Shown here: positions 1 to 64,000 of the stretch, piece after piece
How the letters are laid out: each line of letters begins with the position of its first letter
Position numbering within the stretch: position 1 is the stretch's first letter
NCBI GenBank assembly: GCA_964576615.1
Contig: CAZNUU010000001.1
Coordinates: forward strand, 164,226 to 228,225
DNA from: an uncultured Candidatus Saccharibacteria bacterium
GTDB taxonomy: Bacteria > Patescibacteriota > Minisyncoccia > Phycocordibacterales > DATDWN01
Direction of reading: 5' to 3'
DNA: 64,000 bases
Program-made: the position numbers and the translations under genes
The notes under the pieces: model-generated
Told to the model about the DNA's origin: nothing
The model's database searches: none
Seen by the model: the letters and a program-made list of their open reading frames with translations, nothing else

Positions 1-463
1 GATCGTCCTTACTATGGTAGAGAAAAATTTTACCACCCTGAGATTTTAAAAGATCCAAAGAAGCCGGAAGAACAAAATCAACAATTTTTCTTCCCCCATC
101 AGTATCATATGGAGCCGAAACTAGGAAGGTAGCCTTAATTTGCTTTGGAAGCTTTTCCTCAGAGAGGTATTTTGCCAAAAAAAGTCCGCCCAGAGAGTGA
201 CCAATTAGAATTGTATTTTCATAGATGACATTAAGCATCTTGCTAAAAAGTATTTCCCATTCTAGATATTTTGCGTTTCTACTACTCGGCATCCATGGAG
301 TCAAAACATCATATTCCGAGTCCAGATTTGCTTGCAAATTTGTTTTCCAATCGTCTTTACGAAGACGATCCAGATCTATCTTTGCATTCTTAAGAGACTC
401 GATATACTCATCGTAGGTCACCCAAACATCACCACCGTGTATGACTAGAATCTGCTGTTTCAT
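1..463 (-). CDS. alpha/beta-fold serine hydrolase (YdeN/RBBP9-like). The 5' end is complete and the 3' end is cut by the window edge.
   Basis: Reverse-strand translation from ATG at 463-461 reads MKQQILVIHGGDVWVTYDEY...ILIGHSLGG..., with a GHSLGG nucleophile elbow. Its start overlaps the stop of the upstream ATL gene (ATGA). Not in the ORF track because it runs off the edge. Confidence 0.5.
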   Translation of the reverse strand, partial: MKQQILVIHGGDVWVTYDEYIESLKNAKIDLDRLRKDDWKTNLQANLDSEYDVLTPWMPSSRNAKYLEWEILFSKMLNVIYENTILIGHSLGGLFLAKYLSEEKLPKQIKATFLVSAPYDTDGGRKIVDFVLPASLDLLKSQGGKIFLYHSKDD

Positions 464-777
464 TTAAATTCGAATAATTTTTTATGAAAATTTTTTATTT
501 TGTCTTTCTCGATTTCGATTCCTTCTTTTTTGTAAAGTCTCATTCTCTCTTTTCTGTTTTTTTCACTAACCCAGATTCCCCCATTAGCATAAACTATTCT
601 ATGCCAAGGAATTTTATGATTGCCAGCCATCCAGGCCTTACCTAAAATCCCCGTCACTGATTGAGAAGCCATGGGGCCTCTTGCTCCAGCAGCTTTTGCT
701 ATCCTACCATATGTAGTCACCTTGCCCTTTGGCACGGAAAGAGCTAGTTTCAATACACGCTGACTAAAAGTCTGCAT
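460..777 (-). CDS. alkyltransferase-like (ATL) protein: MGMT/Ogt DNA-binding domain with the active-site Cys replaced by Trp (PWHRIV).
   Basis: VPKGKVTTYGRIAKAAG...GNHKIPWHRIV matches the Ogt C-terminal HTH plus the P-C-H-R-V motif with C changed to W, as in the ATL family. Confidence 0.6.
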   Translation of the reverse strand: MQTFSQRVLKLALSVPKGKVTTYGRIAKAAGARGPMASQSVTGILGKAWMAGNHKIPWHRIVYANGGIWVSEKNRKERMRLYKKEGIEIEKDKIKNFHKKLFEFK

Positions 778-783
778 AAATCA

Positions 784-1194
784 TTACTTGAACACAGATG
801 TACAATGAGCGCATCTTTTTGCTTCCTTTGGGATCTCACTTAAGCACTCTGGACACTTTTTTGTACCTGGCTCAGGTGAAATTTCACCTCTTTTCACCCG
901 AGCAGTTAAGGAATTCACAGGCAGGACTACAAAAAAGTAGACAGCTATAGCCACAAGAAGAAATGACAAAAGTTCATTAACAAAATCACCTATCATAAAC
1001 TTGCTCCCGTTTATGGTGAAATAAATTGATGAAAAGTCAGGCAACTTACCGACCGCCCCTATAACAGGAGTAATAATATCTTTAACTAAGGCTGAAACAA
1101 CGGTCCCGAAAGCAGCTCCTATAACCACACCCACAGCCAAGTCAACTACGTTGCCTCGTAGAATAAACGTTTTAAAATCCTTTAGCATTCTCAA
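784..1194 (-). CDS. mscL: large-conductance mechanosensitive channel MscL with a C-terminal CxxC-x13-CxxC tail.
   Basis: The N-terminus MLKDFKTFILRGNVVDLAVGVVIGAAFG is the canonical MscL TM1 signature. The C-terminus KKCPECLSEIPKEAKRCAHC is zinc-ribbon-like. Confidence 0.85.
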   Translation of the reverse strand: MRMLKDFKTFILRGNVVDLAVGVVIGAAFGTVVSALVKDIITPVIGAVGKLPDFSSIYFTINGSKFMIGDFVNELLSFLLVAIAVYFFVVLPVNSLTARVKRGEISPEPGTKKCPECLSEIPKEAKRCAHCTSVFK

Positions 1195-1197
1195 ATC

Positions 1198-1491
1198 TTA
1201 CCACACTCGATAAATTTCTCGAGAACCACTCTCATACATATCTGTATAGCCTTTCATTTTTTCCATCGCTGCTTTCATTTCCTTGGTTGGTTTCATATAT
1301 GCCTCCCAACTTTTCTCATACGCTGCAAGGTCCTTATACTTACTAACCATTATTACTCTATTATACTGGCCAGTCATGTCTGTCAGAATGTTAACCAAAT
1401 TCTTGTCCTTGGCCATAACTTCTTTAAATAATTTTGCCATCTTTGAAGCATTTCCTGGCTTACACACAAACGTATCGTGAACAATGATCAT
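1198..1491 (-). CDS. hypothetical small protein.
   Basis: 97-aa ORF co-oriented with its neighbours; no motif recognised. Confidence 0.35.
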   Translation of the reverse strand: MIIVHDTFVCKPGNASKMAKLFKEVMAKDKNLVNILTDMTGQYNRVIMVSKYKDLAAYEKSWEAYMKPTKEMKAAMEKMKGYTDMYESGSREIYRVW

Positions 1492-1539
1492 ATAAAATAA
1501 TATTAATGATAATAACAGGTATCTTAAAGCAGCCTTTCT

Positions 1540-1989
1540 TTAGCGTCTAGGAGTAGTACTGGCAAAAAACATGCCTGCTGGCCTAATTTGAATACTACTT
1601 GCAGTAAGACTGCCGTCGCTATTAGTTTGACCCATAGCAGTAATATTCTCTCCGATAGATAAATCATTTATCGAACCGGTAACCGTCTTCATCACCTCAG
1701 TACTTGATGCAATTAAAACAATTTTCGTACTACCATCTGGAGACTTGATCGTAATACCAGTGGCATCTTTTGAAATAATCTCCCCACCATTAAACCCACC
1801 CATACCACGAAGCCCCCTGCCCCCGCCAGCTCCAAACTGCACAAATTGACCACTCCTAACTGGGCCCTTATTTTTGGCATAAGTTATCCCGCCATAAAAA
1901 CCGGCAGCAATGAGAACCAAACCGATTATTCCAATCACAATTTTATTATTCATAATATTCATACGATATACATGTATATCTTGGTGCAC
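1540..1989 (-). CDS. hypothetical membrane-anchored Gly-rich protein at the end of the efflux operon.
   Basis: N-terminal TM (IVIGIIGLVLIAAGFYGG) and a GGGRGLRGMGGFNGG stretch; its start overlaps the permease stop. Confidence 0.4.
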   Translation of the reverse strand: MHQDIHVYRMNIMNNKIVIGIIGLVLIAAGFYGGITYAKNKGPVRSGQFVQFGAGGGRGLRGMGGFNGGEIISKDATGITIKSPDGSTKIVLIASSTEVMKTVTGSINDLSIGENITAMGQTNSDGSLTASSIQIRPAGMFFASTTPRR

Positions 1990-3314
1990 TATTCATAACG
2001 CAGTGCATCAATCGGATTTAAAGACGAGGCTTTCCGAGCTGGATACCATCCAAATATTATTCCAATAGCTGCAGAGACTCCGAATGCAAGAAGAATTGAG
2101 CTAAGTGAAACCGATGTCTGTAGTACACCCAAGGCTGTAACAATATACGAACCTAGCGCGCCAATTGCAATCCCAATCATTCCACTTATTAACGTTAAAA
2201 CTATTGCCTCCGTTAAAAATTGTCTGCTGATATCACTTTTGGTCGCCCCGATCGCTTTTCGTAAACCAATTTCTCGAGTTCTTTCAGTTACTGTTGTAAG
2301 CATCATATTCATAATCCCAATACCCCCAACCACCAAGGATATCCCGGCTATGGCCGTGAGGAGAAGCGTGAATGTTCCAGTAACCGAGGAAACAGCAGAT
2401 AATAGATCGTTCTGATTTAACACAGTAAAATCTGCTTGGGACGAGTCGGATATATGATGACGAGTTAAAAGAAGATTGGTGATGTCGTCTTGCACTTCTG
2501 TCATCACAGATGAATCCTGGGCTTGGACACTTACGTTTGAAACATACCTACCGCCTGCTAAATATCTCCCAGCTGTAGAGAGTGGCACAAAAATCATATC
2601 GTCTTGATTGGTAAAGCCTGTACCGCCTTTTGAAACTGTCACGCCAATAACTTTGAACTCTAGTTTATTAATTCTAATTGTTTGTCCAACGGCCTGCGCC
2701 CCTTCCCCAAATAAATCATCTCTTGCTGTAGGCCCGAGGACTGCAACTTTGGCCGCAGAGGAATCATTTGAGTCAGAAATAAAACTGCCTTCGTCGATTT
2801 GAAGATTTCGAACTGTCAGATAAGCTCCAGTAACTCCTACCACGGACGTATTTGTATTTGTGCCTTTGGCTGTAACCTGATATCGCCCCGAAAGTTCTGG
2901 AGAAACCGCGGAAATATTCGAAATGCTTTTTGAGATAGCATCTGAGTCCTCCAGAGTCAGAGTTCTTGCGGCTCCTCGGCCGGTAGAGACACCGAAGCCA
3001 CCCGGGCCTCTTTGTGCGCCGGGTAAAACTTGAATTAAATTTGAGCCGAGAGATTGAATATTCGACTGAATAGAACTTTGCGCACCTTGGCCAATCGAAA
3101 TAAGTGCGATAACAGAGGAGATGCCAATTACGATTCCAAGTACGGTTAAACCAGACCTGACTTTATTTGCAGATAATGCCGTGTACGTTTCATGTAATAA
3201 ATCATTTATGTTCATGGCGAATTCTTTTTTGATTATGAGATTTGTTATCCGAAACAATTTGTCCATCCCGAACCTGAATAATCCTAGAAGCATGCTCCGC
3301 GACCGAATGCTCAT
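1989..3314 (-). CDS. ABC transporter permease, MacB/FtsX family (likely true start about 3218 at MNINDLL).
   Basis: MacB-like periplasmic core followed by a C-terminal FtsX 4-TM domain (…IMNMMLTTVTERTREIGLRKAIGAT…). Confidence 0.8.
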   Translation of the reverse strand: MSIRSRSMLLGLFRFGMDKLFRITNLIIKKEFAMNINDLLHETYTALSANKVRSGLTVLGIVIGISSVIALISIGQGAQSSIQSNIQSLGSNLIQVLPGAQRGPGGFGVSTGRGAARTLTLEDSDAISKSISNISAVSPELSGRYQVTAKGTNTNTSVVGVTGAYLTVRNLQIDEGSFISDSNDSSAAKVAVLGPTARDDLFGEGAQAVGQTIRINKLEFKVIGVTVSKGGTGFTNQDDMIFVPLSTAGRYLAGGRYVSNVSVQAQDSSVMTEVQDDITNLLLTRHHISDSSQADFTVLNQNDLLSAVSSVTGTFTLLLTAIAGISLVVGGIGIMNMMLTTVTERTREIGLRKAIGATKSDISRQFLTEAIVLTLISGMIGIAIGALGSYIVTALGVLQTSVSLSSILLAFGVSAAIGIIFGWYPARKASSLNPIDALRYE

Positions 3315-3990
3315 GCGTTATTAAAATTACCGTCCTACCTTCTTGTTCGTTTAACTTCTGAAATGTGCCCAAGACAATTTCTCCTGTCTTTGTGTCCAAA
3401 TTGCCAGTTGGTTCATCCGCCAAAATAAGGGTTGGATTATTTACCAAAGCTCTAGCAATAGCTACTATCTGTATCTGCCCACCAGAGAGTTCATTTGACC
3501 TATGTAAAAAATGACTTTCTTCGAGTCCGGAAGAAAACAGAGCATCTCTCGCTTTACTTTCTCTCTCTTCACCCACCACTCCAGCATATATAAGCGGCAA
3601 CATAACATTGCGGAGAACAGTGGTTCGCGGCAAAAGATTAAAGGCTTGAAAAACAAATCCAATTTTATCCTTCCGAATTTTCGCAAGCTCATCGTCCTCC
3701 AAAGTGGATACGTCTTTTCCATCCAGAAAATAAGATCCGCTGGTAGGAGTATCTAGACAACCTAAAATATGCATGAGAGTTGATTTACCTGAACCAGAAG
3801 GCCCCATGATGGCCACGAACTCTCCATCTTTAATATTAAAAGTTACACCCTTTAGGGCTTCAAATGCTGCTTCACCTGTACCATAAATCTTTTTGACATC
3901 TTTTATTTCAATCATTTTATCTGGAGATAAATACAGCGTTGCCACCAGCTGCTCTAGTTCCCCCGCTTGTCGTTCTGTTTCCCCCTCCAA
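3202..3990 (-). CDS. ABC transporter ATP-binding protein (MacB/LolD-like); likely start about 3915 at MIEIKDV.
   Basis: Walker [13 protein letters not shown] signature LSGGQ, Walker [12 protein letters not shown]. Confidence 0.85.
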
Positions 3991-5707
3991 ACAATGACGG
4001 AGCCGTTTGAGTTGTGGTTTTTGTAGTTCCGGAAATTGTTCTTGTCACTATTTGCTCCCCAGGATCAAGTCCAGATGTGATTTCTGTATTAGTATCATCA
4101 GAGATACCAACTTCAACCGAAACTTGCCCTGGCGAAGTAGCTGATACGACACCTGTTGATCCGCCAGTATCAGTTAAAGGTGGAGTGAAAACTTGAACAA
4201 AGCTTTGACCATTTAGAGTTTTAACTGCACTCGACGGAACAGATAGAACATCAGCGTGAACATCAGTGATGATTGAAGCATTTGCCGTCATGCCTGACCT
4301 AATCCTCTCGTCCTGACTATCGAATCCGATTTTAATAGCATAAGAGACAACACCTTGGCTTACAGTTCCAACTGTATCTACTTCTGCCACCTTACCTGTA
4401 AGGGTCAGTCCATCAATAGCGTCGAATGTGAGCGTCGTCTTGTCGCCTTCTTTTATTTTTGCAGCATCAACTTCGTTTAAAGATAACTCTGCAATTTTTT
4501 GATTGGTAATGAGCGTAGCAATCGCGGCAGAATTTCCCGCTGAATCATATTTTTTTATAGAAACCTGGCCGATAACTCCATCAAATGGAGCTCGGATAAA
4601 GTAATTTGCCAAAGTATTATTCGCATCCTGTAGAGCATTCTCCGCCTTGGTAACATTGAGCTGCGCACTTCTAAGGTCTAGGGAGTCCGCACCTGCAGTT
4701 ATTTCATTTAAGGATTCTTGTTTCTCTGTTATGGCTTGCTTGTCTTGGGTAAGACTATTTGTGTCAGAGAGAAGACTTGATAAGTGGGATGCAAGTTTAC
4801 TGGAGTATGTATTTAGATTTGTAATCTGGGTATCAGCAAGAGTAATGTGGGTGAGACCATGAGCTTTGTAGGTATCGATATAAAGCTGAATAAAACCATT
4901 GGCACTTTTTACAGCTTTTGCCACAGTAGTACTAGTATCATAGGTTTCTTTCAGAACTTTCTCAATTGAATCTTTGTCTGTAGAGATACTGAGCGCTTGA
5001 TAGTCGTTAAACATCGCATCGTAAGAAGCTTGTGCCGCTAAATAATCACTATATGCTGCATCTCGAAACGACTTTGCTCTTATATCATAAGGATCGACTG
5101 CATTTTTGTAATAATCAATATTCCACTGGGAGCTAGCCGCATCACTACCGGTCAAGATATTTTTTAAATTCAAGATAATATCAGGCAAATCCACAAACGA
5201 ACTAGCTATGTCAGCCTGGCTATTACTATAGAGTGTCGCAAGATTGCTTTGGGCATTAGTTAAGGCATTTTGGGCCTGCGTCAGTGTAAGCTGGGAGGCC
5301 GGTTTTTGTAATTTCTCTAGTGCAATCTGGGCGCTCTCTAAATTTGCCTGTGCATCTCGTACTGACTTTTGCGCATCCCGTGCATCAAGCTCAGCAATTA
5401 GAGTACCGGCCGAAACTTTTTGTCCCGCAATTACTCCAACATATACCACATCACCTGAAACTTTTGACTTAATTGCTAATTCATTTGAAGATGAAACCTG
5501 ACCAGAAGCCGAAACGGAGGAAACGATTGTCGCCTTTTCAGCAGTACCTAAGACGTAGTGGGTTTGGGTGGAAGTGGTGTGCAGTTTTGAGTAAGTAGAG
5601 TAGCCGGCCGAAAGAACTAAAACTGCAATGACAAACGAGGAGACCTTGTGGATCTTCGCCCAAGCTACCCATTTTTTTAAATGCGGATTTGAAAGTATTT
5701 TATTCAT
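3917..5707 (-). CDS. HlyD-family membrane-fusion (periplasmic adaptor) protein, MacA/YknX-like.
   Basis: N-terminal TM, biotinyl-lipoyl-like hairpin (VSGDVVYVGV...AGTLIAELD), a long coiled-coil region and a C-terminal beta-domain with a Gly/Thr-rich tail. Confidence 0.75.
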   Translation of the reverse strand: MNKILSNPHLKKWVAWAKIHKVSSFVIAVLVLSAGYSTYSKLHTTSTQTHYVLGTAEKATIVSSVSASGQVSSSNELAIKSKVSGDVVYVGVIAGQKVSAGTLIAELDARDAQKSVRDAQANLESAQIALEKLQKPASQLTLTQAQNALTNAQSNLATLYSNSQADIASSFVDLPDIILNLKNILTGSDAASSQWNIDYYKNAVDPYDIRAKSFRDAAYSDYLAAQASYDAMFNDYQALSISTDKDSIEKVLKETYDTSTTVAKAVKSANGFIQLYIDTYKAHGLTHITLADTQITNLNTYSSKLASHLSSLLSDTNSLTQDKQAITEKQESLNEITAGADSLDLRSAQLNVTKAENALQDANNTLANYFIRAPFDGVIGQVSIKKYDSAGNSAAIATLITNQKIAELSLNEVDAAKIKEGDKTTLTFDAIDGLTLTGKVAEVDTVGTVSQGVVSYAIKIGFDSQDERIRSGMTANASIITDVHADVLSVPSSAVKTLNGQSFVQVFTPPLTDTGGSTGVVSATSPGQVSVEVGISDDTNTEITSGLDPGEQIVTRTISGTTKTTTQTAPSLFGGGNRTTSGGTRAAGGNAVFISR

Positions 5708-5708
5708 A

Positions 5709-6197
5709 TTAGAAGTTTTTTATAGAAGTGGTTGACTGCGGTGGAGGCAAGAGCCTTATTAGTCTTGCCTCGATCTGAGAATCATTATCAGGTGAACCGA
5801 AAACAATTACAAAATCATCTGGCTTGAGGTCACTTGGTTGTATGGTTTTATCGAAACTTCTGATTTGAGTACTAGTTGAGATAAACACAGTCTTTTCCAT
5901 ATTATCTCTCTCAGAAACTACAAAGGTCGGCAGATTTATACTTACAATTTTCCCGGCCGCACCATTTCCTTCCATGAATTTGTCGTGAAGTGAGATTTGA
6001 AATACTCTATCACCCATGCCGCCTGGCCCGGCAAAAACTCGATAGTAATGATCACCAAAACCATATGAGAATGCAGCTTTTCTGTAACCGAAAAACATGC
6101 CGGCTTGAAAAATAAGCATGGCTAAAAGAGCAATAGAAAGTCCGATTAGGACACCTTTGAACATATTGGATTTAATAAAATCTTTTATATTTTTCAT
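5709..6197 (-). CDS. hypothetical membrane protein.
   Basis: N-terminal TM; lies in the operon between the sigma/anti-sigma pair and the efflux genes. Confidence 0.4.
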   Translation of the reverse strand: MKNIKDFIKSNMFKGVLIGLSIALLAMLIFQAGMFFGYRKAAFSYGFGDHYYRVFAGPGGMGDRVFQISLHDKFMEGNGAAGKIVSINLPTFVVSERDNMEKTVFISTSTQIRSFDKTIQPSDLKPDDFVIVFGSPDNDSQIEARLIRLLPPPQSTTSIKNF

Positions 6198-6198
6198 G

Positions 6199-6573
6199 TT
6201 AATTTGCTGGGACCATTCTTATGCTCGACTTCAAAACAAAAGCCCGCAAGGAATAAAGTAAAACTAGAATAGCTGCGAGCGAGAGTGTAATCTCGGTGAT
6301 AGGAACTGAACTTACGAGCGACATAAAAAATTCTCCTGAGTGAGACAACACTACATCCCTATCACTTATCGCGAGAGAAAGATAATCGTAAAACCCTGTC
6401 TGGGAAAAATCGCTGATTAAATACTTCAAGAGGAGAACAATTGATGAAGCTGAAATGACAATTGTAGTTGTAAGAAATAGCAAATAATTTCGAGATCTTA
6501 TTTTCTCTTCTTTCTGAATACTAAGTATTACTTTTTCTCGAAGACGAGAAGGAGGATTCATATTCCCTTTCAT
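6199..6573 (-). CDS. hypothetical membrane protein; putative anti-sigma factor by position.
   Basis: Sits immediately downstream of the ECF sigma gene and has two TM segments; the call is positional only. Confidence 0.3.
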   Translation of the reverse strand: MKGNMNPPSRLREKVILSIQKEEKIRSRNYLLFLTTTIVISASSIVLLLKYLISDFSQTGFYDYLSLAISDRDVVLSHSGEFFMSLVSSVPITEITLSLAAILVLLYSLRAFVLKSSIRMVPAN

Positions 6574-6638
6574 ACAAAAACAATACGAAAAATAAGTCTA
6601 TTTTGGTGCAGTAAGGCCCTAAACAAGGGAATAGAAGT

Positions 6639-7196
6639 CTATAGAGATAGAGCTAACCTCCTGAGGGAAGCAATAGCTCGTCGATATTGACTTTTTATAG
6701 TATTCGCAGGTCGTCCAAGTATTTTTCCAATCTCTTCAAATGTTAGATCCCTTGACTCTCGTAACATCAGAACTTCCCGATATTTTGGATCAATCTGGGA
6801 TAAAAGTTTTTGAACATAGTCGATATCTTCCGCCCTTTGTATGAGATCAAGCGCGTTTGGTTCTGTATCAATAAGATTGTGAGTTAGGATATTTTTCGCA
6901 TCAGCGTCTTCGAATGCAGAGAGGTTAATCTCTTTCTTTTTTCTCAAGTGGTCAATAGCGGTATTTCTAGCAATTCTAAACAGCCAACTTTTAAAATTGT
7001 TCCCTCTTTTATACTTTCCGATATTTTTCCAGACTTTTATAAATGATTCCTGGGTAGCATCCTCGGCAATCTGCAAATCTCCGGTTAGTCTGTACAAAAA
7101 ATTATAAACATCATCCAGATAGCGACTAACTAAAGTGCTGAGTGCGTTTTCATCACCTTCGATATATGAAGAAATCAGATCTTCGTCTTTAAACAT
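6639..7196 (-). CDS. ECF-type RNA polymerase sigma-70 factor.
   Basis: From MFKDEDLISSYIEGDENA...: region 2 (FLYRLTGD...AEDATQESFIKVW) and region 4 (REVLMLRESRDLTFEEIGKILGRPANTIKSQ). The listed 310-aa ORF N-terminus is a GC-rich artefact. Confidence 0.8.
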   Translation of the reverse strand: MFKDEDLISSYIEGDENALSTLVSRYLDDVYNFLYRLTGDLQIAEDATQESFIKVWKNIGKYKRGNNFKSWLFRIARNTAIDHLRKKKEINLSAFEDADAKNILTHNLIDTEPNALDLIQRAEDIDYVQKLLSQIDPKYREVLMLRESRDLTFEEIGKILGRPANTIKSQYRRAIASLRRLALSL

Positions 7197-7216
7197 GGAG
7201 ACTATTATAGCATACT

Positions 7217-7264
7217 CGCAAAAAAGAAAGAGTCCGCGCAAAGTTGCGCATGTTGCGCGGACTC
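7217..7264 (-). terminator. Rho-independent terminator downstream of the GC-rich gene 7274..7864.
   Basis: 12-bp perfect stem GAGTCCGCGCAA/TTGCGCGGACTC (7230-7264) followed on the minus strand by TTTCTTTTTTG. Confidence 0.7.
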
Positions 7265-7273
7265 TTCGCGGAC

Positions 7274-7864
7274 TTAGGTGAAGGCGAGATAGAGTGTGAC
7301 ACCGGAGAAAATCATGGCGGTGATTTGCACCCACCAAGAATTTTCCTGCATCAGCCTCTCGACCGCTGTTCCTGCTGCATCCTTGTGATGGATGCGCAGG
7401 TGGACCGTGAGACTCGCGATTTCCCAGAGCCCAACTGTTGTGGCCAGCCAACCGCCTGCCCCCAGATACCCCGTGAGATACCACGGGATGGCAAATGCCA
7501 GGAGAACAGGACAGAGAGACCAGGCCTTGAAGTGGCCGGGAATCCAGGGATCCGGAGTTCTGACTGCCCACTCCTTCAGGGCCTCCTTCATCGGATCACT
7601 CATAGGCACAACTGTCACCCCATTGCGATCGGCCAAATCGACCAGCTTCCACATTCTATCGGTCATCTCCCGACCGAAAAACCAGAGCTCGTCGACAAAG
7701 CGGCGCTCGAAGTACCTCTCCAGGTGATCCGAACTCACATCCTCAAGAAAGATCGGGGTTACGATCTCCCTGGAAGCCTGGAGGGCTTCCAGTTCACCCA
7801 TCATCCTTCTCTCGCTTAGGGAATTGCCGCCGGATTCGGCGACCATCACAATCTTCGTGGCCAT
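7274..7864 (-). CDS. hypothetical protein with a C-terminal TM region, in a GC-rich islet.
   Basis: 196-aa ORF in a GC-rich block within a low-GC backbone; ends in hydrophobic helices and is followed by a strong terminator. Confidence 0.45.
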   Translation of the reverse strand: MATKIVMVAESGGNSLSERRMMGELEALQASREIVTPIFLEDVSSDHLERYFERRFVDELWFFGREMTDRMWKLVDLADRNGVTVVPMSDPMKEALKEWAVRTPDPWIPGHFKAWSLCPVLLAFAIPWYLTGYLGAGGWLATTVGLWEIASLTVHLRIHHKDAAGTAVERLMQENSWWVQITAMIFSGVTLYLAFT

Positions 7865-7928
7865 ATTGGCCCTCCTTCTGTCCCTATTTCTACTCTTTTA
7901 TATCTCCCCTGTCAAAGACAGTCTTGCA

Positions 7929-8426
7929 CTAGGCGTTTTCCAAATCCGCAATAATAATTTTCTTCATCTGGAGCATTGCTTGAAGTGATCTCTTGGCTTT
8001 TTCCTTATCCGGATTGTTAAGCCATGGTTCCATGTCAGGCACAATCTGCCAGGAGAAACCATACTTATCCTGAAGCCAACCACATTGTCCAGCTTCCGGA
8101 TCTGCAGAAAGATTGTTCCAGAAATGGTCAATCTCAGCTTGATCTTTGCAGTCGACAAGAAGTGATACTGCATTGTTTGGTTTAAAAATTGGCCCTCCAT
8201 CGAGACACATATAAATTTGGCCTTCTAATTCAAAAACTCCCGTTAAAACTTTACCGCCCATATCTGGCATAGGACCAACTTGCATGTCTGAGGGATATCT
8301 TTTGATATTTATAATTTTTGACTCTACTTTTTTGTTTGGATTATTGTTAAAGACCGATACATAAAAGTTCATTGCTTCTTCTGCACTCTTGTCGAACCAT
8401 AAAAACGGTGTAATTTTTTGTTTCAT
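7929..8426 (-). CDS. VOC-family protein (PhnB-like, 3-demethylubiquinone-9 3-methyltransferase-like domain).
   Basis: ITPFLWFDKSAEEAMNFYVSVF... has the typical N-terminus of this glyoxalase-fold family. Confidence 0.6.
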   Translation of the reverse strand: MKQKITPFLWFDKSAEEAMNFYVSVFNNNPNKKVESKIINIKRYPSDMQVGPMPDMGGKVLTGVFELEGQIYMCLDGGPIFKPNNAVSLLVDCKDQAEIDHFWNNLSADPEAGQCGWLQDKYGFSWQIVPDMEPWLNNPDKEKAKRSLQAMLQMKKIIIADLENA

Positions 8427-8455
8427 AGTTTAATTATAATTATTAATAACTATAT

Positions 8456-8848
8456 TTACAATTGACGACTGATAAACAAAGTAATTACAGAGACCAATCC
8501 CGTCGCAAATCCTCCCCACAACATATCGACTATTGTCGCTACATTTGACCACTCCTTGATTGTGGCAGAATTAACTAGATCATATGTACCGTACGCAACT
8601 AGTCCAAGCACTAGTCCAGAAACAAAAACGTGCATTAAGTTTTTTGAAAGATTCGGCTCGAGGATAATATAAACTATCCCAAAGACATACAAGAAATAAA
8701 AAACTACTATGGGTAAATAATTTATTTTATCCACAAACAAGAAACTCAATTGTTTTCGGTAAAACCCGCTAGCAATCACACCAACCCAAAGAGAGTCCAA
8801 AATCACATAGGATACTAAAGAAATAATGTAAAGTTTTAAAAAAGTCAT
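8456..8848 (-). CDS. small polytopic membrane protein (DUF2177-like).
   Basis: Four predicted TM helices; resembles the DUF2177 pattern. Confidence 0.4.
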   Translation of the reverse strand: MTFLKLYIISLVSYVILDSLWVGVIASGFYRKQLSFLFVDKINYLPIVVFYFLYVFGIVYIILEPNLSKNLMHVFVSGLVLGLVAYGTYDLVNSATIKEWSNVATIVDMLWGGFATGLVSVITLFISRQL

Positions 8849-8854
8849 TTTTTG

Positions 8855-10081
8855 TTAGGGCTTACACGCAAAATACGCACCTATGTATGTGCACGAACCC
8901 CAAACACTTGCACCAACCACACAAGAGGCCCCAGATGACTTACCCTGACATGCATCTATTGCCTCTTGGGGTGGAGCGGGTGGACTTCCACTCCCGGACG
9001 GAGACTGGCCACTACCAGATTGCACACTCCCACTACTTTGGCCTTGCTCACCCCCTCCGCCTGGTTTAAATGTTGAGACTCCTTTAAAACAACTAACCGA
9101 GTAAGGGAAATCCTGGGTTAGAACATAGTGGTATGTATAAGTACTTTTACCATCGAGTGAAATCGTACTTTTGATTCCATGACACTCGTCCAGATCATTT
9201 GTGGTTAGATATTTTCCAGAAGGTAAAAGTGGTCCGGTGATTGGAAAACCATCCAGAGCGAAACCAACCACTTGGGATACTTTTTCTGTTTTAAGTTCAT
9301 TTTCAAACCCGTGATGATGATACTCTCCTGTTTTCTCGGGATGCCCGGCGTATGAATCTTGAACTTCGTGAGCAACAGCATCCCTGTTTTCCGCATCAAA
9401 ACCATCAAACAGCATGACACCATCGTTCATTACACCCACTTCACCGTATATACATTGCGGATTACTTTGGATCATGGGACTAACAGGAAAAGTGAAAGAT
9501 AAATTCTGAGCGGAAATAGAATTTGGATTTCTGTCGTATTGATACGCTGGATCTGTCGACTGAATCGGGAAAACTCCAGTTGTGTGATTTATTGGTAGAT
9601 CATTAAAAGTGATTAGCCTGTTACTCCCAGATATTTTCATGCTGTAACTCGCTTGTGGCCAAGAGACAGAACCAGAGACAGAGACTTTCTCTCCTGGTGT
9701 CCAACTCGAACCATGTATCCAAGACGGATTGCCTTGCGCCCCGCCACCGCTGCCAACATGGCAAAGATAAATGTATCCCTTCTTTGGAGCAGCTGTGACA
9801 TATTTACCATCACCCAGCGGAACAGTACTCACCCAATCAGAACCAGCGGGTATTGTCTCGACGGAGTTGTTTGTTGGACTCGTGTTCGAGGTTGTTGTTT
9901 TTGCCGAAACCGATGATGAAACTGGTGTGGATTTATTGCTTTGCTTTTCTACAGTATTTACATCAGTTGTTGTTAAATCAACACTCGGCAAAACGGAATG
10001 GCTTTGTTTTAGATAAAAATTTATTCCAAAAAAAACTCCAATTACCGCCAAAAAAGCACCTACCCAATAAAAATACTTCAT
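8855..10081 (-). CDS. secreted YHYH-motif domain protein with Ser/Thr/Gly-rich linkers and a Cys-rich C-terminus.
   Basis: N-terminal TM/signal sequence, a YTYHYVLTQDFPYSVSCFKG motif, and a C-terminal ACQGKSSGASCVVGASVWGSCTYIGAYFACKP. Confidence 0.5.
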   Translation of the reverse strand: MKYFYWVGAFLAVIGVFFGINFYLKQSHSVLPSVDLTTTDVNTVEKQSNKSTPVSSSVSAKTTTSNTSPTNNSVETIPAGSDWVSTVPLGDGKYVTAAPKKGYIYLCHVGSGGGAQGNPSWIHGSSWTPGEKVSVSGSVSWPQASYSMKISGSNRLITFNDLPINHTTGVFPIQSTDPAYQYDRNPNSISAQNLSFTFPVSPMIQSNPQCIYGEVGVMNDGVMLFDGFDAENRDAVAHEVQDSYAGHPEKTGEYHHHGFENELKTEKVSQVVGFALDGFPITGPLLPSGKYLTTNDLDECHGIKSTISLDGKSTYTYHYVLTQDFPYSVSCFKGVSTFKPGGGGEQGQSSGSVQSGSGQSPSGSGSPPAPPQEAIDACQGKSSGASCVVGASVWGSCTYIGAYFACKP

Positions 10082-10230
10082 ATCTTGTTACTGCTCATTC
10101 GATCGTAGACAAAGCTCACTACACCTAGACCAAGAACTAGTAATTTACTTGTTAATGAGCCTGTACCTGAAATAAATCCGACTAATGACAACACAACTAA
10201 AACGATACCAACAATTTGAAAAGTTTTCAT
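10078..10230 (-). CDS. small (50 aa) membrane peptide translationally coupled to the YHYH gene.
   Basis: Reverse translation reads MKTFQIVGIVLVVLSLVGFISGTGSLTSKLLVLGLGVVSFVYDRMSSNKI; its stop overlaps the downstream start (ATGA). Confidence 0.35.
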   Translation of the reverse strand: MKTFQIVGIVLVVLSLVGFISGTGSLTSKLLVLGLGVVSFVYDRMSSNKI

Positions 10231-10266
10231 AATTAATAATTATAAACCAAAATCACCACAAATGTT

Positions 10267-10298
10267 AAACCGCCAAGCAACGAAATGCTTGGCGGTTT
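10267..10298. terminator. bidirectional hairpin terminator.
   Basis: 13-bp stem AAACCGCCAAGCA / TGCTTGGCGGTTT lying between convergent genes. Confidence 0.55.
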
Positions 10299-10310
10299 GT
10301 CGAGAGAGAC

Positions 10311-10703
10311 CTATTTCTTCCTCGCCGTGACCGGTTTCTTTCTCTCCTCGAGAAGCTCGTAGACGATGTGCTCGTCAGAGTCCTTCGGTGGAGACTCGAA
10401 AAATTCGTCAGGCAATTCATCGTAAGTATCGTCTCTCATTGCCTGTCCTCGACTCCGACCCATTTCATCGGACCGGCGCCTGAGCTCCTTGGTGTCGAGC
10501 TTGCCGAGTTCAATCTTGCGAGCCCGATACCGCGTTTCCCTCTCGGCCCCACTTGTGGCGAACCTGCTCAAGCCGTCGAGATACCTCGAGATCTCGCCCT
10601 TGTGAGCAATGATCTTCTTTAGCTCCTCATCTGTCAGTTCGCGATCCTCGAGAAGGAGAGCAACAAAGCCACGCGCCCTCTTCCTTTCTTCTTCGTAGGA
10701 CAT
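10311..10703 (-). CDS. hypothetical highly charged protein in a GC-rich islet.
   Basis: 130-aa Arg/Glu-rich ORF in a GC-rich block. Confidence 0.4.
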   Translation of the reverse strand: MSYEEERKRARGFVALLLEDRELTDEELKKIIAHKGEISRYLDGLSRFATSGAERETRYRARKIELGKLDTKELRRRSDEMGRSRGQAMRDDTYDELPDEFFESPPKDSDEHIVYELLEERKKPVTARKK

Positions 10704-10770
10704 GACCTACCTCCGAGGGTACCCTAACAGAGTTTAAAAACTGAAGCAAATGTTAAATTATTTCATACTA

Positions 10771-11142
10771 TTATGAATACCCACCAGCCAGATCGTCCTT
10801 GCCAACAATTAAATGCAAATGAAAGTGATCTGGGAAGGACTTGCCCATTGCTTCTATTATCCAGTGATATCCTTGAGTTGATATATATGACTCTTTTATT
10901 TTCTCTAATTCTTCTCTTTCTTCCGGATTTAGTTCCCTTTCTTTGACGTGTCTCTTACTAACTAAAATATGATGCGTTTTGGCGACGAGATCATAAGGGA
11001 AACGATTGTCGATAATTCTCCAACCATTAAAATCTTTTATGGATTGTTCCTCACACATGGGACAAAACTTCGTAAGGTCGAGGGTTTTAAAATAGTCTTT
11101 GTATTTAATATCACTTTCCGGAGTTCTGAGTGTTTTGATCAT
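10771..11142 (-). CDS. HIT-family (histidine triad) hydrolase-like protein.
   Basis: C-terminal DHFHLHLIV fits the HxHxHxx triad; N-terminal CPMC motif. Confidence 0.55.
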   Translation of the reverse strand: MIKTLRTPESDIKYKDYFKTLDLTKFCPMCEEQSIKDFNGWRIIDNRFPYDLVAKTHHILVSKRHVKERELNPEEREELEKIKESYISTQGYHWIIEAMGKSFPDHFHLHLIVGKDDLAGGYS

Positions 11143-11693
11143 CTGACTATTATACTAGAACTGTTCTTTCTTCTCATTATGAAGTCGCCGTCGACTACTT
11201 TGCCTGTAAACTCAAATCCATAGGACTTGTAAAGTTTCTGAGCACCAATATTTTTCTCCCAGACATCCAGATATACATTCTGTGCTTTTTTTATTTGGTC
11301 GTAACCAAAGGCTTTGTCGAGCAGTTTTTTGCCAATTCCCATTTTCTGGTAATTTTGCAATACGTACAATCTCCGTATCTCTTGATCTCCTTCCTGAAAA
11401 TCGTCGGTAGGATAAGATGAGTCAATCGGACCAAACTCGCAATAACCAATCAGGATATCATTATCTTCCGCAACTATTGCAGTATTATCTTTCAAAGAAT
11501 CTGTAAAATATTTCTCTGAACGCCCCTCCTCCAAAGCAGCCTGTAAATCCTCAGGATTTTTAAAAGTATGTCCAAATGCATCCGTATAAGTCTTGGCTGC
11601 TAAAATAGCCAGATTCGGTATATCTTTTTCTGTAGCTTCCCTTGTTATCATTTTATCTATTGTACCAAACGAAATGCCGGGTAGCGCTTTCAC
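11139..11693 (-). CDS. GNAT family N-acetyltransferase.
   Basis: RRLYVLQNYQKMGIGKKLLDKA (acetyl-CoA binding motif A). Confidence 0.8.
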   Translation of the reverse strand: MKALPGISFGTIDKMITREATEKDIPNLAILAAKTYTDAFGHTFKNPEDLQAALEEGRSEKYFTDSLKDNTAIVAEDNDILIGYCEFGPIDSSYPTDDFQEGDQEIRRLYVLQNYQKMGIGKKLLDKAFGYDQIKKAQNVYLDVWEKNIGAQKLYKSYGFEFTGKVVDGDFIMRRKNSSSIIVR

Positions 11694-12307
11694 GCTACCC
11701 GGTTCTTAAAGTACTGTTCGTTGGCCGACTTGATCTGCCACGCGTCGGCGACAAACACCAGCGAGACTGCCTGTTGCAATGCAAGCCAGAAGTAGCCTTG
11801 CATGAACATGAGGATCCCAGCCGAAGCGTTCATGAGAAAGAACCAACCATACCCGTCGAGGTGATCTTTGGCGAGGCGGTAGGTCCCGACCAGGAAACCT
11901 ACCGTGACACCGAGCTCGACCCACTGACTCACGTGAATCATGAAGCCAAGCTTCCAGACACTGACAGCGACCCCGACGATTGCGGCCACAACCGCAAATC
12001 GATCGAGAATCTTCACTGACAGATCCCTGAACCAGCTCGGCTTCTTGTCCAGGCGCCGAAGCGCGAGAACAAGTCCGAGTACCATAGCCGGTGCGCCACC
12101 CGCTTCAACCAGAGTGACCATCAAATCGTTTTCACGGTAGAGGATCACCAGCCAAGCCGGCAGACCAACGATGTAGACCGCCCACGCCGCGATGTTCCAG
12201 AGACGCCATTCACGACCCTTCTCGGGTGACCTTTCCTTGCGGCTAAGGAAGATCTTGTTGAGAAGGTAGAAAACACCTCCCCAAGTCTGCAGTAATCCTG
12301 TGGTCAA
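11690..12307 (-). CDS. PnuC-like nicotinamide riboside/NMN transporter family membrane protein (GC-rich islet).
   Basis: Polytopic; GWFFLMNASAGILMFMQGYFWLA resembles the PnuC W-x-L-x-N...QG-Y signature. Confidence 0.4.
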   Translation of the reverse strand: MTTGLLQTWGGVFYLLNKIFLSRKERSPEKGREWRLWNIAAWAVYIVGLPAWLVILYRENDLMVTLVEAGGAPAMVLGLVLALRRLDKKPSWFRDLSVKILDRFAVVAAIVGVAVSVWKLGFMIHVSQWVELGVTVGFLVGTYRLAKDHLDGYGWFFLMNASAGILMFMQGYFWLALQQAVSLVFVADAWQIKSANEQYFKNRVA

Positions 12308-12405
12308 TCGCCACCTCCATCTACCCGGACAATATCATTTTTTATGGAAAAGTCAAATATAATTGGAAAAATCACTCAAAAAGTGTAGTATTTAATTTGT
12401 TTTAT

Positions 12406-12476
12406 TGCCGACTCGTCTAACGGTAGGACGTCTCCCTTTGGAGGAGAAAATTGGGGTTCGATTCCCTGGTCGGCAG
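12406..12476 (+). tRNA. tRNA-Gln (anticodon TTG).
   Basis: Cloverleaf with acceptor TGCCGAC/GTCGGCA, D-loop containing GG, anticodon stem TCTCC/GGAGA with loop CTTTGGA, and T-arm GGGG-TTCGATT-CCC. Confidence 0.7.
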
Positions 12477-12478
12477 CT

Positions 12479-12862
12479 ATGGACTTCGCATACATTGGAT
12501 ATTTATTATTTGTGGTTCCTGGATTTTTTCTTGTCTGGACATACAGACATTTTACAAATGCAGAAAAGATAGGGGAATTTGAATATGCAGCATGGAGTTT
12601 TTTCTTTGGAGTATTCCTTTTTATTGCGGATATTTACATATTATCAATCAACAACAAGTCACTACCCCCAATCCCCATAAACAACATTGCTGATCTCTTG
12701 GGAAGTATAATAGGCATATCTCTTGGAATTGTTCTTGGTTCATCATTTTTAATTGGTTACATCGGGGCGTTTATATCAAGAATGGGACTTTTTAGATGGG
12801 TAGATAAGAAATTGTTCAAATTTCTAGATTGGCTAGAAGAAATAGCCCATAACTTTTTATAA
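12479..12862 (+). CDS. hypothetical membrane protein abutting the tRNA-Gln 3' end.
   Basis: 127 aa with multiple TM helices; begins 3 nt after the tRNA. Confidence 0.4.
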   Translation: MDFAYIGYLLFVVPGFFLVWTYRHFTNAEKIGEFEYAAWSFFFGVFLFIADIYILSINNKSLPPIPINNIADLLGSIIGISLGIVLGSSFLIGYIGAFISRMGLFRWVDKKLFKFLDWLEEIAHNFL

Positions 12863-12886
12863 TTTAAACTGTTATATACTATAGTC

Positions 12887-13450
12887 ATGCAAAGATTATT
12901 AAATGTATTTTTTCACTGGATACCACTCGGAGCTACAATAGCCATCCTAGGTATTTGTATTTATGCAGTTGCACAGCAGAATTATAGGCAAGGTTTAAAT
13001 GATCCCCAGATTCAGATGGTCGAAGATGCCCAGACAGCAATTAATTCAGGGCTATCCCCTGTAGAAGTTGTCGGACGTGCTCCTCTATTTGATGCAGAAA
13101 AATCTCTAGCACCATTTATCGTAGTTTATGATTCAAACTACACCCCACTCGAATCTTCAGCATCAGTCGGAAATACTCCTCCAAAACCACCTTCTGGTGT
13201 TTTCGAATACGCCAAAGCTCATGGCGAAGACAGAGTAACCTGGCAACCAAATCCAGATACACGAATAGCTCTAGTCGTAAGACCGACAAAAAATGGCTTC
13301 GTTGCTTCTGGTAGAAATATGCGAGAAGTTGAGGGAAGAATTCGAGATATTGGCAATAAAATTTATCTGGGAATAATTGTCCTTCTTATTTTTACTTTCT
13401 GTCTCGATCTTATTGGAGACATTTACAGGAGACGCCAGATGGCTAAATAA
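12887..13450 (+). CDS. hypothetical membrane-anchored protein.
   Basis: N-terminal TM and C-terminal TM; no motif recognised. Confidence 0.4.
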   Translation: MQRLLNVFFHWIPLGATIAILGICIYAVAQQNYRQGLNDPQIQMVEDAQTAINSGLSPVEVVGRAPLFDAEKSLAPFIVVYDSNYTPLESSASVGNTPPKPPSGVFEYAKAHGEDRVTWQPNPDTRIALVVRPTKNGFVASGRNMREVEGRIRDIGNKIYLGIIVLLIFTFCLDLIGDIYRRRQMAK

Positions 13451-14632
13451 TTACTTGAGATCCAGATAGGAATTTATATAGTGCACAGCAAATCCCCCAA
13501 AACTACTGTAACCTTCAAATGCTGAAGCTAGATTTGTTTTTTGTTTATCTAAATAACTTTTATTCGTGCTGTAAAAAGTTACATAGGATGGCTGAACGTT
13601 TCCGGTCTCTTGGGCAATCACGACTTTTGTTTTAGCTAAGAGCGCATCTTTTATTTCTCCTTTTGAAATGTCTATCGAGCCATCGTCGCCTCGACTAAAA
13701 TTCCGGTATGACATAACAACTAGTTTACTGCCCGAACGTCTGTCCAGTACACGGAGTAAGTGATCAAATGTAAAACCGTTCTCCCCTCTATATGAATACT
13801 CGGGCGTCTCGTTGCTATCGCTATCATAAAAATCCGGCACAACCACAGAGAGTAGTAGGTCCGTATTGTTTAATTTCGCAACAGTTTGGTCAACCAGATT
13901 TACAAAATTATAGAGAGTAACTTGTTTATTCTCTTCGTACTGTGGTAGCAAATACGACTCAACATCATACTGAAACCCCCGAAACTTTTCCGGGTGACTT
14001 TTATTAAACGCGATCACATAATCCAAAACAGCCAGCGGTTTATAAAGATTGCCGAACTCGGCCCAGTTTTGCCAGCCAGCCTCGGCATCTACAGAAATGC
14101 CGTCTTTGTGAGCGTCAGCAATAAATTTTTCAACTGCATTATCAAAAGCTAATTTAGATTTGTCTCTTTTTTCTCCGTTAGGCATGAGAAAAATGTCCAA
14201 ATAGGAATCTATGGAAAGATAAATTGTCTTAATTCCATTTTGTTTAGCACCAGAAATAACAAACTCTTTATAGGCAGGGGTAATATCCATAACTGGTGTC
14301 CAAAGCCAAGTGCCCACCTCCTCTCCTCCATTTATATTGCCAGTATTGTTGGAAACCGAACTTATCACACTCGCCAAAAGCAGATTTTTGTCAAAAACCA
14401 CAGTGTCTTTATATTTCGTATTTGCCTCAGAAATGCTTTTTGGATAATGGATATCAGAGTACTGTCTTGGATAGTAAATTTTTTTCGCTGTTGTTTTAGG
14501 CAAGAGAGCAATCGCCGGTTTTGGCTTTGTAGATTTGAGCGAAACAATAAAAAATCCCCCCATGATAATCACAAAAGCTCCTGCCCAAATCAATCGTTCG
14601 AAACTTAATACAGATTTTTTGCTTTTTTTCAT
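13451..14632 (-). CDS. hypothetical membrane-anchored protein, possibly glycoside-hydrolase-like (TIM-barrel).
   Basis: 393 aa with N-terminal TM; alternating beta/alpha pattern with conserved acidic/aromatic positions. Weak call. Confidence 0.3.
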   Translation of the reverse strand: MKKSKKSVLSFERLIWAGAFVIIMGGFFIVSLKSTKPKPAIALLPKTTAKKIYYPRQYSDIHYPKSISEANTKYKDTVVFDKNLLLASVISSVSNNTGNINGGEEVGTWLWTPVMDITPAYKEFVISGAKQNGIKTIYLSIDSYLDIFLMPNGEKRDKSKLAFDNAVEKFIADAHKDGISVDAEAGWQNWAEFGNLYKPLAVLDYVIAFNKSHPEKFRGFQYDVESYLLPQYEENKQVTLYNFVNLVDQTVAKLNNTDLLLSVVVPDFYDSDSNETPEYSYRGENGFTFDHLLRVLDRRSGSKLVVMSYRNFSRGDDGSIDISKGEIKDALLAKTKVVIAQETGNVQPSYVTFYSTNKSYLDKQKTNLASAFEGYSSFGGFAVHYINSYLDLK

Positions 14633-15648
14633 TTTGCAATACTGACAAGAGCCAACTCAAGTGGCAGGGACTGAATATAGGCTCCGGTGGTTCTCTCGAG
14701 AGCGGTGAGAAGCTCGATTAAAACAGTCGAAGAGAATACTGTGTCCGTCTTTGATATATTACTCACAAACTCAAATTCTTTTTCTGATAAATCTTCCTTA
14801 ACCATACTCGTCTCTCCAAATCTAACCAAAAGTACAGCCCTGGCTGTATGTAAAATAAGCCTTAGAAAAACTGACATGTCGATATTTTGATTGGCCGCTT
14901 TCCTTACAGCACCGAGTCCCAGATCTAAATCCTTCGTTGATATAGAAGTTATGATGTCATGGACAAGTTCAATAGCGGGAGCGCCTGTAACTAAACGAAC
15001 TTCCTCTTCGGAAATTTTTTTATCTTTGGAATAATGAAGAATCTTTTGAACAATTCCCACCGTATCACGAAAAGATCCGTCCCCAAGTAATGCTACAAGC
15101 TCAGCTGATGGTTCGTCCATACTGTAGCCTTCTTTCTTAGCAACGGATATAGCCATTTTTTTAAGAAGATCTTGGCTTGGCTTTTTGAAAGTATAGACTT
15201 CGCAGCGAGACAAGACAGTTTCGGGGATTTTGTGAATTTCTGTTGTGGCAAGAATGAAAATTACATGGGAAGGTGGCTCCTCCAACGTTTTGAGAAGAGC
15301 GTTTGAAGCCGATTTCGAAAGCATGTGAACTTCGTCCAAAATATAGACTTTGTACTTGGATTCAAAAGGCAGAGTGAAAACAGACTCGTTTAGACTACGA
15401 ATGTCTTCCACAGAAGTATTGGATGCCGCGTCTATTTCGTAAATATCGTTTTTACTCGTACCTACTCCTGCAGCAAAAATTCTAGCTACGGATGTCTTCC
15501 CGGTTCCCCGGGTTCCGTAAAAAAGATAAGCGTGTGATATATTGCCGGACTTGGATTCTGCTTCGAGAACTTTAACAACATGATCTTGCCCAATTACATC
15601 AGAGAATTTAGTCGGCCTGTATTTTCTGTAGAGAGTTTGATTTTCCAT
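14629..15648 (-). CDS. dnaX: DNA polymerase III subunit gamma/tau (short form).
   Basis: YRKYRPTKFSDVIGQDHVVKVL, P-loop GTRGTGKTSVARIFA, ILDEVHMLS, and sensor LSRCEVYTF. Confidence 0.85.
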   Translation of the reverse strand: MENQTLYRKYRPTKFSDVIGQDHVVKVLEAESKSGNISHAYLFYGTRGTGKTSVARIFAAGVGTSKNDIYEIDAASNTSVEDIRSLNESVFTLPFESKYKVYILDEVHMLSKSASNALLKTLEEPPSHVIFILATTEIHKIPETVLSRCEVYTFKKPSQDLLKKMAISVAKKEGYSMDEPSAELVALLGDGSFRDTVGIVQKILHYSKDKKISEEEVRLVTGAPAIELVHDIITSISTKDLDLGLGAVRKAANQNIDMSVFLRLILHTARAVLLVRFGETSMVKEDLSEKEFEFVSNISKTDTVFSSTVLIELLTALERTTGAYIQSLPLELALVSIAK

Positions 15649-15665
15649 TGTCGAACTAAGTATAA

Positions 15666-15960
15666 CAATTTTTTTGAAACGAAAAATACCGTCAGAAAGA
15701 CGGCATCGGTCGGGCCACGTGAGATATCGAATTCAAGACATCTCACGTGGCAGGTCGCTTGTTACCGGACTTCTCCCTTCTGCGCCACGCGCCGATGGAG
15801 ATGCGGTGAGGCTAAGGACGGATCTGGGCCAAGACAGAAGCCCGCCTGGGCACATTCTGCCCCCAAATCTCCCACCTGACCGGAGCAAGGGCACGATTGC
15901 GGATTTTTGCCACCATTTTACTGGACTCGCCAGTACTACTGGTGTCTTATGGGGAGATGT
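15666..15960 (-). ncRNA. candidate structured RNA immediately upstream of dnaX, ending in an intrinsic terminator. Possibly SRP RNA by synteny; unproven.
   Basis: GC-rich, with an 11-bp perfect hairpin CCACGTGAGAT...ATCTCACGTGG (15705-15745) and a minus-strand terminator CCGTC-AGAAA-GACGG plus a T-run (15666-15703). A GGTCAGGT segment is only weakly SRP-like. Confidence 0.3.
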
Positions 15961-16035
15961 ATCCCAATCCCTCGCGCTCTCTCTTTCTATACAATCATCC
16001 TTTACGAAAAAAATGTCAAGACAATAAAGTTGTGG

Positions 16036-16320
16036 ATAAAAAGAAAAGCCCCGGCGCGGTTTTCTGCGCCGGGACCCGTTGTTCTTCTTGACTCCATGGT
16101 CTAAGCCCACTATTTTAATCAGGTTAGCGGGAACCTGCCGGGGCGACACGCCCTCGGTGAAATGTTCGCATTTTTCCAAGCCCGGAGCTCCACATTAGCC
16201 AGTAGATATCTCGCGGTGGATGAGCCAGCCTCTTCCTCTCTGCCGGTTTTATCCTAGTTATTCCGGCTCAGTGGGTGTGGCGTGCAATTGCCCAGCATCT
16301 GGGGATCACACAACCATGAC
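16036..16320 (-). ncRNA. candidate structured GC-rich RNA downstream of dus, ending in a strong intrinsic terminator.
   Basis: Minus-strand terminator CCCGGCGC-agaaaacc-GCGCCGGG plus CTTTTCTTTTTAT (16036-16073). A possible TTGACT-N16-TACCAT promoter lies near 16345. Contains AAGCCCGGAGCUCCACA, which resembles the RNase P P4/P5 string, but the motif order does not fit RNase P. Confidence 0.3.
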
Positions 16321-16365
16321 CAGTCCAGGAGCAATGGTAGCACAGTAGAAAATTAAGTCAATCTT

Positions 16366-17334
16366 TTATTTTGATGCCTCAATATAGTCATTTATTACTG
16401 CCTCGACTTCACCTCCGTTATTTGCTTCCATTAATTTCATGCGAAGCTCTTTTGAACCGTCGAAGCCAGCTACATATGCCTTAAAATGTTTTTTCATAAT
16501 TGAAAAACTTTTCTGAGACAATAATTCCTCAAATAATTTTGTATGTTCGATTAATACTCTAAGCCTTTCCTCTATTGAAATCTGATCTCGAGAAATATTT
16601 TTATCAAACAGCCATGGGTTACCAAAAATCGCCCTCCCCAACATAACTCCATCACAACCCGTCTCATCACACTTCCTCCTACCGTCGTCAATGTCTACGA
16701 CATCACCATTTCCAAAAATCAAAGTATCTTTTTTTAGTTCGTCTCTAATCTCTACTGCCCCCTTAACATACTCCCAGTTTGCTGGAACGTTTGACATCTC
16801 CTTCCGCGTCCTGGCATGAATAGTTATCACAGCCGGATTTACTTCCAGAAGTGCCGGTAGCCAGGTTTCTAATTCATTTTTATTGTAACCAACTCTCGTT
16901 TTCACACTAACTGGTAAATTTTTTCCATCTTTTTTAGCACCTTTCATTGCTGCCATAATTATTTCCTGGGCAAGTTTTGGATTTTTAATAAGTGCTGCTC
17001 CCCCACCTTGCTTCTCCACACTTTTATCAGGACAGCCCATATTTATATCGATACCGTCGAAACCAAGATCACAAGCAAGTTCAGTTGCTTTTTGCATCAT
17101 GTCTGGTTTACTTGTAAAAAACTGTGCCACAATTGGCCTTTCGGCATCGGTAAATGCCAGGTCTTTTATCAAATGCTCATAACCTCCCATAAAAAGTCCG
17201 TCGGCTGAGACAAACTCAGTCCACATTACATCCGGTTTGCCATACTTTGCGATGATACGTCGAAAAGCTGGATCCGTAACATCAGCCATTGGAGCTAGAA
17301 CCATTAGAGGTTTTCTTAGATTTTGCCAAAACAT
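16366..17334 (-). CDS. tRNA-dihydrouridine synthase.
   Basis: LAPMADVTDPAFRRI...DINMGCP...TIHARTR matches the Dus TIM-barrel signature. Confidence 0.85.
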   Translation of the reverse strand: MFWQNLRKPLMVLAPMADVTDPAFRRIIAKYGKPDVMWTEFVSADGLFMGGYEHLIKDLAFTDAERPIVAQFFTSKPDMMQKATELACDLGFDGIDINMGCPDKSVEKQGGGAALIKNPKLAQEIIMAAMKGAKKDGKNLPVSVKTRVGYNKNELETWLPALLEVNPAVITIHARTRKEMSNVPANWEYVKGAVEIRDELKKDTLIFGNGDVVDIDDGRRKCDETGCDGVMLGRAIFGNPWLFDKNISRDQISIEERLRVLIEHTKLFEELLSQKSFSIMKKHFKAYVAGFDGSKELRMKLMEANNGGEVEAVINDYIEASK

Positions 17335-17389
17335 CGTTTGACTATATTATATACATTCGTTATAAACAAATCGGAGGCAAGATAAAATC

Positions 17390-18019
17390 ATGTCAAGAAA
17401 ACCAATGCTCGCCGTGATGGCGTCCGGAACAAAAACAGGCGGTGGCTCGGGTTTTGAGAATCTGGTCAAGGCTTCACGGGACGGCAGACTAGACGCTGCT
17501 ATCTTCGTCATTTCTAATCACGAAAATGGCGGAGTACGCGAAAGAGCCAACAAGCTCGGTGTTCCCTTCACCTACTTCCCTGGGCCATGGACCGCGGAGA
17601 ACTACCGCAAGATAACTGAAGGAGCTGATTTCGTAGCTCTTTCTGGTTGGCTCAAGATGGTTTATGGGCTTGATCCCAAGACAACATTCAACATCCACCC
17701 GGGACCACTTCCGAAATTTGGTGGTGACGGAATGTACAGTCACCATGTCCACGAGGCGGTGGTCAGCGCATATCGCAGAGGAGAGATCGCCGAATCAGCT
17801 GTGACAATGCACTTTGTGATCGAAGGTTACGACAAGGGACCGATCTTCTTCGCCGAGAAGGTAGAGATGAGGCCAGACGATACACCAGAGTCACTTCAGG
17901 TCCGTGTCAACATGGCGGAGCATAAATTTCAACCCTTGGTGACTCAAGCTGTGTTACGAGGCGAGGTCAGTTGGGATGGCAAGGATCCTTCCACGCTTGT
18001 ATCGCCGTATCATTTCTGA
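17390..18019 (+). CDS. formyltransferase-domain protein (PurN/GART-like), moderately GC-enriched.
   Basis: N-terminal Rossmann-like region and NIHPGPLPKFGG (PurN NIHPSLLP motif analogue), followed by a hairpin at 18024-18047. Confidence 0.55.
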   Translation: MSRKPMLAVMASGTKTGGGSGFENLVKASRDGRLDAAIFVISNHENGGVRERANKLGVPFTYFPGPWTAENYRKITEGADFVALSGWLKMVYGLDPKTTFNIHPGPLPKFGGDGMYSHHVHEAVVSAYRRGEIAESAVTMHFVIEGYDKGPIFFAEKVEMRPDDTPESLQVRVNMAEHKFQPLVTQAVLRGEVSWDGKDPSTLVSPYHF

Positions 18020-18053
18020 ACAGATCCCCGCTTGAAAGAGCGGGGATAATCCA

Positions 18054-18896
18054 TTATTTCATTTTATAAAAAAGTTTATTGCCAAAACGGAGATCAATAT
18101 AATCTACTGAATCTAAACTATCAGTGAGAGGCTTGGTTTTAAGTAAGGCAGAAAGATTTTGGTAAGTCTCCTCGAGAGGATTTTTTGTATCAAAATAAAT
18201 TTTTAGACCTTTCTGTAAAATTATGGAAAATTGACTATCACTATCGGCTACTAGATAAAGAGGATGAAGATTGAGTGCTTTTATTGAATCGATAAATCCA
18301 GAAATTGCGGCAAACTCAGTACTGGATGAAATATATTCTTTACCTAGAGGATCGCCTGAGACCAACCCGTAGTATTTAAAATAAGCATCACCTGAAAAAA
18401 GAGGGGCTTCCGCAAATACAGTACTGTTTTGGTCTAGAAAATAACATTTCTCTGAATCTTGATAAGTCAGATCGCCGACTATGGCAGGTGGTTTGTCACA
18501 CCAAATAGCATAAGGACTTCTTTCCTTTATAGAAATCTGTAAGGTATGAAAGTCCTTAAGCTGCATGTCTAATGTATCTATTCGTTTGAACTGATCCTTC
18601 AGGTAACTTTCTAGCTTTTTTCTAGGTAACCAGAGTACATTGTTTTTTGGAAATAAATATAAATACGAACCGCTTAAAAAAGAAAGACTTTTGTCACTTA
18701 CCTCCTCTTCGGTCACCAATACTCCTCCGCTTAGTTCAACCTTTGAGAGACAAAACCCTGGTCGATGCGCTGCATATGAAGCCGCAGCTATTAAAAGAAC
18801 CAGTACTATAATTAGAATCAAATACCTTAGCCTTCTTTGATTTCTCTTTTTTTTCAGATACGCCTCGCGTAAAGGCAGAGAACTGGTAGTTATCAT
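18054..18896 (-). CDS. FtsQ/DivIB-like cell-division protein (POTRA domain).
   Basis: Cytoplasmic basic N-terminus, single TM, then LSKVELSGGVLVTEEEV...ISIKERSPYAIW typical of FtsQ POTRA. Confidence 0.5.
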   Translation of the reverse strand: MITTSSLPLREAYLKKKRNQRRLRYLILIIVLVLLIAAASYAAHRPGFCLSKVELSGGVLVTEEEVSDKSLSFLSGSYLYLFPKNNVLWLPRKKLESYLKDQFKRIDTLDMQLKDFHTLQISIKERSPYAIWCDKPPAIVGDLTYQDSEKCYFLDQNSTVFAEAPLFSGDAYFKYYGLVSGDPLGKEYISSSTEFAAISGFIDSIKALNLHPLYLVADSDSQFSIILQKGLKIYFDTKNPLEETYQNLSALLKTKPLTDSLDSVDYIDLRFGNKLFYKMK

Positions 18897-20161
18897 TTTG
18901 AAATAACTTTTTTACCGTTCATATAAGGCTGTAGCACTTCCGGAATTTTTATCGATCCATCGGCCTGCTGATAATTTTCAACAATCATAATAAGTGGACG
19001 ACCTGAGAGGGCGGTATTGTTTAAGGAGTGAACAAATTTTAACTTACCATCTGTATCGCGGTAACGAATATTTAGTCTTCTGGTCTGAAAATCGTGAAAG
19101 TAAGAAGCTGATCCTGTTTCTCGGTAGGTGTTTTCCGAAGGCAGCCAGGCTTCAATGTCATATTTTTTCACCTGTCCTAGTCCTAAGTCCCCAGCGCAAT
19201 TTATGACTACATGGTAAGGGAGACCAAGAGCCTCGGTAAATTCTTCTGCGTTCTTTTGTATTTCTTCGTGAAATTTTACCGACTCTTCGTGAGATGCTTC
19301 ACATAAAACAACCTGTTCAAATTTATAAAATTCGTGAACCCTAAGAATTCCTCTGGTATCTTTACCGTGGGCGCCGGCTTCTCGTCTGTACGCTTCGGAA
19401 AAAGAGAAAAACTTCATTGGCAAATCTTTTTTTTCTAAAATCTCATCCATGAAGTACCCCATGGTTGCTACTTCCGCCGTTCCAGATAGGTATTCTCCAT
19501 CTTGAGTTCTATACAAATCTTCCTCACCCTGAGGCAAATATCCTGTACCTAATAAAAGTTCCCGCTTAAGAAGTGTGGGTACGATCATTGGCACAAAACC
19601 ACCTTTTTTTTCAAAAAAATCCTGAGCGAATCGCCAGAGCGCAAACTGAAGCCTGGCTCCATCACCTTTTAGAAAATACCCTCTGAATCCTGAGACCTTT
19701 ACCCCTCGTTCTAAATCGAGCATGTCGAGGTTGGTCATGAGCTCAATATGATCCTTGGGTTTAAAATCAAACCCGGGAATCTCTCCCCACTTCTTTACCT
19801 CCTTGTTATCTTTATCATCAACCCCTTCTGGCACCGAGACATCCGGAATATTCGGCACAGAAATCATGAGTCTTTGCCAATCGTGCATTATCTCCTTCAG
19901 TTTTTCCTCTTCTTTTTGTAATTCGTCTTTGACCACCTTCATCTCTGCAATCATTTGAGATTTTTTGTCTTTCTCAGGAGTCTTGACTATCTTGTCGTTA
20001 AAATCGTTCTGTTCGGCTCTTTTTTTCTCAATAACTGCTATGAGTTCCCTTCTTTTATCATCCACTAGGATAAGATCATCAACATTAAAATCAAGGTGCT
20101 TCTTCTGGGCAGCCATTTTAATTAGATCCTTGTTTTCCCGAATGAATTTAATATCCAGCAT
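18893..20161 (-). CDS. serS: seryl-tRNA synthetase (start at MLDIKFIREN).
   Basis: N-terminal coiled coil, class II motifs, and ...HSLNNTALSGRPLIMIVENYQ at the C-terminus. Confidence 0.9.
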   Translation of the reverse strand: MLDIKFIRENKDLIKMAAQKKHLDFNVDDLILVDDKRRELIAVIEKKRAEQNDFNDKIVKTPEKDKKSQMIAEMKVVKDELQKEEEKLKEIMHDWQRLMISVPNIPDVSVPEGVDDKDNKEVKKWGEIPGFDFKPKDHIELMTNLDMLDLERGVKVSGFRGYFLKGDGARLQFALWRFAQDFFEKKGGFVPMIVPTLLKRELLLGTGYLPQGEEDLYRTQDGEYLSGTAEVATMGYFMDEILEKKDLPMKFFSFSEAYRREAGAHGKDTRGILRVHEFYKFEQVVLCEASHEESVKFHEEIQKNAEEFTEALGLPYHVVINCAGDLGLGQVKKYDIEAWLPSENTYRETGSASYFHDFQTRRLNIRYRDTDGKLKFVHSLNNTALSGRPLIMIVENYQQADGSIKIPEVLQPYMNGKKVISK

Positions 20162-20196
20162 AATATTAGTGTAACAAAATAGACACAAAATGGAAC

Positions 20197-20218
20197 GGCG
20201 GGCCCCGTAGGACCCGCC
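20197..20218 (-). terminator. hairpin terminator after the GC-rich small gene.
   Basis: GGCGGGTCC-tacg-GGGCCCGCC on the minus strand, followed by a T-rich run. Confidence 0.5.
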
Positions 20219-20227
20219 AAATTACTC

Positions 20228-20485
20228 TTACGTTGTGACTGCCATGTCGCGAGAGGCCGGCCGCAGGCACTTTTCCGCTTCATACGCAAGGACGAAGTAG
20301 CTGAGATCGCCCAGCCTCACCTTCACCATCTCGCGATGTTTCCTGATGCCTTCCACCTGCATCCGCTGGATCTCCCCGTCGGTTACGACCGAGGTCTTGG
20401 CTGGGAGAGACCCCAGCTTTCGAAGTCCGCTCCCCGTGATTTCGCTGAAGTAGTTCAGTCTCCGGCTGATCTGCATTTGTTGCAT
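20228..20485 (-). CDS. small hypothetical protein in a GC-rich islet (start probably at MQQMQISRR).
   Basis: GC-rich ORF; the listed 112-aa ORF extends into a low-GC N-terminal artefact. Confidence 0.3.
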   Translation of the reverse strand: MQQMQISRRLNYFSEITGSGLRKLGSLPAKTSVVTDGEIQRMQVEGIRKHREMVKVRLGDLSYFVLAYEAEKCLRPASRDMAVTT

Positions 20486-20560
20486 ATGCCCTCCAGATAT
20501 TACCTTACATCCTGGCTTGGAGACTGTCAAAACAAGTTTTATTATTGTTAGAATAATAGT

Positions 20561-21412
20561 ATGCAAATTCGTGACCTTCCTAAAAAAGACTGGCCGAAGC
20601 TACTCCTGCAAATAAACGACCCACCTAAGTCTCTGCGAATCATTGGTGAGTTACCAAAGACAGAAAAGTATCTGGCTGTAGTCGGTTCTAGAAAGTACAG
20701 TGAATACGGCAAGGCTGTTTGTGACAAGTTGATTGAGGGGCTGCGTGGTTACTCTATTACTATAGTCTCCGGCCTGGCTCTTGGCATGGATGCGATCGCT
20801 CATCGTGCAGCACTACGAGTGGGGTTACCAACAGTCGGAGTACCTGGCTCAGGTCTTTCCGAGAAAGTTTTATATCCCTCCACCAATCGAAATTTAGCAA
20901 AAGAGATACTAGAAAAAAGCGGGGCGTTAATTTCCGAATTCCCTGATGATTTTAAGGCTACTCCATACAGTTTCCCTCAAAGAAACAGAATCATGGCTGG
21001 AATGTCTCATGCCTCACTTATAGTAGAAGCTGCTCTCCAGTCTGGAACATTGATTACGTCTAAATTTGCAACTGAATATAACCGAGATGTTTTTACCGTG
21101 CCTAATTCTATTTTTTCCAAAACCGGCGAAGGTCCTCATATGTTGCTACGTCTTGGTGCTACACCAATCACCCAACCCGAAGACATTGTTACAGCTCTGG
21201 GATTGGAGTTAAAAGATATAAAAACAAAGAAAGATTACAAAGATTGTTCAAGTGATGAATTAGAAGTTATAAATTTACTGGAAGAACCGATGGAAAGAAA
21301 CGAAATCATAAGGCGACTCGGTAAACCAATCTACGCAACCCAAACTATTTTGGCCACGATGGAAATAAAAGGACTTATTGAGGAAGTAATGGGTGAGATT
21401 CATTTAAAGTGA
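20561..21412 (+). CDS. dprA: DNA-processing protein DprA (Smf).
   Basis: Rossmann-like core with VVGSRKYSEYGKAV...IVSGLALGMDAIAHRAAL. Confidence 0.85.
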   Translation: MQIRDLPKKDWPKLLLQINDPPKSLRIIGELPKTEKYLAVVGSRKYSEYGKAVCDKLIEGLRGYSITIVSGLALGMDAIAHRAALRVGLPTVGVPGSGLSEKVLYPSTNRNLAKEILEKSGALISEFPDDFKATPYSFPQRNRIMAGMSHASLIVEAALQSGTLITSKFATEYNRDVFTVPNSIFSKTGEGPHMLLRLGATPITQPEDIVTALGLELKDIKTKKDYKDCSSDELEVINLLEEPMERNEIIRRLGKPIYATQTILATMEIKGLIEEVMGEIHLK

Positions 21413-21429
21413 AGATCGTGCTATCGTGT

Positions 21430-21731
21430 AAAAGGAGGGCAGATTCATGACCGTGATGGAAAGAACGCCGGCATTCGAAATCTCCGAGGCAGGGACGTTA
21501 ATTGCGACGGAACACTAAGTCGATGCGGGAACCCGAGTCCCCATCGGCAGCAAAAGACGCGCTCGCTACCACGGGCACAGTGTCTCGGTCATTCAGATCG
21601 AGCACGCGAACGAGCAGTTGTATCTCATCGACGACCCGGCGTTTCTGGAACACGTCCAGGAAGAAGCCGACGGCAGAATCGCATCGTAAGTACACCAAAG
21701 GGCTTGGCACCGTGCCGAGCCCTTTTGATTT
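21430..21731 (+). other. GC-rich ~300-bp insertion between dprA and topA, ending in an intrinsic terminator.
   Basis: Composition jumps to GC-rich. Terminator GGGCTTGGC-accgt-GCCGAGCCC plus TTTTGATTT at 21700-21731. Only short overlapping ORFs. Confidence 0.4.
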
Positions 21732-21774
21732 AACAAATTGGACAAAAGAATTTATTTGCTGTACTAATTAAGGA

Positions 21775-23970
21775 ATGTCAAAACTTTTGATCGTCGAATC
21801 TCCAGCAAAAGCAAAAACAATTTCAAAATATCTGGATGGCAAGTACGAAGTTGTAGCGAGTGTCGGACATATTCGGGATTTACCAAAATCAAATAAAAAA
21901 GCCATCGATATCGAAGGTGGTTTTATTCCTCACTACGAAATTACTAAAGGCAAAGAAAAAGTAGTAAACCAGATAAAGGAAAAAGCCGATGAAGCAGACG
22001 AAGTCCTGCTTGCAACTGACCCTGATCGCGAAGGAGAAGCTATTGCTTGGCATGTGGCACAGGCGACTGGCCTTAAAAAACCCAGAAGGGTTGTTTTTTA
22101 CGAGATTACAAAGGATGCAGTGAAGGATGCAATTGAACACCCTCGCGATATTGATATGGACTTGAAGCGAGCTCAGGAAGCTAGGCGCGTGCTAGACAGA
22201 CTGGTGGGTTATGACCTCTCTGGCCTCATCTGGAAGAAAGTTCGTTATGGTCTCTCTGCAGGAAGAGTTCAGTCCCCAGCTTTACGTATAATAATGGAAC
22301 GCGAGAGAGAAATAAGAGCTTTCAAATCACACCCGTACTGGATTATTTCAGCAGAAGTGGAAGGAGAAAAGAAAATCCCTTTTACTATTGTCTGCGAAGA
22401 GGAGCCAACAGATAAACTGCAAGTTGAAAAAATAATGTCGGCTGCAGAGTCAGGTAATTGGCAGGTAAAAGATATTAAAGAAACAGATGTCAAAAAATCT
22501 CCTCGGCCACCTTTTATTACCTCAACTCTTCAACAAGCTGCATCATCCAGACTAGGATTCTCACCATCGAGGACTATGGGTATTGCTCAGAAACTTTACG
22601 AAGCTGGCTTCATCACCTACATGAGAACTGACTCTGTAAATTTGAGTTCTGTGGCAGTAAACCATATAAAAGAAGTAGTGGAGAAAAAATTCGGCAAAGA
22701 ATTTGTAGAGGTGCGAGCTTATGCAGCAAAAAGTAAAAACGCGCAGGAGGCCCATGAAGCAATAAGACCGACAAACTTTGACCTAGAGAATGCAGGGCAT
22801 AATGATGAACAGAAAAAACTTTATAATCTAATCTGGCGCAGATCCGTCAGCTCCCAAATGAAGGACGCACTAACCCTACGCACCAAAATTACAGCAAACA
22901 TTACAGACGGAAAGGATACTATTCCAGATTTCTCAATAACTGGCTCACAAATAAAATTTCCGGGTTGGTTACTCGGCGACCCGGCTTCCCGAGGTGATGA
23001 TGTAGAGTTACCAAAGGTCTTAGTTAAAGAAAAACTCGATTTGAAGAAAATATGGACAGATGAAAAGCAAACAGAACCCCCAGGCAGATATTCTGAAGCA
23101 GGTCTAATTAAGGAGCTTGAAAAAAGAGACATCGGTCGTCCATCTACATACGCAAGTATCATAAAGACTCTGGAAGACCGGGGTTACGTAGAAAAAGTAA
23201 ACAAATCTCTCGTACCAACAGACACTGGTGATGTGGTCTCGAGTTTTCTAGAAGAACACTTCTCTAACTACATTTCTGATAGTTTCACCGCTGAAATGGA
23301 AGATGAACTTGACCTAATTGCGGATGGCAAGGCGGATTATGTAAAAATACTTAGCACTTTCTATAAACCATTCCTGAAAGATGTTAAAAGCAAAGACAAA
23401 TTAGACAAAGTAACAAATCTAGGGGATGCACCACCAGAATTTAAATGTCCGGTATGTGGTAGTCCGATGATCATAAAGCTTTCGCGGGGTGGAAAATTTC
23501 TTTCTTGCTCTAGATACCCAGATTGCGAGGGTTCCCTAACTATAGATGGCAAGGAGATTAAAAAAGAAGAACCGATTGGCACTGATCCTGAATCTGGATT
23601 ACCTATCTATATAATGATCGGCAGATTCGGACCATACGTTCAACTTGGTGAAAAGGTCAAAGGCAAAGGATCTAAAAAAGCACCGAAGCCAAAGATGGCG
23701 AGTATTCCAAAAGAAAAAGATCCTTCTACAGTTACTCTTGAAGATGCTTTGAAATATTTGTCTCTACCACGTATATTGGGAGTTCATCCTGATACCGGCG
23801 AAACTATTACAGCAAACGTGGGACGTTTTGGACCATACATTGTTCACCAAAAAGATTTTAGATCTCTAAAACAGGACGATGTTTATAAAATTGAACTGCC
23901 ACGGGCCCTAGAAATACTGAAAGAAGAGAAAAAAAAGCGTGGTTGGGCAAAGAAGAAAGAAACTAAATAA
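21775..23970 (+). CDS. topA: DNA topoisomerase I.
   Basis: TOPRIM LLIVESPAKAKTISKYL, active-site region, and C-terminal zinc ribbons CPVCGSPMIIKLSRGGKFLSCSRYPDC. Confidence 0.9.
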   Translation: MSKLLIVESPAKAKTISKYLDGKYEVVASVGHIRDLPKSNKKAIDIEGGFIPHYEITKGKEKVVNQIKEKADEADEVLLATDPDREGEAIAWHVAQATGLKKPRRVVFYEITKDAVKDAIEHPRDIDMDLKRAQEARRVLDRLVGYDLSGLIWKKVRYGLSAGRVQSPALRIIMEREREIRAFKSHPYWIISAEVEGEKKIPFTIVCEEEPTDKLQVEKIMSAAESGNWQVKDIKETDVKKSPRPPFITSTLQQAASSRLGFSPSRTMGIAQKLYEAGFITYMRTDSVNLSSVAVNHIKEVVEKKFGKEFVEVRAYAAKSKNAQEAHEAIRPTNFDLENAGHNDEQKKLYNLIWRRSVSSQMKDALTLRTKITANITDGKDTIPDFSITGSQIKFPGWLLGDPASRGDDVELPKVLVKEKLDLKKIWTDEKQTEPPGRYSEAGLIKELEKRDIGRPSTYASIIKTLEDRGYVEKVNKSLVPTDTGDVVSSFLEEHFSNYISDSFTAEMEDELDLIADGKADYVKILSTFYKPFLKDVKSKDKLDKVTNLGDAPPEFKCPVCGSPMIIKLSRGGKFLSCSRYPDCEGSLTIDGKEIKKEEPIGTDPESGLPIYIMIGRFGPYVQLGEKVKGKGSKKAPKPKMASIPKEKDPSTVTLEDALKYLSLPRILGVHPDTGETITANVGRFGPYIVHQKDFRSLKQDDVYKIELPRALEILKEEKKKRGWAKKKETK

Positions 23971-24000
23971 CAAAAGGGTCCTGAAGGATGGTTCAGAACC

Positions 24001-24291
24001 CTACTGGCGGCCAACTTTCAAAAGTTCGACACCGCAGATCGGACAGAACGGCCAGGAAAACTCAACCGCGACGAGATGTTCGTCAATTTCCTTTTCGGTT
24101 TCCCCTTCCGCCAGGTTGTGCCAGGTCGGACACCACCTCTTGCGTGCTTGCTCCAGAGTCGCATACCCTTCTGCATTTAGAGCCAGGATACTGAATCCCC
24201 CATTGCTCTTACCGCAATGCATACAGAAGGGACACCAATTCTCGAGCAAGTGTTCACAATGAGGACAGGTCGGAGACCTCATAGCCCTCAT
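24001..24291 (-). CDS. small zinc-ribbon protein (multiple CxxC) in a GC-rich islet.
   Basis: From MRAMRSPTCPHCEHLLENWCPFCMHCG...WPFCPICG; GC-rich. Confidence 0.35.
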   Translation of the reverse strand: MRAMRSPTCPHCEHLLENWCPFCMHCGKSNGGFSILALNAEGYATLEQARKRWCPTWHNLAEGETEKEIDEHLVAVEFSWPFCPICGVELLKVGRQ

Positions 24292-24395
24292 TGCTCCCTC
24301 GAGCTGTTTTTTGGTCAGTCTCAAATAAACCTCCGGTCTCAGATTAGCATGAAAAAATAATAGCAGAAAGTCCCGGCAGACCTTCTGCTCGGGAC

Positions 24396-24671
24396 CTAAT
24401 GAGTGGTATCGAGAACGACCTTGATTGGAGGCTGTGTGACGACGCCATCCTTGATGTACTTCACACATTCCTGCGGAAGTTGCCCTCCTTGAAGGCACGG
24501 GTTGAGAAACTTCCTCAACTCATCAGGGTAGACGAGCCCATCAGGCTTGCCGAGTGCCTGATAGGTGACATCAGAGTAGTGCTTGGGTGTGAGTCCCATC
24601 GCAACCTGAAAAACGAGGAGAAACGCAATGCCAATCACGAAACCAACAACCGCCGAAGCCATTCTGTTCAC
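24396..24671 (-). CDS. small membrane-anchored hypothetical protein in the same GC-rich islet.
   Basis: N-terminal TM (VVGFVIGIAFLLVFQVAMG) and a C-terminal Cys pair; an overlapping plus-strand ORF is the alternative reading. Confidence 0.3.
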   Translation of the reverse strand: MNRMASAVVGFVIGIAFLLVFQVAMGLTPKHYSDVTYQALGKPDGLVYPDELRKFLNPCLQGGQLPQECVKYIKDGVVTQPPIKVVLDTTH

Positions 24672-24782
24672 ACGACCTCCTCACGGCCACTAATCCTTGG
24701 CCAAGTCTTAAATTAGACTACATTAAAAAACAGTCTTGTCAAGAATTAATTGAAGATAGTTTCAATATATAATTAGCATTTT

Positions 24783-26231
24783 ATGAACGACATCTCCCAG
24801 ATAATAAGTCTCATGCAAAACCCTTCTGCCAAAGATATAGCTTTGGTTGAAAAAGCCTATGACTTTGCAAACCGAATTCACGAGGGACACAAGAGAAATA
24901 ACGGTGACCCGTACTTTACTCACCTATTTGAAACAGCTAAGAACATCGCTTCCCTTGGCATGGGAGCAAGCACAATTGCAGCTGGCTTTTTACATGACTC
25001 AATAGAAGATATGAAGGTTACCCCAGAGGAGATCGGAAAAGAATTTGGTAAAGAAATATTATTTTTGGCCGAGGGTGTGACAAAACTTGGAAAAATAAGG
25101 TATCGGGGCACAAATCGATATAACGAAAGCTTACGAAAACTATTTGTTGCAATGTCTCAGGATATTCGGGTTTTAATAATTAAACTCTGTGATCGTCTTC
25201 ACAACATGCAGACACTGGAATACGTGCCCAAAGAAAAGCAACTTCGTATTGCAAAAGAAACACTTGAGATTTATGCCCCTATCGCTTATCGATTGGGAAT
25301 CAAAAAACTCCAACGGGATTTGGAGGACTTAGCCTTCGCTTATGTTTATCCAAAGGAATACGAAGAGATCAAAAAAATATTAAAGAAAAAGAAAAAGGAG
25401 GTCGAAAAACATTTGGATAAGTCACAAAAGTATCTAAAAAGAGCTTTGGCCGAGCATAGCGTAACAAAATTTAGAATGGATTATCGAGTTAAGAGTATGT
25501 ACTCGCTCTACAAAAAAATCCAGAAATACAAAGGGGATGTGGAAGCAATTTACGATATTTCCGCCCTCCGAATAATGGTCCAAACCATTCCAGAGTGTTA
25601 TAGAGTTTTAGGCATTGTTCATGGTATCTGGAAACCTCTACCGGAAAGAATAAAGGATTATATTGCTTCGCCTAAACTAAACGGTTATCGCTCAATTCAC
25701 ACCACAGTTTTTACCGGAGATGGAAGTATAATTGAGGTCCAGATCAGGACGGAAGAAATGAACAAAGAAGCAGAGTATGGTATCGCCTCCCATATCTCTT
25801 ACAAAGAAGGCAAAGATAGTCCAAGTATTCAGTGGATAAATAAAATACTGCCTAAAAAAAGCGAAGCGCCAAGTTGGGTAAAAGAATTAGTGGAGTTTCA
25901 GAAAAATGCTGGAGACAATTTTGTGGAAGAAATTAAATCTGATTTTTTTGAAGAAAGAATATTCGTATTTACCCCAATTGGAGACGTTATTGATTTGCCC
26001 AAAGGCTCATCGGTGATCGATTTTGCATTCGCCATCCACACAGATATTGGAAGCCATATGTCCGGAGCAAAAATAAATGGCAAAATGGTCGCTATTACTA
26101 GCCAACTTAAAAATGGAGATAGAGTTGAGATTGAAACCAAAAAGACTGCAAAACCAAGTCAGAAGTGGTTGGAGTTTTGTAAAACAACCCTGGCAAAGCG
26201 GAGAATCAACCACGCCCTCGGTGTCAAATAG
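24783..26231 (+). CDS. rel: (p)ppGpp synthetase/hydrolase RSH (Rel/SpoT homolog), short form without an ACT domain.
   Basis: HD domain (H...FLHDSIED), synthetase domain (GYRSIHTTV) and TGS domain (IFVFTPIGDVIDLPKGSSVIDFA). Confidence 0.85.
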   Translation: MNDISQIISLMQNPSAKDIALVEKAYDFANRIHEGHKRNNGDPYFTHLFETAKNIASLGMGASTIAAGFLHDSIEDMKVTPEEIGKEFGKEILFLAEGVTKLGKIRYRGTNRYNESLRKLFVAMSQDIRVLIIKLCDRLHNMQTLEYVPKEKQLRIAKETLEIYAPIAYRLGIKKLQRDLEDLAFAYVYPKEYEEIKKILKKKKKEVEKHLDKSQKYLKRALAEHSVTKFRMDYRVKSMYSLYKKIQKYKGDVEAIYDISALRIMVQTIPECYRVLGIVHGIWKPLPERIKDYIASPKLNGYRSIHTTVFTGDGSIIEVQIRTEEMNKEAEYGIASHISYKEGKDSPSIQWINKILPKKSEAPSWVKELVEFQKNAGDNFVEEIKSDFFEERIFVFTPIGDVIDLPKGSSVIDFAFAIHTDIGSHMSGAKINGKMVAITSQLKNGDRVEIETKKTAKPSQKWLEFCKTTLAKRRINHALGVK

Positions 26232-27258
26232 AAAAATTTTTAACCGAGTAAATATCTTCCTCGGTATTTTCGGCTTTTTCTTTCTCTTCTGGAGTCCTGT
26301 CATCCAAATCTTCTGCGGTCATTGTAGTAGCACGTGAATCATTTACGTAGTTTGGAATATCTTCATTTTTTGGTGGGATAGGATTTTTTTCTATATGTCT
26401 ATCGAGCATTTCGCTGGGAGATTTTAATTTATTTGATTTTATTAAATCCAAAATAGAGTGAAGATCGTCGTTGGAAAAAAAGTCGATTAAAATCTTGCCC
26501 CCATTTTCCCTTTTCTCAATAGAAACTCGAGTACCGAGCGTCTCTGTAAGTTTTTCTTCGAGTTCCTGGGTTTCTGGATCAAGTGTTATACCTTTCTTAC
26601 GGATTTTATCGTAAGCAATTCTTCTGGAAATTGCTTCTGCCTCTCGCACAGTAAGCCTCTTGAACAAAATCTCCTTAAAGAGGGTCATCTGTTCCTCCGG
26701 CCTGTCCCCCAACATCATAAGTGGCCTGGCATGTCCTTCGGAAATCTTTCCTTGAGAGAGTGAATCAAGAATTTCTTTTGGCAACGCGAGAAGACGAACT
26801 GAGTTTGAGACATATTCGCGACTTTTGCCAACTTTTTTACTTATCTCCAAATGTTTAAAACCAAATTCATTTATGAGGCGCTCAAATGCCCTAGCTCTAT
26901 CAACTGGATTTAAATCTTCACGTTGAATGTTTTCAATAATCGCAAGCTCGAGCTTTAGTAAATCATTTCCTTCATCTCCTGTTTTGATAAGAACTGGAAC
27001 CTGAGAGAGTCCGGCTAATTTTGAAGCACGAAGTCTTCTCTCTCCCGCAATTAATTCATATTCCACACCCATACCCCCGTCAGCTCTCTCTACTTCTTTA
27101 CGAGTCACAACTAGAGCTTGAAGAACCCCATACTGCCTGATTGAATCAGCCAGAGACTGAAGTTCTTGTTCATTAAACTCCCTTCTCGGTTGGAAAGGGT
27201 TGGGTACTATTTTATCTACATCAATCCAGAAAATAGAATCGTTATAGAACTGCGACAT
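26224..27258 (-). CDS. parB: ParB/Spo0J-family partition protein with a long acidic C-terminal extension.
   Basis: PNPFQPRREF...LIAGERRLRASKLAG box plus HTH. No parA adjacent; 8-nt convergent overlap with rel. Confidence 0.8.
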   Translation of the reverse strand: MSQFYNDSIFWIDVDKIVPNPFQPRREFNEQELQSLADSIRQYGVLQALVVTRKEVERADGGMGVEYELIAGERRLRASKLAGLSQVPVLIKTGDEGNDLLKLELAIIENIQREDLNPVDRARAFERLINEFGFKHLEISKKVGKSREYVSNSVRLLALPKEILDSLSQGKISEGHARPLMMLGDRPEEQMTLFKEILFKRLTVREAEAISRRIAYDKIRKKGITLDPETQELEEKLTETLGTRVSIEKRENGGKILIDFFSNDDLHSILDLIKSNKLKSPSEMLDRHIEKNPIPPKNEDIPNYVNDSRATTMTAEDLDDRTPEEKEKAENTEEDIYSVKNFSI

Positions 27259-27322
27259 ACAAGTATTTTAACAAATTTTTGACTCTTTAAAAGAGCTATA
27301 GTAGGGTATCTCCGGAGGCTTT

Positions 27323-27862
27323 ATGCCAGAAAACTTGCAGGACCCGACCCCTCCCAAAAAAGAGCGTGGCAACGGAGCGAACGTCATCGCTGTAAATGAG
27401 GTCGGAGGTATTCTCCTCGTCAAACACAACTACGGAGGCGAGCAGTGGGGTCTTCCGGGCGGTGAAATTGAGCGAGGTGAGGCCCCGACTCACGCTGCTT
27501 GTGAAGAGACAGAGGAGGAATCGGGTCTGGTGATTGATCCTCACGATCTCAAACTCATCGGCTGGTTCATCCAGAGACCTAAGGGGGTCGTCTTCCTCTT
27601 CGAGACACGGAAGTACGCCGGGACCGTCATAACAGAACCGAACAACGAAGTCTCAGAGGCTCGCTTTATGAGCCTTAGAGAAATCGTTGACCTTGGCGAG
27701 AAAGTCGGTCTGGCCTATCGAAGAATGATTCTGCGGTATATCCGCTGCATCGAGAGGATCGACCCGATCCCCTACGAAGGACGGCTGGCAGATCCGGTCG
27801 AGTATCCGAAGGATCTTGTCTCGGGCGAGGGAAAGTTCGCCGACATTGTTCACCGAGTCTGA
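27323..27862 (+). CDS. Nudix hydrolase (GC-rich islet) with a non-canonical Nudix box.
   Basis: GGEIERGEAPTHAACEETEEESGL fits GX5EX7REUXEEXGU except that R-E is replaced by E-E. Confidence 0.55.
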   Translation: MPENLQDPTPPKKERGNGANVIAVNEVGGILLVKHNYGGEQWGLPGGEIERGEAPTHAACEETEEESGLVIDPHDLKLIGWFIQRPKGVVFLFETRKYAGTVITEPNNEVSEARFMSLREIVDLGEKVGLAYRRMILRYIRCIERIDPIPYEGRLADPVEYPKDLVSGEGKFADIVHRV

Positions 27863-27927
27863 AAAAGGGGGCCAGAGATGGCCTCCTTTCGCTTGTAAAA
27901 AATAAAATAAAAAATTAAGATAAAAAT

Positions 27928-28608
27928 ATGAAAGCTGTTATCCTAGCCGCTGGAGTTGGCACAAGACTTCTGCCACTTACAGAAACCATTCCAAAAACAT
28001 TAATCCGAATCAATGGTGTGCCAATTATCGACAAAGTTTTGGAGTCCCTACCAGATGAAATAGATGAAATAATTATTGTTGTTGATTACCTAAAAGAAAA
28101 AATTAAAGATCATACAGGCGATAATTTTAAAGATAAAAAAATAATTTTTACGGAGCAAGGTGAATCCAAAGGTACTTTGGCAGCACTTCAGTCTGCAAAA
28201 TATTTGTTTTCTGAAAACGAAAGGTTTTTAGTTTTAAACGGAGATGATATTCATGACAAAGAGGAGCTCATGAGTTACCTGCTTTATCCCCGGTCGTTTG
28301 GAGTGCAGAAAATGATTATGCCAAATTATTATAGTGTTAAGCTCGGCAAGAAAAATCATATTGAGGGTTTTACTGCTCAATCTGAAGAAGAAAAAAGAAA
28401 CGGGGCACTTATTGCAACAGGTGCTTATGTTATTGACTCAAATATTTTTAAGCATCCCGGAGTAATGGTTTTTGGCGGTGAATATGGATTACCGCAAACT
28501 ATACTCGCCCAGAAAGAGGAAACGCCAATTGTTGGCATTGTGACTGAAAAATGGATCCCAATAAATTATGCTTCAGATATTGAGAAGGCAGAGAAGATGT
28601 TAGAATAA
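27928..28608 (+). CDS. sugar-phosphate nucleotidyltransferase (NTP_transferase fold).
   Basis: MKAVILAAGVGTRLLPLTETIPKTLI is the canonical G-x-G-T-R-L motif. Confidence 0.7.
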   Translation: MKAVILAAGVGTRLLPLTETIPKTLIRINGVPIIDKVLESLPDEIDEIIIVVDYLKEKIKDHTGDNFKDKKIIFTEQGESKGTLAALQSAKYLFSENERFLVLNGDDIHDKEELMSYLLYPRSFGVQKMIMPNYYSVKLGKKNHIEGFTAQSEEEKRNGALIATGAYVIDSNIFKHPGVMVFGGEYGLPQTILAQKEETPIVGIVTEKWIPINYASDIEKAEKMLE

Positions 28609-28634
28609 CCTTCGATTCTCGGATGCTCCGTCTG

Positions 28635-28716
28635 TGCCGGGAGAGAGAATCGAACTCTCAAGGATTGCTCCGCACGATTTTGAGTCGTGTGCGTCTACCA
28701 ATTCCGCCATCCCGGC
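28635..28716 (-). tRNA. tRNA-Leu (anticodon CAA).
   Basis: The reverse complement gives GCCGGGA...anticodon loop CT-CAA-AA, a long variable arm, and T-arm GAGTTCGATTCTC; acceptor 3' TCCCGGC-A. Confidence 0.8.
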
Positions 28717-28788
28717 AATTTATATAAATTATCACAAATCTTATTTGCATAAAAGTTTAGGGCCGGCTTCGGCCGACCCCAGAGATAA

Positions 28789-29316
28789 CTACTTACGTAC
28801 AACCAAGCTGACAACAACCCCGAGGGGTTTGCGCTCTTTCCTCCTACGCCTCAACTCGTAATACATTCTCCGTGCTCGATCCGGGTTATGCTCTGGCAGC
28901 CCTCTTACTACCGCCGAGAGCACACTAACCTTGGTCCCAGCCCGGATGATTCTTTTGTATTCCGGGTCGAGGAAATAACCCATTTCCTCGATTGTTTCCT
29001 GAACCCGCCTTAGAGCAGTCGATGACTTTGCAAATGATTTGTCTTTTGCAATTGGCAACCAACCTGCCTGGGTAAACAACCCAATGACAGCTCGCTCTTG
29101 AGAGCGGTTCGTCCCCTTCCAGATTGCATTCAGGATGGAGAGCAAGAAATCCTCGGTGAGTGCGACCATGGTCTGTTCTCGCCGAGCCTCCCAGTTCTTG
29201 AGCCGCTTTTCTAAAGCTACACTGTCTCTCTCCTTTTGTTTTCTTGATTGACCCATTGAGCCCTCTCTAAAGCTGAGTTTGCGAGGAGAAACTATCCGTC
29301 GTATAGTCTTACACAA
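28789..29316 (-). CDS. hypothetical basic protein, moderately GC-enriched, upstream of tRNA-Leu(CAA).
   Basis: 175-aa ORF, Arg/Lys-rich; no motif recognised. Confidence 0.3.
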   Translation of the reverse strand: MCKTIRRIVSPRKLSFREGSMGQSRKQKERDSVALEKRLKNWEARREQTMVALTEDFLLSILNAIWKGTNRSQERAVIGLFTQAGWLPIAKDKSFAKSSTALRRVQETIEEMGYFLDPEYKRIIRAGTKVSVLSAVVRGLPEHNPDRARRMYYELRRRRKERKPLGVVVSLVVRK

Positions 29317-29320
29317 TCAG

Positions 29321-30220
29321 ATGAAGATAGTCAAAAAAGATAGGCTTCTGGTCATATTGGGTCAAACAGCAACTGGCAAAAGTGACCTTGCTGTAAAAAT
29401 CGCCAAAAAATATAACGGTGAGATTATTTCTGCTGACTCCAGGCAAGTTTACAAAGGACTCAATATTGGCACTGGAAAACTTACTAGAAAAGAGATGCGA
29501 GGTGTTCATCACTGGATGATCGATGTGATTTCCCCCAAGAAAACTTTTTCAGTTACAGATTGGAAGAAAATGGCGGAGGAAAGAATTGAAGTAATATTAA
29601 AGAAACACAAATTGCCTATTATCTGTGGTGGCACAGGTTTTTACATTCAGTCGATCGTGGATAATATTGTTTTGCCAGAAGTACCTCCAAACAAAAAATT
29701 GAGAGGAGAGTTAGAAAAAAAATCTGCCTTGGAACTTTTTAACATTCTCGAAAAAGTAGACTCAAACAGAGCCAAAAATATTGATAAGCATAATAAAGTA
29801 AGACTAATAAGAGCAATTGAGATAGCAAAGGCTATGGGCAAGATCCCAAAATTAAAGAAGAATAGAGTTACTTTTGACGTACTACAAATAGGCCTGAAAA
29901 GCGAAAATTTGTCAGAGAATATACACAAAAGACTCATTCGCCGTTTGAAGAAAGGCATGATCACTGAAGCAACAAGGCTTCACAAAAATGGCCTGTCCTT
30001 CAAACGCATGCGAGAACTCGGTCTGGAATACAAATACTTAGCTGACTTATTAGAGAAAAAAATAACAAAAAAAGATTTTATGAAAAAACTTGAAGCAGAT
30101 ATCTGGCGTTATTCAAAAAGACAAATGACCTGGTTCAAGAGAGATAAAAGAATAGAGTGGTTTGACCCAAGTGAAATAAAGAGAATTAATAGACTAATTA
30201 AAAAATTTCTAGTAGCATAA
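29321..30220 (+). CDS. miaA: tRNA dimethylallyltransferase.
   Basis: P-loop GQTATGKSDLAV, and ISADSRQVYKGLNIGT. Confidence 0.85.
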   Translation: MKIVKKDRLLVILGQTATGKSDLAVKIAKKYNGEIISADSRQVYKGLNIGTGKLTRKEMRGVHHWMIDVISPKKTFSVTDWKKMAEERIEVILKKHKLPIICGGTGFYIQSIVDNIVLPEVPPNKKLRGELEKKSALELFNILEKVDSNRAKNIDKHNKVRLIRAIEIAKAMGKIPKLKKNRVTFDVLQIGLKSENLSENIHKRLIRRLKKGMITEATRLHKNGLSFKRMRELGLEYKYLADLLEKKITKKDFMKKLEADIWRYSKRQMTWFKRDKRIEWFDPSEIKRINRLIKKFLVA

Positions 30221-30228
30221 AACGGTCT

Positions 30229-30299
30229 GGGGGGTTAGTTAAGTGGCATAACTACGGTCTCCAAAACCGTTGTCGGGAGTTCGATTCTTCCACCCCCCG
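30229..30299 (+). tRNA. tRNA-Trp (anticodon CCA).
   Basis: Acceptor GGGGGGT/ACCCCCC, D-arm GTTA-AGTGGCA-TAAC, anticodon stem ACGGT/ACCGT with loop CT-CCA-AA, and T-arm GGGAG-TTCGATT-CTTCC. Confidence 0.8.
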
Positions 30300-30398
30300 C
30301 TTTCATGCAAAGCTTGCTTTGCGTGGGAGAATCGAAGGCCGGAGCGCGACGGCGCGAGGCGGGGTCGAAAGTAAAGTCAGCAGACTTTGACTTGTGAC

Positions 30399-30418
30399 CG
30401 ATTCTTCCACCCCCCGCC
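30399..30418 (+). repeat. direct repeat of the tRNA-Trp 3' end (att-like).
   Basis: CGATTCTTCCACCCCCCGC at 30281-30300 recurs at 30399-30418, 98 bp downstream. Confidence 0.7.
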
Positions 30419-30451
30419 ACAACAAAAATTCGCCTTATGGGCGAATTTTTG

Positions 30452-30607
30452 TTATTTCTTTACTTCTTTAAATACAACTCTCTTTCGCAATTTCTTGCTG
30501 TATTTTTTAAGCTCGATTTTTCGCTCTACTTTTCTTTTATTCTTGGAAGTCCAATAAACTTCGCCTGTTTCCTTATTCTTTATCTGTATTAATCTATCCT
30601 GTGACAT
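30452..30607 (-). CDS. rpmG: 50S ribosomal protein L33.
   Basis: Unlisted 51-aa ORF: MSQDRLIQIKNKETGEVYWTSKNKRKVERKIELKKYSKKLRKRVVFKEVKK (L33 KNKRN...LELKKY pattern). Followed by hairpin AAAAATTCGCC-ttatg-GGCGAATTTTT at 30424-30450. Confidence 0.7.
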   Translation of the reverse strand: MSQDRLIQIKNKETGEVYWTSKNKRKVERKIELKKYSKKLRKRVVFKEVKK

Positions 30608-30664
30608 AGTTTCTTCAAACTATCAGAAAACCCATAAAAAGGCAATCTATTGAGTCGATACACA

Positions 30665-31444
30665 TTATTCAAACTCAACAAGTATCGGGCTGTGGTCTGA
30701 TACCTCATAAGGTAATACTTTAAAATTAGTGATCTTTATTCCGTCACTCACAAAGACATAGTCCGCCAATCTATGTTTCTTTTTATATAGACTTGTTCTG
30801 GTAGACGTAACATTGTTTTCTCTGATTAGGTTCCGCAGACCAAATTCTTCAAATTTTTTGAGACTTTCTGTATCTGGTAATAGATTAAAGTCACCACATA
30901 ATATGAAAGGGTTATTTAATGTTTTAAGGAATTTAATTATGTTGTCAGATTGTACTAAACGATCTTCAGTATCAGTTTTACCCTTTCCGTTCCAAATACC
31001 GTGAAAGTTAATTACAGTTATCGGTCCATTTTTAGCATTTATAGTCGCATACTGGACATTTCTAGCATGATTACCAACATCTCCTGTTGGTATATAGCTT
31101 CTATCCTTGTATACAAAAAAATCTCCCTCTTCCCTCAAACCCAAATCATTCTTAATAAACATACCTAAGCCATAATGAGTCCCGTAATGTGGCCTAAAAA
31201 AACCCATGTGATTAGTCAGGGTTTTTTGAAGTCTCAAAAACATATCCTCCATCATGTCTTTGAGCACTACTCCCCCAACTATTGCATTTACAAGAGATGC
31301 ATACATTTGTTTCTGATTCTCCTCATTGACATTCCAAACTTCTTGCAAGCAAAAAATATCTATTTTATTTTTATGCTCTTCAAAAAAATCCAGAAAAATA
31401 GAATCAACCCTCCCACCCCAGGTATTTAAAGTAATTAACTTCAT
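30665..31444 (-). CDS. endonuclease/exonuclease/phosphatase (EEP) family protein.
   Basis: MKLITLNTWGG...IFCLQEV start, and C-terminal SDHSPI. Confidence 0.7.
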   Translation of the reverse strand: MKLITLNTWGGRVDSIFLDFFEEHKNKIDIFCLQEVWNVNEENQKQMYASLVNAIVGGVVLKDMMEDMFLRLQKTLTNHMGFFRPHYGTHYGLGMFIKNDLGLREEGDFFVYKDRSYIPTGDVGNHARNVQYATINAKNGPITVINFHGIWNGKGKTDTEDRLVQSDNIIKFLKTLNNPFILCGDFNLLPDTESLKKFEEFGLRNLIRENNVTSTRTSLYKKKHRLADYVFVSDGIKITNFKVLPYEVSDHSPILVEFE

Positions 31445-31452
31445 AAAAAGGG

Positions 31453-31535
31453 TGCGCCGGGCAGGATTCGAACCTGCGTAGCCCGAAGGCGACAGATTTA
31501 CAGTCTGTTGTAATTGACCACTCTACCACCGACGC
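31453..31535 (-). tRNA. tRNA-Tyr (anticodon GTA).
   Basis: The reverse complement gives GCGTCGG...anticodon loop CT-GTA-AA, a long variable arm CGCCTTCGGGCTACG, and T-arm CAGGTTCGAATCCTG. Confidence 0.8.
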
Positions 31536-31575
31536 AATACAAAAAAGATTAACACATTACCTGAACAATTTCCAT

Positions 31576-34260
31576 TTAAGCCACTGCGCCTTCTTGTACA
31601 AAACCTTCAGTTACAAATGATCCGTTCTTGCCTTTTTTCACAGAGAAAGTGAACTCATCCCCTTTCATATCGACTGTAATCGATCCACCTTTTGCTAAAC
31701 CCTTACTTACCATAAGTGAAGCGATCTGGGTCAGGATTTTTGTTTGAATCAATCTTTTTAGGGGTCTTGCGCCGTATTGCGGACTGTAACCTTCTTTTGC
31801 CAAATGATCCATGACTGCATTAGTTAGAGTTAATTTAATCTCTTTTTGAAGAAGCCTCTCACGCACAATATCTACTTGAATTCTGACAATCTCTTTTATG
31901 GCTTCGTGACTTAGGATATCGAAAACAATTATGTCATCTAGTCGATTCAAAAACTCTGGTCTGAAGTGATCTTTTAAGGCATCCAGAACGCGAGCTTTAG
32001 CATCTGCGTAGTTTGCCTTCTCATTACTACCATAAGCAAAACCAATTTTTTCCATTTTATCTATAAACTTTGCGCCAATATTGGAAGTAAGAATTATCAC
32101 TGTATTTCGGAAGTTAACTACCCTACCCTTTGCATCAGTTAAGCGACCATTGTCTAAAACCTGAAGCAAAATATTAAACACTTCTGGGTGTGCCTTTTCG
32201 ATTTCATCAAAGAGAACAACAGAGTATGGTCTATGACGAATCATCTCTGTTATAGTTCCACCTTCTTCGTGACCTACATAACCCGGAGGAGCACCGATAA
32301 TTTTTGAGACAGAGTGTTTTTCCATAAACTCTGACATATCTATTCGGATCAAGGATTTCTCATCATTAAAGAGAAACTCTGCTAAAGCCTTGGTAAGTTC
32401 TGTCTTACCTACACCCGTTGGACCAAGAAACAGAAAAGAACCGATTGGTCGGTTAGGGTCAGAAATACCAGCTCGACTTCTTTTTACTGTATCTGAAATC
32501 TTCTTAACTGCTTCGTCTTGACCCACAATTCGTTTCTTTAATACGTCATCCATCCTGTTTAATTTGTCAGCTTCTTCTTCCAGCATTCTAGAGACAGGTA
32601 TACCAGTCCATTTTGAAACAATCATAGCAATATCGTTTTCTGTGATTTCTTCCTTTAAAATCCTGCGAGAACTTTGGAGCTTTTTTAGTTTCTTTGATTT
32701 GGTATCCAGATCTCGCTCCAGAGCTGGAATTTTGACATAGCGAATTTCCGCAGCCCGAGATAAATCTGGCCTTGCCTCTGCTGCCTCAGCTTCACGACGC
32801 AATTCCTCTAGCTGTTTCTTTATGGCTTTGATATCGGAGACGGTTTCCTTCTCGTTGTTCCATTTTAGTTCAATCTCCCCTGTTTCCTCCTTGAGATCAG
32901 CGATTTGTTTATCTATTTCTTTTAGTCTTGCTTTTGATTTTGGATCAGTTTCCTTTTTGAGAGCTTCGTGTTCTATCTGTAATTTCACAATACTTGAATG
33001 AGCTTTCTGCAAAACTGGGGGCTTATTTTCCATCGCAATTTTCAAATACGAAGCAGATTCATCAATTAAGTCCACCGCTTTATCAGGCAAAAATCTGTCG
33101 GTAATGTATCTAGTAGAAAGATTCACAGCCGCAACTATCGCTTCATCTGTGATTCTAACCCCGTGGTAAAGTTCATATTTTTCCTTGAGACCTCTAAGTA
33201 TTGTTATGGCATCCTCTACCGAAGGCTCGTTTACATAAACAGGCTGAAAACGTCGGGTTAGAGCGGGATCTTTTTCAATATGCTTTTGGTATTCTTTGAG
33301 TGTAGTTGCGCCAATGGCCCGGAGTTCCCCCCTCGCCAAAGCCGGTTTTAGCATATTCGATGCATCGAGGGAGCCTTCTGCAGAACCAGCACCAACTATG
33401 GTGTGAATTTCATCCACAAAAAGAATTATTTTGCCATCCGACCTCTCAATCTCTTTTAAAATATTTTTTAGCCTCTCTTCAAACTCACCTCTGTATTTTG
33501 TCCCAGCAATAAGTAAGCCAAGGTCTAATGACACAAGCTCTTTATCTTTAAGCGACTCTGGCACTTCTCCCATGGACATACGTAAAGCCAAGCCTTCTAC
33601 AATAGCGGTCTTGCCTACTCCGGCCTCACCAATCAAAATCGGATTATTTTTTGTCCGACGAGAAAGGATTTGAATAATCCTTGAGATTTCATCGTCTCTG
33701 CCAATAACTGGATCTAATTTATTTTGCTGAGCAAGCTTAGTTAAATTTCTGGTAAATTTCGAAAGTGCTTTAAATTTCTTTGGCGCCTCATGTGTCGTCG
33801 GCGAAGCTGCCCTTATCTCTTCTATTACTCGTAGTACCGAGTCTTTGTTTATTTTAAATTTATGAAGAAGATCTTTGGCTGGAGATGAAACTTCAGTTAA
33901 AGCTAGAAAAAGGTGCTCGGTTGAAACAAATTCATCACTTAGAGCAGTTAACTCCTTGGTTGAAGCTTCGATAGTCTGTGCTAACTCCGGAGTTAGATAA
34001 ATCTGATACGATGCAGAAAGTGTTTGCCCTGCCTCAACACCTTCAATCGATTCGAGTAGTGAGTCGGTAAGTAAAATAGTATCTACTTCTAGTTTATCCA
34101 AAATCGAAGTAACCACGCTCTCCTCCTGAAGGATAAGTGCAGTTAAAAGGTGGAGAGGATTTACATGATTCTGACCTCGTTCAATAGCGAGTTCGTGAGC
34201 TTTTCTGATTGCTTCCTTAGCCTTGGTTGTAAAGTGATTAAATGGTGGCATAGCCTTCAA
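31576..34260 (-). CDS. clpB: ATP-dependent chaperone ClpB.
   Basis: Clp_N repeats, two AAA+ modules (GEAGVGKT and GPTGVGKT), a long M-domain coiled coil, and 894 aa. Confidence 0.9.
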
Positions 34261-34405
34261 TTATATAGACGAAAGAATCTTTATATTTGGCGCAACATCT
34301 CTTGGATCTGGGATTTTATTTTCGTCGTGTTGTACAGCAATTATATAGGCCAAAAATCGAAAAGTCAAGAAAAATAGCCTTATTTTTAGTTGTTTTTTGA
34401 CAATC

Positions 34406-35215
34406 CTACCAAGTCGAGATTTCTTTTCTTAGAAACGATACTGGAGTAAATGACCTTGCAGAGTCCGAGGAGAGTTTAATGCCGATTATGTCACCAGAGA
34501 GATTAAAGACTGGGCTACCGTCAACTAAATCCTTGGTAGAAAGATCCGTATCGATATCTATAAGTGTTTTTGCTGTGCTTGAAGAAGTGTTTGAGTTTTT
34601 TGTTTGGAGCGAAACTACACGACCGACAGATACTGCATTCTCAGTCTCGCCTCCTAGGCCAATCACAGTCTGACCAAGTTTTGGCTCAGTGTCCGAAAAG
34701 GATGTGGCTGTAAATATGTAACTTTTTGTTTTATCTGAAGAAATTACTTTAAACTCGATAAAATTCGTTTGTTTATCAACCCCCAATGGGTTTAACTGAA
34801 ACTCTGACCCATCACTGAAAGTCCCGTAATATGTGTTATCTGCCAGGATAGTATTTTTGTCCGCCGCGATAACTCCATCTTTGTTTACCACAAGACCAAT
34901 CCCATAAAATGTTGCCGCCCCGTCTTTGTCTTTGGCTTTTATCCTGACAATGCTTTTTACATTTTTATCAATTGAAGTTAGGACTTGGTCTTCCTCTTTA
35001 ACTACCACTGTAGTAATCTCCTTTTGCCCCGGAGTTACTACCCCGGGGGTTGTGACAGTCTCGATAGTTTTTTCTACAACTCGGTTGATATTTCGAGTAA
35101 CCTCAAGAGGCGCTTCTTGAAGAAGATAATTTGTCATAATTCCCGTAGCAATCGAAGTTACAAAAGATATGAGGAGTGTGAGGAGAATAATTTGATTCTT
35201 ATTTAGATCTTCCAT
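34406..35215 (-). CDS. membrane-anchored protein with a degenerate trypsin-like (S1/HtrA-like) fold.
   Basis: VDGSPVFNLSGDIIGI resembles GNSGGPLxNxxGEVIGI but lacks a clear catalytic His/Ser context. Confidence 0.3.
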   Translation of the reverse strand: MEDLNKNQIILLTLLISFVTSIATGIMTNYLLQEAPLEVTRNINRVVEKTIETVTTPGVVTPGQKEITTVVVKEEDQVLTSIDKNVKSIVRIKAKDKDGAATFYGIGLVVNKDGVIAADKNTILADNTYYGTFSDGSEFQLNPLGVDKQTNFIEFKVISSDKTKSYIFTATSFSDTEPKLGQTVIGLGGETENAVSVGRVVSLQTKNSNTSSSTAKTLIDIDTDLSTKDLVDGSPVFNLSGDIIGIKLSSDSARSFTPVSFLRKEISTW

Positions 35216-35221
35216 TGGGAT

Positions 35222-36391
35222 TTATTTTAGCACATTTTGTAAAACACTAACCAATCTATCTATATCGCCCATTTTGCTCTGTCGCCCCAGAGTAAACCTG
35301 AGACTTGATTCACTACAATCTTTTTTACCCAGACTAGATATTACGTAAGATGACGAATCCTCCTTTAGAGTCTGACAAGAAGACGAATAGGAGGCGGAAA
35401 TTCCTAAAACATCGAGAGAAATAACAAGAAATTCGGCATCTTTACCAGGGAAACAGATGTTTACATTGTTTGGAAGCCTATCTTTTTGTGGGCCATTTAA
35501 GGTAGAGCCCGGGAACGTCTTCAAAATTTTTTCAATTGCATAATCTCGAATTGAACTAAGTCTAGAAACTTCACTATTTTTTATTTCTTCAGTAATCTCG
35601 ATTGCTTTAGCCAAGCCTAAAGCAGCGGCTACGTTTTCTGTTCCACTACGCAAATTTTTTTCTTGCCCACCACCAAATATAATCGGCGCGATCTCAACTG
35701 TAGATTTAATATACAGCGCTCCCGTTCCTCGTGGACCATAAATCTTTATTCCGTCCAAAGTAAGAAGGTCGACACCTAACTTCAAGACATCCACTGGTAA
35801 ATATGAAATCGCCTGGCAAGCATCGGTGTGAAAATACGGGAATGAAGAATTATTCTTGTGTTTATATTCCCTTATGACTTTTGCAATTTCTTTTATGTTT
35901 TGAATCGAGCCAATTTCGTTATTCGCATACATAATTGAAACCAGGATTGTATTTTCTTTGATAGAATGGCGAACATCGTTCGGGTCAACAATACCCTCAG
36001 TGGAAACGGGCAAAATAGTAACCTCACCCCCGCGTCGTTCAATTTCCCTTACACACTCCAAAATCGAGGAGTGCTCAATTGAAGATGTAATCATATGAGG
36101 AATAAATCCGTCTCTTCTATTTTTTTCAAAAATTCCAATTAGCGCCAAGTTATTCCCCTCTGTTCCGCCACTTGTAAACACGACTTCCTCACTTCTTGCA
36201 TTAAGAATGTTAGCAATACTTTTTCTTGCACTCTCCAATTCTTTTTTTGCAAAAAGCGCCTCTTCATATAGTGCAGAGGGATTAGCAAAGGATTTTTCTT
36301 CATACTGCCTCATAACCCTGGAGACTCTCTTGTCCAAAGGAGTTATTGAAGCATAGTCTAGAAAAATTCTTTTTTTTCGCCCAAATAACAT
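35222..36391 (-). CDS. cysteine desulfurase (class V aminotransferase; IscS/NifS/SufS-like).
   Basis: FLDYASITPLD...FTSGGTEGNNLAL and a PLP-lysine region. Confidence 0.85.
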   Translation of the reverse strand: MLFGRKKRIFLDYASITPLDKRVSRVMRQYEEKSFANPSALYEEALFAKKELESARKSIANILNARSEEVVFTSGGTEGNNLALIGIFEKNRRDGFIPHMITSSIEHSSILECVREIERRGGEVTILPVSTEGIVDPNDVRHSIKENTILVSIMYANNEIGSIQNIKEIAKVIREYKHKNNSSFPYFHTDACQAISYLPVDVLKLGVDLLTLDGIKIYGPRGTGALYIKSTVEIAPIIFGGGQEKNLRSGTENVAAALGLAKAIEITEEIKNSEVSRLSSIRDYAIEKILKTFPGSTLNGPQKDRLPNNVNICFPGKDAEFLVISLDVLGISASYSSSCQTLKEDSSSYVISSLGKKDCSESSLRFTLGRQSKMGDIDRLVSVLQNVLK

Positions 36392-36426
36392 GCGATTATA
36401 TTACTCTCTGTCTTCATAAATCACAA

Positions 36427-36614
36427 ATTGCAAAAACATTGCGCAGGAAATTAGAAAACAAAGACGAAAGCGTCAGTCTGGAGACACTGTTTGAGGCGAT
36501 AGCCGAGTTTGTCGAGAAGACGAGTTTGAGGATATTGTTTTCTTGATTTCCGAGCATAGTAAAATTGCACCAGCAATTTATACGTATTTTTGCAATTTGT
36601 GATTTAGTTTCTTT
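36427..36614 (+). ncRNA. conserved structured intergenic element, copy A (paralog of 59822..59994).
   Basis: Closed by a perfect 19-bp inverted repeat AAATCACAAATTGCAAAAA / TTTTTGCAATTTGTGATTT. The interior shares CATTGCRCAGGAAATTAG, GAGACACTGTTTGAG, CGAGTTTGNCGAGAAG and TTGTTTTCTTGATTT with copy B; internal hairpins covary. Confidence 0.5.
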
Positions 36615-36650
36615 TTTGCAAATCACAACAAAATATGCCATAATTCCTGG

Positions 36651-37118
36651 ATGTTTTTAGACCCACTATTTATAAAATACGCAGTAATTGGTCTTTTTAT
36701 AATTCTGGTGGGATGGCAAATTCGACTTGAAATAAAGATAAAAAAACTTCTTATTGGCAAGAATTCGAAATCACTTGAGGATTCGATTGTAGCTGCTGGC
36801 ACAAACCTTGAAAAACTAAACAATTTCCAAAAGGAGGCTGCCTCATACTTTACCAACATTGAAAGAAGACTTCGCAGAAGTATCCAAGCAGTAGAGACAG
36901 TTCGTTTTAATCCCTTCAAGGGCACAGGAGACGGAGGAAACCAGAGCTTTTCTACTTCTTTTGTCTCCGAAAATGGCGATGGGGTCGTAATCTCTAGTCT
37001 TTATTCCAGGGAGAGAATTGGCATTTTTTCTAAACCAGTCGAAAAGTTCCAGAGTCAATTCGAGTTAACCGAAGAAGAGAAAGAGGTTATAAATAATTCC
37101 AAAAGTTCGCTTGGCTAA
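36651..37118 (+). CDS. hypothetical membrane-anchored protein.
   Basis: 155 aa, N-terminal TM; directly downstream of repeat element A and upstream of infB. Confidence 0.4.
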   Translation: MFLDPLFIKYAVIGLFIILVGWQIRLEIKIKKLLIGKNSKSLEDSIVAAGTNLEKLNNFQKEAASYFTNIERRLRRSIQAVETVRFNPFKGTGDGGNQSFSTSFVSENGDGVVISSLYSRERIGIFSKPVEKFQSQFELTEEEKEVINNSKSSLG

Positions 37119-37150
37119 GCCCAGTGTCATGAACCAGAAAATTAACTTTT

Positions 37151-38665
37151 ATGCAGAAAGAAAACACACATCTTACAGAGAGGGATCCTGTCGTGGCGAT
37201 AATGGGTCACATCGATCATGGTAAATCCACGCTACTTTCATATATTCGAAAAAGCAATAAACCGCTTGGCGAAGCTGGTGGAATAACTCAGCACGTCTCA
37301 GCGTACGAAGTCGAGCACAAGACAAAAGAGGGTAAAACTCATAAAATCACTTTTATTGATACCCCGGGTCATGAAGCCTTTGGGGGGATAAGAAAAAGAG
37401 GAGCTGGTGTTGCGGACATTGCTATCTTAGTTGTAGCCGGAGATGATGGCGTTAAACCTCAAACCTTAGATGCCTTGAAAGCAATCAAAGCAAGCGGTAC
37501 ACCTTATATTGTTGCGATAAATAAAATAGATAAGCCAGATGTAAATATTGAGAAAACAAAACAAAGCTTGGCAGAGAATGAAATATATATTGAAGGTTAC
37601 GGTGGAGACATACCTTCAGTTTCCGTGTCAGCAAAGACTGGTGAAGGTGTCTCTGAGTTACTAGATTTAATTTCGCTTGCCGCAGAGCTGGAGAATCTAA
37701 AGGGTGATAAAAATAAACTGGCCGAAGGCATTGTTATTGAAAGTAATCGCGACACCAAAAAAGGAATATCCGCTACCTGTATTATAAAAGATGGTAGTCT
37801 AAAAAAAGGTATGTTTGTAACCTCGGGCGAAGCTTCAAGTCCAATTCGGATCATGGAAAATTATCTCGGAAAACCGATAGATAGCGCTTCATTTTCCGCT
37901 CCAGTAAAGATAATCGGTTGGGACTCCATCCCAGAAGTCGGTGCTAAGTTTTCAGCACATAACGAAAGAGAAGAAGCTAGATCTGCAGTTGAGGCTGAGA
38001 AGTCAAAACCAAAAAATAAAAAGGGTGAAAAATTAGAGGAAATCGCAGAGGGAGAAGTTAAGGGCTTAGTCTATCTAGTAATTAAAGCGGACACATCAAG
38101 TAGTCTAGAGGCGATAGTAGGTGAGATCGAGAAAATGCCTAAGGATAAAGTGACGGTAAAAATAATTTCTTCTGGTGTTGGTACAGTCTCGGAAGGTGAT
38201 ATTCGCCTGGCAGATGGTAGCCTAAAATCAACCGTGGTAGGGTTTCAAACCAAAACAGATCCTTTGGCTAAAAACTTGGCCGAGAGAAACTCAATCGAAA
38301 TTCAAAACTTTGATGTTATTTATAAATTAACTGACTGGCTAAAGGAAAAAGTAGAATTAAACGTACCGAAAGTAAAAACTGTAGAAACTATCGGACGTGC
38401 CAAAGTCCTGAAAATATTTAGCAAAGTAAAGGATAGGCAGATAGTAGGAGGAAGAGTTGAAGAAGGTGTAATAGCGCTTGGCTCTATGGTAAAAATCCTG
38501 CGAAAAGATGCAGAAATTGTAGAGGGAAAAATAAAAGAGTTACAACAAAACAAAAAAAATGTAAGTGAAGTCAATGTTGGTAGTGAATTCGGAACATTAA
38601 TTGAAGCTAAAATTGAGATTGCCCCTGGAGATTACATTAAAAGTTTTACTGTTGTTGAAAAATAA
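37151..38665 (+). CDS. infB: translation initiation factor IF-2 (short form).
   Basis: G domain with GHIDHGKSTLL, DTPGHEAF and NKID, plus C-terminal beta-barrels. Confidence 0.9.
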   Translation: MQKENTHLTERDPVVAIMGHIDHGKSTLLSYIRKSNKPLGEAGGITQHVSAYEVEHKTKEGKTHKITFIDTPGHEAFGGIRKRGAGVADIAILVVAGDDGVKPQTLDALKAIKASGTPYIVAINKIDKPDVNIEKTKQSLAENEIYIEGYGGDIPSVSVSAKTGEGVSELLDLISLAAELENLKGDKNKLAEGIVIESNRDTKKGISATCIIKDGSLKKGMFVTSGEASSPIRIMENYLGKPIDSASFSAPVKIIGWDSIPEVGAKFSAHNEREEARSAVEAEKSKPKNKKGEKLEEIAEGEVKGLVYLVIKADTSSSLEAIVGEIEKMPKDKVTVKIISSGVGTVSEGDIRLADGSLKSTVVGFQTKTDPLAKNLAERNSIEIQNFDVIYKLTDWLKEKVELNVPKVKTVETIGRAKVLKIFSKVKDRQIVGGRVEEGVIALGSMVKILRKDAEIVEGKIKELQQNKKNVSEVNVGSEFGTLIEAKIEIAPGDYIKSFTVVEK

Positions 38666-38770
38666 CTTGTCCCGTATTGAAAATGAATGACTCGAATAAT
38701 CATAGTACTATTAAACAATGCAAACCTATTGGATTAACAAGTTGTTTAGTTATAATTTTCTAATACTGGG

Positions 38771-39091
38771 ATGAGCACAAAAGACGAGAGGGTGAAAGAG
38801 ATTTTGAGAGACTTAGGTGCAAGATTTTTGGAATTAAATGCAAACAAAAGTTCCCTACTCACCGTAACGAGAGTTGAATTAACGAAAGACCGAAAACATG
38901 CTACTATCTTTTTTACAGTTTTCCCTGACAATTTAGAGAAAACTGCACTTGAGTTCGCCAAGAGAAAAAGGAGTGAATTTAAGGAATTCGTAATTGAGAA
39001 ATCAAGTCTTGGCCGAGTACCAAACCTGGATTTCCAAATTGACGAAGGAGAAAAAAATCGACAGCGGATAGATAGTCTTCTAAATGAATAA
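38771..39091 (+). CDS. rbfA: ribosome-binding factor A.
   Basis: KH-like VKEILRDLGARFLELN...LTVTRVELTKDRKHATIFF; conserved infB-rbfA order. Confidence 0.8.
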   Translation: MSTKDERVKEILRDLGARFLELNANKSSLLTVTRVELTKDRKHATIFFTVFPDNLEKTALEFAKRKRSEFKEFVIEKSSLGRVPNLDFQIDEGEKNRQRIDSLLNE

Positions 39092-39430
39092 GGCGTAGTA
39101 GCCAAGTAGCATGAGCATAGCGAACTAGTAAAAAGCCAAGGGTCTGCATGCAGACAAATCTGAAATAATTTCAGATAATGAAGAACGAAGTAAATAGTGG
39201 CGTAGTAGCCAAGATAGCAAGGCAAAGGTCTGCAAAACCTTTATGCGGCGGCGCACATCCGCCCTACGCCTCCAGGCGAGGAAGCAAGCAAATTTATTTG
39301 CTTGCTTGCGGATGTGCGAGCCGCAGATATATTTTTTCAGTAGAAAAAATAATCGAGGCGGGGTCGCGAAATTTTGCAAGCGACGGCGAGCAAAATATTT
39401 GTGACCGCATCCGTCTTCGCATTTATATTT
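39092..39430 (+). repeat. GC-rich highly structured region with a tandem imperfect repeat, upstream of tRNA-Leu(TAA).
   Basis: GGCGTAGTAGCCAAGTAGCA...GGTCTGCA repeated at 39094 and 39198; palindrome GTCTGCATGCAGAC; hairpin ATCTGAAAT-aa-TTTCAGAT; 11-bp stem CGCACATCCGC...GCGGATGTGCG enclosing hairpin GCAAGCAAA-ttta-TTTGCTTGC. Confidence 0.4.
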
Positions 39431-39431
39431 T

Positions 39432-39513
39432 GCCCGGATGGCGGAACTGGTATACGCGCACGACTTAAAATCGTGTCTCGCAAGGGATGTGGGTTCGATT
39501 CCCACTCCGGGCA
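39432..39513 (+). tRNA. tRNA-Leu (anticodon TAA).
   Basis: GCCCGGA...anticodon stem CACGA/TCGTG with loop CT-TAA-AA, a long variable arm, T-arm GGGTTCGATTCCC, and acceptor TCCGGGC-A. Confidence 0.8.
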
Positions 39514-39536
39514 CAAATTTCCATTTATTTTAATAA

Positions 39537-39566
39537 TTGACAGATACATATAAACCGTGCTATAAT
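39537..39566 (+). promoter_or_regulatory. consensus sigma-70-type promoter with a strong Shine-Dalgarno, driving the GC-rich ORF at 39586.
   Basis: TTGACA (39537-42), 18-bp spacer, TATAAT (39561-66), then AAGGAGG (39572-78) 7 nt before the ATG. Confidence 0.6.
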
Positions 39567-39585
39567 TGAAAAAGGAGGCAGACTC

Positions 39586-39915
39586 ATGGAACTTGTTCCG
39601 TACCACCTGGCAGCCATCGTGGCTGGTCAGATCGCGCAGCAGGACTTCAGGGTAACCCTCAGCGAGTACATCTCGCGTAAAGGAAGCCCTTGGGTCATCA
39701 CCGTCGGGGAATCCTACTGGCAACGGCACCTGGTGATCGAAACGGTCATCCATGGTGGCAACGATGCCACGTTGGCGATTCTCGCCAACGAACAGTCAGT
39801 CTTGCGTACCCTCGACATCGACACGACGAAGGTCGACCGCAGGGTCTCGCTCAAGGAGCTCCTCGCCGGACGCTACAGTGGCATAAGGCAGGCTCTCGAT
39901 GCCGTTCATGCGTAG
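39586..39915 (+). CDS. hypothetical protein (109 aa), strongly GC-rich cargo gene.
   Basis: ORF with a perfect promoter and RBS, followed by two hairpins (39929-39955 and 39964-39995); no recognisable motif. Confidence 0.45.
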   Translation: MELVPYHLAAIVAGQIAQQDFRVTLSEYISRKGSPWVITVGESYWQRHLVIETVIHGGNDATLAILANEQSVLRTLDIDTTKVDRRVSLKELLAGRYSGIRQALDAVHA

Positions 39916-40000
39916 CGATGTTCGAAACGAGTGGGAGAGATGTATTCTCCCACTCGGCACTCTCGATAATTCAGAAGAGTTATCGGGATTTTTTGTATTT

Positions 40001-40039
40001 AAAAATCAATAGCCGAGAAACGTGAACCGTTTCTCGGCT
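40001..40039 (-). terminator. Rho-independent terminator for the minus-strand gene 40054..40671.
   Basis: 12-bp stem AGCCGAGAAACG/CGTTTCTCGGCT followed on the minus strand by a T-run. Confidence 0.65.
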
Positions 40040-40053
40040 AGAAGCTCAACCAC

Positions 40054-40671
40054 TTACGGGACCTCCCTACGAACGTGATAAGCCCCCCTGAGAAGAGAAG
40101 CTGAGATCACAAATAACGTGAGCGTAGAGAAGCACCAGAAAATGATCTTTGGTAGATCATCAGCTGGTGGGAGTCCAGTCCGCAGTAAGAGCCCTGAAAT
40201 GAACAGTGCTCCGACTGTAAACGCCGCCGCCATACCTTCGAATCGCAGAATCTCCTTACGCTGATAAGACCTTTGAGGCCTCGACAGCATTCCAATGGCG
40301 AGAGCCACCAGCAAGACTGTTGAGATTGTGATCACAACATCAGGAACTTCAAAACCAAACCAGCTTTTGAAAATCCTGATGATGAAGGGCTGCGGAACTC
40401 CCCCAATCCAGTTATCCTTGACGAATTCGGGATTGGAGAGACCTCGCAGGTAGGCCGAGAGCAGAGTGAGAGGACAGATGAAGTTGAACGGAATTTGCGC
40501 AAGACCGACTGTGATCAGGACAGCTCGATTGTACTTGAAGATCCTCGAGTAGCGAGAAGACAACGCAAAAAATGGACCAACTGCCATACCCACCATGATT
40601 ACAAGCACGACGAGGTGGAAAAAATCCACCAACATAGCCAGCCTTTCATAGAAGTTCATAACTTCCTCCAT
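40054..40671 (-). CDS. hypothetical polytopic membrane protein, GC-enriched, directly 3' of tRNA-Lys.
   Basis: 205 aa with about 5 TM helices. Confidence 0.4.
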   Translation of the reverse strand: MEEVMNFYERLAMLVDFFHLVVLVIMVGMAVGPFFALSSRYSRIFKYNRAVLITVGLAQIPFNFICPLTLLSAYLRGLSNPEFVKDNWIGGVPQPFIIRIFKSWFGFEVPDVVITISTVLLVALAIGMLSRPQRSYQRKEILRFEGMAAAFTVGALFISGLLLRTGLPPADDLPKIIFWCFSTLTLFVISASLLRGAYHVRREVP

Positions 40672-40723
40672 TGCGGATAATACGATTTAAATCGCTAATG
40701 TCAAATTCAGAAAAAACTTATTA

Positions 40724-40800
40724 GTGGTGCGCCCACCAGGGATCGAACCTGGGACATTCTCCTTAAGAGGGAGCTACTCTACCAGCTGAGTTATGGGCGC
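40724..40800 (-). tRNA. tRNA-Lys (anticodon CTT) with encoded CCA.
   Basis: The reverse complement gives GCGCCCATAACTCAGCTGGTAGAGTAGCTCC-CTCTTAA-GGAGAATGTCCCAGGTTCGATCCCTGGTGGGCGCACCA. Confidence 0.85.
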
Positions 40801-40839
40801 AGTATTTTTATTATACTCACTTTTATTCAGACTTCAATT

Positions 40840-40871
40840 TCTATATCATACGATATATCGTATGATATAGA
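40840..40871. promoter_or_regulatory. 32-bp perfect palindrome (operator-like), copy 1.
   Basis: TCTATATCATACGATATATCGTATGATATAGA, 2 nt beyond the regulator stop and about 40 nt upstream of the tRNA-Lys 5' end. Confidence 0.6.
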
Positions 40872-40872
40872 T

Positions 40873-41259
40873 TTAAAATTGCAAAAAATGTTTAAATCTA
40901 TCTCTGCCAACTCTAGGAGGTATTATTTTTTTGATTAATGTTTGGAAACTTTTTTGAAGCTTTATTTCTTTTATAATATTGTCATACTTCCCTATCTCAT
41001 AGCTATCTGAGATTCTGGCTACGGTCGATGGACTAACTTGTAATATATTTTCAATTGCATAAGAAGTTTCACCCTCATCAATCATAACTATCATAGCCAG
41101 TCTTTTAGCAAGCATTATTTTCTCTGTTTTGGTCAATACCTCATCAAAAAATACTTTTGTTTTACCAGACCGAACAAGATTTTGAATATTTTTATACAGT
41201 TGCTTGTTTATTTCTATAAATTTATTCCTTTCTAATAATTTTTTTGAAATATGTGGCAT
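40873..41259 (-). CDS. TrpR-family YerC/YecD-like HTH DNA-binding protein.
   Basis: ...VFFDEVLTKTEKIMLAKRLAMIVMIDEGETSYAIENILQVSPSTVARISD... matches the YerC pattern (FFDDLLTPNE...LAKRL...GxTYxEIxxxTGxSxxTVxR). Confidence 0.5.
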   Translation of the reverse strand: MPHISKKLLERNKFIEINKQLYKNIQNLVRSGKTKVFFDEVLTKTEKIMLAKRLAMIVMIDEGETSYAIENILQVSPSTVARISDSYEIGKYDNIIKEIKLQKSFQTLIKKIIPPRVGRDRFKHFLQF

Positions 41260-41264
41260 TTATA

Positions 41265-41288
41265 TATCATACGATATATCGTATGATA
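41265..41288. promoter_or_regulatory. 24-bp perfect palindrome (operator-like), copy 2, identical core to copy 1.
   Basis: TATCATACGATATATCGTATGATA, 5 nt upstream of the regulator ATG and about 50 nt upstream of tRNA-Leu(TAG). Confidence 0.6.
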
Positions 41289-41339
41289 AGAACAACTAGT
41301 TATATTGGGATGTTTGTGATATATTTCCTCTATTAATTT

Positions 41340-41420
41340 GGGCGAGTGGTGAAATGGCAGACACGCATGCCTTAGGAGCATGTCCCGCAAGGGGTGGAGG
41401 TTCAAGTCCTCTCTCGCCCA
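41340..41420 (+). tRNA. tRNA-Leu (anticodon TAG).
   Basis: GGGCGAG...anticodon stem CATGC/GCATG with loop CT-TAG-GA, long variable arm TCCCGCAAGGGGTG, T-arm GGAGGTTCAAGTCCTCT; followed by terminator AAACTGGC-gttca-GCCAGTTTTTG (41425-41449). Confidence 0.8.
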
Positions 41421-41617
41421 CAAGAAACTGGCGTTCAGCCAGTTTTTGTGCGGACTAGAGAGGACTTGAAGACCGATTGAGATATTTTTGGAGTTACGAG
41501 CAAAAATATCCAATTGGGATACTGATCGTGTAACGATCAAGTCCGCTTGCTAAAAATAGTTCCTGAACTATTTGACTTTTTTTAAAAAATCGATAGATTG
41601 GCCGAAGAGAGGATGAC

Positions 41618-41851
41618 ATGGCAAACAGAAAACCACGTCGCCGAGCTTCAGAAAGACTCATTCGGATAACCACAGATCTGGAGAAGGAAGACTACCAAGA
41701 TCTAATGGATCTAGGACGCAAGCGGCTTGCCTCGAGCCAGGCTGTCCTGGTGCGCAAAGCAATTCGACTCCTTGCGGCACTGGAAAAGGGGGAGATCTTC
41801 CTCACAACACGAAATGGAGAAAAAATACCCAAGTCAGTGATCTTCTCCTAA
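41618..41851 (+). CDS. small ribbon-helix-helix (CopG/Arc/ParD-like) protein, GC-enriched.
   Basis: Beta-strand ERLIRITTDL followed by two helices (EDYQDLMDLGRK, SSQAVLVRKAIRLLAA); terminator at 41871-41900. Confidence 0.4.
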   Translation: MANRKPRRRASERLIRITTDLEKEDYQDLMDLGRKRLASSQAVLVRKAIRLLAALEKGEIFLTTRNGEKIPKSVIFS

Positions 41852-41884
41852 TACGAGGTTCTGAACCAGAAACCGGCACAACGC

Positions 41885-42367
41885 GTGTCGGTTTTCATTT
41901 ATGTTACAATTTATAAAGCAATGCATTCTCACTACAGAAAATTGACAGTGATGGTTATCCTCTCTTTTGTTGCGATGTATTTTCTCATGTTTGCAATGGT
42001 GAATACTTTCGATAATGTTTTCATTGGCATAAACCAGTTCTATATGGCAGGCCTCATGACTTCGGCAATGGTTTTAATTGAACTTGGGATAATGGGTTCA
42101 ATGTATGGAAACAAAAGAGTAAATACAATTATTTGTATCGTAAGTCTTGTAGCGTTAGTTGGTTTCTGGTCAGCGATAAGAAGTCAGCACGCAATCAGAG
42201 ATAGAGAATTTTTGAAATCGATGATTCCCCACCACGCGGGCGCTATACTTATGTGTAGTGAGGCAAAGTTAAGTGACCCAGATGTAATAAAACTTTGTCA
42301 AAATATTATAAAAGGTCAGCAAAGTGAGATTGATTTTATGAAATTAAAACTTAATCAAACAAAATAA
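41885..42367 (+). CDS. DUF305-family membrane protein.
   Basis: MIPHHAGAILMC matches the DUF305 HH motif; three TM helices. Confidence 0.5.
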   Translation: MSVFIYVTIYKAMHSHYRKLTVMVILSFVAMYFLMFAMVNTFDNVFIGINQFYMAGLMTSAMVLIELGIMGSMYGNKRVNTIICIVSLVALVGFWSAIRSQHAIRDREFLKSMIPHHAGAILMCSEAKLSDPDVIKLCQNIIKGQQSEIDFMKLKLNQTK

Positions 42368-42368
42368 A

Positions 42369-42569
42369 ATGACATACCCAGAATTTGTAGAGGAACTTAT
42401 AAATCGTTTCGGAGAGCAAGGAGTTTTAATGGCCTTGCGCGCAGAAGTTGGATTCCTACGACGTTTTATGGAAAAGCAAAATTTTCCGGACTTTCAAAAG
42501 GATCAAGAAAAAATGATTGAGGATTTCCTAGATCGCCACCCAAAAGGCCATCAAATGAGACATCATTAA
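42369..42569 (+). CDS. small hypothetical protein coupled to the DUF305 gene.
   Basis: 66 aa; 1-nt gap after the upstream stop. Confidence 0.3.
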   Translation: MTYPEFVEELINRFGEQGVLMALRAEVGFLRRFMEKQNFPDFQKDQEKMIEDFLDRHPKGHQMRHH

Positions 42570-42715
42570 TTCTGCCTAATTCTAACTTTATTATTAGCCA
42601 TATTTTTCCCTTTTCCATACTTGACTTTTAGATATTTTGTGATACAATGGCCCTAGGGTTGGGTCGGAATTTTCGACCTTTAACATATATGCAAGTTACT
42701 TGAGAGGAGAGAGAT

Positions 42716-43936
42716 ATGAATGGTGTGAGACCACAGCGACTTCCGGAGAGCCACGCGAAAGCGGCGCTCATCCTGATGGTCGCACTCGTGGTGAATCTGG
42801 CGCTTTTCGGGACAGCGGTCCTCATGATCCTCTTCGGAAGAAGTACGGGATCGTGGTGGGATACGCTTTCACAGGTCAACTTGGAAACGGGAGGGGTCTT
42901 GATCCTTCTCATCCAAGTCTTTCACGCTTTAAACAGCGTGAAGAACGTGAACCTCAACCAGCAGGCAATTCTGCTGCTGTTTGGGGCATTCGTGAAGTAC
43001 GTCGAGCCGGGGCTCATTTATGTGCCCTGGGGTTTCTGCAGGTTGCTTCGAGCGACCACCGAGACGATCGAGAAAGACGTCCCGGCAGACTCACGGTTCA
43101 TAGACCACAGCGATGTTACCGATCAGACCACCGGTGGAACGGGAGTAATCCGAAAGGGCTACTTCCCTCCCATTCGAGTGACCTTTGCACCAGCAAAGGC
43201 TGCGGAAACAATCGAGGTGGGCGGTGAGAGGATCACGATTCCGGCGGACGATCCCTACGGCAAGAGAAATACTGCCGAAGTGGAGTTCTCCTACGGTTTC
43301 GAGATCTACGACTACGCGCGAGTGGTAAAGCGGTTCGGCACTGACGATCCAATCGGCAAGGCCAAGAACCAGCTGGACGACGTCGGCATCGGAGTCGTAA
43401 ACGACGAGTTGTCGCGAATGACAACCGCCAGAGCGATGATGAGTCAATCAGCGGTAGCGAACAAGATCCGGGATACTCAGTCTACCGAATCGGCAGACTG
43501 GGGAGTTCAGATCCTCTTCGTTCGCTTGAAGCCGTTTGGGTTCAGTCACAAACTGAACACTGCGGTCAGACAAGCAGCGGAGTCGTTTGCGCTGAAACAG
43601 GCAGTCGTCGTCGCCTCAGAAGGCGAACGTGAGAGACTCACCAACGTCGGCACGGGCACAGCAGAAGCAGAACGTCTGCTTTTGGAGGCACGGGCCAAGG
43701 GTGAAGCGGCGCTCGCCAAGGTCGCAGAGACACCTGGTGGCAAGTACGCCATGGCGGTCCGAGAAATCGGGCAGGCTGTGACGGCTGCCAGGGCAGTCGT
43801 CGTTCCGGGAGATAATCTCCTCGGAGCGGTGGCAAGTGCTGCGGCACTGGTCAAACAAGTCGGTGACGTAACGGAAACCGGCACAACCGGCTCAGCAAGC
43901 GGAAGCAACACGCGACCGCCTGCATCGAGACCATGA
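42716..43936 (+). CDS. SPFH/band-7 (stomatin/flotillin-like) membrane protein, strongly GC-rich.
   Basis: N-terminal TM, then AILLLFGAFVKYVEPGLIYVPWGFCRLL...(SPFH core) and a flotillin-like Ala/Glu coiled coil ERLLLEARAKGEAALAKVAE. Confidence 0.6.
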   Translation: MNGVRPQRLPESHAKAALILMVALVVNLALFGTAVLMILFGRSTGSWWDTLSQVNLETGGVLILLIQVFHALNSVKNVNLNQQAILLLFGAFVKYVEPGLIYVPWGFCRLLRATTETIEKDVPADSRFIDHSDVTDQTTGGTGVIRKGYFPPIRVTFAPAKAAETIEVGGERITIPADDPYGKRNTAEVEFSYGFEIYDYARVVKRFGTDDPIGKAKNQLDDVGIGVVNDELSRMTTARAMMSQSAVANKIRDTQSTESADWGVQILFVRLKPFGFSHKLNTAVRQAAESFALKQAVVVASEGERERLTNVGTGTAEAERLLLEARAKGEAALAKVAETPGGKYAMAVREIGQAVTAARAVVVPGDNLLGAVASAAALVKQVGDVTETGTTGSASGSNTRPPASRP

Positions 43937-43946
43937 GGTGTGAGAG

Positions 43947-44714
43947 ATGATCATCGCAGCGGTCGTCGTGGTGCTCGCAGCCATTTACATTTGGCTGCGA
44001 GCACAACAAGATCGAGACAGCAGAGGTATTGCGCGGGAGAGGCAGGAAGCCCCTCCCGACCAGGCAGATACGCCCCCGCAACCCGAAAGGGATGCGGATG
44101 GCGACTTCCCTTGGTACAAGTGGTGGAAGAGGCCCGGGTGGTGGAAAGAGAACATCTTTACCATTCCACTCGGAATCCTCCTCGGCCACATCATCGTCGC
44201 TGTCGCGACTCCAGATTTGTACTTCGAGTACATCTGGAGTTCGTGGCAGTTCTGGGCGCTGCAAGCGGTGATCGTTATCGCCGCCTGGATGATTCCGCAA
44301 GGAAATGTCCAGTACCATCCGAAGCTTGGCAAGATCATTGTCGTTACCGCTCTGCTAGCTGTTGTATATGTCTGGGGAAACAAAGCCCTGGATGATGCAC
44401 AGAAAAGCGCAGCGGCATCGAACAATGCTCAAGCCAGCTCATCGACCCAGAACACCCCGCCACCGAACAACGGAGGCAGGATCGTGATCACCGCCCCGCC
44501 GGTCTCGCAAGAGCCGACGGGTCGCATCGCACTACCACCGAGAGCCGTGCTCTCGGCGAACAAGCCGTTCACAATTTTTCAACTCGACGAGAGGGGAAAA
44601 GAGGCCTCCTACGACGGAGGTCCGGGCATGGAGGGGGTTCATCTCCCGCCATCTCCCTACGCCAGGTTCCGGTCAAAATCAGAAGAACCGGTCCTGATAA
44701 CCTTCATCCAGTAA
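43947..44714 (+). CDS. polytopic membrane protein, possible NfeD-like SPFH partner, GC-rich.
   Basis: 4 TM helices plus a C-terminal soluble beta-rich segment; followed by terminator CCCCCCCGCA-tacg-TGCGGGGGGG (44742-44765). Confidence 0.35.
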   Translation: MIIAAVVVVLAAIYIWLRAQQDRDSRGIARERQEAPPDQADTPPQPERDADGDFPWYKWWKRPGWWKENIFTIPLGILLGHIIVAVATPDLYFEYIWSSWQFWALQAVIVIAAWMIPQGNVQYHPKLGKIIVVTALLAVVYVWGNKALDDAQKSAAASNNAQASSSTQNTPPPNNGGRIVITAPPVSQEPTGRIALPPRAVLSANKPFTIFQLDERGKEASYDGGPGMEGVHLPPSPYARFRSKSEEPVLITFIQ

Positions 44715-44780
44715 CTGTACGCAGTTTGTACATTCATATAGCCCCCCCGCATACGTGCGGGGGGGATTCGTTTATACGAG

Positions 44781-45065
44781 TTAGAGATTTAGAAACGATC
44801 TAGCCGTAGGAACATCACTTGGCGCAATGCCAAAAGTATCGAGGGTGAATTTTATAAGACCGTAGACAGAAAACATTATAACTAGACCCACAATACTCCA
44901 GAGTATTGCATTACGAGCCTCGTCCCTATCCGTAGAGTCAGCACCGAGCCTGAGAAATCGAACAACACTGTAGAAAAAATATGCAAAGGCTAGGGCAAAG
45001 CCGAGCGTAATTATGGGATTGAGAATAACACTATTTACATTATAGAGAAAAGTCGTGATAGTCAC
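44781..45065 (-). CDS. pilin-like small membrane protein, paralog A (no signal peptide; possibly truncated).
   Basis: Shares the two-helix core LxFALAFAYFFYSV...AILWSIVGLVIMFSVYGL with five upstream paralogs. Confidence 0.4.
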   Translation of the reverse strand: MTITTFLYNVNSVILNPIITLGFALAFAYFFYSVVRFLRLGADSTDRDEARNAILWSIVGLVIMFSVYGLIKFTLDTFGIAPSDVPTARSFLNL

Positions 45066-45073
45066 GAGAAACT

Positions 45074-45421
45074 TTATGAGTTAGGAAGCTTAGGTAGGTT
45101 GATGTTTGTATCTGTAAGACCAAACGTATTAACCAAGAAGTTGATTAGACCGTAGACAGCAATCATCACAGCCAAAGCTACGACACCCCAGATCATTATA
45201 CTTCTTCCCTCTGCAGCAGCCTTTGGATCGCTACCAACATTTCGGATGTATTTAATAAGACCCCAGAAGAAGTAGATAATAGCTAGACCGAAAAGAATCG
45301 GCAGTACTCGATCTAATACCTCTGTCTTAAACTGACTAAGTAAAGTACCCAGACCAGTTAGGCTTGCGGCAAAAGCCAAGGCAGGGCCAAAAACTAACAC
45401 TGAATAAGCAATTTTTTTCAT
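45074..45421 (-). CDS. VirB2/TrbC-like pilin-family small membrane protein, paralog B.
   Basis: Sec signal peptide (…ALAFA), then hydrophobic helix 1 (PILFGLAIIYFFWGLIKYI), polar loop (NVGSDPKAAAEGRS) and helix 2 (IMIWGVVALAVMIAVYGL). Confidence 0.45.
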   Translation of the reverse strand: MKKIAYSVLVFGPALAFAASLTGLGTLLSQFKTEVLDRVLPILFGLAIIYFFWGLIKYIRNVGSDPKAAAEGRSIMIWGVVALAVMIAVYGLINFLVNTFGLTDTNINLPKLPNS

Positions 45422-45505
45422 ATCTTAATGTAAATAACCTGTAATATCTTAATTATATAGTAAATAGTAAGGAAAACAAGCTAGTTGTGGATAAAAAGAA
45501 TAGCG

Positions 45506-45859
45506 TTATGGCCCAAATATACCGCTAAAATCACCGCCTGGTCTTATACCTAGAGCATCACCTATTGCAAACAATATTCCGTATATAGCAACGAATACAA
45601 ATAGAGCGACAATCCCCCAGATAATCTTATTTTTACCGTCCTCTCTGGTCTTATCGTTACCGGCATCATTTAAGATAAACTGGGCCAAGCCCCAGAAGAA
45701 GTAGACTATCGAGAGGCCAAAAAGAATCGGAACTATGCTCGATAGAATTTGCATTATTTCTTGGAGCAACCCCTTTATTCCATTTAATTGGGCAAAAGCT
45801 AAATTAGGTAACAAGACTAATAATGTATATTTTATTTTTTTCATATTTTTATGGACCAC
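45506..45859 (-). CDS. VirB2/TrbC-like pilin-family small membrane protein, paralog C.
   Basis: Signal peptide …NLAFA; VPILFGLSIVYFFWGLAQFIL ... IIWGIVALFVFVAIYGIL. Confidence 0.45.
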   Translation of the reverse strand: MVHKNMKKIKYTLLVLLPNLAFAQLNGIKGLLQEIMQILSSIVPILFGLSIVYFFWGLAQFILNDAGNDKTREDGKNKIIWGIVALFVFVAIYGILFAIGDALGIRPGGDFSGIFGP

Positions 45860-46202
45860 CTTTTAAATATGGTATGGCTGAGGCGGGACCAAAGCCAAGG
45901 TCACTTGCAATAAAACTGGTAATTGTTCTGAAAGTGAGAAGAATGAATAATGCCAAGATACCCCAAAGCATGTAGCTTTTACCCTTTTCTATATTTTCAT
46001 GACTATCCGAGTGGAGAATAAATTTGGAGAGCCCCCAAAAGAAAACAATGAAGGCAAGCGAAAAAAGAACAGGAACTAGAAGACCAATGGCACTAACAAT
46101 ATATTTTATTGTAGCCCCCAGAGTAGTGGAAAATAAGGAAAAAGCAAAAACTGGAATTGGACACAGAATCAAGAAAACAATTATAGATCTTATTTTTTTC
46201 AT
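45849..46202 (-). CDS. VirB2/TrbC-like pilin-family small membrane protein, paralog D.
   Basis: Signal peptide …VFAFS; VPVLFSLAFIVFFWGLSKFIL ... YMLWGILALFILLTF. Confidence 0.45.
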   Translation of the reverse strand: MKKIRSIIVFLILCPIPVFAFSLFSTTLGATIKYIVSAIGLLVPVLFSLAFIVFFWGLSKFILHSDSHENIEKGKSYMLWGILALFILLTFRTITSFIASDLGFGPASAIPYLKGGP

Positions 46203-46203
46203 G

Positions 46204-46581
46204 CTATGGACAAGGGAAGGAACCCGTTGCTACCACACTACAGACTGTACTCTGGATAACGAGTGAGATGCCAGCTGCCCCAAGAAGAATACCCGCACCA
46301 ACTAGTGCCCATAGTAGCCTCTGATGTGCTTCTTCTATTTTTTTTGGATTGCCTTGCGCAGTTAGATAAGTAAAACCTGCCCAGATAATCCAAAGTACGA
46401 CGACGATAGCGGCAACCGGCATTACAATCTTGTTCAAAATAACAGAAAGGAGCTGGGGTAAGGTATTTGCGCCACTTAGCGGGTTCGGAATAGAGGTGCC
46501 AGATCCTATTGTTTGAGCATATAAAACACCCGGTAAAAGATAGGCAAGATATTTAGTTTTTGTGAGAAGTTTCATACTCAA
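46204..46581 (-). CDS. VirB2/TrbC-like pilin-family small membrane protein, paralog E (C-terminal Cys pair).
   Basis: Signal peptide …VLYAQ; IVMPVAAIVVVLWIIWAGFTYL ... LLWALVGAGILLGAAG; ends CSVVATGSFPCP. Confidence 0.4.
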   Translation of the reverse strand: MSMKLLTKTKYLAYLLPGVLYAQTIGSGTSIPNPLSGANTLPQLLSVILNKIVMPVAAIVVVLWIIWAGFTYLTAQGNPKKIEEAHQRLLWALVGAGILLGAAGISLVIQSTVCSVVATGSFPCP

Positions 46582-46583
46582 TA

Positions 46584-47036
46584 TTATATTAAATTTGGAA
46601 TACTGCTGTTAAGTAAAGTTGAGGTGATTAAGTGGACAATGAGCCAAGCACCAAGGATAACCGCTATACCAATTGCACACTTAAGAAGTGTCTGGTTTGC
46701 CTCCGATCTTTTGCCGGGATTGGGACCTGAGATCATATACTTCCAGCCCGCAAAGGCAATCACAATCACAGTAAACAAAAGTGCAGTGACTGTTCCAAAG
46801 TTAACAATATTTATTACTTCCGGAATGAGATCTTTGTAAAAATCACAATCACCTGCTCTGCCTGTACTACCCCCCGTGCATTCCCAAACGATGCCAGTCT
46901 TACCACCAGAGCCTGCAGCCTGAGCATGAATTGTAAAAGGCAGAACAAAAAGAAATAATGTCGGAATAATTAGGAGAAAGAATGAAAAAATTTTTCTATT
47001 TAAAAACATACTACTGTATTTGGCTATTAAGTTCAT
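46584..47036 (-). CDS. VirB2/TrbC-like pilin-family small membrane protein, paralog F (Cys pair after the signal peptide).
   Basis: Signal peptide …TIHAQA; VWECTGGSTGRAGDCDF; TVTALLFTVIVIAFAGWKYM ... LLKCAIGIAVILGAWL. Confidence 0.4.
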   Translation of the reverse strand: MNLIAKYSSMFLNRKIFSFFLLIIPTLFLFVLPFTIHAQAAGSGGKTGIVWECTGGSTGRAGDCDFYKDLIPEVINIVNFGTVTALLFTVIVIAFAGWKYMISGPNPGKRSEANQTLLKCAIGIAVILGAWLIVHLITSTLLNSSIPNLI

Positions 47037-48300
47037 CGTTAGCTCTTTCTAGGGCTTCAGTTGAGCGTAAGTTTCCGCTTGTTACTCCCTCAATCATATC
47101 ACGGAAGGTATTCGAACTTGCCTTCGGATCTGGATCAAGCCAAGATTTTGAAATTAGAGCTGAGTTATAGAAAACAACTTTGAAGGCATCTGAGGGTCTA
47201 CTCGCCAAGAGGTCCCGACGAACCGGTGGTAAGTTAGTAATAGGTGCAAGAGCATTGATAGCCGCTGGCTCTATCAAAGCAAGAACAGCAGTGTAGGCAC
47301 CAGCAAGTTGTTTTGACTGCTTCACAATAGATAGAGAATAAATATGAGCATAGACAGTTTGTCTTTCCGCATCTCTGATCTGAGGTACAACCGATACATC
47401 AAAATTTAAATTAGGATTTTTTTGCTGAATGCCAAATATTTCACTAGCAAAACCTATGTACATCGACAATTTACCTGACAAAAAGAATGTAAGTGAGTTA
47501 GGCAGCGATCTGTTCCAGGTGTAGTTCGGAGATGTTGGGTTAGAGAATTGGGTGTAGAAATTTAGAGCGGATTGGCCAGGCCTAACTGGATAATTGAACT
47601 GAGCAGTAAGTTGTGACTTCACCCCATCCTTGGTTCTAGCTACGATAGGCGTCCCGGCCTGAAGCAAAAGCGTCGCAAAAACTTCTTTGGAATTAAGAAT
47701 ATTTCGCCACTCACCTAAGGCAATGGTTGAAGTCAGCACGTTTCCAGATGTGTCTTTGCGAGTTATTTTATCTAGCATAGGTGTAATCTCATCCCAATAT
47801 TTTGGCGATTGCGAAATGAGAGCATTTGAAAACATATCCCTATTCCAATACATCACCATTGGATCAACCATAAAAGGCAGAGCTAAAACTCCTTCGGGGG
47901 TAAGATATAGTTCCCCACCCTCAATAAAAGTATCCTTGAATGTTCTCTCAGAATAATTAGCAAAAGGTATGACAAAGAGCTTGTTTCTTTCTTTATACAA
48001 ATATTCATCTCGTAAAATAACAATATCTGGACCACTGCCTTCGGCTAGTGCTTCCGTAAATTCAGCATCAAAAGTTGTGGGGTCTTTCTCCACGTACTCA
48101 ACTTTGATGGTTTTACTATGTGCGACCGAAGAAGCAATATATGCTGCGTGAAACTGATCAGCAGAAATCGGCCCCCAGATTACCAGGTTTGACTCCCCTG
48201 TTGATCCCACTTTGGAAATAGCAAAAAGAACAATCCCAATAACCATACTCAAGACAAAGACTGCAATCACGACTATTTTAAATGTACTGGTTTCGTTCAT
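47011..48300 (-). CDS. membrane-anchored extracellular solute-binding protein (ABC-type SBP family 1-like), orphan.
   Basis: N-terminal TM anchor, then two-lobe periplasmic binding fold (…IVILRDEYL..., WNRDMF...); its 3' end overlaps paralog F. Confidence 0.55.
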   Translation of the reverse strand: MNETSTFKIVVIAVFVLSMVIGIVLFAISKVGSTGESNLVIWGPISADQFHAAYIASSVAHSKTIKVEYVEKDPTTFDAEFTEALAEGSGPDIVILRDEYLYKERNKLFVIPFANYSERTFKDTFIEGGELYLTPEGVLALPFMVDPMVMYWNRDMFSNALISQSPKYWDEITPMLDKITRKDTSGNVLTSTIALGEWRNILNSKEVFATLLLQAGTPIVARTKDGVKSQLTAQFNYPVRPGQSALNFYTQFSNPTSPNYTWNRSLPNSLTFFLSGKLSMYIGFASEIFGIQQKNPNLNFDVSVVPQIRDAERQTVYAHIYSLSIVKQSKQLAGAYTAVLALIEPAAINALAPITNLPPVRRDLLASRPSDAFKVVFYNSALISKSWLDPDPKASSNTFRDMIEGVTSGNLRSTEALERANDELNSQIQ

Positions 48301-48824
48301 AACTTCTTAAAAATTATTCCATAATGATGGCTACCGGCCGAGATCTCTTTGTCCTGACTAAATCCAACTTTTTCAAACATTTCTTTAACCACATTTTTCT
48401 TGACGACACTTTCCGGTTTTGGACCAATCCCTCCGAATGAATCCGTCCACTCCACCAAAAGCACTCTGCCACCAGGTTTTAGAATTCTTTTAGCTTCATT
48501 TATTGTCTCGTTTTTTTTCTCCAGTTGAAAAAGTAGATTACATATTAAAACGAGGTCAACCGATCCATCTCGCAGTTTGGTGCCGTTTGGCTTTTCCACA
48601 TCACCCCAGATAACTTCAACATTATATAGACCCTCGTGAACGGCGGAATTTTTTAATTTAGAAAGAAGATCCTTTTGAATATCTACGGAATAGACACGTC
48701 CCGTAGACATAAGAGCCTTGGCCACCTGGAAACTATAAGAACCAGAGCCTGAGCCGAAGTCAGCAATGTCCATCCCAGGCTGTATTCCAGATTGCTCAAT
48801 AATTCTGACAGGGTCAGAGAACAT
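48297..48824 (-). CDS. class I SAM-dependent methyltransferase.
   Basis: Motif I DIADFGSGSGSYSF, followed by VYSVDIQ and LLVEW. Confidence 0.7.
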   Translation of the reverse strand: MFSDPVRIIEQSGIQPGMDIADFGSGSGSYSFQVAKALMSTGRVYSVDIQKDLLSKLKNSAVHEGLYNVEVIWGDVEKPNGTKLRDGSVDLVLICNLLFQLEKKNETINEAKRILKPGGRVLLVEWTDSFGGIGPKPESVVKKNVVKEMFEKVGFSQDKEISAGSHHYGIIFKKL

Positions 48825-48923
48825 ACCTTTATTATATGATTAAAAAATTGCTATCGCACTTAGGTTTTCAACATAAACACGAAGGCTCCACACTTATGAA
48901 GCTGTGAAGCTTCGTGTAGAGCC

Positions 48924-49352
48924 TTACCTATCGCAACTGACGATGACACCGGCACTTCTCTTTTCGCCGACGAAGGCCTGACAGGTGATAGAGACCCCGT
49001 CTACCTTTATCGTAAGAAGTATCATGTTGACAACTCCGCCGGGGCGACGCTTGCCTTTGACCCTCTGCCACCTTTCGTTGATGGGAACATCCAGAGCTTT
49101 GTCGAAGTCGTGGTACGAGACCTCGACGGCGTCGAGACCACGGTGGACATGGTCATCCAGAATCTCGAATCCGCCCTGACCATCGTTTCGAACGATGACC
49201 AATTCACGTGAGAATTCGATCGCAACCATGTTACCGGCAGCGATTGAACCCATCGAATCCGACGTGTACACGAAGCTTTTGGTCGAGTCCGTAGCAGGGC
49301 TCTCGATGCAGGCACTCATGGCCAGAACCAGAGATACAAGGATCAATCTCAT
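48924..49352 (-). CDS. putative lipoprotein, strongly GC-rich islet.
   Basis: Signal peptide with lipobox-like LAMSAC; a beta-rich body. Confidence 0.35.
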   Translation of the reverse strand: MRLILVSLVLAMSACIESPATDSTKSFVYTSDSMGSIAAGNMVAIEFSRELVIVRNDGQGGFEILDDHVHRGLDAVEVSYHDFDKALDVPINERWQRVKGKRRPGGVVNMILLTIKVDGVSITCQAFVGEKRSAGVIVSCDR

Positions 49353-49423
49353 TGAAACCTCCTAGATAGATACTAACACAATAGTAACAATAAGTCAATA
49401 AAACTTTCAAATTTGAAAGTCTT

Positions 49424-51883
49424 CTATAAGCAAATAAGTGAAGCAATCCTATCTCCCTCTCGCAATTTCATCACCCTAACTCCTTGAGTTTGTCTGCCGT
49501 GAACAGGAATCTCTTTGGCATCCACTCGGATAACTTGTGATTTCTTGGAGATGGCCACAATTTCACCCTGACCTTCTGCAAAAACTTTGGCAGAAATCAA
49601 ATCCCCTGTCTTTGCATTAACCTTAGCTGTTTTTATGCCAGAACCACCTCTGTTTTGAACCTTATACTCATCAATATCAGTGCACTTACCATAACCATTT
49701 GCGGAAATAACCATGATGCTGGCGTTGTTCAATTCATTTGGCACAACTTCAGCGGAAATTACTTGATCACCTTTTTTAAGTTTTATTGCCCAAACTCCCA
49801 TAGCCGTCCTGCCCATTTCCCGAATATCAGATTCCTTAAAATGAATTGACTGACCTTTGGCTGTTACTACCATAACTGTGTCTTTCTTTCTTACAATGTT
49901 CGCCGAGATCAGAGCATCACCCTCTTCCAGTTTAATCGCAATGATTCCAGAAATTCTTACGTCTTCAAAACTTTTTGTAGCGACTTTTTTGGATACGCCA
50001 TTTTTTGTAACCATCATGACAGAACTTTCGGAACCCTTAACTTGTTTTGGCACAGGCAAAATTGAGGTAATCTTCTCTTCCCCTGAAAGTGGCAAGAAAT
50101 TCACGATGGATTTCCCTTTTGTTGCCCGACGACCCTCTGGAATGTCGTACATTTTGGTTTGATAAACTTTGCCTTTGTTTGTGAAAAAGAGTAGATCCGA
50201 GTGAGTGGAAGCAATAAGTAGATTGGTCACAAAGTCCTCCTCTTTTGTATCAAGGTCAACGACACCAACTCCTCCTCTTTTTTGTTTCCTAAACTCATCC
50301 GGATTTGTTCTCTTTATATAACCTCCCGCTGTAAGAACTAATGCATTTTCCTCATCGGGAATTAAATCCTCTTGGGATAGAATTGTTGCTCCACCTTTTA
50401 CAATTTTTGTCCTTCTTTCATCACCATATTTTTCTTTTATTTCCTCCGATTCTTTCTTTATGATACTTAAAATTTTCTTAGGTGAAGAAAGGATAGATTT
50501 CATTTCTTCGATAAATTCTTGAACAGTTTTTAGCTCATCCTCAATTTTCTTTCTCTCGAGTCCCGCCAAACGTGAAAGTTTCATCTCCAAAATAGCATTT
50601 GCTTGAATAGCTGAGAATTTAAACTGAGCCATGAGGTTTTTATGTGCCTCTGGAGTATCTTTGGAACTTTTTATGAGTTTAATAATCGCATCTATATGAT
50701 CAAGAGCTTTTTTGAGACCAAGTAAAATATGCTCTCTTTCTTCTGCCTTCCTTAAGTCATACTCTGACCTGCGTCTTATCACAGTCACTCTATGAGAGAC
50801 AAATTCCTCCAGGATGCCCTTAAGCGACATTGTCTCTGGTACTCCGTTAACTAAAGCCACCATGTTGTAATGAAATGTATCTTCCAGCTGAGTATGTTTA
50901 TAAAGATAATTTAAAACTGTCTGAGGATGCGCGGAAGATTTTAAGTCAATAACAATTCTAATGTCTTTGGCAGACTCGTCGCGCACATCTTTTATTTCTA
51001 TTTTCTTATCGCGATAAAGTTCGGCAATTTTAACCAGAAGATCTGCTTTGTTTACTCGAAATGGAATTGAGGAGATGACAATTTGGTAGTTTCCAGCTTT
51101 GTTTTCAACGATTTCAGCAACACCTCTGACAACCACAGGGCCCTTGCCGTTGGCATAAGCATGATTTATATCTTTTTGGTTAAAGGCCACAGCTCCAATT
51201 GGGAAATCTGGCCCTTTAATAAACTGGAGCAGATCTTCGGTTGCAGCATCCTTGTTGTCCGCCATGTGAATCACAGCATCCATCACTTCATTTAGGTTGT
51301 GAGGTGGAATATTAGTTGCCATTCCAACGGCAATGCCCAATGTCCCATTCAAAAGCAAGTTCGGCACAGCAGTCGGCAAAACTTTTGGCTCTTTTTTCGT
51401 GCCGTCGTAGTTTGGAATAAAATCAACAGTCTCTTTTTCAATATCACGTAAAAGTTCCGCGGCAAGTTTGGACATTTTTGCTTCGGTGTATCTGTAAGCG
51501 GCAGCATTATCACCATCAATTGATCCGAAGTTTCCTTGGCCAGTAATTAACGGATAGCGCATGGTAAAGTCCTGGGCCATTTTTACCATCGAGTCGTAAA
51601 CGGCCACATCACCATGAGGATGGTAATCTCCAATCACCGCTCCCACGACTGTTGCAGACTTTCTGGTCTTGGCTCCAGAAGTTAAACCTTCCTGATGCAT
51701 GGCATAAAGAATTCTGCGGTGCACTGGTTTTAGACCATCTCGCACATCTGGAAGCGCACGGTCAGTAATCACCGACATCGCATAGTCGATAAAAGAAGTC
51801 TTCATTTCGTCCGTAATTTCCTGCGAAATAACGTTCATTTGTATAGGTGATTTTATGCCCTCTTCTGTGTCCTTTTTAGCCAT
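49424..51883 (-). CDS. gyrA: DNA gyrase subunit A.
   Basis: [21 protein letters not shown], active-site [28 protein letters not shown], and C-terminal beta-pinwheel repeats. Confidence 0.95.
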
Positions 51884-51936
51884 ATTATTAGGTATATTTT
51901 AGCATATTCCAGCTTTTATTTCAAACGAAAAAATGG

Positions 51937-52287
51937 TTAATTTTGAGTGGTAGTACTAACGTCGTCCTTTGCAGGTATTTCAGGTGAAGAACTGGCCGAA
52001 TAATAAGTTGGCCCAGATGAGAAGGCAGTCATCGCTTCTTTTAATTTTTGATACTGGTCTTTTATGCCTGTCATACCCTGCGAGAAAAAACTTGTAAAGT
52101 TATCTGTGGGATTTGCTTGAATACTTGATATCTTACTTTGTTTCTCTTGGGTATCGACAAAATCAGGATAGATAACAGAGAGCCAAACCACAAAAATAAT
52201 TCCAGCAAAAGAAAAAGCTGTGAAAAAAGCGATCTGTTTTTTCACCCTTGCTGGTTTTTTTCTTATTTTATCTAAGAAGTTAAACAT
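51937..52287 (-). CDS. hypothetical membrane-anchored protein.
   Basis: 116 aa, N-terminal TM. Confidence 0.4.
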   Translation of the reverse strand: MFNFLDKIRKKPARVKKQIAFFTAFSFAGIIFVVWLSVIYPDFVDTQEKQSKISSIQANPTDNFTSFFSQGMTGIKDQYQKLKEAMTAFSSGPTYYSASSSPEIPAKDDVSTTTQN

Positions 52288-52456
52288 ATTGTTGAAAATG
52301 AAATTTTTTGAGCATTCGCAAACTTTTGTATCAGATAAAAATAATTTTTGAAGTCCGAAGCACGTGACCGTAGGGCGACCGAAGGGAGTCTGCGAAAGGA
52401 CAAAGAAAATTATTCATTATCTGTCAAAAGTTGAGGACGCGAAAAAAATTCCATTT

Positions 52457-53098
52457 TCATATTGCTTCAAGCACAACCACCTCCCCCTCCATCTCAGCAA
52501 TATCTTTTTTCTTTATGGTGAGCTTATCTAAAGCCTTGGTACCTTCTGCGCCTTCTTCTTTTAGAAATGTTTTGAGGGCGTTCTTGTCTCCAACTTCGCC
52601 ATAATGACTGGGGATAATAATCCCTGGCTCAAACTGAACCGCCAGCTTGTGCGCGGAGGAAGCATCCAGTACTCCATCACCACCAGTTGGCACAAATAGT
52701 ATATCAACACCATCAATAGCTTCTTTTGTCTCAGCTTTGAGCTCTTTTTCAGAGAGAGCTCCCAAAAAACACAGATTCATCCCCTCCAGCGAGACCGTAT
52801 ATATAGTATTGATATGCTCCTCTCCTCCATATTTGGACTTCGAGGGAATCCCTTTTATGAAAACATCCGAAACTTCATACTCACCCGGACCACTTATGAG
52901 AAATGATTCTTTGTCGCCTCGGGAAGTTGTTTCAGCCCCGTTGTGCTCAGGAGAATTTAAAGAGACCAGTGTAATGTCAGCACCAAATCTAGAATTTTTA
53001 AATTTAGAATCTTTCGAAACAGGATTGACCGCTATTGTGGTGTTGCCAAATGTAACCTTAAAATAATCCACTCCGTGATATGTGATAATCATGTCCAC
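52457..53098 (-). CDS. MBL-fold metallo-hydrolase.
   Basis: MIITYHGVDYFKVTFGNTTIAVNP... is a beta-lactamase-like fold start; conserved Asp/His positions. Confidence 0.6.
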   Translation of the reverse strand: MDMIITYHGVDYFKVTFGNTTIAVNPVSKDSKFKNSRFGADITLVSLNSPEHNGAETTSRGDKESFLISGPGEYEVSDVFIKGIPSKSKYGGEEHINTIYTVSLEGMNLCFLGALSEKELKAETKEAIDGVDILFVPTGGDGVLDASSAHKLAVQFEPGIIIPSHYGEVGDKNALKTFLKEEGAEGTKALDKLTIKKKDIAEMEGEVVVLEAI

Positions 53099-53164
53099 AG
53101 TTTATCAAGAAAAGTCTCGATGGCAAGGTTTGACAGAAAATTTCACTTAAGTATCATTGAACCC

Positions 53165-53483
53165 GGAAGGGGTAGGAAGAAAACAATAGTGATTCCCCAT
53201 GGGAAACCTGGGGCTTACAAAACAGCCCAAACCTGAGGCAAACCGGAGTAATCCGCGAGAACCGCAGGGGTTGTAGGATCCCGCAAAGTCCCGCTTCGTT
53301 TGGTAGGGACTAAGGAGTTACCAACCGGCTCGACCGGCTCCCGCGCGATACCTGAGTAATGATCTGTCACCGCATGCGGGGCAGAGGCATGAAACCACGT
53401 GACGAGGACAATTCGCACGTAAGGCTAAACTGACCCCCTTCCAGCTAATGCGGCGCGCAATGTGTGCGCCGTTTTCTTTTTTC
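53165..53483 (+). ncRNA. candidate GC-rich structured ncRNA with its own promoter and intrinsic terminator (family unknown).
   Basis: Promoter TTGACA-N16-TATCAT at 53130-53157. P1-like closure CCGGAAGGGG (53163) with CCCCTTCCAG (53434-43). Internal hairpins CCCCATGG-gaaa-CCTGGGG and GGGCT-uacaaaaca-GCCC. Terminator GGCGCGCA-atg-TGTGCGCC plus GTTTTCTTTTTTC (53452-53483). The string AAAGUCCCGCUUC...GUAGGGAC is weakly RNase-P-like. Confidence 0.35.
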
Positions 53484-53532
53484 TTTATTTAAAGTGTTTC
53501 AAATTCAATATTTGACATAATTATATAAATGT

Positions 53533-53775
53533 GTGAGTATTGACCATAGAGAGGAGATGCTGATGGCCAAGGAAGATCGTGGTTTTGCGTCGATGGATTC
53601 GAAGAAGCAGCGAGAAATCGCGAGCAAAGGTGGGAGAGCGGCACACGAGAAAGGTACCGCCCACGAGTGGGACGCGAACGAAGCTCGTGAAGCAGGTCGC
53701 AAAGGCGGCCACGAAACCCAGAAACGTCGGAAAAAGCAGGGTCTACCAGCGTGGATCAGGAAGAAGAAAAAATAA
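53533..53775 (+). CDS. KGG-repeat general stress protein (YciG-like), GC-rich.
   Basis: ASKGGRAAHEKG...AGRKGGHETQKRR are KGG motifs; terminator at 53788-53819. Confidence 0.5.
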   Translation: MSIDHREEMLMAKEDRGFASMDSKKQREIASKGGRAAHEKGTAHEWDANEAREAGRKGGHETQKRRKKQGLPAWIRKKKK

Positions 53776-53966
53776 GTTCGGTACCGAGGCGGCGTGCAAC
53801 GTGCGCGCCGCTTTTGTTTGCACAAATACCTATGACTTAGAACCAACGACACTAATGCTACAATATACTGTAGCATTAGAGATAATGACTTTTTATAAAT
53901 GAAGTCGAATATATTAAAACAAGAAAAGGTTCGACTCGGAGAGCGTCTAACCCCCCTTGTCGAACC

Positions 53967-54293
53967 TTACTTTTTCGAAAACTTCACGTGTCGGAACTCC
54001 TCACTCCGGAATCGGCCGATGTCCGATTCGGAGATCCCCTCTTGTTTCATTGCCTCTTCGAGGGCGGACCCCTTGGCAAGGCTTCGGCTGAAGAAGCCTG
54101 AGAGCTCGTCGAGGGAAACTTCCTCGCCGGCGAGGACCTTCTTCGCCGTTCTTGCCTGGGTCCGCCGATCTGCCTCTTGAGCCTTCTTCAGCCCCGGAAC
54201 GGCGATCGCTGCGATGATTCCGACAAACAGGATGACGATGAGAAACTCGATCAGGGTGAATCCTTTGATCGAACGCGCACGAGAAACTGTCAT
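53967..54293 (-). CDS. type IV pilin/pseudopilin-like protein (prepilin N-terminal methylation motif), GC-rich.
   Basis: MTVSRARSIKG|FTLIEFLIVILFVGIIAAIAVP is a class III signal peptide; GGAGG RBS before this Met; terminator hairpin AGGTTCGAC...GTCGAACCT downstream. Confidence 0.5.
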   Translation of the reverse strand: MTVSRARSIKGFTLIEFLIVILFVGIIAAIAVPGLKKAQEADRRTQARTAKKVLAGEEVSLDELSGFFSRSLAKGSALEEAMKQEGISESDIGRFRSEEFRHVKFSKK

Positions 54294-54404
54294 CTCAACC
54301 TCCTCCACCTTTATACCACCAGTATTTAATATGTCAAGCTATCCAAACTTCCTCATTTTTGTATACTTAAAGCCGTATTTTATTAGCCACTATATACGCT
54401 AAAT

Positions 54405-55571
54405 TTGGCTCTTCCCGAGGATACTGACCGAGACCAAGCCGTCTATAGAAAAATACTCATGGCAAAAGCCGTTTTAGACGAGGAAAAAGAGGAGGTAACT
54501 TCTGGGGCACAAAAGGAGGACCTCATGACTCACATTTTAAATACGAGCCTAACTCCCCCATCTGTAGATGATGTGGTGGAAGGCAAAGTAATTGGCGTAG
54601 AGAAAGCCAAGGTCTTTATCGATATCCCGCCTTTTGGAACCGGAATAATTTATGGCCGTGAATTTATAAATGCGCGTGACATAATAAAAAAAATAAATAT
54701 TGGTGATACAGTTGCGGGAAAAGTTATAGGTATTTCTAACAAAGATGGCTACATTGAAATCTCTCTTAAAGAAGCTCGCCAGGCGCTCATTTGGTCAGAG
54801 GCGGAGGACGCAATCCGAGATAAGAAAATATTTGAACTCGCTGTCCAAGAAGCAAACAAAGGTGGACTTATTTTAACTTGGCAAGGAATCACGGGATTTT
54901 TGCCAGCATCCCAGCTGAAAACAGAGCACTACCCACGCGTTGCGGATGGAGATAAGGACAGAATTTTGGAGGAATTGAAAAAACTAGTTGGTCAGAAAAT
55001 TTCAGTTGCAATAATCGGTGCATCGCCAAAGGAGGGCAAACTTATCTTCTCCGAAAAGAATCCGGAGCAGAAAAACAAAGACTATATTATTGGCAAATAC
55101 GCACTAGGCGACGAAGTCGTAGGCGAAGTTACGGGCATGGTTGATTTCGGTGTATTCGTAAAACTAGAAGAAGGACTTGAAGGTCTAGTTCACATATCTG
55201 AGATTGATTGGGCATTGGTTGAGAACCCAAAACTACTATTCCACATTGGTGAAAAAGTAAAAGTAAAAATTATAGAAATAAAAGACGGTAAGATTTCACT
55301 CTCAATTAAAGCTCTCAAGGAAAATCCTTGGAAAGACGCCGAAAAGAAATACAAAAAAGATGATGCGGTGGACGGGGTGATTATTAAATTTAACAAACAC
55401 GGCGCTCTTGCTTCGATTGAAGAAGGTATCGCTGGACTAGTTCACATCTCAGAATTTGGAAGTGATCAGATTATGCATGACAAACTGGAACTTGGTAAAA
55501 GTTACAAATTTAAAATAACTATGTTTGACGCCAAAGAGCAGAAGATGACATTAAGTTTTGTGGAAAAATAA
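54405..55571 (+). CDS. rpsA: 30S ribosomal protein S1 (four S1 domains).
   Basis: Repeated S1 OB folds (GKVIGVEKAKVFIDI, GDTVAGKVIGIS, DEVVGEVTGMVDFGVFVKL, DAVDGVIIKFNKHGALASI); terminator at 55581-55605. Confidence 0.7.
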   Translation: MALPEDTDRDQAVYRKILMAKAVLDEEKEEVTSGAQKEDLMTHILNTSLTPPSVDDVVEGKVIGVEKAKVFIDIPPFGTGIIYGREFINARDIIKKINIGDTVAGKVIGISNKDGYIEISLKEARQALIWSEAEDAIRDKKIFELAVQEANKGGLILTWQGITGFLPASQLKTEHYPRVADGDKDRILEELKKLVGQKISVAIIGASPKEGKLIFSEKNPEQKNKDYIIGKYALGDEVVGEVTGMVDFGVFVKLEEGLEGLVHISEIDWALVENPKLLFHIGEKVKVKIIEIKDGKISLSIKALKENPWKDAEKKYKKDDAVDGVIIKFNKHGALASIEEGIAGLVHISEFGSDQIMHDKLELGKSYKFKITMFDAKEQKMTLSFVEK

Positions 55572-55605
55572 AAATGAGAAGGGGCGGCATCGGCCGCCCT
55601 TTTTC

Positions 55606-55863
55606 TTATGCCTCCAGCCTACGCAGGAGACTGCCATGCACCGAAAGAGCAACTCGCCCTTCGGGCGTCCAGATCGTGACATGATAACTGCCTGCCCCCA
55701 TCTCCATCAGATGATCGAGTGCAGACTCTGCTGTCACGAAGTGACCGTCGATTCTCGTTGTCGCTGACTGAGCCACCATTCGAAAAGGAGCTGGTGACAT
55801 CGGCAAGTGACAATCTGGATCAGGTGTCATCTCTCCTGGTCTACGCGGTCCAATTGGTGCCAT
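55606..55863 (-). CDS. hypothetical protein in a GC-rich islet (uncertain).
   Basis: 85-aa ORF in a GC-rich block; overlapping alternative frames exist. Confidence 0.2.
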   Translation of the reverse strand: MAPIGPRRPGEMTPDPDCHLPMSPAPFRMVAQSATTRIDGHFVTAESALDHLMEMGAGSYHVTIWTPEGRVALSVHGSLLRRLEA

Positions 55864-55931
55864 AATCCCCCCAAATTGAATCCTAACATAAGCATTTTGA
55901 GCGCACGACTTTCATCGTGCGCTCTCGTGTC

Positions 55932-56321
55932 TTACCCGACTACATGAAGATTGTCGTGTTCGTCATCTTGCGGAGGAGCTGACCTTCCACCTCGAAGTGC
56001 ATCACCCTCAGCACGGACTCTGGCAACTCTGGCTTCAACCCTCCTCTGCTGCCGTCGGATGTGAGCAACGACGCTCGCCACCTCACCACTCAGCAGATGT
56101 GGGCTGTATGTGTAGATCGTGCTTTGCTGGGCTTGCCAGAGCTCCGCGATGGCATCGTGGTTCTCTGGGATCTTCGTCGCCAAGATCAATTTGGCCAGGA
56201 TGTTCATGGCATTCGCAGTATTTGCCTGCGGTATGACATTAGTGATTGAGAGATGGAACGGCTTGGTACCGTCATCATCCATCACATCTTTTCCTTGACC
56301 GAGAAAAACTCCGTCACTCAT
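55932..56321 (-). CDS. hypothetical protein in a GC-rich islet (uncertain).
   Basis: 129-aa ORF; an overlapping plus-frame ORF is the alternative reading. Confidence 0.25.
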   Translation of the reverse strand: MSDGVFLGQGKDVMDDDGTKPFHLSITNVIPQANTANAMNILAKLILATKIPENHDAIAELWQAQQSTIYTYSPHLLSGEVASVVAHIRRQQRRVEARVARVRAEGDALRGGRSAPPQDDEHDNLHVVG

Positions 56322-56353
56322 GACAGTCTCCTTTCCGTGATTACCCTACCACA

Positions 56354-56941
56354 TTAGTTAAACTCTGTCATCATTTTCTGCAAGCCGTCTGAGATAAAAG
56401 TCTCAAGGGCTTGATTTATTTTTTTGGATAATTTTTTGAGCATAGTCGTTTCTTCAGGTTTCCATTTACCCATTATGACCTTGGTCACAGCTTCTTCCCC
56501 ACTAGGCTTTTTTATTTTGCCGCTTTGAGTAATTGGGGAGATCCCGACACGGATACGTGTAAACTTTTCAGTCTTTAATGCTTTTATGATTGACTCCAAA
56601 CCTTTGTGACCCCCCGAAGATTTATTGAAAGAAATTTTTAGAGTACCAAATGGCAAATCCAAGTCATCGTAAATCACTACAACTTTTTCTGCTGCTTTCT
56701 GACTTTTTACCAAAGCTCCCACCGCCTTACCAGAGTTGTTCATAAAAGTATTTGGTAAAAGCAAAGTTACCTGATTTTTCCCAAGTTTCACCTTTGAAAC
56801 TGTCGCGTTTAGTTTTTTATCTTCCTTCCACTCTGCACCGAGGGACTTGCCGAACCATTCTAAGAGAATTCGGCCAGTGTTGTGCCGACTGTCCTTGTAT
56901 TCTTCCCCTGGATTTCCTAGACCGACAAATATATATGACAT
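56354..56941 (-). CDS. pth: peptidyl-tRNA hydrolase (start at MSYIFVGLGNPG).
   Basis: FVGLGNPGEEYKDSRHNTG...; upstream extended -10 TGTGGTACAAT. Confidence 0.85.
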   Translation of the reverse strand: MSYIFVGLGNPGEEYKDSRHNTGRILLEWFGKSLGAEWKEDKKLNATVSKVKLGKNQVTLLLPNTFMNNSGKAVGALVKSQKAAEKVVVIYDDLDLPFGTLKISFNKSSGGHKGLESIIKALKTEKFTRIRVGISPITQSGKIKKPSGEEAVTKVIMGKWKPEETTMLKKLSKKINQALETFISDGLQKMMTEFN

Positions 56942-57103
56942 GAAGGGATTGTACCACACTAAAAATCTCGTTGAAGCGTATCTTTTTTCGAGCATTCGCA
57001 GGCGGGTAGCCGAGACAGAACAAAAAGCCAACAGGCTTTTATGTGGTGAGAAAAAAGATAAGCTGAATAAGAGATTTTTGGAACTAAATCACGCAAATTC
57101 CCA

Positions 57104-57739
57104 TTGTGTCAAATAAGTTTCGCCTGTATACTTCTCTTCATGAATCAAGAAGAAACCCAAAATCTCTCAAATTCTTCTTCTACTTCTTCCCAAAAAAGCA
57201 CTTTTAAAGAAATCCTGAAAGAAATTTTAATTTTTGGGGCAATCGCGATCGGCATTGTCATGCCTTTTCGAATTTACATAGCAGAACCATACCTGGTTGA
57301 CGGCAGATCCATGTCGCCGACGTTTGAAACAGCTGACTATTTGATAGTAGATAAAATTAATTCTGGCATTGGAAAATTAGACAGAAATTCGGTGGTAGTT
57401 TTCAAATACCCGGACGACACATCCAAAAGTTTTATAAAAAGAATAATCGGACTACCCGGAGAAACGGTCAAAATCGAAGATAATAAGGTAACAATTGTAA
57501 ATAATGATCATCCGGAAGGATTTGGTTTGGATCAATCATATATAGTGCACAAATCCGTCGGCTCTTATGAGAAAACTTTAGATGCAGATGAATATTTCGT
57601 TATGGGTGATAATCGAGCTGAGAGTTTTGATTCAAGATCCTGGGGACCACTCCCCCAAAAAGATATTTTAGGTAAACCAATCTTACGACTTTTCCCTTTT
57701 ACCAAAATAAGTTTTATGCCGGGAGAGCTAAAAAATTAA
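57104..57739 (+). CDS. lepB: signal peptidase I.
   Basis: N-terminal TM, catalytic Ser box DGRSMSPTF, box D/E KRIIGLPGE...GDNRAESFDSR. Confidence 0.8.
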   Translation: MCQISFACILLFMNQEETQNLSNSSSTSSQKSTFKEILKEILIFGAIAIGIVMPFRIYIAEPYLVDGRSMSPTFETADYLIVDKINSGIGKLDRNSVVVFKYPDDTSKSFIKRIIGLPGETVKIEDNKVTIVNNDHPEGFGLDQSYIVHKSVGSYEKTLDADEYFVMGDNRAESFDSRSWGPLPQKDILGKPILRLFPFTKISFMPGELKN

Positions 57740-57754
57740 TTCTGACCTAAGTCC

Positions 57755-58966
57755 ATGGCTAAGAAGGAAGAGAAAAAAGAAAAAATTCATCTTGAGACCA
57801 TAACTGATAAAATTGGCGAAATCGCTGTCCATTATGGTTTTACGGTAATAAAGCCACCCCATATCACATCGGAAGATATTTCAAAGGCCAAACAATTTAA
57901 GGATTTTGATTTTTACGAAGACGCGGTAGAGAAAATTGCCATGACCAGGTGGTATATGGAAAATAGACTAGACCTCGAGATTCAACCCGTACTCTTGCAC
58001 TACAAGAAACCCCTGCCTGGAAGTAGCGTAAGGAAAAAACCTTCTGTTGAGACTTATGGTTTTGAAATCATGGGAAGTTATAAATCCACCTCCGAGGCAC
58101 TTTTAGTTAAATGCGCCATCGCGGTTTTAGAAGAAGCTGGCTATAACAATCTTTGCATCGACATAAATAGTATAGGTGACAGAGAATCGATCGGTAGATT
58201 TGAACGAGAGGTTCATTCCTATATAAGGAAAAACGGCAACAATTTACCTGCAAAAATAAAACAAGAACTTAAAAAAAATCATTATGAATTACTCTCGAAG
58301 CCTCTGGATGATGAGAAAGATTTTTTCAAAAATTTCCCTCAACCGATCTCAGCTCTTTCAGATGTAAGTAGGATACATTTTAAAGAAGTCCTAGAATGTG
58401 TTGAAGCTTTTAATGTCACATATAAGATCAAGCCAAATATTTTATCCAACAAGCTGTTCGCCGCTTATACAGTTATGGAGATACGAGACCTAAGCAAGGG
58501 CGAGGATGGTGAACTACTCGCTTATGGTTATCGCTACAATCATTTAGCCAAGAAACTCGGAGGAAAAAGAGAAATCCCAACTGTCGGCCTCACCGTAATG
58601 GTTAAAAAGAATCCTAAATTAGCTAAAAAAATTCCAGTAAAGAAGATTAAAAAACCTCATTTTTATTTGGCTCAGCTGGGAAACTTAGCCAAGATAAAAG
58701 CACTAAATATTGTTGAGATGCTTCGCAAAGAAAAAATACCGGTTGGACACTCGATTACAAAAGATAAAATAACTGGACAGCTTTCTGGAGCTGAATTTAT
58801 GAAAGCAACCCATGTTCTGGTTATGGGGCAAAAGGAAGCGATTGAGAACAGCATGATTGTGAGAAGCCTCATAAACAGAGAGCAAGAAACAGTCTCGATC
58901 GATGAACTATCTGAGTTTTTAAAGAAAATTGAAAGTGGTAAGAAGAGTTTGGTAAAAAAACGCTAG
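57755..58966 (+). CDS. histidyl-tRNA-synthetase-like protein (class II aaRS fold with anticodon-binding domain), apparently degenerate catalytic motifs.
   Basis: Motif-1-like IAVHYGFTVIKPP; ETYGFEIMGS~CDFDIIGS; motif-3-like AYGYRYNHLAKKLGG (vs GGGRYDGL); the C-terminus KKPHFYLAQLG...HVLVMGQKEAIENSMIVRSLINREQETVSIDEL resembles the HisRS/ThrRS anticodon-binding domain. Confidence 0.45.
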   Translation: MAKKEEKKEKIHLETITDKIGEIAVHYGFTVIKPPHITSEDISKAKQFKDFDFYEDAVEKIAMTRWYMENRLDLEIQPVLLHYKKPLPGSSVRKKPSVETYGFEIMGSYKSTSEALLVKCAIAVLEEAGYNNLCIDINSIGDRESIGRFEREVHSYIRKNGNNLPAKIKQELKKNHYELLSKPLDDEKDFFKNFPQPISALSDVSRIHFKEVLECVEAFNVTYKIKPNILSNKLFAAYTVMEIRDLSKGEDGELLAYGYRYNHLAKKLGGKREIPTVGLTVMVKKNPKLAKKIPVKKIKKPHFYLAQLGNLAKIKALNIVEMLRKEKIPVGHSITKDKITGQLSGAEFMKATHVLVMGQKEAIENSMIVRSLINREQETVSIDELSEFLKKIESGKKSLVKKR

Positions 58967-59180
58967 ACTAGTTTCATTTTTCAGTTTCAGAGCTTCCGCA
59001 GGCTGCAAGCAGGGTTCTGTCAACGTCCCGCTAAAGTTTTGTAATCAAAATTTAGGCGGGCTCATTGACAGATTGCAGCCGAGGACAGCTGAAAAAGCTC
59101 GCTGGAGCTTTTGAGGGTGCGATGAAATTGAAAAATGAAACTAGTTGAACAAATCCGATGATTATGTTAAGGTATTCCCC

Positions 59181-59426
59181 ATGATAAATGCAGAAGTAAC
59201 CAGAAACGGCAACGAAAATAACGTAAATCTAATAAGGAGATTCACCAAAAAGGTCCAGGCCTCGGGTGTATTGCCACGTGTAAGAGGGATCAGATATGCC
59301 TCTAGAAAAGCATCCGAATACGTAAAACAAAAGAAAACCCTAAAGACACTTAGGAAGAGAGAAGAAATTAGCGAGTTGATTCGTATGGGTAAAATGCCAG
59401 AGTTTGGTACACGAGGTAAAAAGTAA
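59181..59426 (+). CDS. rpsU: 30S ribosomal protein S21-like.
   Basis: MINAEVTRNGNENNVNLIRRFTKKVQASGVLPRVRGIRYASRKASE... follows the S21 pattern (ALRRFKR..EKAGVL.E.RRR..YEKP); preceded by a long imperfect hairpin at 59015-59095. Confidence 0.5.
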   Translation: MINAEVTRNGNENNVNLIRRFTKKVQASGVLPRVRGIRYASRKASEYVKQKKTLKTLRKREEISELIRMGKMPEFGTRGKK

Positions 59427-59809
59427 TGCCAGTTGAGTTAACGATCACAAATAAGTCAAAAAGCACGCCTCCCAGCGTGCCTTTTGCAAAGATAAAGGAC
59501 TCAATTCTAGGTAAAAAATACGAACTCTCCTTGGTGTTTGTGGTAGGAAAAGAGTCCCAAAAACTTAATAAAAAATATAGAGGAAAAAACAAACCAACAA
59601 ATGTTTTAAGCTTTGAACTCGAGAAAACTGCAGGCGAGATCTTCATTTGTTTGCCTGTTGTTAAAAAAGAAACAGTTAAATTTGGTATAGATTTCAAGAG
59701 TTTGACGACCCTCCTATTTATCCACGGATTACTTCATTTAAAAGGACTGAATCATGGTAGGATAATGGATAAGGCTGAAGAAAAATTCCAAAGGAAATTT
59801 GGAATTTAA
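59426..59809 (+). CDS. ybeY: rRNA maturation endoribonuclease YbeY.
   Basis: VLSF...GEIFIC...HGLLHLKGLNH (H-x3-H-x5-H metal site). Confidence 0.8.
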   Translation: MPVELTITNKSKSTPPSVPFAKIKDSILGKKYELSLVFVVGKESQKLNKKYRGKNKPTNVLSFELEKTAGEIFICLPVVKKETVKFGIDFKSLTTLLFIHGLLHLKGLNHGRIMDKAEEKFQRKFGI

Positions 59810-59821
59810 AACTTGTTTCGA

Positions 59822-59994
59822 CTCAAAATTTTTTAGAGCATTGCACAGGAAATTAGGAAACAACAGTGAGTCACGCCAGCCAGAGACACTGTTTGAGCGA
59901 AGCGAGTTTGGCGAGAAGCCAGTGACGAACGCTTTGTTTTCTTGATTTACGAGGATAGCAATTTGCTAGCAAGCAAAATATGCGTGCTCTCAAA
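59822..59994 (+). ncRNA. conserved structured intergenic element, copy B (paralog of 36427..36614), immediately upstream of ftsA.
   Basis: Closed by inverted repeat CTCAAAATTTTTTAGAGCA / TGCTCTCAAAAAATTTTAAGG. Shares conserved blocks with copy A. Internal hairpins GTGA-g-TCAC (A: GACG-aaag-CGTC) and TTTGCT-agca-AGCAAA (A: AATTGC-acca-GCAATT) covary. Confidence 0.5.
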
Positions 59995-60017
59995 AAATTT
60001 TAAGGATAAACCCCATT

Positions 60018-61196
60018 ATGCGTAACATTACAGCAGGAATAGATATAGGAAGCTACCAAGTCAAGGTAGTAGTGGCCGAACTCGTCAAAGAAAATGGGAA
60101 GCAAGTAACTAAGATTTTAGGAACCGGCATGACAGAGTCAAAAGGACTTCGTCATGGTTACATTATTAACAACGCAGAAGTAACTCAAAGTATTATTGCG
60201 GCTGTGAGGTTAGCCGAAAAAGCATCAGGTGTAAAAATAAACAGGGCTTATGTTTCCGTGGGAGGAATTGGTCTCTCTGGAGTAACTTCTACTGCAAGCA
60301 TTATTATTAGCAAAGCCGATCAGCAGATCACTGACCTTGATATTGAAAAGTTAACCAAGCTGGGAGAGGACAACCTGCCCATAACTCAAACTCAAAATCA
60401 CAAGATCCTACACAGTATCCCACTACAATACAAAATCGACGGGAAAGCAGTTTTAGCAAAATCCCCCATCGACATGAAAGGCACAAAGCTAGAGGTAAAA
60501 ACTCTTTTCATCACTTGCCTTGAGCCGCACTTAAATGATCTCCTGGAAGCAGTGGAGGAGGCTGGCATCGAGGTTATCGATGTTATGGCCTCACCTATTG
60601 CTGCCTCTTTTGTAACTTTAACTAAACAACAAAAGATGGCTGGTTGTGTTCTAGCAAACATTGGTGCGGAAACAATTTCCATCGTGGTGTTCGAAAACAA
60701 TATTCCGATTTCACTTGAAGTTTTCCCGATTGGTGGAGCCGATATCACCAACGACATCGCACTTGGCCTAAAAATACCGCTGGAAGAAGCTGAGAACATA
60801 AAGTTGGGAGGTTTCGGCATAAATTCTGTGCCAAGAAAAAAACTAGAAGAAATTATTTCTGCGAGATTGGCCGACATGTTCGAACTTATTGATAATCATC
60901 TTAAAAAAATAGGACGTAACGGACTACTGCCAGCCGGAATTTTCATAACTGGAGGCGGAGGTGGTATCGGTTCAATCGAAGACTTTGCAAAAATCTCACT
61001 TAAACTTCCTTCTCGCATTGCCGGGATAACACAACCTGAACAAAAGAGCACAATAAAAGATTCTACTTGGGCAGTTGCTTACGGACTTTGTATGCTGGGA
61101 CTGTCAAAAGAGGATAAAAATAATTTAGGCATAAAAGGAAATTTAGGAAAAGGAGGCCGAAAACTTTTAGGTTGGTTTCAACAATTTTTGCCATAA
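60018..61196 (+). CDS. ftsA: cell division protein FtsA.
   Basis: Actin-fold GIDIGSYQVKVVVAE, SVGGIGL, GGADITNDIA and FITGGGG. Confidence 0.9.
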   Translation: MRNITAGIDIGSYQVKVVVAELVKENGKQVTKILGTGMTESKGLRHGYIINNAEVTQSIIAAVRLAEKASGVKINRAYVSVGGIGLSGVTSTASIIISKADQQITDLDIEKLTKLGEDNLPITQTQNHKILHSIPLQYKIDGKAVLAKSPIDMKGTKLEVKTLFITCLEPHLNDLLEAVEEAGIEVIDVMASPIAASFVTLTKQQKMAGCVLANIGAETISIVVFENNIPISLEVFPIGGADITNDIALGLKIPLEEAENIKLGGFGINSVPRKKLEEIISARLADMFELIDNHLKKIGRNGLLPAGIFITGGGGGIGSIEDFAKISLKLPSRIAGITQPEQKSTIKDSTWAVAYGLCMLGLSKEDKNNLGIKGNLGKGGRKLLGWFQQFLP

Positions 61197-61365
61197 GAGC
61201 CCCGTGAGATAAGTTAATTTCTCCATAAATTCTCATTTTTTTGTCCCAAAATAGCCTAAAAATGGCTTAAATTATGGACATAAATATCTCACGGGGTCAA
61301 TTGCTTTTATAGGGGTTCTTTATGCTATAGTACTCACAACTAACAGACCAAAATAATAAATTTAT

Positions 61366-62499
61366 ATGCCCCAAGTTAAACCAGATATCGAAAGTTTTGC
61401 CCGAATAAAAGTGCTGGGAATCGGTGGTTCCGGGAAAAATGCCATAAACCACATGATTAATTCCAGGGTTAAAGGCGTAGATTTCGTGGCTATAAACACA
61501 GACTCGCAGGATCTCCATCAAGTTCAAGCCAAACAAAAAATTCATATCGGAAAAAATTTAACCCGAGGACTTGGGGCAGGCATGAACCCAGAACTTGGCA
61601 AAAGAGCAGTTGAAGAAACAAAAGAAGAAGTGCAAGAAGCCGTAAAAGGCGCAGACATGGTTTTCGTAACTTACGGTTTAGGCGGAGGCACAGGCACTGG
61701 CGCAGGCCCGATCGTAGCAAGAGTTGCAAAAGAAATGGGCGCATTAACAGTTGCAGTGGTAACTAAACCATTTTTCTTTGAGGGACAACAGAGAATGAAA
61801 TTGGCCGATGTTGGTCTCGAGGAACTAAGGCAAGCAGTCGACGCAACCATAGTTATTCCAAACGACAGACTTCTTTCAAGTATCACCAAAGAAACTTCCG
61901 CCAAACACGCTTTTGCAATGTGTGACGACGTCTTGAAGTCTGCAGTGGAAGGAATTTCAGATCTCATAACTACTCCTGGAATAATCAACATCGACTTTGC
62001 AGATATTAAAGCAATCATGGCTGACGCTGGTTCTGCACTTATGGGAATTGGCACCGCAACCGGAGAAAAGAGAGCCGAGGAAGCCGCAAAAATGGCAATC
62101 AACTCCCCTCTTCTAGAAGTCTCTATAAACGGCGCAAAAGGTGTCCTATTTTCAATCGCTGGTGGAGAAGATCTTGGCATGTTTGAGATTCAAGACGCTG
62201 CAAAAATTATTACAGAATCAGTCGATCCTAACGCAAAAATTATATTTGGTACCGTAAAAGACGAGAAGCTAAAGAAGGGTGAAGTTAAAATCACAGTTAT
62301 TGCATCAAACTTCCCAGATAACTTCAACAAGAAAACTCTTTTCCAGGCTGCTGCAGCAGTACAACCACCAAAAGAAGCTCAGGAAAAAGGTAAAATCTAT
62401 AATTCAGTTCCATCTCCTACAGCTGATACCAAACTGGAAGAAGAAGACGACGAATGGGGTGCCGTTCCAGCTTTTCTACGCAGATCTAAGCTAAAGTAA
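61366..62499 (+). CDS. ftsZ: cell division GTPase FtsZ.
   Basis: GIGGSGKNA, tubulin signature GGGTGTGAGP, NTDSQDL. Confidence 0.95.
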   Translation: MPQVKPDIESFARIKVLGIGGSGKNAINHMINSRVKGVDFVAINTDSQDLHQVQAKQKIHIGKNLTRGLGAGMNPELGKRAVEETKEEVQEAVKGADMVFVTYGLGGGTGTGAGPIVARVAKEMGALTVAVVTKPFFFEGQQRMKLADVGLEELRQAVDATIVIPNDRLLSSITKETSAKHAFAMCDDVLKSAVEGISDLITTPGIINIDFADIKAIMADAGSALMGIGTATGEKRAEEAAKMAINSPLLEVSINGAKGVLFSIAGGEDLGMFEIQDAAKIITESVDPNAKIIFGTVKDEKLKKGEVKITVIASNFPDNFNKKTLFQAAAAVQPPKEAQEKGKIYNSVPSPTADTKLEEEDDEWGAVPAFLRRSKLK

Positions 62500-62531
62500 G
62501 AGAAAGCCGCGTGGGTACGCGGCATTGAGGG

Positions 62532-62657
62532 AGTGCTCAGACGGTAACAGGTCTGGGTCGGTTTTTGACCAGTTAGGTAAGGACACTTCGTGAAGCAGCT
62601 GGTTCAAGGCTGAGTCGAGACAGCTGGCAGACATGTCATTGCAGGTTCTGAGCACTC
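62532..62657 (+). other. structured element downstream of ftsZ bounded by a 10-bp inverted repeat.
   Basis: GAGTGCTCAG (62532-41) ... CTGAGCACTC (62648-57) enclosing CAGCTG...CAGCTG; downstream hairpin CTTGTCAAG-aaaggtgc-CTTGACAAG. Confidence 0.3.
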
Positions 62658-62851
62658 TAGATAAATTATAGCATATTTTATATATAACGCTCACCAAATA
62701 ATTTTTCAGACCGTTCACTTTTCCAGCGAAAAGTTCACTTAGTCCTCGGCATCTACTTGTCAAGAAAGGTGCCTTGACAAGACCATGCTAGAAGCCTGCG
62801 GAGTCTGAAAAATTATTTGGTTCGCTGGAGAATTGCTGTATACTAAATCTT

Positions 62852-63775
62852 ATGCTTTACGATTTAATAATCATCGGCGCGGGGCCTGCAGGAGTTTCGG
62901 CGGGGGTGTACGCTGCAAGAAAAAAACTAAAAACTCTGCTTATTGCCCCAGAATTTGGCGGTCAGTCCATCGTTTCTGAAGGTATCGAAAACTGGATAGG
63001 CACAGTAAAAATCCCTGGTGCAGAACTTGCCCACAATCTAAAAAATCATCTAGCTGCCTATGCAGCGGATTCGGTAAAAATAAACGAAATGGAATGGGTG
63101 CAGGATATACAAAAATCTGCTGATAATTTCAAAGTAATAACAGACAAAGGTGAGTACGAAGCTAAAACCGTCCTCATTGCCACCGGAAGCACTAGACGAA
63201 AGCTTGATGTTCCAGGAGCAGCAGAGTTCGATAATAAAGGCCTGACCTATTGCGCTTCCTGCGACGGTCCCTTGTTTGCCGGTCAGGATGTAGTAGTGGT
63301 TGGTGGTGGTAATGCTGCATTTGAGACAGCCGCCCAGCTTCTCGCCTATTGTAAATCAGTGACACTTCTGAATCGAACGGAGAATTTGAAAGCGGACGAG
63401 ATTACTGTAACCAAGCTCAAGAAAAATCCTCATTTTCAAATAATTCTTAACTCTGTTCCAAAAGAAGTTAAGGGTGATCAATTTGTAAAAAGTATTGTGT
63501 ATGAAAATGCTGTAACAAAAGAAAGACATGAACTACTAACAGCTGGAATTTTTGTAGAGATTGGTCTTCTCCCAACAACCGATTTTGCAAAAAATATTCT
63601 AGAGTTAAATAAAATCGGCCAGATACCGACAGATCCGAGAACTCAACAGACTGCCGTGGAGGGAATCTGGGCTGCCGGAGACTGCACGGATGGACTTTAC
63701 CACCAAAACAATATTGCTTCCGGTGATGGGGTGAGGGCATTAGAAGATATCTACATGACGCTTCATACAAAATAA
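62852..63775 (+). CDS. trxB: thioredoxin-disulfide reductase-like FAD/NAD(P) oxidoreductase.
   Basis: FAD site IIIGAGPAGVSAG, redox CASCDG, NAD(P) site VVVVGGGNAAFE, and AAGDC. Confidence 0.8.
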   Translation: MLYDLIIIGAGPAGVSAGVYAARKKLKTLLIAPEFGGQSIVSEGIENWIGTVKIPGAELAHNLKNHLAAYAADSVKINEMEWVQDIQKSADNFKVITDKGEYEAKTVLIATGSTRRKLDVPGAAEFDNKGLTYCASCDGPLFAGQDVVVVGGGNAAFETAAQLLAYCKSVTLLNRTENLKADEITVTKLKKNPHFQIILNSVPKEVKGDQFVKSIVYENAVTKERHELLTAGIFVEIGLLPTTDFAKNILELNKIGQIPTDPRTQQTAVEGIWAAGDCTDGLYHQNNIASGDGVRALEDIYMTLHTK

Positions 63776-64000
63776 GTAAAATCAGCTCATCTACGTTTAT
63801 TTATTTTGTGGGATTCGATAAAAAGAAAGGGCCTCACCGAGGTGAAGCCCTTCAAACTGAACACTGGGATACCCAGTGCGAAAGAACGGATTTTTGTTGA
63901 GTGGGCCGAGGCAACACTCAACAGAAACGTATTAAGATCAGGGAGAGTGATTGGAGAGAAACTGGTACCAGTTCCTCGATCCGCACACCCTCTAAAACCT

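Follow-up and report, generated by a model that had tools for sequence, protein, structure and literature searches.

A small gene with its own promoter and terminator, probably acquired laterally between two tRNA genes, represents an undescribed protein family in Patescibacteria

The gene studied here encodes a protein of 109 aa and is located between a tRNA-Leu and a tRNA-Lys gene in a genome of the Parcubacteria/Paceibacteria type (CPR). Overall, it is best explained as an autonomous monocistronic unit that was laterally inserted in this tRNA-Leu/tRNA-Lys slot and that encodes a member of an undescribed protein family, and we give this explanation a probability of roughly 0.7. All positions refer to the window, which is the whole stretch of 64,000 nucleotides that was analysed, unless another locus is named. 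Many genes are unannotated in the small genomes of CPR/Patescibacteria, and gene gain in these genomes is poorly understood. The locus is a clean example of such gain, with a sharp border at the 3' end of a tRNA gene and a site without the gene in three relatives. In addition, it defines a conserved, confidently foldable family (about 50 clusters) without a known relative.

Results

The sigma-70-type promoter of the 109-aa gene (39537-39566, forward strand) consists of the -35 box TTGACA (39537-39542), an 18-nt spacer that ends in TGc, with the extended -10 TG at 39558-39559, and the -10 box TATAAT (39561-39566). It scored 12 out of 12 in a consensus scan and was the sole such site across 35-45 kb; the consensus is that of E. 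coli, and its strength in a CPR host is assumed. The Shine-Dalgarno sequence AAGGAGG (39572-39578, forward strand) lies 7 nt upstream of the ATG at 39586, where the 109-aa ORF (39586-39915, forward strand) begins. The original prediction had described a near-ideal promoter and an AAGGAGG-7 nt-ATG arrangement in front of a GC-rich 109-aa ORF after tRNA-Leu, and each of these elements was found in its place. Their rarity was also confirmed, as the whole window contains TTGACA-N16-18-TATAAT exactly once, whereas shuffled sequences predict 0.03 occurrences; AAGGAGG-N5-9-ATG occurs four times against 0.75 expected. The expression signals of this gene are not there by chance. Transcription from the extended -10/-35 promoter would be strong and largely constitutive. 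A point absent from the original prediction is that the gap between the -10 hexamer and AAGGAGG measures just 5 nt. With a start about 7 nt past the -10 box, the Shine-Dalgarno sequence therefore lies at or over the extreme 5' end of a transcript with a leader of about 13 nt, and this position may limit translation of the gene.

Downstream of the stop codon, the 3' region (folding z = -8.6) contains the two hairpins that had been predicted. The one at 39928-39956 (forward strand) has a 12-bp stem and no U-tract. The other is an intrinsic terminator (39961-39994, forward strand) with a 12-bp stem and a 4-nt loop (hairpin 39961-39988), and it is followed by TTTTTT. A further hairpin at 40010-40040 (reverse strand) terminates the convergent gene for a 205-aa protein and also forms on the forward strand. 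The hairpin at 39928-39956 (GGGAGAGAtGTATTCTCCCACTC) resembles one after the homologue at locus L021 (GGGAGAGAcgGTATATTCTCTCCCACTC, at about 1772-1800 of L021). The two proteins do not appear to be especially close.

The 109-aa ORF is a real gene under purifying, protein-level selection, as shown by its homologues, their codon-position pattern and the AlphaFold model. A word-indexed search with the protein returned only itself and one relative with 55% identity. When 1.84 billion representatives were searched exhaustively with an HMM, 55 matches had E<=1e-3 and 43 of them <=1e-10; nearly all are 100-125 aa long, and at least 2 of the 55 are spurious. The family is thus rare, with about 50 clusters among these 1.84 billion representatives. 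Its consensus reads IAxCDFRVxxSxY...PWxITVGESxWxRHLVV...DGxDAxL..L...QS...L..L...Y.GVK..L.P. Between the genes at L004 and L020, the differences at codon positions 1, 2 and 3 number 24, 14 and 45, the third position being dominant, and different codons encode 32-58% of the residues that are identical between homologues. Several candidates were discarded. The long repeat proteins P0045 and P0048, among the weakest HMM matches, carry SprB and DUF5979 repeats, and the apparent Actinomycetota homologues L005 and L006 run antisense to a methyltransferase gene. A 138-aa antisense ORF (39337-39753) overlaps tRNA-Leu and was treated as spurious. We also rejected the idea that the ORF doubles as a structured RNA, because the coding region is not unusually structured (mRNA folding z = -2.2), an Rfam search gave no match and the ORF shows a clear coding signature. 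The proteins P0006, P0010 and P0014 have C-terminal extensions that are mutually unrelated and contain no Pfam domain.

The family of about 110-aa soluble alpha/beta proteins is undescribed. Searches of Pfam, NCBIfam, PADLOC and PHROGs with the 109-aa protein and the 52 aligned members gave only isolated matches below the curated cutoffs, none of which recurred across members, and sequence searches of the PDB were empty for both the single protein and the family profile. The absence of a recognisable domain that had been reported at the outset thus holds for all these collections. An AlphaFold model, which had been proposed as a check and was built from a 52-sequence alignment, has a pLDDT of 94.9 and a pTM of 0.87 and consists of a helix, five strands and two helices (alpha-beta5-alpha-alpha). 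AlphaFold predicts the fold with confidence, and it differs from solved structures, as the structural comparison of the model returned no significant match to any of them. Comparison with the GAR (Gas2-related) domain and with other small alpha-beta5-alpha sandwiches gave noise-level scores, the identity to microtubule-binding domains of eukaryotes being 12-16%, and we found no evidence of homology. The most conserved residues (D20, F21, R22, W36, G41, E42, W45, R47 and H48) are located in and around beta1-beta3; in the model these sites correspond to the start of beta1, to beta2, to the beta2-beta3 turn and to beta3. Among them, Asp20, Arg22, Trp36, Glu42, Trp45, Arg47 and His48 form an invariant cluster. 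Most members are neutral or acidic (pI 5.3-6.7). No signal peptide, transmembrane segment or hydrophobic leader was found in the 109-aa protein, non-classical secretion signals being possible; residues 6-17 form an amphipathic helix that belongs to the modelled fold. All family loci that carry a taxon name belong to Patescibacteria, and L003 is from Paceibacterota. The IF2 relatives of the window are Parcubacteria or Zambryskibacteria.

The expression unit was compared at 15 loci of the family (the window, L001, L003, L004, L007, L008, L010, L011, L013/14 and L016-L021). Twelve of the 15 have TTGACA as the -35 box and three have TTGACT, followed after 16-18 nt by a -10-like hexamer. The extended -10 TG is present at 11 of the loci, and a stable hairpin, usually with a U-run, directly follows the stop codon at all 15. 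Leaders range from 19 nt, the shortest, at the window locus to about 124 nt. The description of the locus as a self-contained expression cassette with promoter, Shine-Dalgarno sequence, ORF and terminator therefore extends to an architecture repeated at 15 loci. A search for homologous cassettes elsewhere had been suggested, and ours recovered them with their TTGACA or TTGACT promoters. Searches that included a scan of sequence collections with a 14-sequence alignment found no family homologue in 50,697 phage genomes (INPHARED), 72,556 plasmids or IMG/VR. The neighbouring genes vary by locus (uvrC/uvrA, rarA/gdh, trigger factor, nrdR, L24, glycosyltransferases) and are often on the opposite strand. 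An all-against-all comparison of the ORFs within 5 kb at the 15 loci revealed no recurrent neighbour; L007 and L017 have a rarA neighbour in common. As there is no recurrent neighbour and the gene has its own promoter and terminator at the 15 loci, it is always a solitary, monocistronic unit. At nearly every locus its GC3 is higher than the GC content of the flanks, whatever the GC content of the host.

At four of the 15 loci the -35 box lies 1-22 nt past the 3' end of a tRNA. In the window this is tRNA-Leu, the L001 contig begins inside a tRNA, and L019 has a tRNA-Asn-like 3' remnant. The flank of L016 is a tRNA-Asn(gtt) with a 231-nt intron (L016:5510-5813) that was seen only with the intron option of ARAGORN. 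Counted as three independent cases among about 13, the binomial P is approximately 0.02-0.1, depending on the null, so a preference of the family for tRNA flanks is suggestive, not decisive.

A subgroup of the family shares a conserved 5' leader of about 115 nt (L010:2160-2320, L016:5813-5964, L018:14-169 and L019:1470-1626), which sits between a TTGACA-17-TATCAT promoter and the ATG and is absent at the window locus. It contains a long hairpin that shows 7 compensatory pairs among only four sequences, followed by an almost invariant GGCAUACACGCCAA-like stretch, a hairpin UGCUCUC-AGGUN-GAGAGGCG and then CAAAG. The leader is non-coding, because reading frames differ among the loci, and it had no match in Rfam. 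From these features, we consider it a candidate for a new cis-regulatory RNA.

In the window, the 109-aa gene belongs to a variable, GC-rich segment of 1.2 kb (39518-40724), delimited by its composition and by its absence or replacement in two related loci (L022 and L023) and in the P0062 contig. The segment consists of two convergent promoter-ORF-terminator units, both GC-rich, between convergent tRNA 3' ends. Its left border is the 3' end of tRNA-Leu(taa) (39432-39514, forward strand; found by ARAGORN, Rfam 61.3 bits), and the promoter of the 109-aa gene starts 22 nt after this tRNA. The right border is the 3' end of tRNA-Lys(ctt) (40725-40800, reverse strand; ARAGORN and Rfam), which is inverted relative to L023. 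The second unit encodes a 205-aa predicted membrane protein (40054-40671, reverse strand; GC 0.49) with a weak DUF2784 match; its promoter TTGACA-16-TATTAT (40704-40677) begins 21 nt after tRNA-Lys, and the gene was not found beside any other family member. Around the segment are infB, rbfA, tRNA genes and a gene for a TrpR-like regulator.

Three syntenic relatives lack the cassette. L022, whose IF2 is 78% identical, has a tRNA-Cys-spacer-tRNA-Leu block of 319 nt with 99.7% identity to window 39199-39517; the identity stops within 3 nt of the 3' end of tRNA-Leu (at 39517), where an unrelated 177-aa gene follows. In L023, whose IF2 is 66% identical, 190 nt lead from tRNA-Leu(taa) to a tRNA-Lys on the same strand. 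The P0062 contig has rbfA, then 720 nt in which no gene is called, and then the TrpR-like gene. The ORF itself has a GC content of 0.588 and a GC3 of 0.745, compared to a GC content of 0.42 for the window and a median GC3 of 0.36, and its GC3 exceeds that of all 77 other ORFs in the window. The cassette is thus compositionally foreign and absent from three syntenic relatives. The horizontal acquisition proposed in the original prediction is supported by this most extreme GC3, by the lack of the cassette at the same tRNA-flanked site in the relatives and by the break in identity at the tRNA-Leu end. We found no integrase-like ORF in 39.5-45 kb, no att-type direct repeat and no transposase; the only candidate for an att-like repeat of the tRNA-Leu end (32 nt, 72% match, 44502-44533) lies inside another ORF.

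The block of tRNA-Cys, 157-nt spacer and tRNA-Leu (L022:5168-5486) is 99.7% identical, although the rbfA DNA of the two genomes is only about 67% identical. In L023, tRNA-Cys and tRNA-Leu are just 3 nt apart. The 157-nt spacer is therefore an insertion, either recently exchanged or strongly constrained. Part of it (39316-39332) is complementary to the T-arm of tRNA-Cys. Directly upstream of the intact tRNA-Cys, at 39092-39170, lies a decayed copy of the 5' half of tRNA-Cys, in which the acceptor and D-arm are followed by 21 nt that the alignment shows as inserted and by the anticodon stem as far as GCA; this relic is missing from L022.

Discussion

The 109-aa gene is probably a laterally acquired accessory gene in a variable slot between two tRNA genes, and its cassette resembles several known systems in part. 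Phage morons are autonomous promoter-ORF-terminator insertions that were described for the lambdoid phages HK97 and HK022. Like a moron, the unit is a single extra gene with its own promoter and terminator between unrelated genes, its composition is atypical and it is absent from close relatives; morons are expressed independently of their neighbours. Unlike a moron, it is located in a bacterial chromosome with no phage genes around it, PHROG, IMG/VR and INPHARED contain no homologue of it, and one protein family keeps the cassette architecture across many host genomes. Genomic islands and islets associated with tRNAs integrate next to tRNA 3' ends. The segment resembles them in that it starts within 3 nt of one tRNA 3' end, ends at another, is compositionally distinct and is variable among relatives, but it is only 1.2 kb long, contains two genes and has neither an integrase nor an att direct repeat. 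The unit is therefore moron-like in architecture and like a tRNA-flank islet in position, and it lacks the defining features of both. The thrU-tyrU-glyT-thrT-tufB operon of E. coli is a unit in which tRNAs and an mRNA are co-transcribed. Here too, a protein gene directly follows tRNA genes in the same orientation and no terminator intervenes, so that tRNA transcription could feed the mRNA. On this basis, read-through from tRNA-Cys and tRNA-Leu would supplement the transcription of the 109-aa gene from its promoter. The differences are that the 109-aa ORF has its own consensus promoter and that only 4 of the 15 family loci are adjacent to a tRNA.

As no integrase or att repeat was found, we infer that homologous recombination exchanged the segment, with the highly conserved tRNA genes as anchors, which is a more likely route than island-type integration. 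The tRNA block is nearly identical in two genomes whose IF2 differs by 22%, which fits such tRNA-anchored recombination. The high GC3 across the family is consistent with repeated transfer from GC-richer donors, and selection could explain it as well. In principle, the absence from the relatives could reflect loss instead of gain. This would be the case if the gene were ancestral, vertically inherited and highly expressed, with its GC3 the result of selection at the codon or mRNA level and with later loss in the relatives. Such a history could explain why GC3 exceeds the flanking GC at nearly all loci irrespective of the host and why the promoter architecture is conserved family-wide, and the rarA neighbour common to L007 and L017 indicates that some vertical descent took place. 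We nevertheless consider it very unlikely as the general explanation. The family is rare and has a different context almost everywhere, three syntenic relatives are without the gene, and the identity breaks off sharply at the tRNA end. Moreover, about a dozen other small GC-rich ORFs in the window argue for a general import of GC-rich DNA. The GC3 of IF2 is only 0.30, which is a weak comparison, as no gene for a ribosomal protein or EF-Tu was identified in the window. The suspicion that the locus is not a real feature, but an artefact of cloning or assembly or else a GC-rich non-coding RNA in which an ORF occurs by chance, arises from the synthetic look of the signals (a 12/12 promoter plus AAGGAGG) and from the foreign composition. 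This suspicion is effectively refuted. The cassette DNA has no similarity to plasmids or vectors, and therefore a vector artefact is excluded. The junctions are repeated in the Logan assembly L002, possibly from the same sample, and the same architecture occurs at fourteen further loci from unrelated metagenomes. Protein-like substitutions, the confident AlphaFold model, the low folding score of the coding region and the empty Rfam search speak against a non-coding RNA. The original prediction had itself named a lack of conservation or an artefact as what would count against it; the family turned out to be conserved.

What the protein does is the weakest step of our explanation. The product would be soluble and cytosolic. 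The location of the conserved residues in and around beta1-beta3 suggests a surface for binding a ligand or a partner, and the protein may thus bind either of these via its invariant cluster and be neither a toxin nor a secreted effector. Taken on its own, this function as a cytosolic binder is doubtful. The conservation pattern and the lack of alternatives weakly point to it, and a stoichiometric binder is only weakly favoured over an enzyme, a toxin or a secreted effector. The original idea of a small effector, toxin or immunity gene is the part that found no support, since the gene is without a partner and its product has neither a signal peptide nor similarity to toxin or immunity proteins. 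Type II toxin-antitoxin and toxin-immunity pairs differ in that the monocistronic 109-aa gene has no adjacent, co-oriented and conserved partner and no similarity in sequence or fold to such families. Matches to defence, phage, plasmid or toxin families and significant structural matches were equally lacking in our searches. Secreted effectors differ in that the protein has neither a signal peptide nor a transmembrane anchor, and no secretion signal could be recognised in it.

Two other functions deserve consideration. The protein might be an orphan immunity or antitoxin-like protein or an anti-defence inhibitor, a small and abundant binder that neutralises the toxin of a competitor or phage and that spreads because it offers self-sufficient protection. 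We regard this as unlikely, since the structural scores are at noise level, no PADLOC or PHROG model matches, none of the 15 loci has a cognate toxin or polymorphic-toxin locus nearby, and homologues are absent from the phage and plasmid collections searched. Slightly more improbable is a factor that binds RNA, possibly tRNA, or nucleotides and that is made together with the tRNAs by read-through, as in the case of tufB. Contacts to the RNA would then come from the Trp, Arg and His residues that are invariant in the beta-strands. However, the adjacency to tRNAs is equally explained by tRNA flanks being hot spots of insertion, most members are not basic, as their pI values show, and the structural scores are not significant. 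A broader version, in which the family is a new class of small RNA/tRNA- or nucleotide-binding proteins that spreads in Patescibacteria as minimal cassettes preferring tRNA 3' flanks, with one subgroup under a riboswitch-like or autoregulatory leader of about 115 nt, is a long shot. If it were true, the subgroup leader could point to the ligand or partner.

Returning to the reading of a laterally inserted, autonomous unit, an undescribed family and a fold without a significant solved relative are common for CPR genomes and indicate no unusual mechanism; at present the locus is one more hypothetical accessory gene. As the family always has its own near-consensus promoter, its product is likely to be made abundantly. 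The family lends itself to structural and biochemical study, and CPR genetics may find in the cassettes a source of strong native promoters and terminators.

Some other features of the window were observed. About a dozen ORFs, mostly small and one of 406 aa, have a GC content of 0.49-0.57 compared to a background of 0.36-0.42. They include those at 10311-10703, 11690-12307, 15733-16179, 17390-18019, 27323-27862, 42716-44714, 48924-49352, 53505-54308 and 55606-56321. These ORFs give the genome the look of a mosaic into which many GC-rich genes were imported. A Band_7-like gene pair at a similar place in L023 may be the counterpart of the pair at 42716-44714 (406 and 255 aa), but tblastn did not detect it. 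A TrpR/YerC-like gene (40873-41259) is flanked by a 31-nt direct repeat (97% identical; 40837-40867 and 41258-41288) that contains the perfect 24-nt palindrome TATCATACGATATATCGTATGATA. One copy is at the start of the gene and the other over the tRNA-Lys promoter TTGAAG-16-TATAAT, and the repeats are probably operators of the TrpR/YerC-like regulator. A conserved hairpin element (gaagcctgtttgag...tccaaacagggtactgatcg...) is present in the window (41450-41550), in L023 (10575-10690) and in L019 (1360-1470). It is located downstream of tRNA-Leu(tag) in the window and L023 and of tRNA-Asn in L019, and it ends in a copy of the 3' end of the preceding tRNA; it could be a remnant of a tRNA-end duplication or a small RNA. 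Finally, five or six genes for small membrane proteins (94-150 aa) stand in tandem at window 44781-47036 and contain repeated sequence; we take this array to resemble the TrbC/VirB2-type pilin arrays that are common in CPR genomes.

What the first reader, a model, noticed from the sequence alone, without database searches (positions are those of the whole stretch)
40724..41420. YerC/TrpR-like regulator gene bracketed by identical perfect palindromes that sit in the promoter regions of two outward-facing tRNA genes
The 24-bp core TATCATACGATATATCGTATGATA occurs twice. Copy 1 is extended to a 32-bp perfect palindrome at 40840-40871; copy 2 is at 41265-41288. They flank the 128-aa TrpR-family HTH gene on both sides: 2 nt after its stop and 5 nt before its ATG. 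Copy 1 lies about 40 nt upstream of tRNA-Lys(CTT) on the minus strand. Copy 2 lies about 50 nt upstream of tRNA-Leu(TAG) on the plus strand. The module is symmetric: tRNA, palindrome, regulator, palindrome, tRNA. It suggests an autoregulated repressor that also gates transcription of two tRNA genes. It could alternatively be a tiny mobile or addiction-like module delimited by terminal palindromes. A dedicated protein regulator of specific tRNA genes would be novel.
Basis: seen in the sequence. Interest (0 to 1): 0.7.

Follow-up and report, generated by a model that had tools for sequence, protein, structure and literature searches.

The report
Repressor gene bracketed by its operators
A small Trp-repressor-like DNA-binding protein of Paceibacteria (tiny uncultured CPR bacteria) has its gene tightly enclosed by two copies of what is very probably its own palindromic binding site; this layout holds across a large undescribed protein family, and the two neighbouring tRNA genes are mostly incidental.

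Summary
The 24-bp core occurs exactly twice in 64 kb (0 expected). It lies 1 nt after the stop and 5 nt before the ATG of a 128-aa TrpR-family gene, between two outward-facing tRNAs.

The tRNA-regulator reading does not hold up. In 70 loci found through the protein, only the window has a divergent upstream tRNA, and 8 have a tRNA downstream. Dispersed copies are not enriched next to tRNAs. Both tRNAs have promoter-like sequences of their own.

What is conserved is the bracket. At least 43 of 58 non-redundant homologous loci (33-66% identity) carry matched palindromes on both sides. Both copies change together between lineages. The change tracks the recognition-helix motif: SPST goes with CGATATATCG, SPTT with CAATATATTG or CAGTATACTG, SPAT with TCATATATGA.

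In the closest relatives the upstream site is centred 17 nt before the ATG. Its arm then supplies a -10-like TAWGAT at -12..-7 of an apparently leaderless mRNA, which suggests autorepression.

Related genomes also carry near-perfect extra copies, about 1 per 100 kb and up to 13 per assembly. These favour convergent intergenic regions and often have A/T tracts typical of terminators. No conserved target genes were found.

Verdict: a new variant of a TrpR-type autoregulated repressor. Binding is inferred, not demonstrated.

The parts
40873..41259 (-). 128-aa TrpR-family gene from a Paceibacteria clade. It is YerC/HisR-like only distantly. The recognition-helix motif is VSPSTVAR, and there is a C-terminal extension with a basic tail, PPRVGRDRFKHF.
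   Evidence: ORF. Pfam PF01371 at 36.7 bits, above the cut-off of 27. TIGR02531 at 28.2 bits, below its cut-off of 42.2. The AlphaFold model has pLDDT 83, and its best PDB matches are all TrpR or TrpR-like proteins, with target-normalised TM-scores of 0.7-0.8. About 1,400 clusters at 50% identity have E<=1e-10.
41263..41288 (.). Upstream operator. The 24-bp perfect palindrome is at 41265-41288, centred 17 nt before the ATG.
   Evidence: The same centre-to-ATG distance of 17 nt is seen in many of the closest homologous loci.
41266..41271 (-). Putative -10 hexamer TATGAT of the regulator's promoter. It lies inside the ATG-proximal arm of the operator, at -12..-7 relative to the A of the ATG. This implies a leaderless mRNA.
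   Evidence: Read from the sequence. The equivalent TAWGAT plus 6 nt plus ATG is present in homologues, and none has room for a Shine-Dalgarno sequence. This is an inference; no transcript data are available.
40840..40871 (.). Downstream copy of the operator. It is a 32-bp perfect palindrome (core 40844-40867) that starts 1 nt after the stop codon.
   Evidence: As RNA it folds at -20.6 kcal/mol, z = -6.4, with no U-tract after it. A matched downstream copy is present in at least 43 of 58 homologous loci, mostly 9-21 nt after the stop.
40725..40800 (-). tRNA-Lys(CTT), co-directional with the regulator gene and downstream of it. This neighbour recurs in some lineages.
   Evidence: tRNA-Lys(ctt) is also downstream of the gene in L007, L013, L140, L170 and L204.
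40810..40837 (-). The tRNA-Lys gene's own sigma-70-like promoter, TTGAAG-16-TATAAT. It begins 2 nt beyond the extended palindrome.
   Evidence: Consensus scan, 10 of 12 positions matched. This is a pattern match only.
41340..41421 (+). tRNA-Leu(TAG), divergent from the regulator gene. This neighbour is not conserved in other loci.

Best explanation
The 128-aa protein is a dimeric TrpR-fold helix-turn-helix protein. It most likely recognises the 20-24-bp palindrome TCWTACGATATATCGTAWGA as double-stranded DNA.

The copy next to the ATG overlaps the -10 hexamer and spacer of the gene's own promoter. The mRNA appears to be leaderless, starting at the A of the ATG. Bound protein would therefore shut off its own synthesis, giving negative autoregulation.

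The second, identical copy just after the stop codon is a second operator. It most probably cooperates with the first through dimer-dimer bridging or looping over about 420 bp, or it acts as a roadblock or hairpin that seals off the tiny transcription unit. Either way, expression would depend only on the protein's own level.

In related genomes the same protein probably also occupies roughly ten further near-perfect copies. Most of these lie at gene 3' ends and have the features of bidirectional terminators. The protein is therefore probably a genome-wide palindrome-binding factor rather than a pathway-specific repressor.

What is shown: the sequence anatomy, the family-wide conservation of the bracket, the co-variation of the two copies with each other and with the recognition helix, and the TrpR fold and family match. 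What is inferred: binding itself, repression, the leaderless start, looping or roadblock, and any role at terminators. The two tRNA genes are neighbours, not the purpose of the module.
For: (1) The bracket is conserved. All 7 loci first examined have it. At least 43 of 58 non-redundant full loci found through the protein share 12 nt or more between the 150 nt upstream and the 150 nt downstream. Control regions 1.2 kb away share at most 10 nt. By eye, most of the remaining loci carry degenerate versions.

(2) The two copies evolve in concert. Both change together between lineages: TACAGCGCTGTA (L166), TTATCATATATGATAA (L173), CTTACAGTATACTGTAAG (L179), GCTTCGATATATCGAAGC (L190), GGTACAATATATTGTACC (L201), GTATGATATATCATAC (L206) and ACCGATATATCGGT (L008/L144).

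(3) The protein co-varies with the DNA. SPST goes with ACGATATATCGT in 32 of 39 loci. None of 11 SPTT loci has CGATATATCG; almost all have CA...TG cores instead. SPAT, in two separate clusters, goes with ATCATATATGAT. S[I/V/L/T/S]ST goes with [C/G/T]CG...CG[G/C/A].

(4) The position fits a repressor. The centre is 17 nt before the ATG in many of the closest homologues, which puts TAWGAT at -12..-7, and no Shine-Dalgarno sequence is present. In lineages where the operator lies further upstream, a TATAAT-like box sits 5-6 nt before the ATG.

(5) The TrpR family is known to bind 18-20-bp palindromes and often to autoregulate (PMC9413887). The Pfam match and the fold match agree with this.

(6) Extra copies are far above chance. 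There are 5 in 447 kb of flanks of protein-seeded loci, where I estimate about 0.005 by chance, and up to 13 per assembly in the pattern scan. They are enriched in convergent over divergent intergenic regions (15/71 against 4/80, p=0.003). A4+/T4+ tracts flank them on both sides in 24/106 cases, against 5/305 control positions (p=3e-11).
Against: There is no binding, transcript or occupancy data, so everything functional is inferred.

The role of the downstream copy is not pinned down. Centre-to-centre spacing (419-584 bp) shows no helical phasing. The downstream copy lacks a U-tract.

The perfectly symmetric but site-specific outer arms and the near-absence of degenerate copies are not what an ordinary transcription-factor regulon looks like. 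They hint at an additional DNA- or RNA-level process.

No conserved target genes were found next to the dispersed copies.

The A/T difference at position +-8 of the site does not track the recognition helix.

The co-variation counts are not corrected for phylogeny.

The window's own genome beyond these 64 kb could not be examined, because its protein is not on record for contig look-up.
Confidence: 0.62

Rival explanations
1. One reading: the protein is a dedicated repressor or activator of tRNA-Lys(CTT) and tRNA-Leu(TAG), and the two palindromes are the operators of the two tRNA promoters.
For: Both palindromes lie just upstream of the inferred -35 regions of the tRNA promoters, centred about 52-56 nt from the inferred start sites. 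The scan also finds TTTATA-17-TATGAT pointing at tRNA-Leu from inside the palindrome. tRNA-Lys(ctt) is downstream of the gene in five other loci, at a similar distance in L013, L170 and L204. A tRNA lies within 300 nt downstream in 8 of 70 loci, against about 2.6% expected (p=5e-4).
Against: Most homologous loci have the full bracket with no tRNA. A divergent upstream tRNA occurs only in the window. Dispersed copies are not enriched next to tRNAs (12/58 against 83/465). The downstream enrichment is largely one inherited synteny, so the loci are not independent observations. Both tRNAs have promoter-like elements closer to them (for tRNA-Lys; for tRNA-Leu, read by eye from the sequence).
Confidence: 0.1
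2. The palindromes are only hairpin terminators or REP-like structural repeats that act as RNA or DNA structures. Their position around this gene has nothing to do with its product.
For: Dispersed copies prefer convergent intergenic regions and are strongly enriched for flanking A/T tracts. The arms extend symmetrically well beyond the conserved core. The downstream copy folds stably as RNA. In genome NZBM01 the core sits inside a repeat of about 130 bp.
Against: A structural hairpin does not need a 20-bp core conserved across many Paceibacteria groups (Taylor-, Zambryski-, Campbell-, Kaiser- and Wolfebacteria by record title). It would not sit at a fixed 17 nt before one particular gene's ATG. 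It would not co-vary with that gene's recognition helix. Two of roughly ten copies per genome flank one 390-bp gene in nearly every lineage. The gene-flanking copies rarely carry A/T tracts (both tracts in 1/30).
Confidence: 0.06
3. The unit is a REPtron-like or degenerate-IS-like selfish cassette. The gene plus its flanking palindromes is, or once was, mobile. The dispersed palindromes are solo footprints or landing sites, and the protein is the end-binding or regulatory subunit, comparable to IS1 InsA or IS3-family OrfA.
For: The architecture is the same as RAYT-REP: a gene tightly flanked by two copies of a palindrome that is also dispersed. Dispersed copies are almost all perfect. Some genomes hold identical 36-bp versions at several loci, and one holds a MITE-like repeat of about 130 bp. 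There are weak matches to IS630 and IS30-type transposase HTH models. The genomic context varies among homologues.
Against: There is no catalytic domain, and no recombinase or transposase is consistently nearby. The gene is usually single-copy in the loci seen, although one assembly has two paralogues. Synteny with IF2-RbfA or tRNA-Lys is retained across 43-66% identity. The protein is highly conserved over about 1,400 clusters at 50% identity. No homologue was found in phages, plasmids or IMG/VR. The HTH cross-matches are far below their thresholds.
Confidence: 0.1
4. The protein is a chromosome-organising or roadblock factor, in the manner of ParB-parS, MatP-matS, Tus-Ter or RTP-Ter. The roughly ten palindromes per genome are structural or termination sites, and the copies at its own gene merely provide autoregulation, as TerB does for tus. 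This overlaps with the best explanation.
For: There are about ten near-perfect, strongly conserved sites per genome with no conserved neighbouring genes. The sites lie mainly between genes, at 3' ends. The protein has a C-terminal extension beyond the TrpR core that could mediate bridging.
Against: The position of the sites relative to the origin or terminus could not be examined, because only fragmented MAGs were available. The palindromic sites lack the polarity that Ter sites have. Nothing here shows oligomerisation.
Confidence: 0.12

Closest known systems
TrpR (E. coli) and HisR/YerC (Firmicutes) amino-acid-sensing repressors
   Same: The Pfam family is the same (PF01371), and the predicted all-helical TrpR fold matches. 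Both are small proteins. The palindromic operator of about 20 bp is the same type. An operator at the regulator's own gene, implying autoregulation, is reported for about half of hisR genes (PMC9413887).
   Different: The protein scores below the YerC/YecD equivalog cut-off. It is 128-145 aa with a C-terminal extension, against about 100 aa or less for TrpR and HisR. The operator sequence differs: TCWTACGATATATCGTAWGA against cacTTTAnnnnnnTAAAgtg for HisR and TGTACTnGTnnACnAGTACA for TrpR (PMC9413887). No his or trp genes, or any other conserved targets, lie nearby. A second operator right after the stop codon and dispersed terminator-like copies were not described for HisR or TrpR in the paper consulted. 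The co-repressor is unknown.
Dual-operator, looping repressor systems (lac O1/O3, gal OE/OI, lambda OL/OR around the immunity region)
   Same: Two identical operators a few hundred bp apart enclose or flank the regulated unit. In lambda the repressor gene itself lies between OL and OR. This comparison rests on my own knowledge of these systems.
   Different: Here both operators abut the ends of a single 390-bp ORF. No tetramerisation domain has been demonstrated, and the spacing shows no helical phasing.
REPtrons (RAYT transposase genes flanked by REP palindromes)
   Same: A gene is flanked on both sides by a palindrome that is also dispersed in intergenic regions, often at gene 3' ends. The repeat type co-varies with the protein type.
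   Different: The flanked protein is an HTH repressor-like protein, not a Y1/HUH transposase. The copy number is about 10 per genome rather than tens to hundreds. The core is conserved across many genera.
Tus-TerB and RTP-IRI autoregulation; KorB-OB sites of plasmid RK2
   Same: A DNA-binding protein has about 10 dispersed high-affinity sites, and its own gene lies next to one of them, which doubles as its operator. This comparison rests on my own knowledge of these systems.
   Different: The protein folds are different. Ter sites are asymmetric and polar. No link to replication or partition was shown here.
Bidirectional intrinsic terminators
   Same: Many dispersed copies have the form A-tract, perfect hairpin, T-tract in short convergent intergenic regions.
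   Different: The stem sequence is conserved across genera. The stems are AT-rich. The two copies in the window and most gene-flanking copies lack the T-tract.

Membership tests
TrpR family (Pfam PF01371) | Sequence match above the curated gathering score | tested here: met
   36.7 bits against a cut-off of 27, E 4.4e-9, residues 19-90.
TrpR family (Pfam PF01371) | All-helical TrpR-like fold with an HTH | tested here: met
   AlphaFold model with pLDDT 83 and seven helices. The top 33 Foldseek PDB matches are all TrpR or TrpR-like proteins (3kor, 3frw, 3g1c), with target-normalised TM-scores of about 0.64-0.82 and probabilities of 0.92-1.0. The E-values are only 0.05-1.
TrpR family (Pfam PF01371) | Binds a palindromic operator of about 18-20 bp as a dimer | tested here: inconclusive
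   A 20-24-bp perfect palindrome flanks the gene and co-varies with the recognition helix. Binding and dimerisation themselves cannot be tested with these tools.
TrpR family (Pfam PF01371) | Amino-acid co-repressor required for binding | not testable with these tools
   No ligand can be inferred. The motif LTxTExxMxAKRLAxI is invariant or nearly so, but its role is unknown.
YerC/YecD = HisR (NCBIfam TIGR02531) | Score above the equivalog cut-off | tested here: not met
   28.2 bits against a cut-off of 42.2.
YerC/YecD = HisR (NCBIfam TIGR02531) | HisR operator consensus cacTTTAnnnnnnTAAAgtg, and his biosynthesis or transport genes in the regulon (PMC9413887) | tested here: not met
   The operator is TCWTACGATATATCGTAWGA. 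Apart from the regulator gene itself and a few of its syntenic neighbours, the genes next to the sites fall into no recurrent family. Pfam annotation was checked only for the genes in the regulator loci, and none is a his gene.
REPtron (RAYT + REP) | Gene flanked on both sides by copies of a palindromic repeat | tested here: met
REPtron (RAYT + REP) | The same repeat dispersed in many intergenic copies | tested here: inconclusive
   About 1.1 copies per 100 kb in unbiased flanks. None in the rest of this 64-kb window.
REPtron (RAYT + REP) | The flanked gene encodes a Y1/HUH (IS200/IS605-like) transposase | tested here: not met
   The protein matches only TrpR and HTH models.
Rho-independent terminator | Stable stem-loop followed directly by a U-tract | tested here: not met
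   For the two window copies the hairpin is stable (-20.6 kcal/mol for the downstream copy), but on the gene's strand it is followed by AAAUUGAAG. The scan did not call either copy a terminator. Dispersed copies in other genomes often do meet this feature (24/106 with both tracts).
Insertion sequence / MITE | Terminal inverted repeats plus a transposase (IS), or target-site duplications (MITE) | tested here: inconclusive
   There is no transposase domain and no family member in phages, plasmids or IMG/VR. Target-site duplications were not searched for systematically. A repeat of about 130 bp surrounds the core in one genome.
Toxin-antitoxin / addiction module | Two adjacent co-transcribed genes (toxin and antitoxin) | tested here: not met
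   Only one ORF lies between the palindromes. The other ORFs of at least 30 aa in the interval are short overlapping ones with no support.

The most novel reading that the evidence does not exclude
A large family of TrpR-fold proteins in Paceibacteria recognises a set of near-perfect palindromes that double as bidirectional terminators. This would amount to a sequence-specific protein-terminator (roadblock or insulator) system, or an HTH-based counterpart of the REPtron. In it, the factor's own gene is the one locus always enclosed by two sites. If so, streamlined CPR genomes would use a dedicated DNA-binding protein to mark or control the ends of transcription units, which as far as I know has not been described for bacteria.
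Probability: 0.15. Interest if true: 0.8.

Novelty: new variant of a known kind. Interest (0 to 1): 0.55.

Why it matters
Very little is known about gene regulation in CPR/Patescibacteria. Few transcription factors are annotated there, and I know of no operator that has been defined for this group.

This analysis gives a ready-made, testable protein-operator pair for a family of about 1,400 sequence clusters. It comes with natural specificity variants (for example SPST, SPTT and SPAT with their matching cores) that could serve as a recognition code.

The conserved layout of operator, ORF, operator is an unusual design for an autoregulated gene. So is the reuse of the same sequence at terminator-like sites. 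Together they may show how very compact genomes insulate a regulator or mark the ends of transcription units.

The analysis also removes a tempting but unsupported claim, that this is a dedicated tRNA-gene regulator.

Tried and rejected
- **Contig look-up.** I looked up the window protein's own contig so as to scan the rest of its genome. The protein is not on record, so the copy number in this genome beyond 64 kb is unknown.
- **Half-site and relaxed searches in the window.** Nothing was found beyond the two copies.
- **Conserved regulon.** I clustered 170 proteins flanking the sites. The only large recurrent family is the regulator itself; the few other small clusters include its own syntenic neighbours.
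- **tRNA enrichment of dispersed sites.** None was found.
- **Recognition helix against the A/T flavour at position +-8.** There is no correlation: identical helices go with both flavours. The correlation appears only for core positions.
- **Helical phasing of the two operators.** None was found.
- **Rfam.** There is no RNA family over the palindromes or the neighbouring 39.5-40.05 kb gap, and none over the NZBM01 repeat.
- **Phage, plasmid or viral origin.** No homologue was found, and there was one lone palindrome hit in IMG/VR.
- **DNA-uptake-sequence idea.** Rejected, because the density of about 1 per 100 kb is orders of magnitude too low. It also would not explain the fixed position at the ATG.
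- **Restriction-site idea.** Rejected, because the core contains no EcoRV or ClaI site on inspection.
- **Non-CPR hits of the pattern** (Gemmatimonadales, Campylobacterales, Ruminococcus and others). Several of these lie inside called ORFs, and the sequence recurs within each group. I set all of them aside as chance or coding conservation.
- **Literature.** Searches of the held library found no description of this family or palindrome in CPR.
Full report
**1. The observation**

The 24-bp sequence TATCATACGATATATCGTATGATA occurs at 40844-40867 and 41265-41288. It occurs nowhere else in the 64-kb window, even with three mismatches allowed, and none of 100 dinucleotide-preserving shuffles produced a match. 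Copy 1 is a perfect 32-bp palindrome at 40840-40871, and the two copies share 26-31 nt.

Between them lies one minus-strand ORF, 40873..41259, of 128 aa. Its stop codon is 1 nt from copy 1 and its ATG is 5 nt from copy 2. tRNA-Lys(ctt) at 40725-40800 (-) and tRNA-Leu(tag) at 41340-41421 (+) face outward, 39 and 51 nt from the palindromes.

**2. The protein**

- It passes the Pfam Trp_repressor threshold (36.7 bits against 27).
- It falls below the NCBIfam YerC/YecD equivalog cut-off (28.2 against 42.2).
- Its nearest solved structures by sequence are the structural-genomics TrpR-like proteins 3kor, 3g1c and 3frw, at E of about 1e-2.
- An AlphaFold model (pLDDT 83) is all-helical. Its top Foldseek PDB matches are all TrpR or TrpR-like structures, with target-normalised TM-scores of about 0.7-0.8, although the E-values are only 0.05-1.
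- Homologues with a source name come from Parcubacteria/Paceibacterota MAGs (Taylorbacteria, Zambryskibacteria and others).
- A profile search of 1.84 billion representative proteins finds 1,412 clusters at 50% identity with E<=1e-10 (2,918 at E<=1e-3). The 150 best listed are mostly 128-145 aa.
- YerC of Bacillus has been identified as HisR, a histidine-responsive TrpR-family repressor that binds 20-bp palindromes (PMC9413887). The present family is longer, carries a C-terminal extension with a basic tail, and has a different operator. It is therefore a separate clade, not HisR.

**3. What is conserved: the bracket, not the tRNAs**

- Homologues at 63-66% identity (L001, L004) have ATCTTACGATATATCGTAAGAT a few nt before the ATG. 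They have a longer palindrome with the same core just after the stop, and no tRNA nearby.
- The same holds for L005-L008, down to 43% identity. In L008 both copies read ACCGATATATCGGT.
- A protein-seeded scan of metagenome contigs returned 80 loci at 33-66% identity. Of 58 non-redundant loci with both flanks present, 43 share at least 12 nt between the 150 nt upstream and the 150 nt downstream and have palindromic arms of at least 9 nt on both sides. Control regions 1.2 kb away share at most 10 nt. By eye, most of the rest carry degenerate versions. L132/L133, L151 and L167 lack a matching downstream copy within 150 nt, although L133 is truncated on that side.
- The upstream centre lies 11-37 nt from the ATG in most loci. 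The downstream centre lies mostly 9-21 nt from the stop.
- In the same protein-seeded set, a tRNA lies within 300 nt upstream in 1 of 70 loci and downstream in 8 of 70. Four of the eight are tRNA-Lys(ctt), co-directional as in the window. That is more than tRNA density predicts (p=5e-4), but it is largely one inherited synteny. The divergent upstream tRNA is unique to the window.

**4. Evidence that the protein reads the palindrome**

The two copies always match each other but differ between lineages. Examples are TACAGCGCTGTA, TTATCATATATGATAA, CTTACAGTATACTGTAAG, GCTTCGATATATCGAAGC, GGTACAATATATTGTACC, GTATGATATATCATAC and CGATATACCGGTATATCG.

The four residues at the start of the recognition helix (S76-P-S-T in the window protein) track the core:

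| Helix motif | Operator core |
|---|---|
| SPST | ACGATATATCGT in 32 of 39 loci |
| SPTT | almost always CA...TG cores (CAATATATTG or CAGTATACTG); none of 11 has CGATATATCG |
| SPAT (two separate 60%-identity clusters) | ATCATATATGAT |
| TRQT | ATGATATATCAT |
| SEAT | TACAGCGCTGTA |
| S[I/V/L/T/S]ST | C, G or T instead of A at position +-6 |

This is the pattern expected for direct readout. It has not been corrected for phylogeny, and it is inference rather than a binding assay. The A/T alternative at position +-8 does not track the helix.

**5. How the upstream copy would work**

In many of the closest homologues the operator centre is exactly 17 nt before the ATG. Arm positions 6-11, TATGAT here (41271 down to 41266) and TAAGAT elsewhere, then occupy -12..-7 relative to the A of the ATG. 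That is the canonical place for a -10 hexamer if transcription starts at the A.

There is no room for a Shine-Dalgarno sequence, and none is present in any of the homologous loci. In lineages where the operator lies 25-37 nt upstream, several loci (for example L187 and L193) have a TATAAT-like box 5-6 nt before the ATG.

I therefore infer a leaderless mRNA whose promoter is occluded by the bound dimer, which is classical negative autoregulation.

**6. The downstream copy and the dispersed copies**

- **Copy number.** After setting aside 13 non-CPR hits, which look like coding or chance matches, 136 sites fall in 50 assemblies, with up to 13 per assembly. These are lower bounds.
- **Unbiased density.** In the flanks of protein-seeded loci there are 5 distant copies in 447 kb, about 1.1 per 100 kb, where I estimate about 0.005 by chance. 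Finding none in the rest of this window is therefore unremarkable.
- **Location.** With the regulator's own intergenic regions excluded, sites occupy 21% of convergent, 12% of tandem and 5% of divergent intergenic regions in those loci (15/71 against 4/80, p=0.003).
- **Terminator-like flanks.** A4+ and T4+ tracts flank both sides in 24/106 sites against 5/305 control positions (p=3e-11). These have the form of bidirectional intrinsic terminators.
- **Gene-flanking copies differ.** They rarely have such tracts (1/30). The window's downstream copy folds at -20.6 kcal/mol but is followed by AAAUUGAAG.
- **Neighbours.** No gene family recurs next to the dispersed sites except the regulator itself and a few of its own syntenic neighbours. 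tRNA-adjacent regions are not enriched (12/58 against 83/465).
- **Perfection.** Copies are almost all perfect over the 20-bp consensus: 136 perfect, 8 with one mismatch, 3 with two, and none above background beyond that.
- **Symmetric arms.** 45% have perfectly symmetric arms of at least 14 nt whose outer sequence differs from site to site.
- **A larger repeat.** In NZBM01 the core lies inside a repeat of about 130 bp downstream of several tRNAs.

These properties go beyond an ordinary regulon and remain unexplained. My working view is that the protein is a genome-wide palindrome-binding factor. The copy after its own stop codon would be a second operator, acting through looping, a roadblock or sealing of the unit. 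The spacing of 419-584 bp shows no helical phasing, which neither supports nor excludes looping at that distance.

**7. The two tRNAs in this window**

tRNA-Lys has its own TTGAAG-16-TATAAT at 40837-40810. By eye, tRNA-Leu has TGaTATATT at 41317-41325, 14 nt before the gene.

On that reading both operators are centred about 52-56 nt upstream of the tRNA start sites. That is outside the core promoters, but in a region where a bound protein could still influence RNA polymerase. The scan also reports TTTATA-17-TATGAT inside copy 2, pointing at tRNA-Leu.

A local effect is therefore possible. It is not the conserved function of the module.

**8. Comparison with known systems**

- By mechanism, the module works like a TrpR/HisR-type autoregulated repressor. 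It is a member of PF01371 but not of the YerC/HisR equivalog.
- By architecture, it resembles dual-operator looping systems and, most strikingly, REPtrons. It fails the defining REPtron feature, because there is no Y1 transposase.
- It is not a toxin-antitoxin pair, because there is only one gene.
- It shows no sign of residing on a phage or plasmid.
- Literature searches of the held library found no description of this family or motif in CPR bacteria.

**9. Verdict**

What is there is a new variant of a known kind: a TrpR-family autoregulator whose gene is enclosed by two co-evolving operators. The same sequence is reused at terminator-like sites elsewhere in related genomes.

I put confidence at about 0.6 that the protein binds these palindromes and autoregulates. 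Confidence is much lower for any specific role of the second copy. The tRNA-regulator idea has about a 0.1 chance of being the real function.

Noticed in passing
window 41401-41470: A 27-nt inverted repeat (81% complementary). The 3' acceptor and T-arm of tRNA-Leu(tag) can pair with sequence 16 nt downstream (TTCAAGTCCTCTCTCGCCCACAAGAAA / TTTTGTGCGGACTAGAGAGGACTTGAA). It could be a terminator built on the tRNA 3' end or a remnant of an integration site (I2).
   Followed up: no
window 43001-45000: GC content is 0.54-0.58 against about 0.41 for the rest of the window. The stretch covers most of the SPFH/Band-7 gene at 42716-43936. It may be foreign DNA.
   Followed up: no
window 39515-40053: About 540 nt between tRNA-Leu(taa) and a membrane-protein gene have no convincing ORF, a GC content of about 0.49, and no Rfam match even at E<=1. 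A terminator-like hairpin lies at 40010-40040.
   Followed up: partly
L060:6700-6860, L077:7690-7850, L104:6400-6560, L118:2780-2940 (genome NZBM01, isolate ARS1360): The palindrome ACCAAAAACCTTACGATATATCGTAAGGTTTTTGGT sits in the middle of a repeat of about 130 bp that is itself a long imperfect palindrome. The palindrome lies 117-133 nt downstream of tRNA-Phe, tRNA-Ser and tRNA-Gln. It looks MITE-like and matches no Rfam family.
   Followed up: partly
L090 and L096 (Taylorbacteria assembly MHRX01): One genome carries two paralogues of the regulator, each flanked by arrays of 2-3 palindromes on both sides. One paralogue has TCATACG-type sites and the other TCTTACG-type sites. L013 and L044 also have tandem arrays of sites.
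   Followed up: partly
L005:7332-8664 (Taylorbacteria MHRF01000001): A diversity-generating retroelement (a reverse transcriptase of family RVT_1 plus bAvd) lies 1.3-2.7 kb upstream of the regulator gene.
   Followed up: no
L049:5882 (assembly CAYZCN01): One copy of the palindrome lies in frame inside what looks like a miaA-type gene, reading ...LRYIVRKGKVPIIAGGTGFYV.... Not all copies are intergenic.
   Followed up: partly
family alignment A1, window protein residues 1-5 and 43-57: The N-terminus MPH(I/V)S and the motif LTxTExxMxAKRLAxI are invariant or nearly so across 33-66% identity. This could be a ligand pocket or dimer core, or the conserved 5' end of a leaderless mRNA.
   Followed up: no
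L010, L021, L059, L108, L121 (Gemmatimonadales) and L029, L042, L109, L125 (Campylobacterales): The 20-bp pattern also recurs in unrelated phyla. Several of these hits lie inside called ORFs, and the flanking sequence is similar within each group. I took them as chance or coding conservation, not as the same system.
   Followed up: no

Follow-up and report, generated by a model that had tools for sequence, protein, structure and literature searches.

Pilin arrays and related secretion systems

Arrays of divergent pilin genes in Patescibacteria are already published (PMC12102498, PMC10633639). A survey counted 441 VirB2-like arrays in 383 Patescibacteria assemblies, defined as 2–11 pilin genes in tandem or one non-pilin gene apart with highly divergent paralogs, whose identity averages 25% and reaches 54% at most (PMC12102498). 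In Southlakia epibionticum, the essential six-pilin block SEML1_0014-0019 of PF18895 genes adjoins T4SS genes, and its six pilins are individually essential (PMC10633639). In cultured Patescibacteria, T4SS pilin genes also rank among the highest-expressed genes of unknown function (PMC10936435). The locus analysed here, with six consecutive genes at 18–47% pairwise identity, is an array as the survey defines it (PMC12102498), and its paralog identity lies inside the published range. As in other Patescibacteria arrays, including the 'Sec-secreted array' of TM7x, about six divergent same-strand PF18895 paralogs with signal peptides are carried by monoderm, host-dependent bacteria. However, the S. 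epibionticum array lies directly by T4SS machinery genes and has no solute-binding protein (SBP), whereas the present array is led by an SBP gene, usually with a methyltransferase gene, is unlinked from virB4, adjoins gyrA and includes a promoter within the array that bears a DnaA-box-like site. The main text of the survey describes no virB4-unlinked array by gyrA, no SBP/methyltransferase lead and no DnaA-box-like internal promoter (PMC12102498), and the literature searched contained no report of an SBP lead gene, fixed positional orthologs, a DnaA-box internal promoter or a dispensable methyltransferase. The earlier note on this DNA mentioned neither the published arrays (PMC12102498, PMC10633639) nor the internal promoter and its DnaA-box-like motif.

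Several more distant systems can be compared with the array. The VirB2/TrbC/TraA pilins of diderm T4SS (PF04956) are likewise small proteins with a leader, two hydrophobic helices and a short charged loop, and copy E passes the threshold of their family; in contrast, the other five copies fall below it, no virB3 or virB4 is adjacent, cyclisation, acetylation and lipid-bound filament assembly are features of the classical kind, and six pilins stand where the classical systems have a single major one. Mbov_0395/MMCAP2_0565 of Mycoplasma ICEs is a two-helix pilin-like protein from the T4SS of wall-less or monoderm bacteria, but the present copies score below the cut-off for it and the array has no ICE context. 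Tandem divergent VirB2 paralogs also occur in the host-associated Bartonella and Anaplasma (cited in PMC12102498), where they are thought to serve antigenic variation, whereas the present copies are positionally fixed and conserved nearly to the degree of a neighbouring housekeeping-like gene.

Gene content of the locus

Eight co-directional ORFs were called on the - strand at 44781-48824 of the window (the whole 64-kb stretch of DNA that was analysed), and the six small pilin-like ORFs, F to A, occupy 44781-47036 downstream of the SBP and methyltransferase genes (Table 1). ORF calling and an independent assembly (Logan contig), in which the array and its downstream neighbour appear again, bear out the earlier description of six tandem paralogs behind the SBP and methyltransferase, and the single operon proposed for them also stands. 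The gene overlaps cited with that proposal need revision: that of D with C is produced by a mechanical GTG start, because ATG 45844 (MKKIKY...) begins 4 nt past the D stop, a start that the independent gene call on the Logan contig also uses, while the 26-nt SBP/F overlap depends on the start chosen, and ATG 47009 leaves a 1-nt gap. The methyltransferase/SBP overlap of 4 nt (ATGA) is robust to start choice. In relatives, the SBP and the first pilin are mostly separated by few-nt gaps, the commonest spacings being -4 and +1 nt. The operon belongs to the core chromosome, where it lies between gyrA and housekeeping genes. Since synteny in the clade spans the whole stretch between gyrA and clpB, a general conservation of gene order could account in part for the SBP and pilin genes being neighbours. 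The hairpin at the other end of the array is likely a bidirectional terminator.

Table 1. Features of the operon and its surroundings in window coordinates, with Pfam scores in bits
Feature	Coordinates	Strand	PF18895	PF04956	Description
Promoter P1	48825..48880	-			Upstream of methyltransferase; T-tract, then -10 TATAAT 48831-48836
Methyltransferase ORF	48297-48824	-			175 aa; first gene of the operon
SBP ORF	47011-48300	-			429 aa
Pilin F	46584-47036	-	33.3	17.4	Position 1; mechanical call, likely true start ATG 47009; signal peptide, long exposed N-terminal region with Cys pair, helical hairpin
Pilin E	46204-46581	-	31.5	28.9	Position 2; mechanical call, likely start ATG 46575 (123 aa); most TrbC-like copy; I-x-N-P motif conserved ahead of helix 1
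Pilin D	45849-46202	-	32.7	no match	Middle position; FFWG-motif subfamily
Pilin C	45506-45859 (mechanical, GTG); 45506-45844 (ATG start)	-	34.9	15.8	Middle position; 112 aa; 47% identical to B
Internal promoter spacer P2	45422..45505	-			Box 45486-45494, -35 TTGTTT 45474-45479, -10 TATAAT 45452-45457
Pilin B	45074-45421	-	31.6	no match	Penultimate; first gene past P2; mean ortholog identity 50.7%
Pilin A	44781-45065	-	33.4	no match	Last; 94 aa; GTG start; no signal peptide; mean ortholog identity 52.1%
Hairpin	44742..44765	.			G+C-rich, 10-bp stem with 9 G-C pairs; between array and convergent 255-aa gene

The six small proteins were compared with pilin families by HMM search. All of them pass the Pfam cut-off for T4SS_pilin (PF18895, 26.6 bits), and E alone passes that for TrbC/VirB2 (PF04956, 27.9 bits), with sub-threshold scores for F and C. 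In NCBIfam, each of the six matches NF045849 (Mbov_0395) best, at 15.9–37.8 bits, the highest score (37.8) belonging to E and all lying under the curated cut-off of 40 bits. Orthologs of E carry the NCBI name 'TrbC/VirB2 family protein'. The VirB2/TrbC-like identity suggested from reading the sequence is therefore supported, since all six copies pass the PF18895 cut-off and one also passes that of TrbC/VirB2. Alignment gives a helix-loop-helix core common to all six ORFs, and the AF2 model of E is a helix hairpin (H39-72 and H77-115, pLDDT ~86). Copies B to F have a predicted N-terminal signal peptide, in which a K/R-rich start precedes a hydrophobic stretch and an AFA, VFA, LYA or IHA cleavage motif, and two hydrophobic segments past the leader according to hydropathy and sequence reading; the VirB2 topology of a leader plus two helices with a short polar loop between them is thus predicted to fit these five. 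Copy A opens at helix 1 with a total of two hydrophobic segments, which would correspond to the helices alone. The topology first ascribed to all six copies accordingly holds for the hairpin, with the signal peptide restricted to five. No pilin was matched in a profile search of solved structures, fold searches proved non-specific, and a PHROG search of the small ORFs returned no match, holins included. By family membership and predicted topology, the six genes encode pilin-like proteins of the VirB2/TrbC superfamily.

Some copies carry distinctive features beyond the common core. In addition to Cys53 and Cys64, F has a third cysteine in helix 2, and at least two cysteines occur in 72/72 of its orthologs (consensus yeC......G.C.F.DL). 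E has two C-terminal cysteines, so that the Cys pairs reported for two copies were found, but only that of F is conserved among orthologs. The orthologs of A have a median length of 95 aa and two hydrophobic segments, and always lack a signal peptide.

The SBP is of the carbohydrate type, with Pfam matches to SBP_bac_1/8 at 59.6 and 57.3 bits (cut-offs 27 and 26) and distant matches to the mannooligosaccharide-binding protein 4r9f and MalE. Hydropathy points to a single N-terminal transmembrane anchor at residues 9-27, and there is no lipobox Cys. More than 2800 homologs were found, the best 120 at 57–73% identity, and the protein is encoded in at least 572 species genomes and strongly conserved, with many aromatic and polar residues invariant. 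In the window and the related loci examined, the gene ahead of it is gyrA or the methyltransferase and pilin genes come after it; in 60/60 related Paceibacteria loci the pilin array follows directly. No ABC permease or ATPase lies beside the SBP gene, and no sugar-type permease occurs among the scanned window ORFs. PrgZ and TraC are pheromone-binding proteins of enterococcal conjugative plasmids, PrgZ being a peptide-type SBP (family 5), and in the ChvE-VirA sugar sensing of Agrobacterium, ChvE acts via a histidine kinase. By analogy, the present SBP may likewise belong with a T4SS, in gene position or in action, while its own transporter genes are not alongside, but, unlike PrgZ and ChvE, it is sugar-type (SBP_bac_1/8) and its tie to a T4SS is putative.

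The methyltransferase is a class I SAM-dependent enzyme, matching Methyltransf_31/11/25 at 57–69 bits, above the Pfam cut-offs; it has no hydrophobic segment and is predicted to be cytoplasmic, and its closest solved relative is 3dh0, whose function is uncharacterised. It adjoins the SBP in 61/75 related loci; the other 14/75 lack it at that position. Judged from gene content, it is a dispensable part of the arrangement and not a required one.

Positional orthology and transcription signals

Position 1 is held by F orthologs in 66/73 loci, position 2 by E orthologs in 70/73 loci and the last position by A orthologs in 68/71 loci, while B orthologs are penultimate in 43/71 and the number of middle B/C/D-type copies differs among genomes. 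The B-type subfamily was met in the SBP-array context only. The best DNA repeat between copies is 80% over 46 nt, and no gene-conversion or recombination tracts were found among them; on this sequence evidence, the copies are not recent duplicates. Orthologous pilins share 40–52% identity compared with 57% for the SBP, which indicates that pilins evolve modestly faster, and the alignments show least conservation in the exposed N-terminal parts and the tails, as had been noticed by eye. Taken at the sequence level, the array is an old, fixed and non-redundant set of subunits instead of interchangeable variants, with which the individual essentiality of the six S. epibionticum pilins is in keeping.

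The -10 of P1 lies 6 nt from the ATG, which makes the transcript near-leaderless, and P1 escaped the consensus scanner because its -35 is weak. The T-tract, TACTATAAT and the short leader are kept in related loci, 5' of the methyltransferase or, where that gene is absent, of the SBP. The P2 spacer is the widest gap of the array in 49/57 loci, and its box is a 9/9 match to the DnaA-box consensus TTATCCACA, of which only 3 exact copies occur in the whole window. Among the 57 spacers, the exact consensus is present in 18 vs 0.19 expected (~95-fold enriched), and with at most one mismatch in 41 vs 2.2 expected; the anchored consensus reads TTATCCACAg-N5-TTGt-N~19-TAtAAT. DnaA-box-regulated promoters are familiar from dnaA autoregulation and the DnaA regulons of Bacillus and Caulobacter, and P2 is similar to them in having the box just upstream of the -35 and conserved in many genomes. 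We know of no pilins as a target class of DnaA; P2 may be under DnaA control via this DnaA-box-like site.

Proposed assembly and alternative explanations

VirB4, VirD4, VirB6 and PrgI were not found in the window, where ORF scans confirmed the absence of VirB4 and VirD4 remarked on before, and the flanking 10 kb of 80 related loci contain no large ATPase-like ORF that recurs. VirB4 is listed for two relatives that carry the operon (L006, L034), and elsewhere in the Patescibacteria PF18895 genes are found at a distance of 2-13 genes from virB4/trsD (Table S3, PMC12102498). The T4SS link for this pilin subfamily thus rests on family membership and not on neighbourhood. We consider it probable that the array supplies a Patescibacteria T4SS with six pilin-like subunits of the VirB2/TrbC superfamily, a fixed set that shares an operon with the SBP and is assembled by VirB4 into a pilus or stalk. 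The bearer would be a member of the class Paceibacteria, in which the pilins, in the order F, E, B/C/D-type copies in varying number, B and A, would be co-transcribed with the anchored sugar-type SBP and usually the small methyltransferase from the promoter upstream of the operon, while P2 would drive the last two. The precursors of F to B would carry Sec signal peptides for removal by signal peptidase I, and the proteins would enter the membrane as helix-loop-helix hairpins with the short charged loop on the cytoplasmic side; A would enter it with no leader to be cleaved. By analogy with VirB2, the subunits may be pulled from the membrane by a VirB4 ATPase whose gene lies elsewhere in the genome, and may then build a pilus or stalk touching the host cell. 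To our knowledge, a pilus has never been seen on these organisms, and polymerisation of the pilins, dependence on VirB4 and any role of the SBP are put forward as suggestions.

It is rather improbable that the array products and the SBP act independently of any T4SS, as a complex for uptake or signalling whose membrane part consists of the two-helix proteins and whose anchored SBP captures a host-derived sugar. The constant place of the array directly behind the SBP, mostly at a few nt, the strong conservation of the SBP, the restriction of the B-type subfamily to this context and the lack of ABC transporter genes or a recurrent large ATPase-like ORF nearby would all suit such a complex. However, the extended synteny weakens the argument from neighbourhood, membership of the family is at a curated threshold, the same family adjoins virB4 in other lineages, and operon-bearing genomes are listed with VirB4; moreover, we know of no transporter made of signal-peptide-bearing two-helix subunits, which also counts against it. 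Variation has been considered too, in that interchangeable pilin or adhesin variants might match different hosts or evade defences, as for the VirB2 copies of Bartonella and Anaplasma, an idea raised by the published survey (PMC12102498) and, as adhesin variation, by the earlier note. Divergent paralogs, poorly conserved exposed regions and a changing number of middle copies are what such a system might show, but the fixed orthologs (F first, E second, A last) argue against a variation cassette, as do the modest extra divergence relative to the SBP, the lack of conversion tracts, the different export of A and the individually essential pilins of S. epibionticum, and we regard this explanation as very unlikely. 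That small hydrophobic two-helix proteins with leaders lie beside a modifying-type enzyme also led to the proposal that they are secreted peptides active on membranes (holin-, bacteriocin- or toxin-like), the methyltransferase modifying them and the SBP acting as a sensor. This is extremely improbable: PHROG gave no holin match, immunity, ABC-export and peptidase genes were not found nearby, the modifier is often absent, and a curated pilin family occupies a core chromosomal locus in at least 572 species.

If the array does encode subunits of a T4SS pilus, as we prefer, the SBP and pilins might further represent a Paceibacteria module, in which the SBP senses a host surface glycan or receives host-derived material together with the pilus and DnaA ties expression of B and A to the replication cycle. 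This extension is speculative and, on balance, unlikely; if true, an ultra-small epibiont would have its contact with the host, its capture of nutrients or signals and its cell cycle tied together. B, which is among the two most conserved pilins, may be regarded as a candidate major subunit.

The pilin-like proteins and their operon

Eight ORFs, all on the minus strand, fill positions 44781-48824: a methyltransferase, a membrane-anchored solute-binding protein (SBP), and six small ORFs called F, E, D, C, B and A in transcription order. All six small proteins scored 31.5-34.9 bits against PF18895, the Pfam T4SS pilin family with a curated cut-off of 26.6, and E also exceeded the cut-off of the TrbC/VirB2 family PF04956 (28.9 vs 27.9 bits), which upholds the pilin identity proposed in the earlier note for every copy. 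In addition, E orthologs carry the NCBI name "TrbC/VirB2 family protein", and the best NCBIfam match of each copy was NF045849, a Mycoplasma ICE pilin-like protein, with every score under the cut-off. The leader and two-helix topology described in that note was found in B to F by hydropathy and inspection, the only means used to assess signal peptides, whereas A has the two helices but no signal peptide. An AlphaFold2 model of E (35 orthologs) showed a helix hairpin, 39-72 and 77-115, with a pLDDT of about 86; fold searches with this two-helix model were uninformative. The AlphaFold2 model of the SBP (24 close homologs) reached a pLDDT of 55, too low for use.

Identity between the paralogs is 18-47%, and two subfamilies can be recognized: A, B, C and D, with a common FFWG motif, and the more TrbC-like E and F. 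Long DNA repeats are absent between the six copies, and recent duplication or gene conversion was rejected as their origin. The sequence contains a genuine 4-nt overlap between methyltransferase and SBP. Two further overlaps had been claimed: that of D and C disappears once C starts at the ATG at 45844, the start also chosen when a Logan contig of the same sequence was annotated independently, while the probable start of F is 47009, 1 nt past the SBP stop, a spacing common in relatives. An Rfam scan returned tRNAs only, with no match inside the operon.

Features of the array operon and its immediate flanks
Feature	Position	Strand	Remarks
142-aa ORF	48924-49352	-	lipoprotein-like leader (…LAMSAC); 53% G+C; between gyrA and operon promoter
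Promoter region P1	48825-48880		5' of methyltransferase
Class I SAM methyltransferase	48297-48824	-	175 aa
SBP	47011-48300	-	429 aa; one N-terminal hydrophobic anchor
Six small ORFs F, E, D, C, B, A (transcription order)		-	94-150 aa
Internal promoter spacer P2	45422-45505		widest intra-array gap
DnaA-box consensus, perfect match TTATCCACA	45486-45494	-	sequence match
G+C-rich hairpin	44742-44765		at operon end
Band_7/SPFH gene (406 aa) and 255-aa membrane protein	42716-44714	+	convergent with array

The array is real and its reading as pilins is right, and this kind of feature is already published. A 2025 survey applied PF18895 and PF04956 to 3,035 Patescibacteria genomes and found VirB2-like pilins in 1,948 VirB4-positive assemblies; 383 assemblies held 441 arrays between them, each with 2-11 pilin genes, and paralog identity averaged 25% (PMC12102498). 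Southlakia epibionticum has six PF18895 pilins (SEML1_0014-0019) next to its T4SS genes, and every one of the six is essential (PMC10633639); a 2025 review singles this out as possibly the first pilus in a monoderm T4SS (PMC12857230). Neither gyrA nor ABC or binding proteins come up in the main text of the survey (PMC12102498), and no paper joining Patescibacteria, VirB2 and solute binding was found among the open-access papers searched. What is new here is the conserved SBP-led operon, the positional orthology, the last member lacking a leader, and the internal promoter with its DnaA-box-like motif.

Conservation of the operon and of pilin position

Homologs of the SBP number more than 2800, and at least 572 species-level genomes encode it; the best 120 homologs share 57-73% identity and are labelled Paceibacterota, Parcubacteria, Zambryskibacteria or Minisyncoccia in their source records. 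Eighty fetched loci were compared by custom profile searches. Wherever 3.5 kb or more was available past the SBP (60 loci), a pilin array lies directly 3' of it without exception, most often with six genes (range 2-8), and the gap to the first pilin is mostly a few nucleotides, commonest at -4 and +1 nt. The methyltransferase adjoins the SBP in 61 of 75 loci, being absent from this place in a Zambryskibacteria-like group, and gyrA lies upstream of the operon in 59 of 63. Even distant B-type homologs (37-44% identity) have the same gene context.

To score the order of the pilins, each window pilin was paired with its best counterpart in every related locus. Among 73 loci, F comes first in 66 and E second in 70; A closes the array in 68 of 71, B mostly stands second to last, and the number of middle B/C/D-type copies differs between loci. 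FEDCBA is the most frequent type string (20 loci). Across these 20 loci together with the window, the mean pairwise identities of the orthologs are F 40.5%, E 47.9%, D 41.6%, C 44.2%, B 50.7% and A 52.1%, compared with 56.9% for the SBP. Moreover, every F ortholog has at least two cysteines in its exposed N-terminal part, and A orthologs are invariably short (median 95 aa) with two hydrophobic segments. These features fit a fixed multi-subunit set, and they do not fit a variation cassette.

The internal promoter and its DnaA-box-like motif

In 49 of 57 loci the widest intra-array gap comes just before the second-to-last gene. In the window this gap is P2, where the perfect DnaA-box match is followed after 6 nt by a -35-like TTGTTT and, 16 nt further, by TATAAT. 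The exact box occurs in 18 of the 57 relatives' spacers (0.19 expected), and a box with at most one mismatch in 41 (2.2 expected). Counting either orientation, the box is enriched about 95-fold in the penultimate-pilin spacer of related genomes, which holds half of the exact boxes found across 1.24 Mb of loci, and the anchored consensus reads TTATCCACAg-N5-TTGt-N~19-TAtAAT. The box was rejected as a general promoter element: the 64-kb window has only three exact ones, and the region 5' of the methyltransferase is not enriched in it. From its sequence, the candidate box might be bound by DnaA, and we infer that B and A may be the most abundant subunits. In distant loci (L028, L031, L034, L039, L045, L053, L055 and others), a conserved (A)TGGTCGTT was observed in the leader 3' of the -10 element; the DnaA-box-like motif of these loci is inverted and the methyltransferase is missing.

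A second conserved promoter, nearly leaderless, lies 5' of the methyltransferase, or of the SBP where the methyltransferase is missing. In the window (P1) and in loci L001-L084 it is of one type, a T-tract and TA(C/T)TATAAT about 6-9 nt before the start codon, which suggests that the mRNA of the first operon gene is leaderless or nearly so.

Possible function and genomic surroundings

The best-supported reading makes the six proteins T4SS pilin-like subunits. On this view Sec would export them, they would insert into the membrane as hairpins, and a VirB4 machine encoded elsewhere would assemble them into a host-contacting filament or stalk. The positional orthologs likely have distinct roles, and it may be speculated that F, with its disulfide-capable exposed loop, is a minor or tip subunit, that B and perhaps E are the bulk subunits, and that A, without a leader, is a membrane-retained base. 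A host sugar may be what the SBP senses or captures; binding proteins are linked to T4SS control in the precedents PrgZ and ChvE.

As the earlier note stated, no VirB4 or VirD4 was found among the scanned window ORFs (all of at least 377 aa and most of 200-350 aa), and the same scan found no VirB6, PrgI or sugar ABC permease; nor was a recurrent VirB4-like ORF present within 10 kb in the 80 loci. For Woesebacteria and Nomurabacteria, rows of Table S3 in the survey show PF18895 genes with virB4/trsD a few genes away (PMC12102498). Two genomes with the present operon, Parcubacteria C7867-006 and Zambryskibacteria RIFOXYC1_FULL_39_10, are listed as VirB4-positive. A rival explanation is a membrane complex of the SBP and the pilin-like proteins that would work independently of the T4SS. 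Synteny covers the entire region, from Lactamase_B_3 and gyrA through IF-2, NifS and ClpB, so that adjacency alone says less about a functional link than the close coupling of the genes does; if the SBP link were mere gene-order conservation, the locus would be an ordinary case of the published array. The adhesin-variation system raised in the earlier note is poorly supported, given the fixed positional orthologs, the lack of gene conversion and ortholog identities of 40.5-52.1%. Equally poorly supported is its suggestion of membrane-active peptides, as a PHROGs scan for holin-like families gave no match.

The function of the T4SS, including its substrate and transport direction, is among the main open questions in Patescibacteria biology, and epibiotic growth requires this system in the sole species tested. 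Read as T4SS pilins, the locus represents no new kind of system and gives handles for Paceibacteria, the largest class: fixed, distinguishable orthologs suggest testable major, minor and anchor roles, the ligand of the strictly co-operonic SBP could indicate what the system senses or takes up, and the conserved regulatory site may tie pilus production to DNA replication.

The window is ordinary Patescibacteria chromosome, with GyrA, ClpB, TopA, IF-2, SerRS, RelA, FtsA/FtsZ, ParB, signal peptidase I, DprA and eight tRNAs. Gene order is conserved clade-wide over tens of kb (31576-58966 compared with L001 and L086-L088), running HisRS, signal peptidase I, Pth, S1, Lactamase_B_3, GyrA, the operon, Band_7, RbfA, IF-2, NifS, Trypsin_2 and ClpB. 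The Band_7 gene and its 255-aa partner have 57% G+C against 42% for the window. Relatives carry a convergent Band_7 gene with a 210-370-aa ORF, of raised G+C in all three checked (L005, 55-59% vs 42%; L001; L010), and the pair therefore looks like a stable compositional oddity rather than a recent insertion. Because of this matching pair, and because an independent assembly has the same junction with the 255-aa gene, an assembly chimera was rejected for the downstream junction. The 142-aa ORF matched nothing in Pfam or PHROGs, none of the 80 related loci has a homolog, and it is either lineage-specific or spurious.

Elsewhere, a tRNA cluster (Cys, Leu, Lys, Leu; 39199-41421) has a Trp-repressor-like ORF (40873-41259) and a membrane protein with a weak match to DUF2784 interspersed among its genes, and is followed by a 77-aa ORF without Pfam match (41618-41851) and a DUF305 protein. 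Two minus-strand ORFs of 393 and 280 aa (13451-14632 and 18054-18896), also without Pfam match, lie among housekeeping genes. As well, a MacB-type permease (MacB_PCD and FtsX) and a 596-aa HlyD-like adaptor are encoded at 1989-5707 (minus strand), a tripartite-efflux-style adaptor being unexpected in a bacterium with a presumed single membrane.
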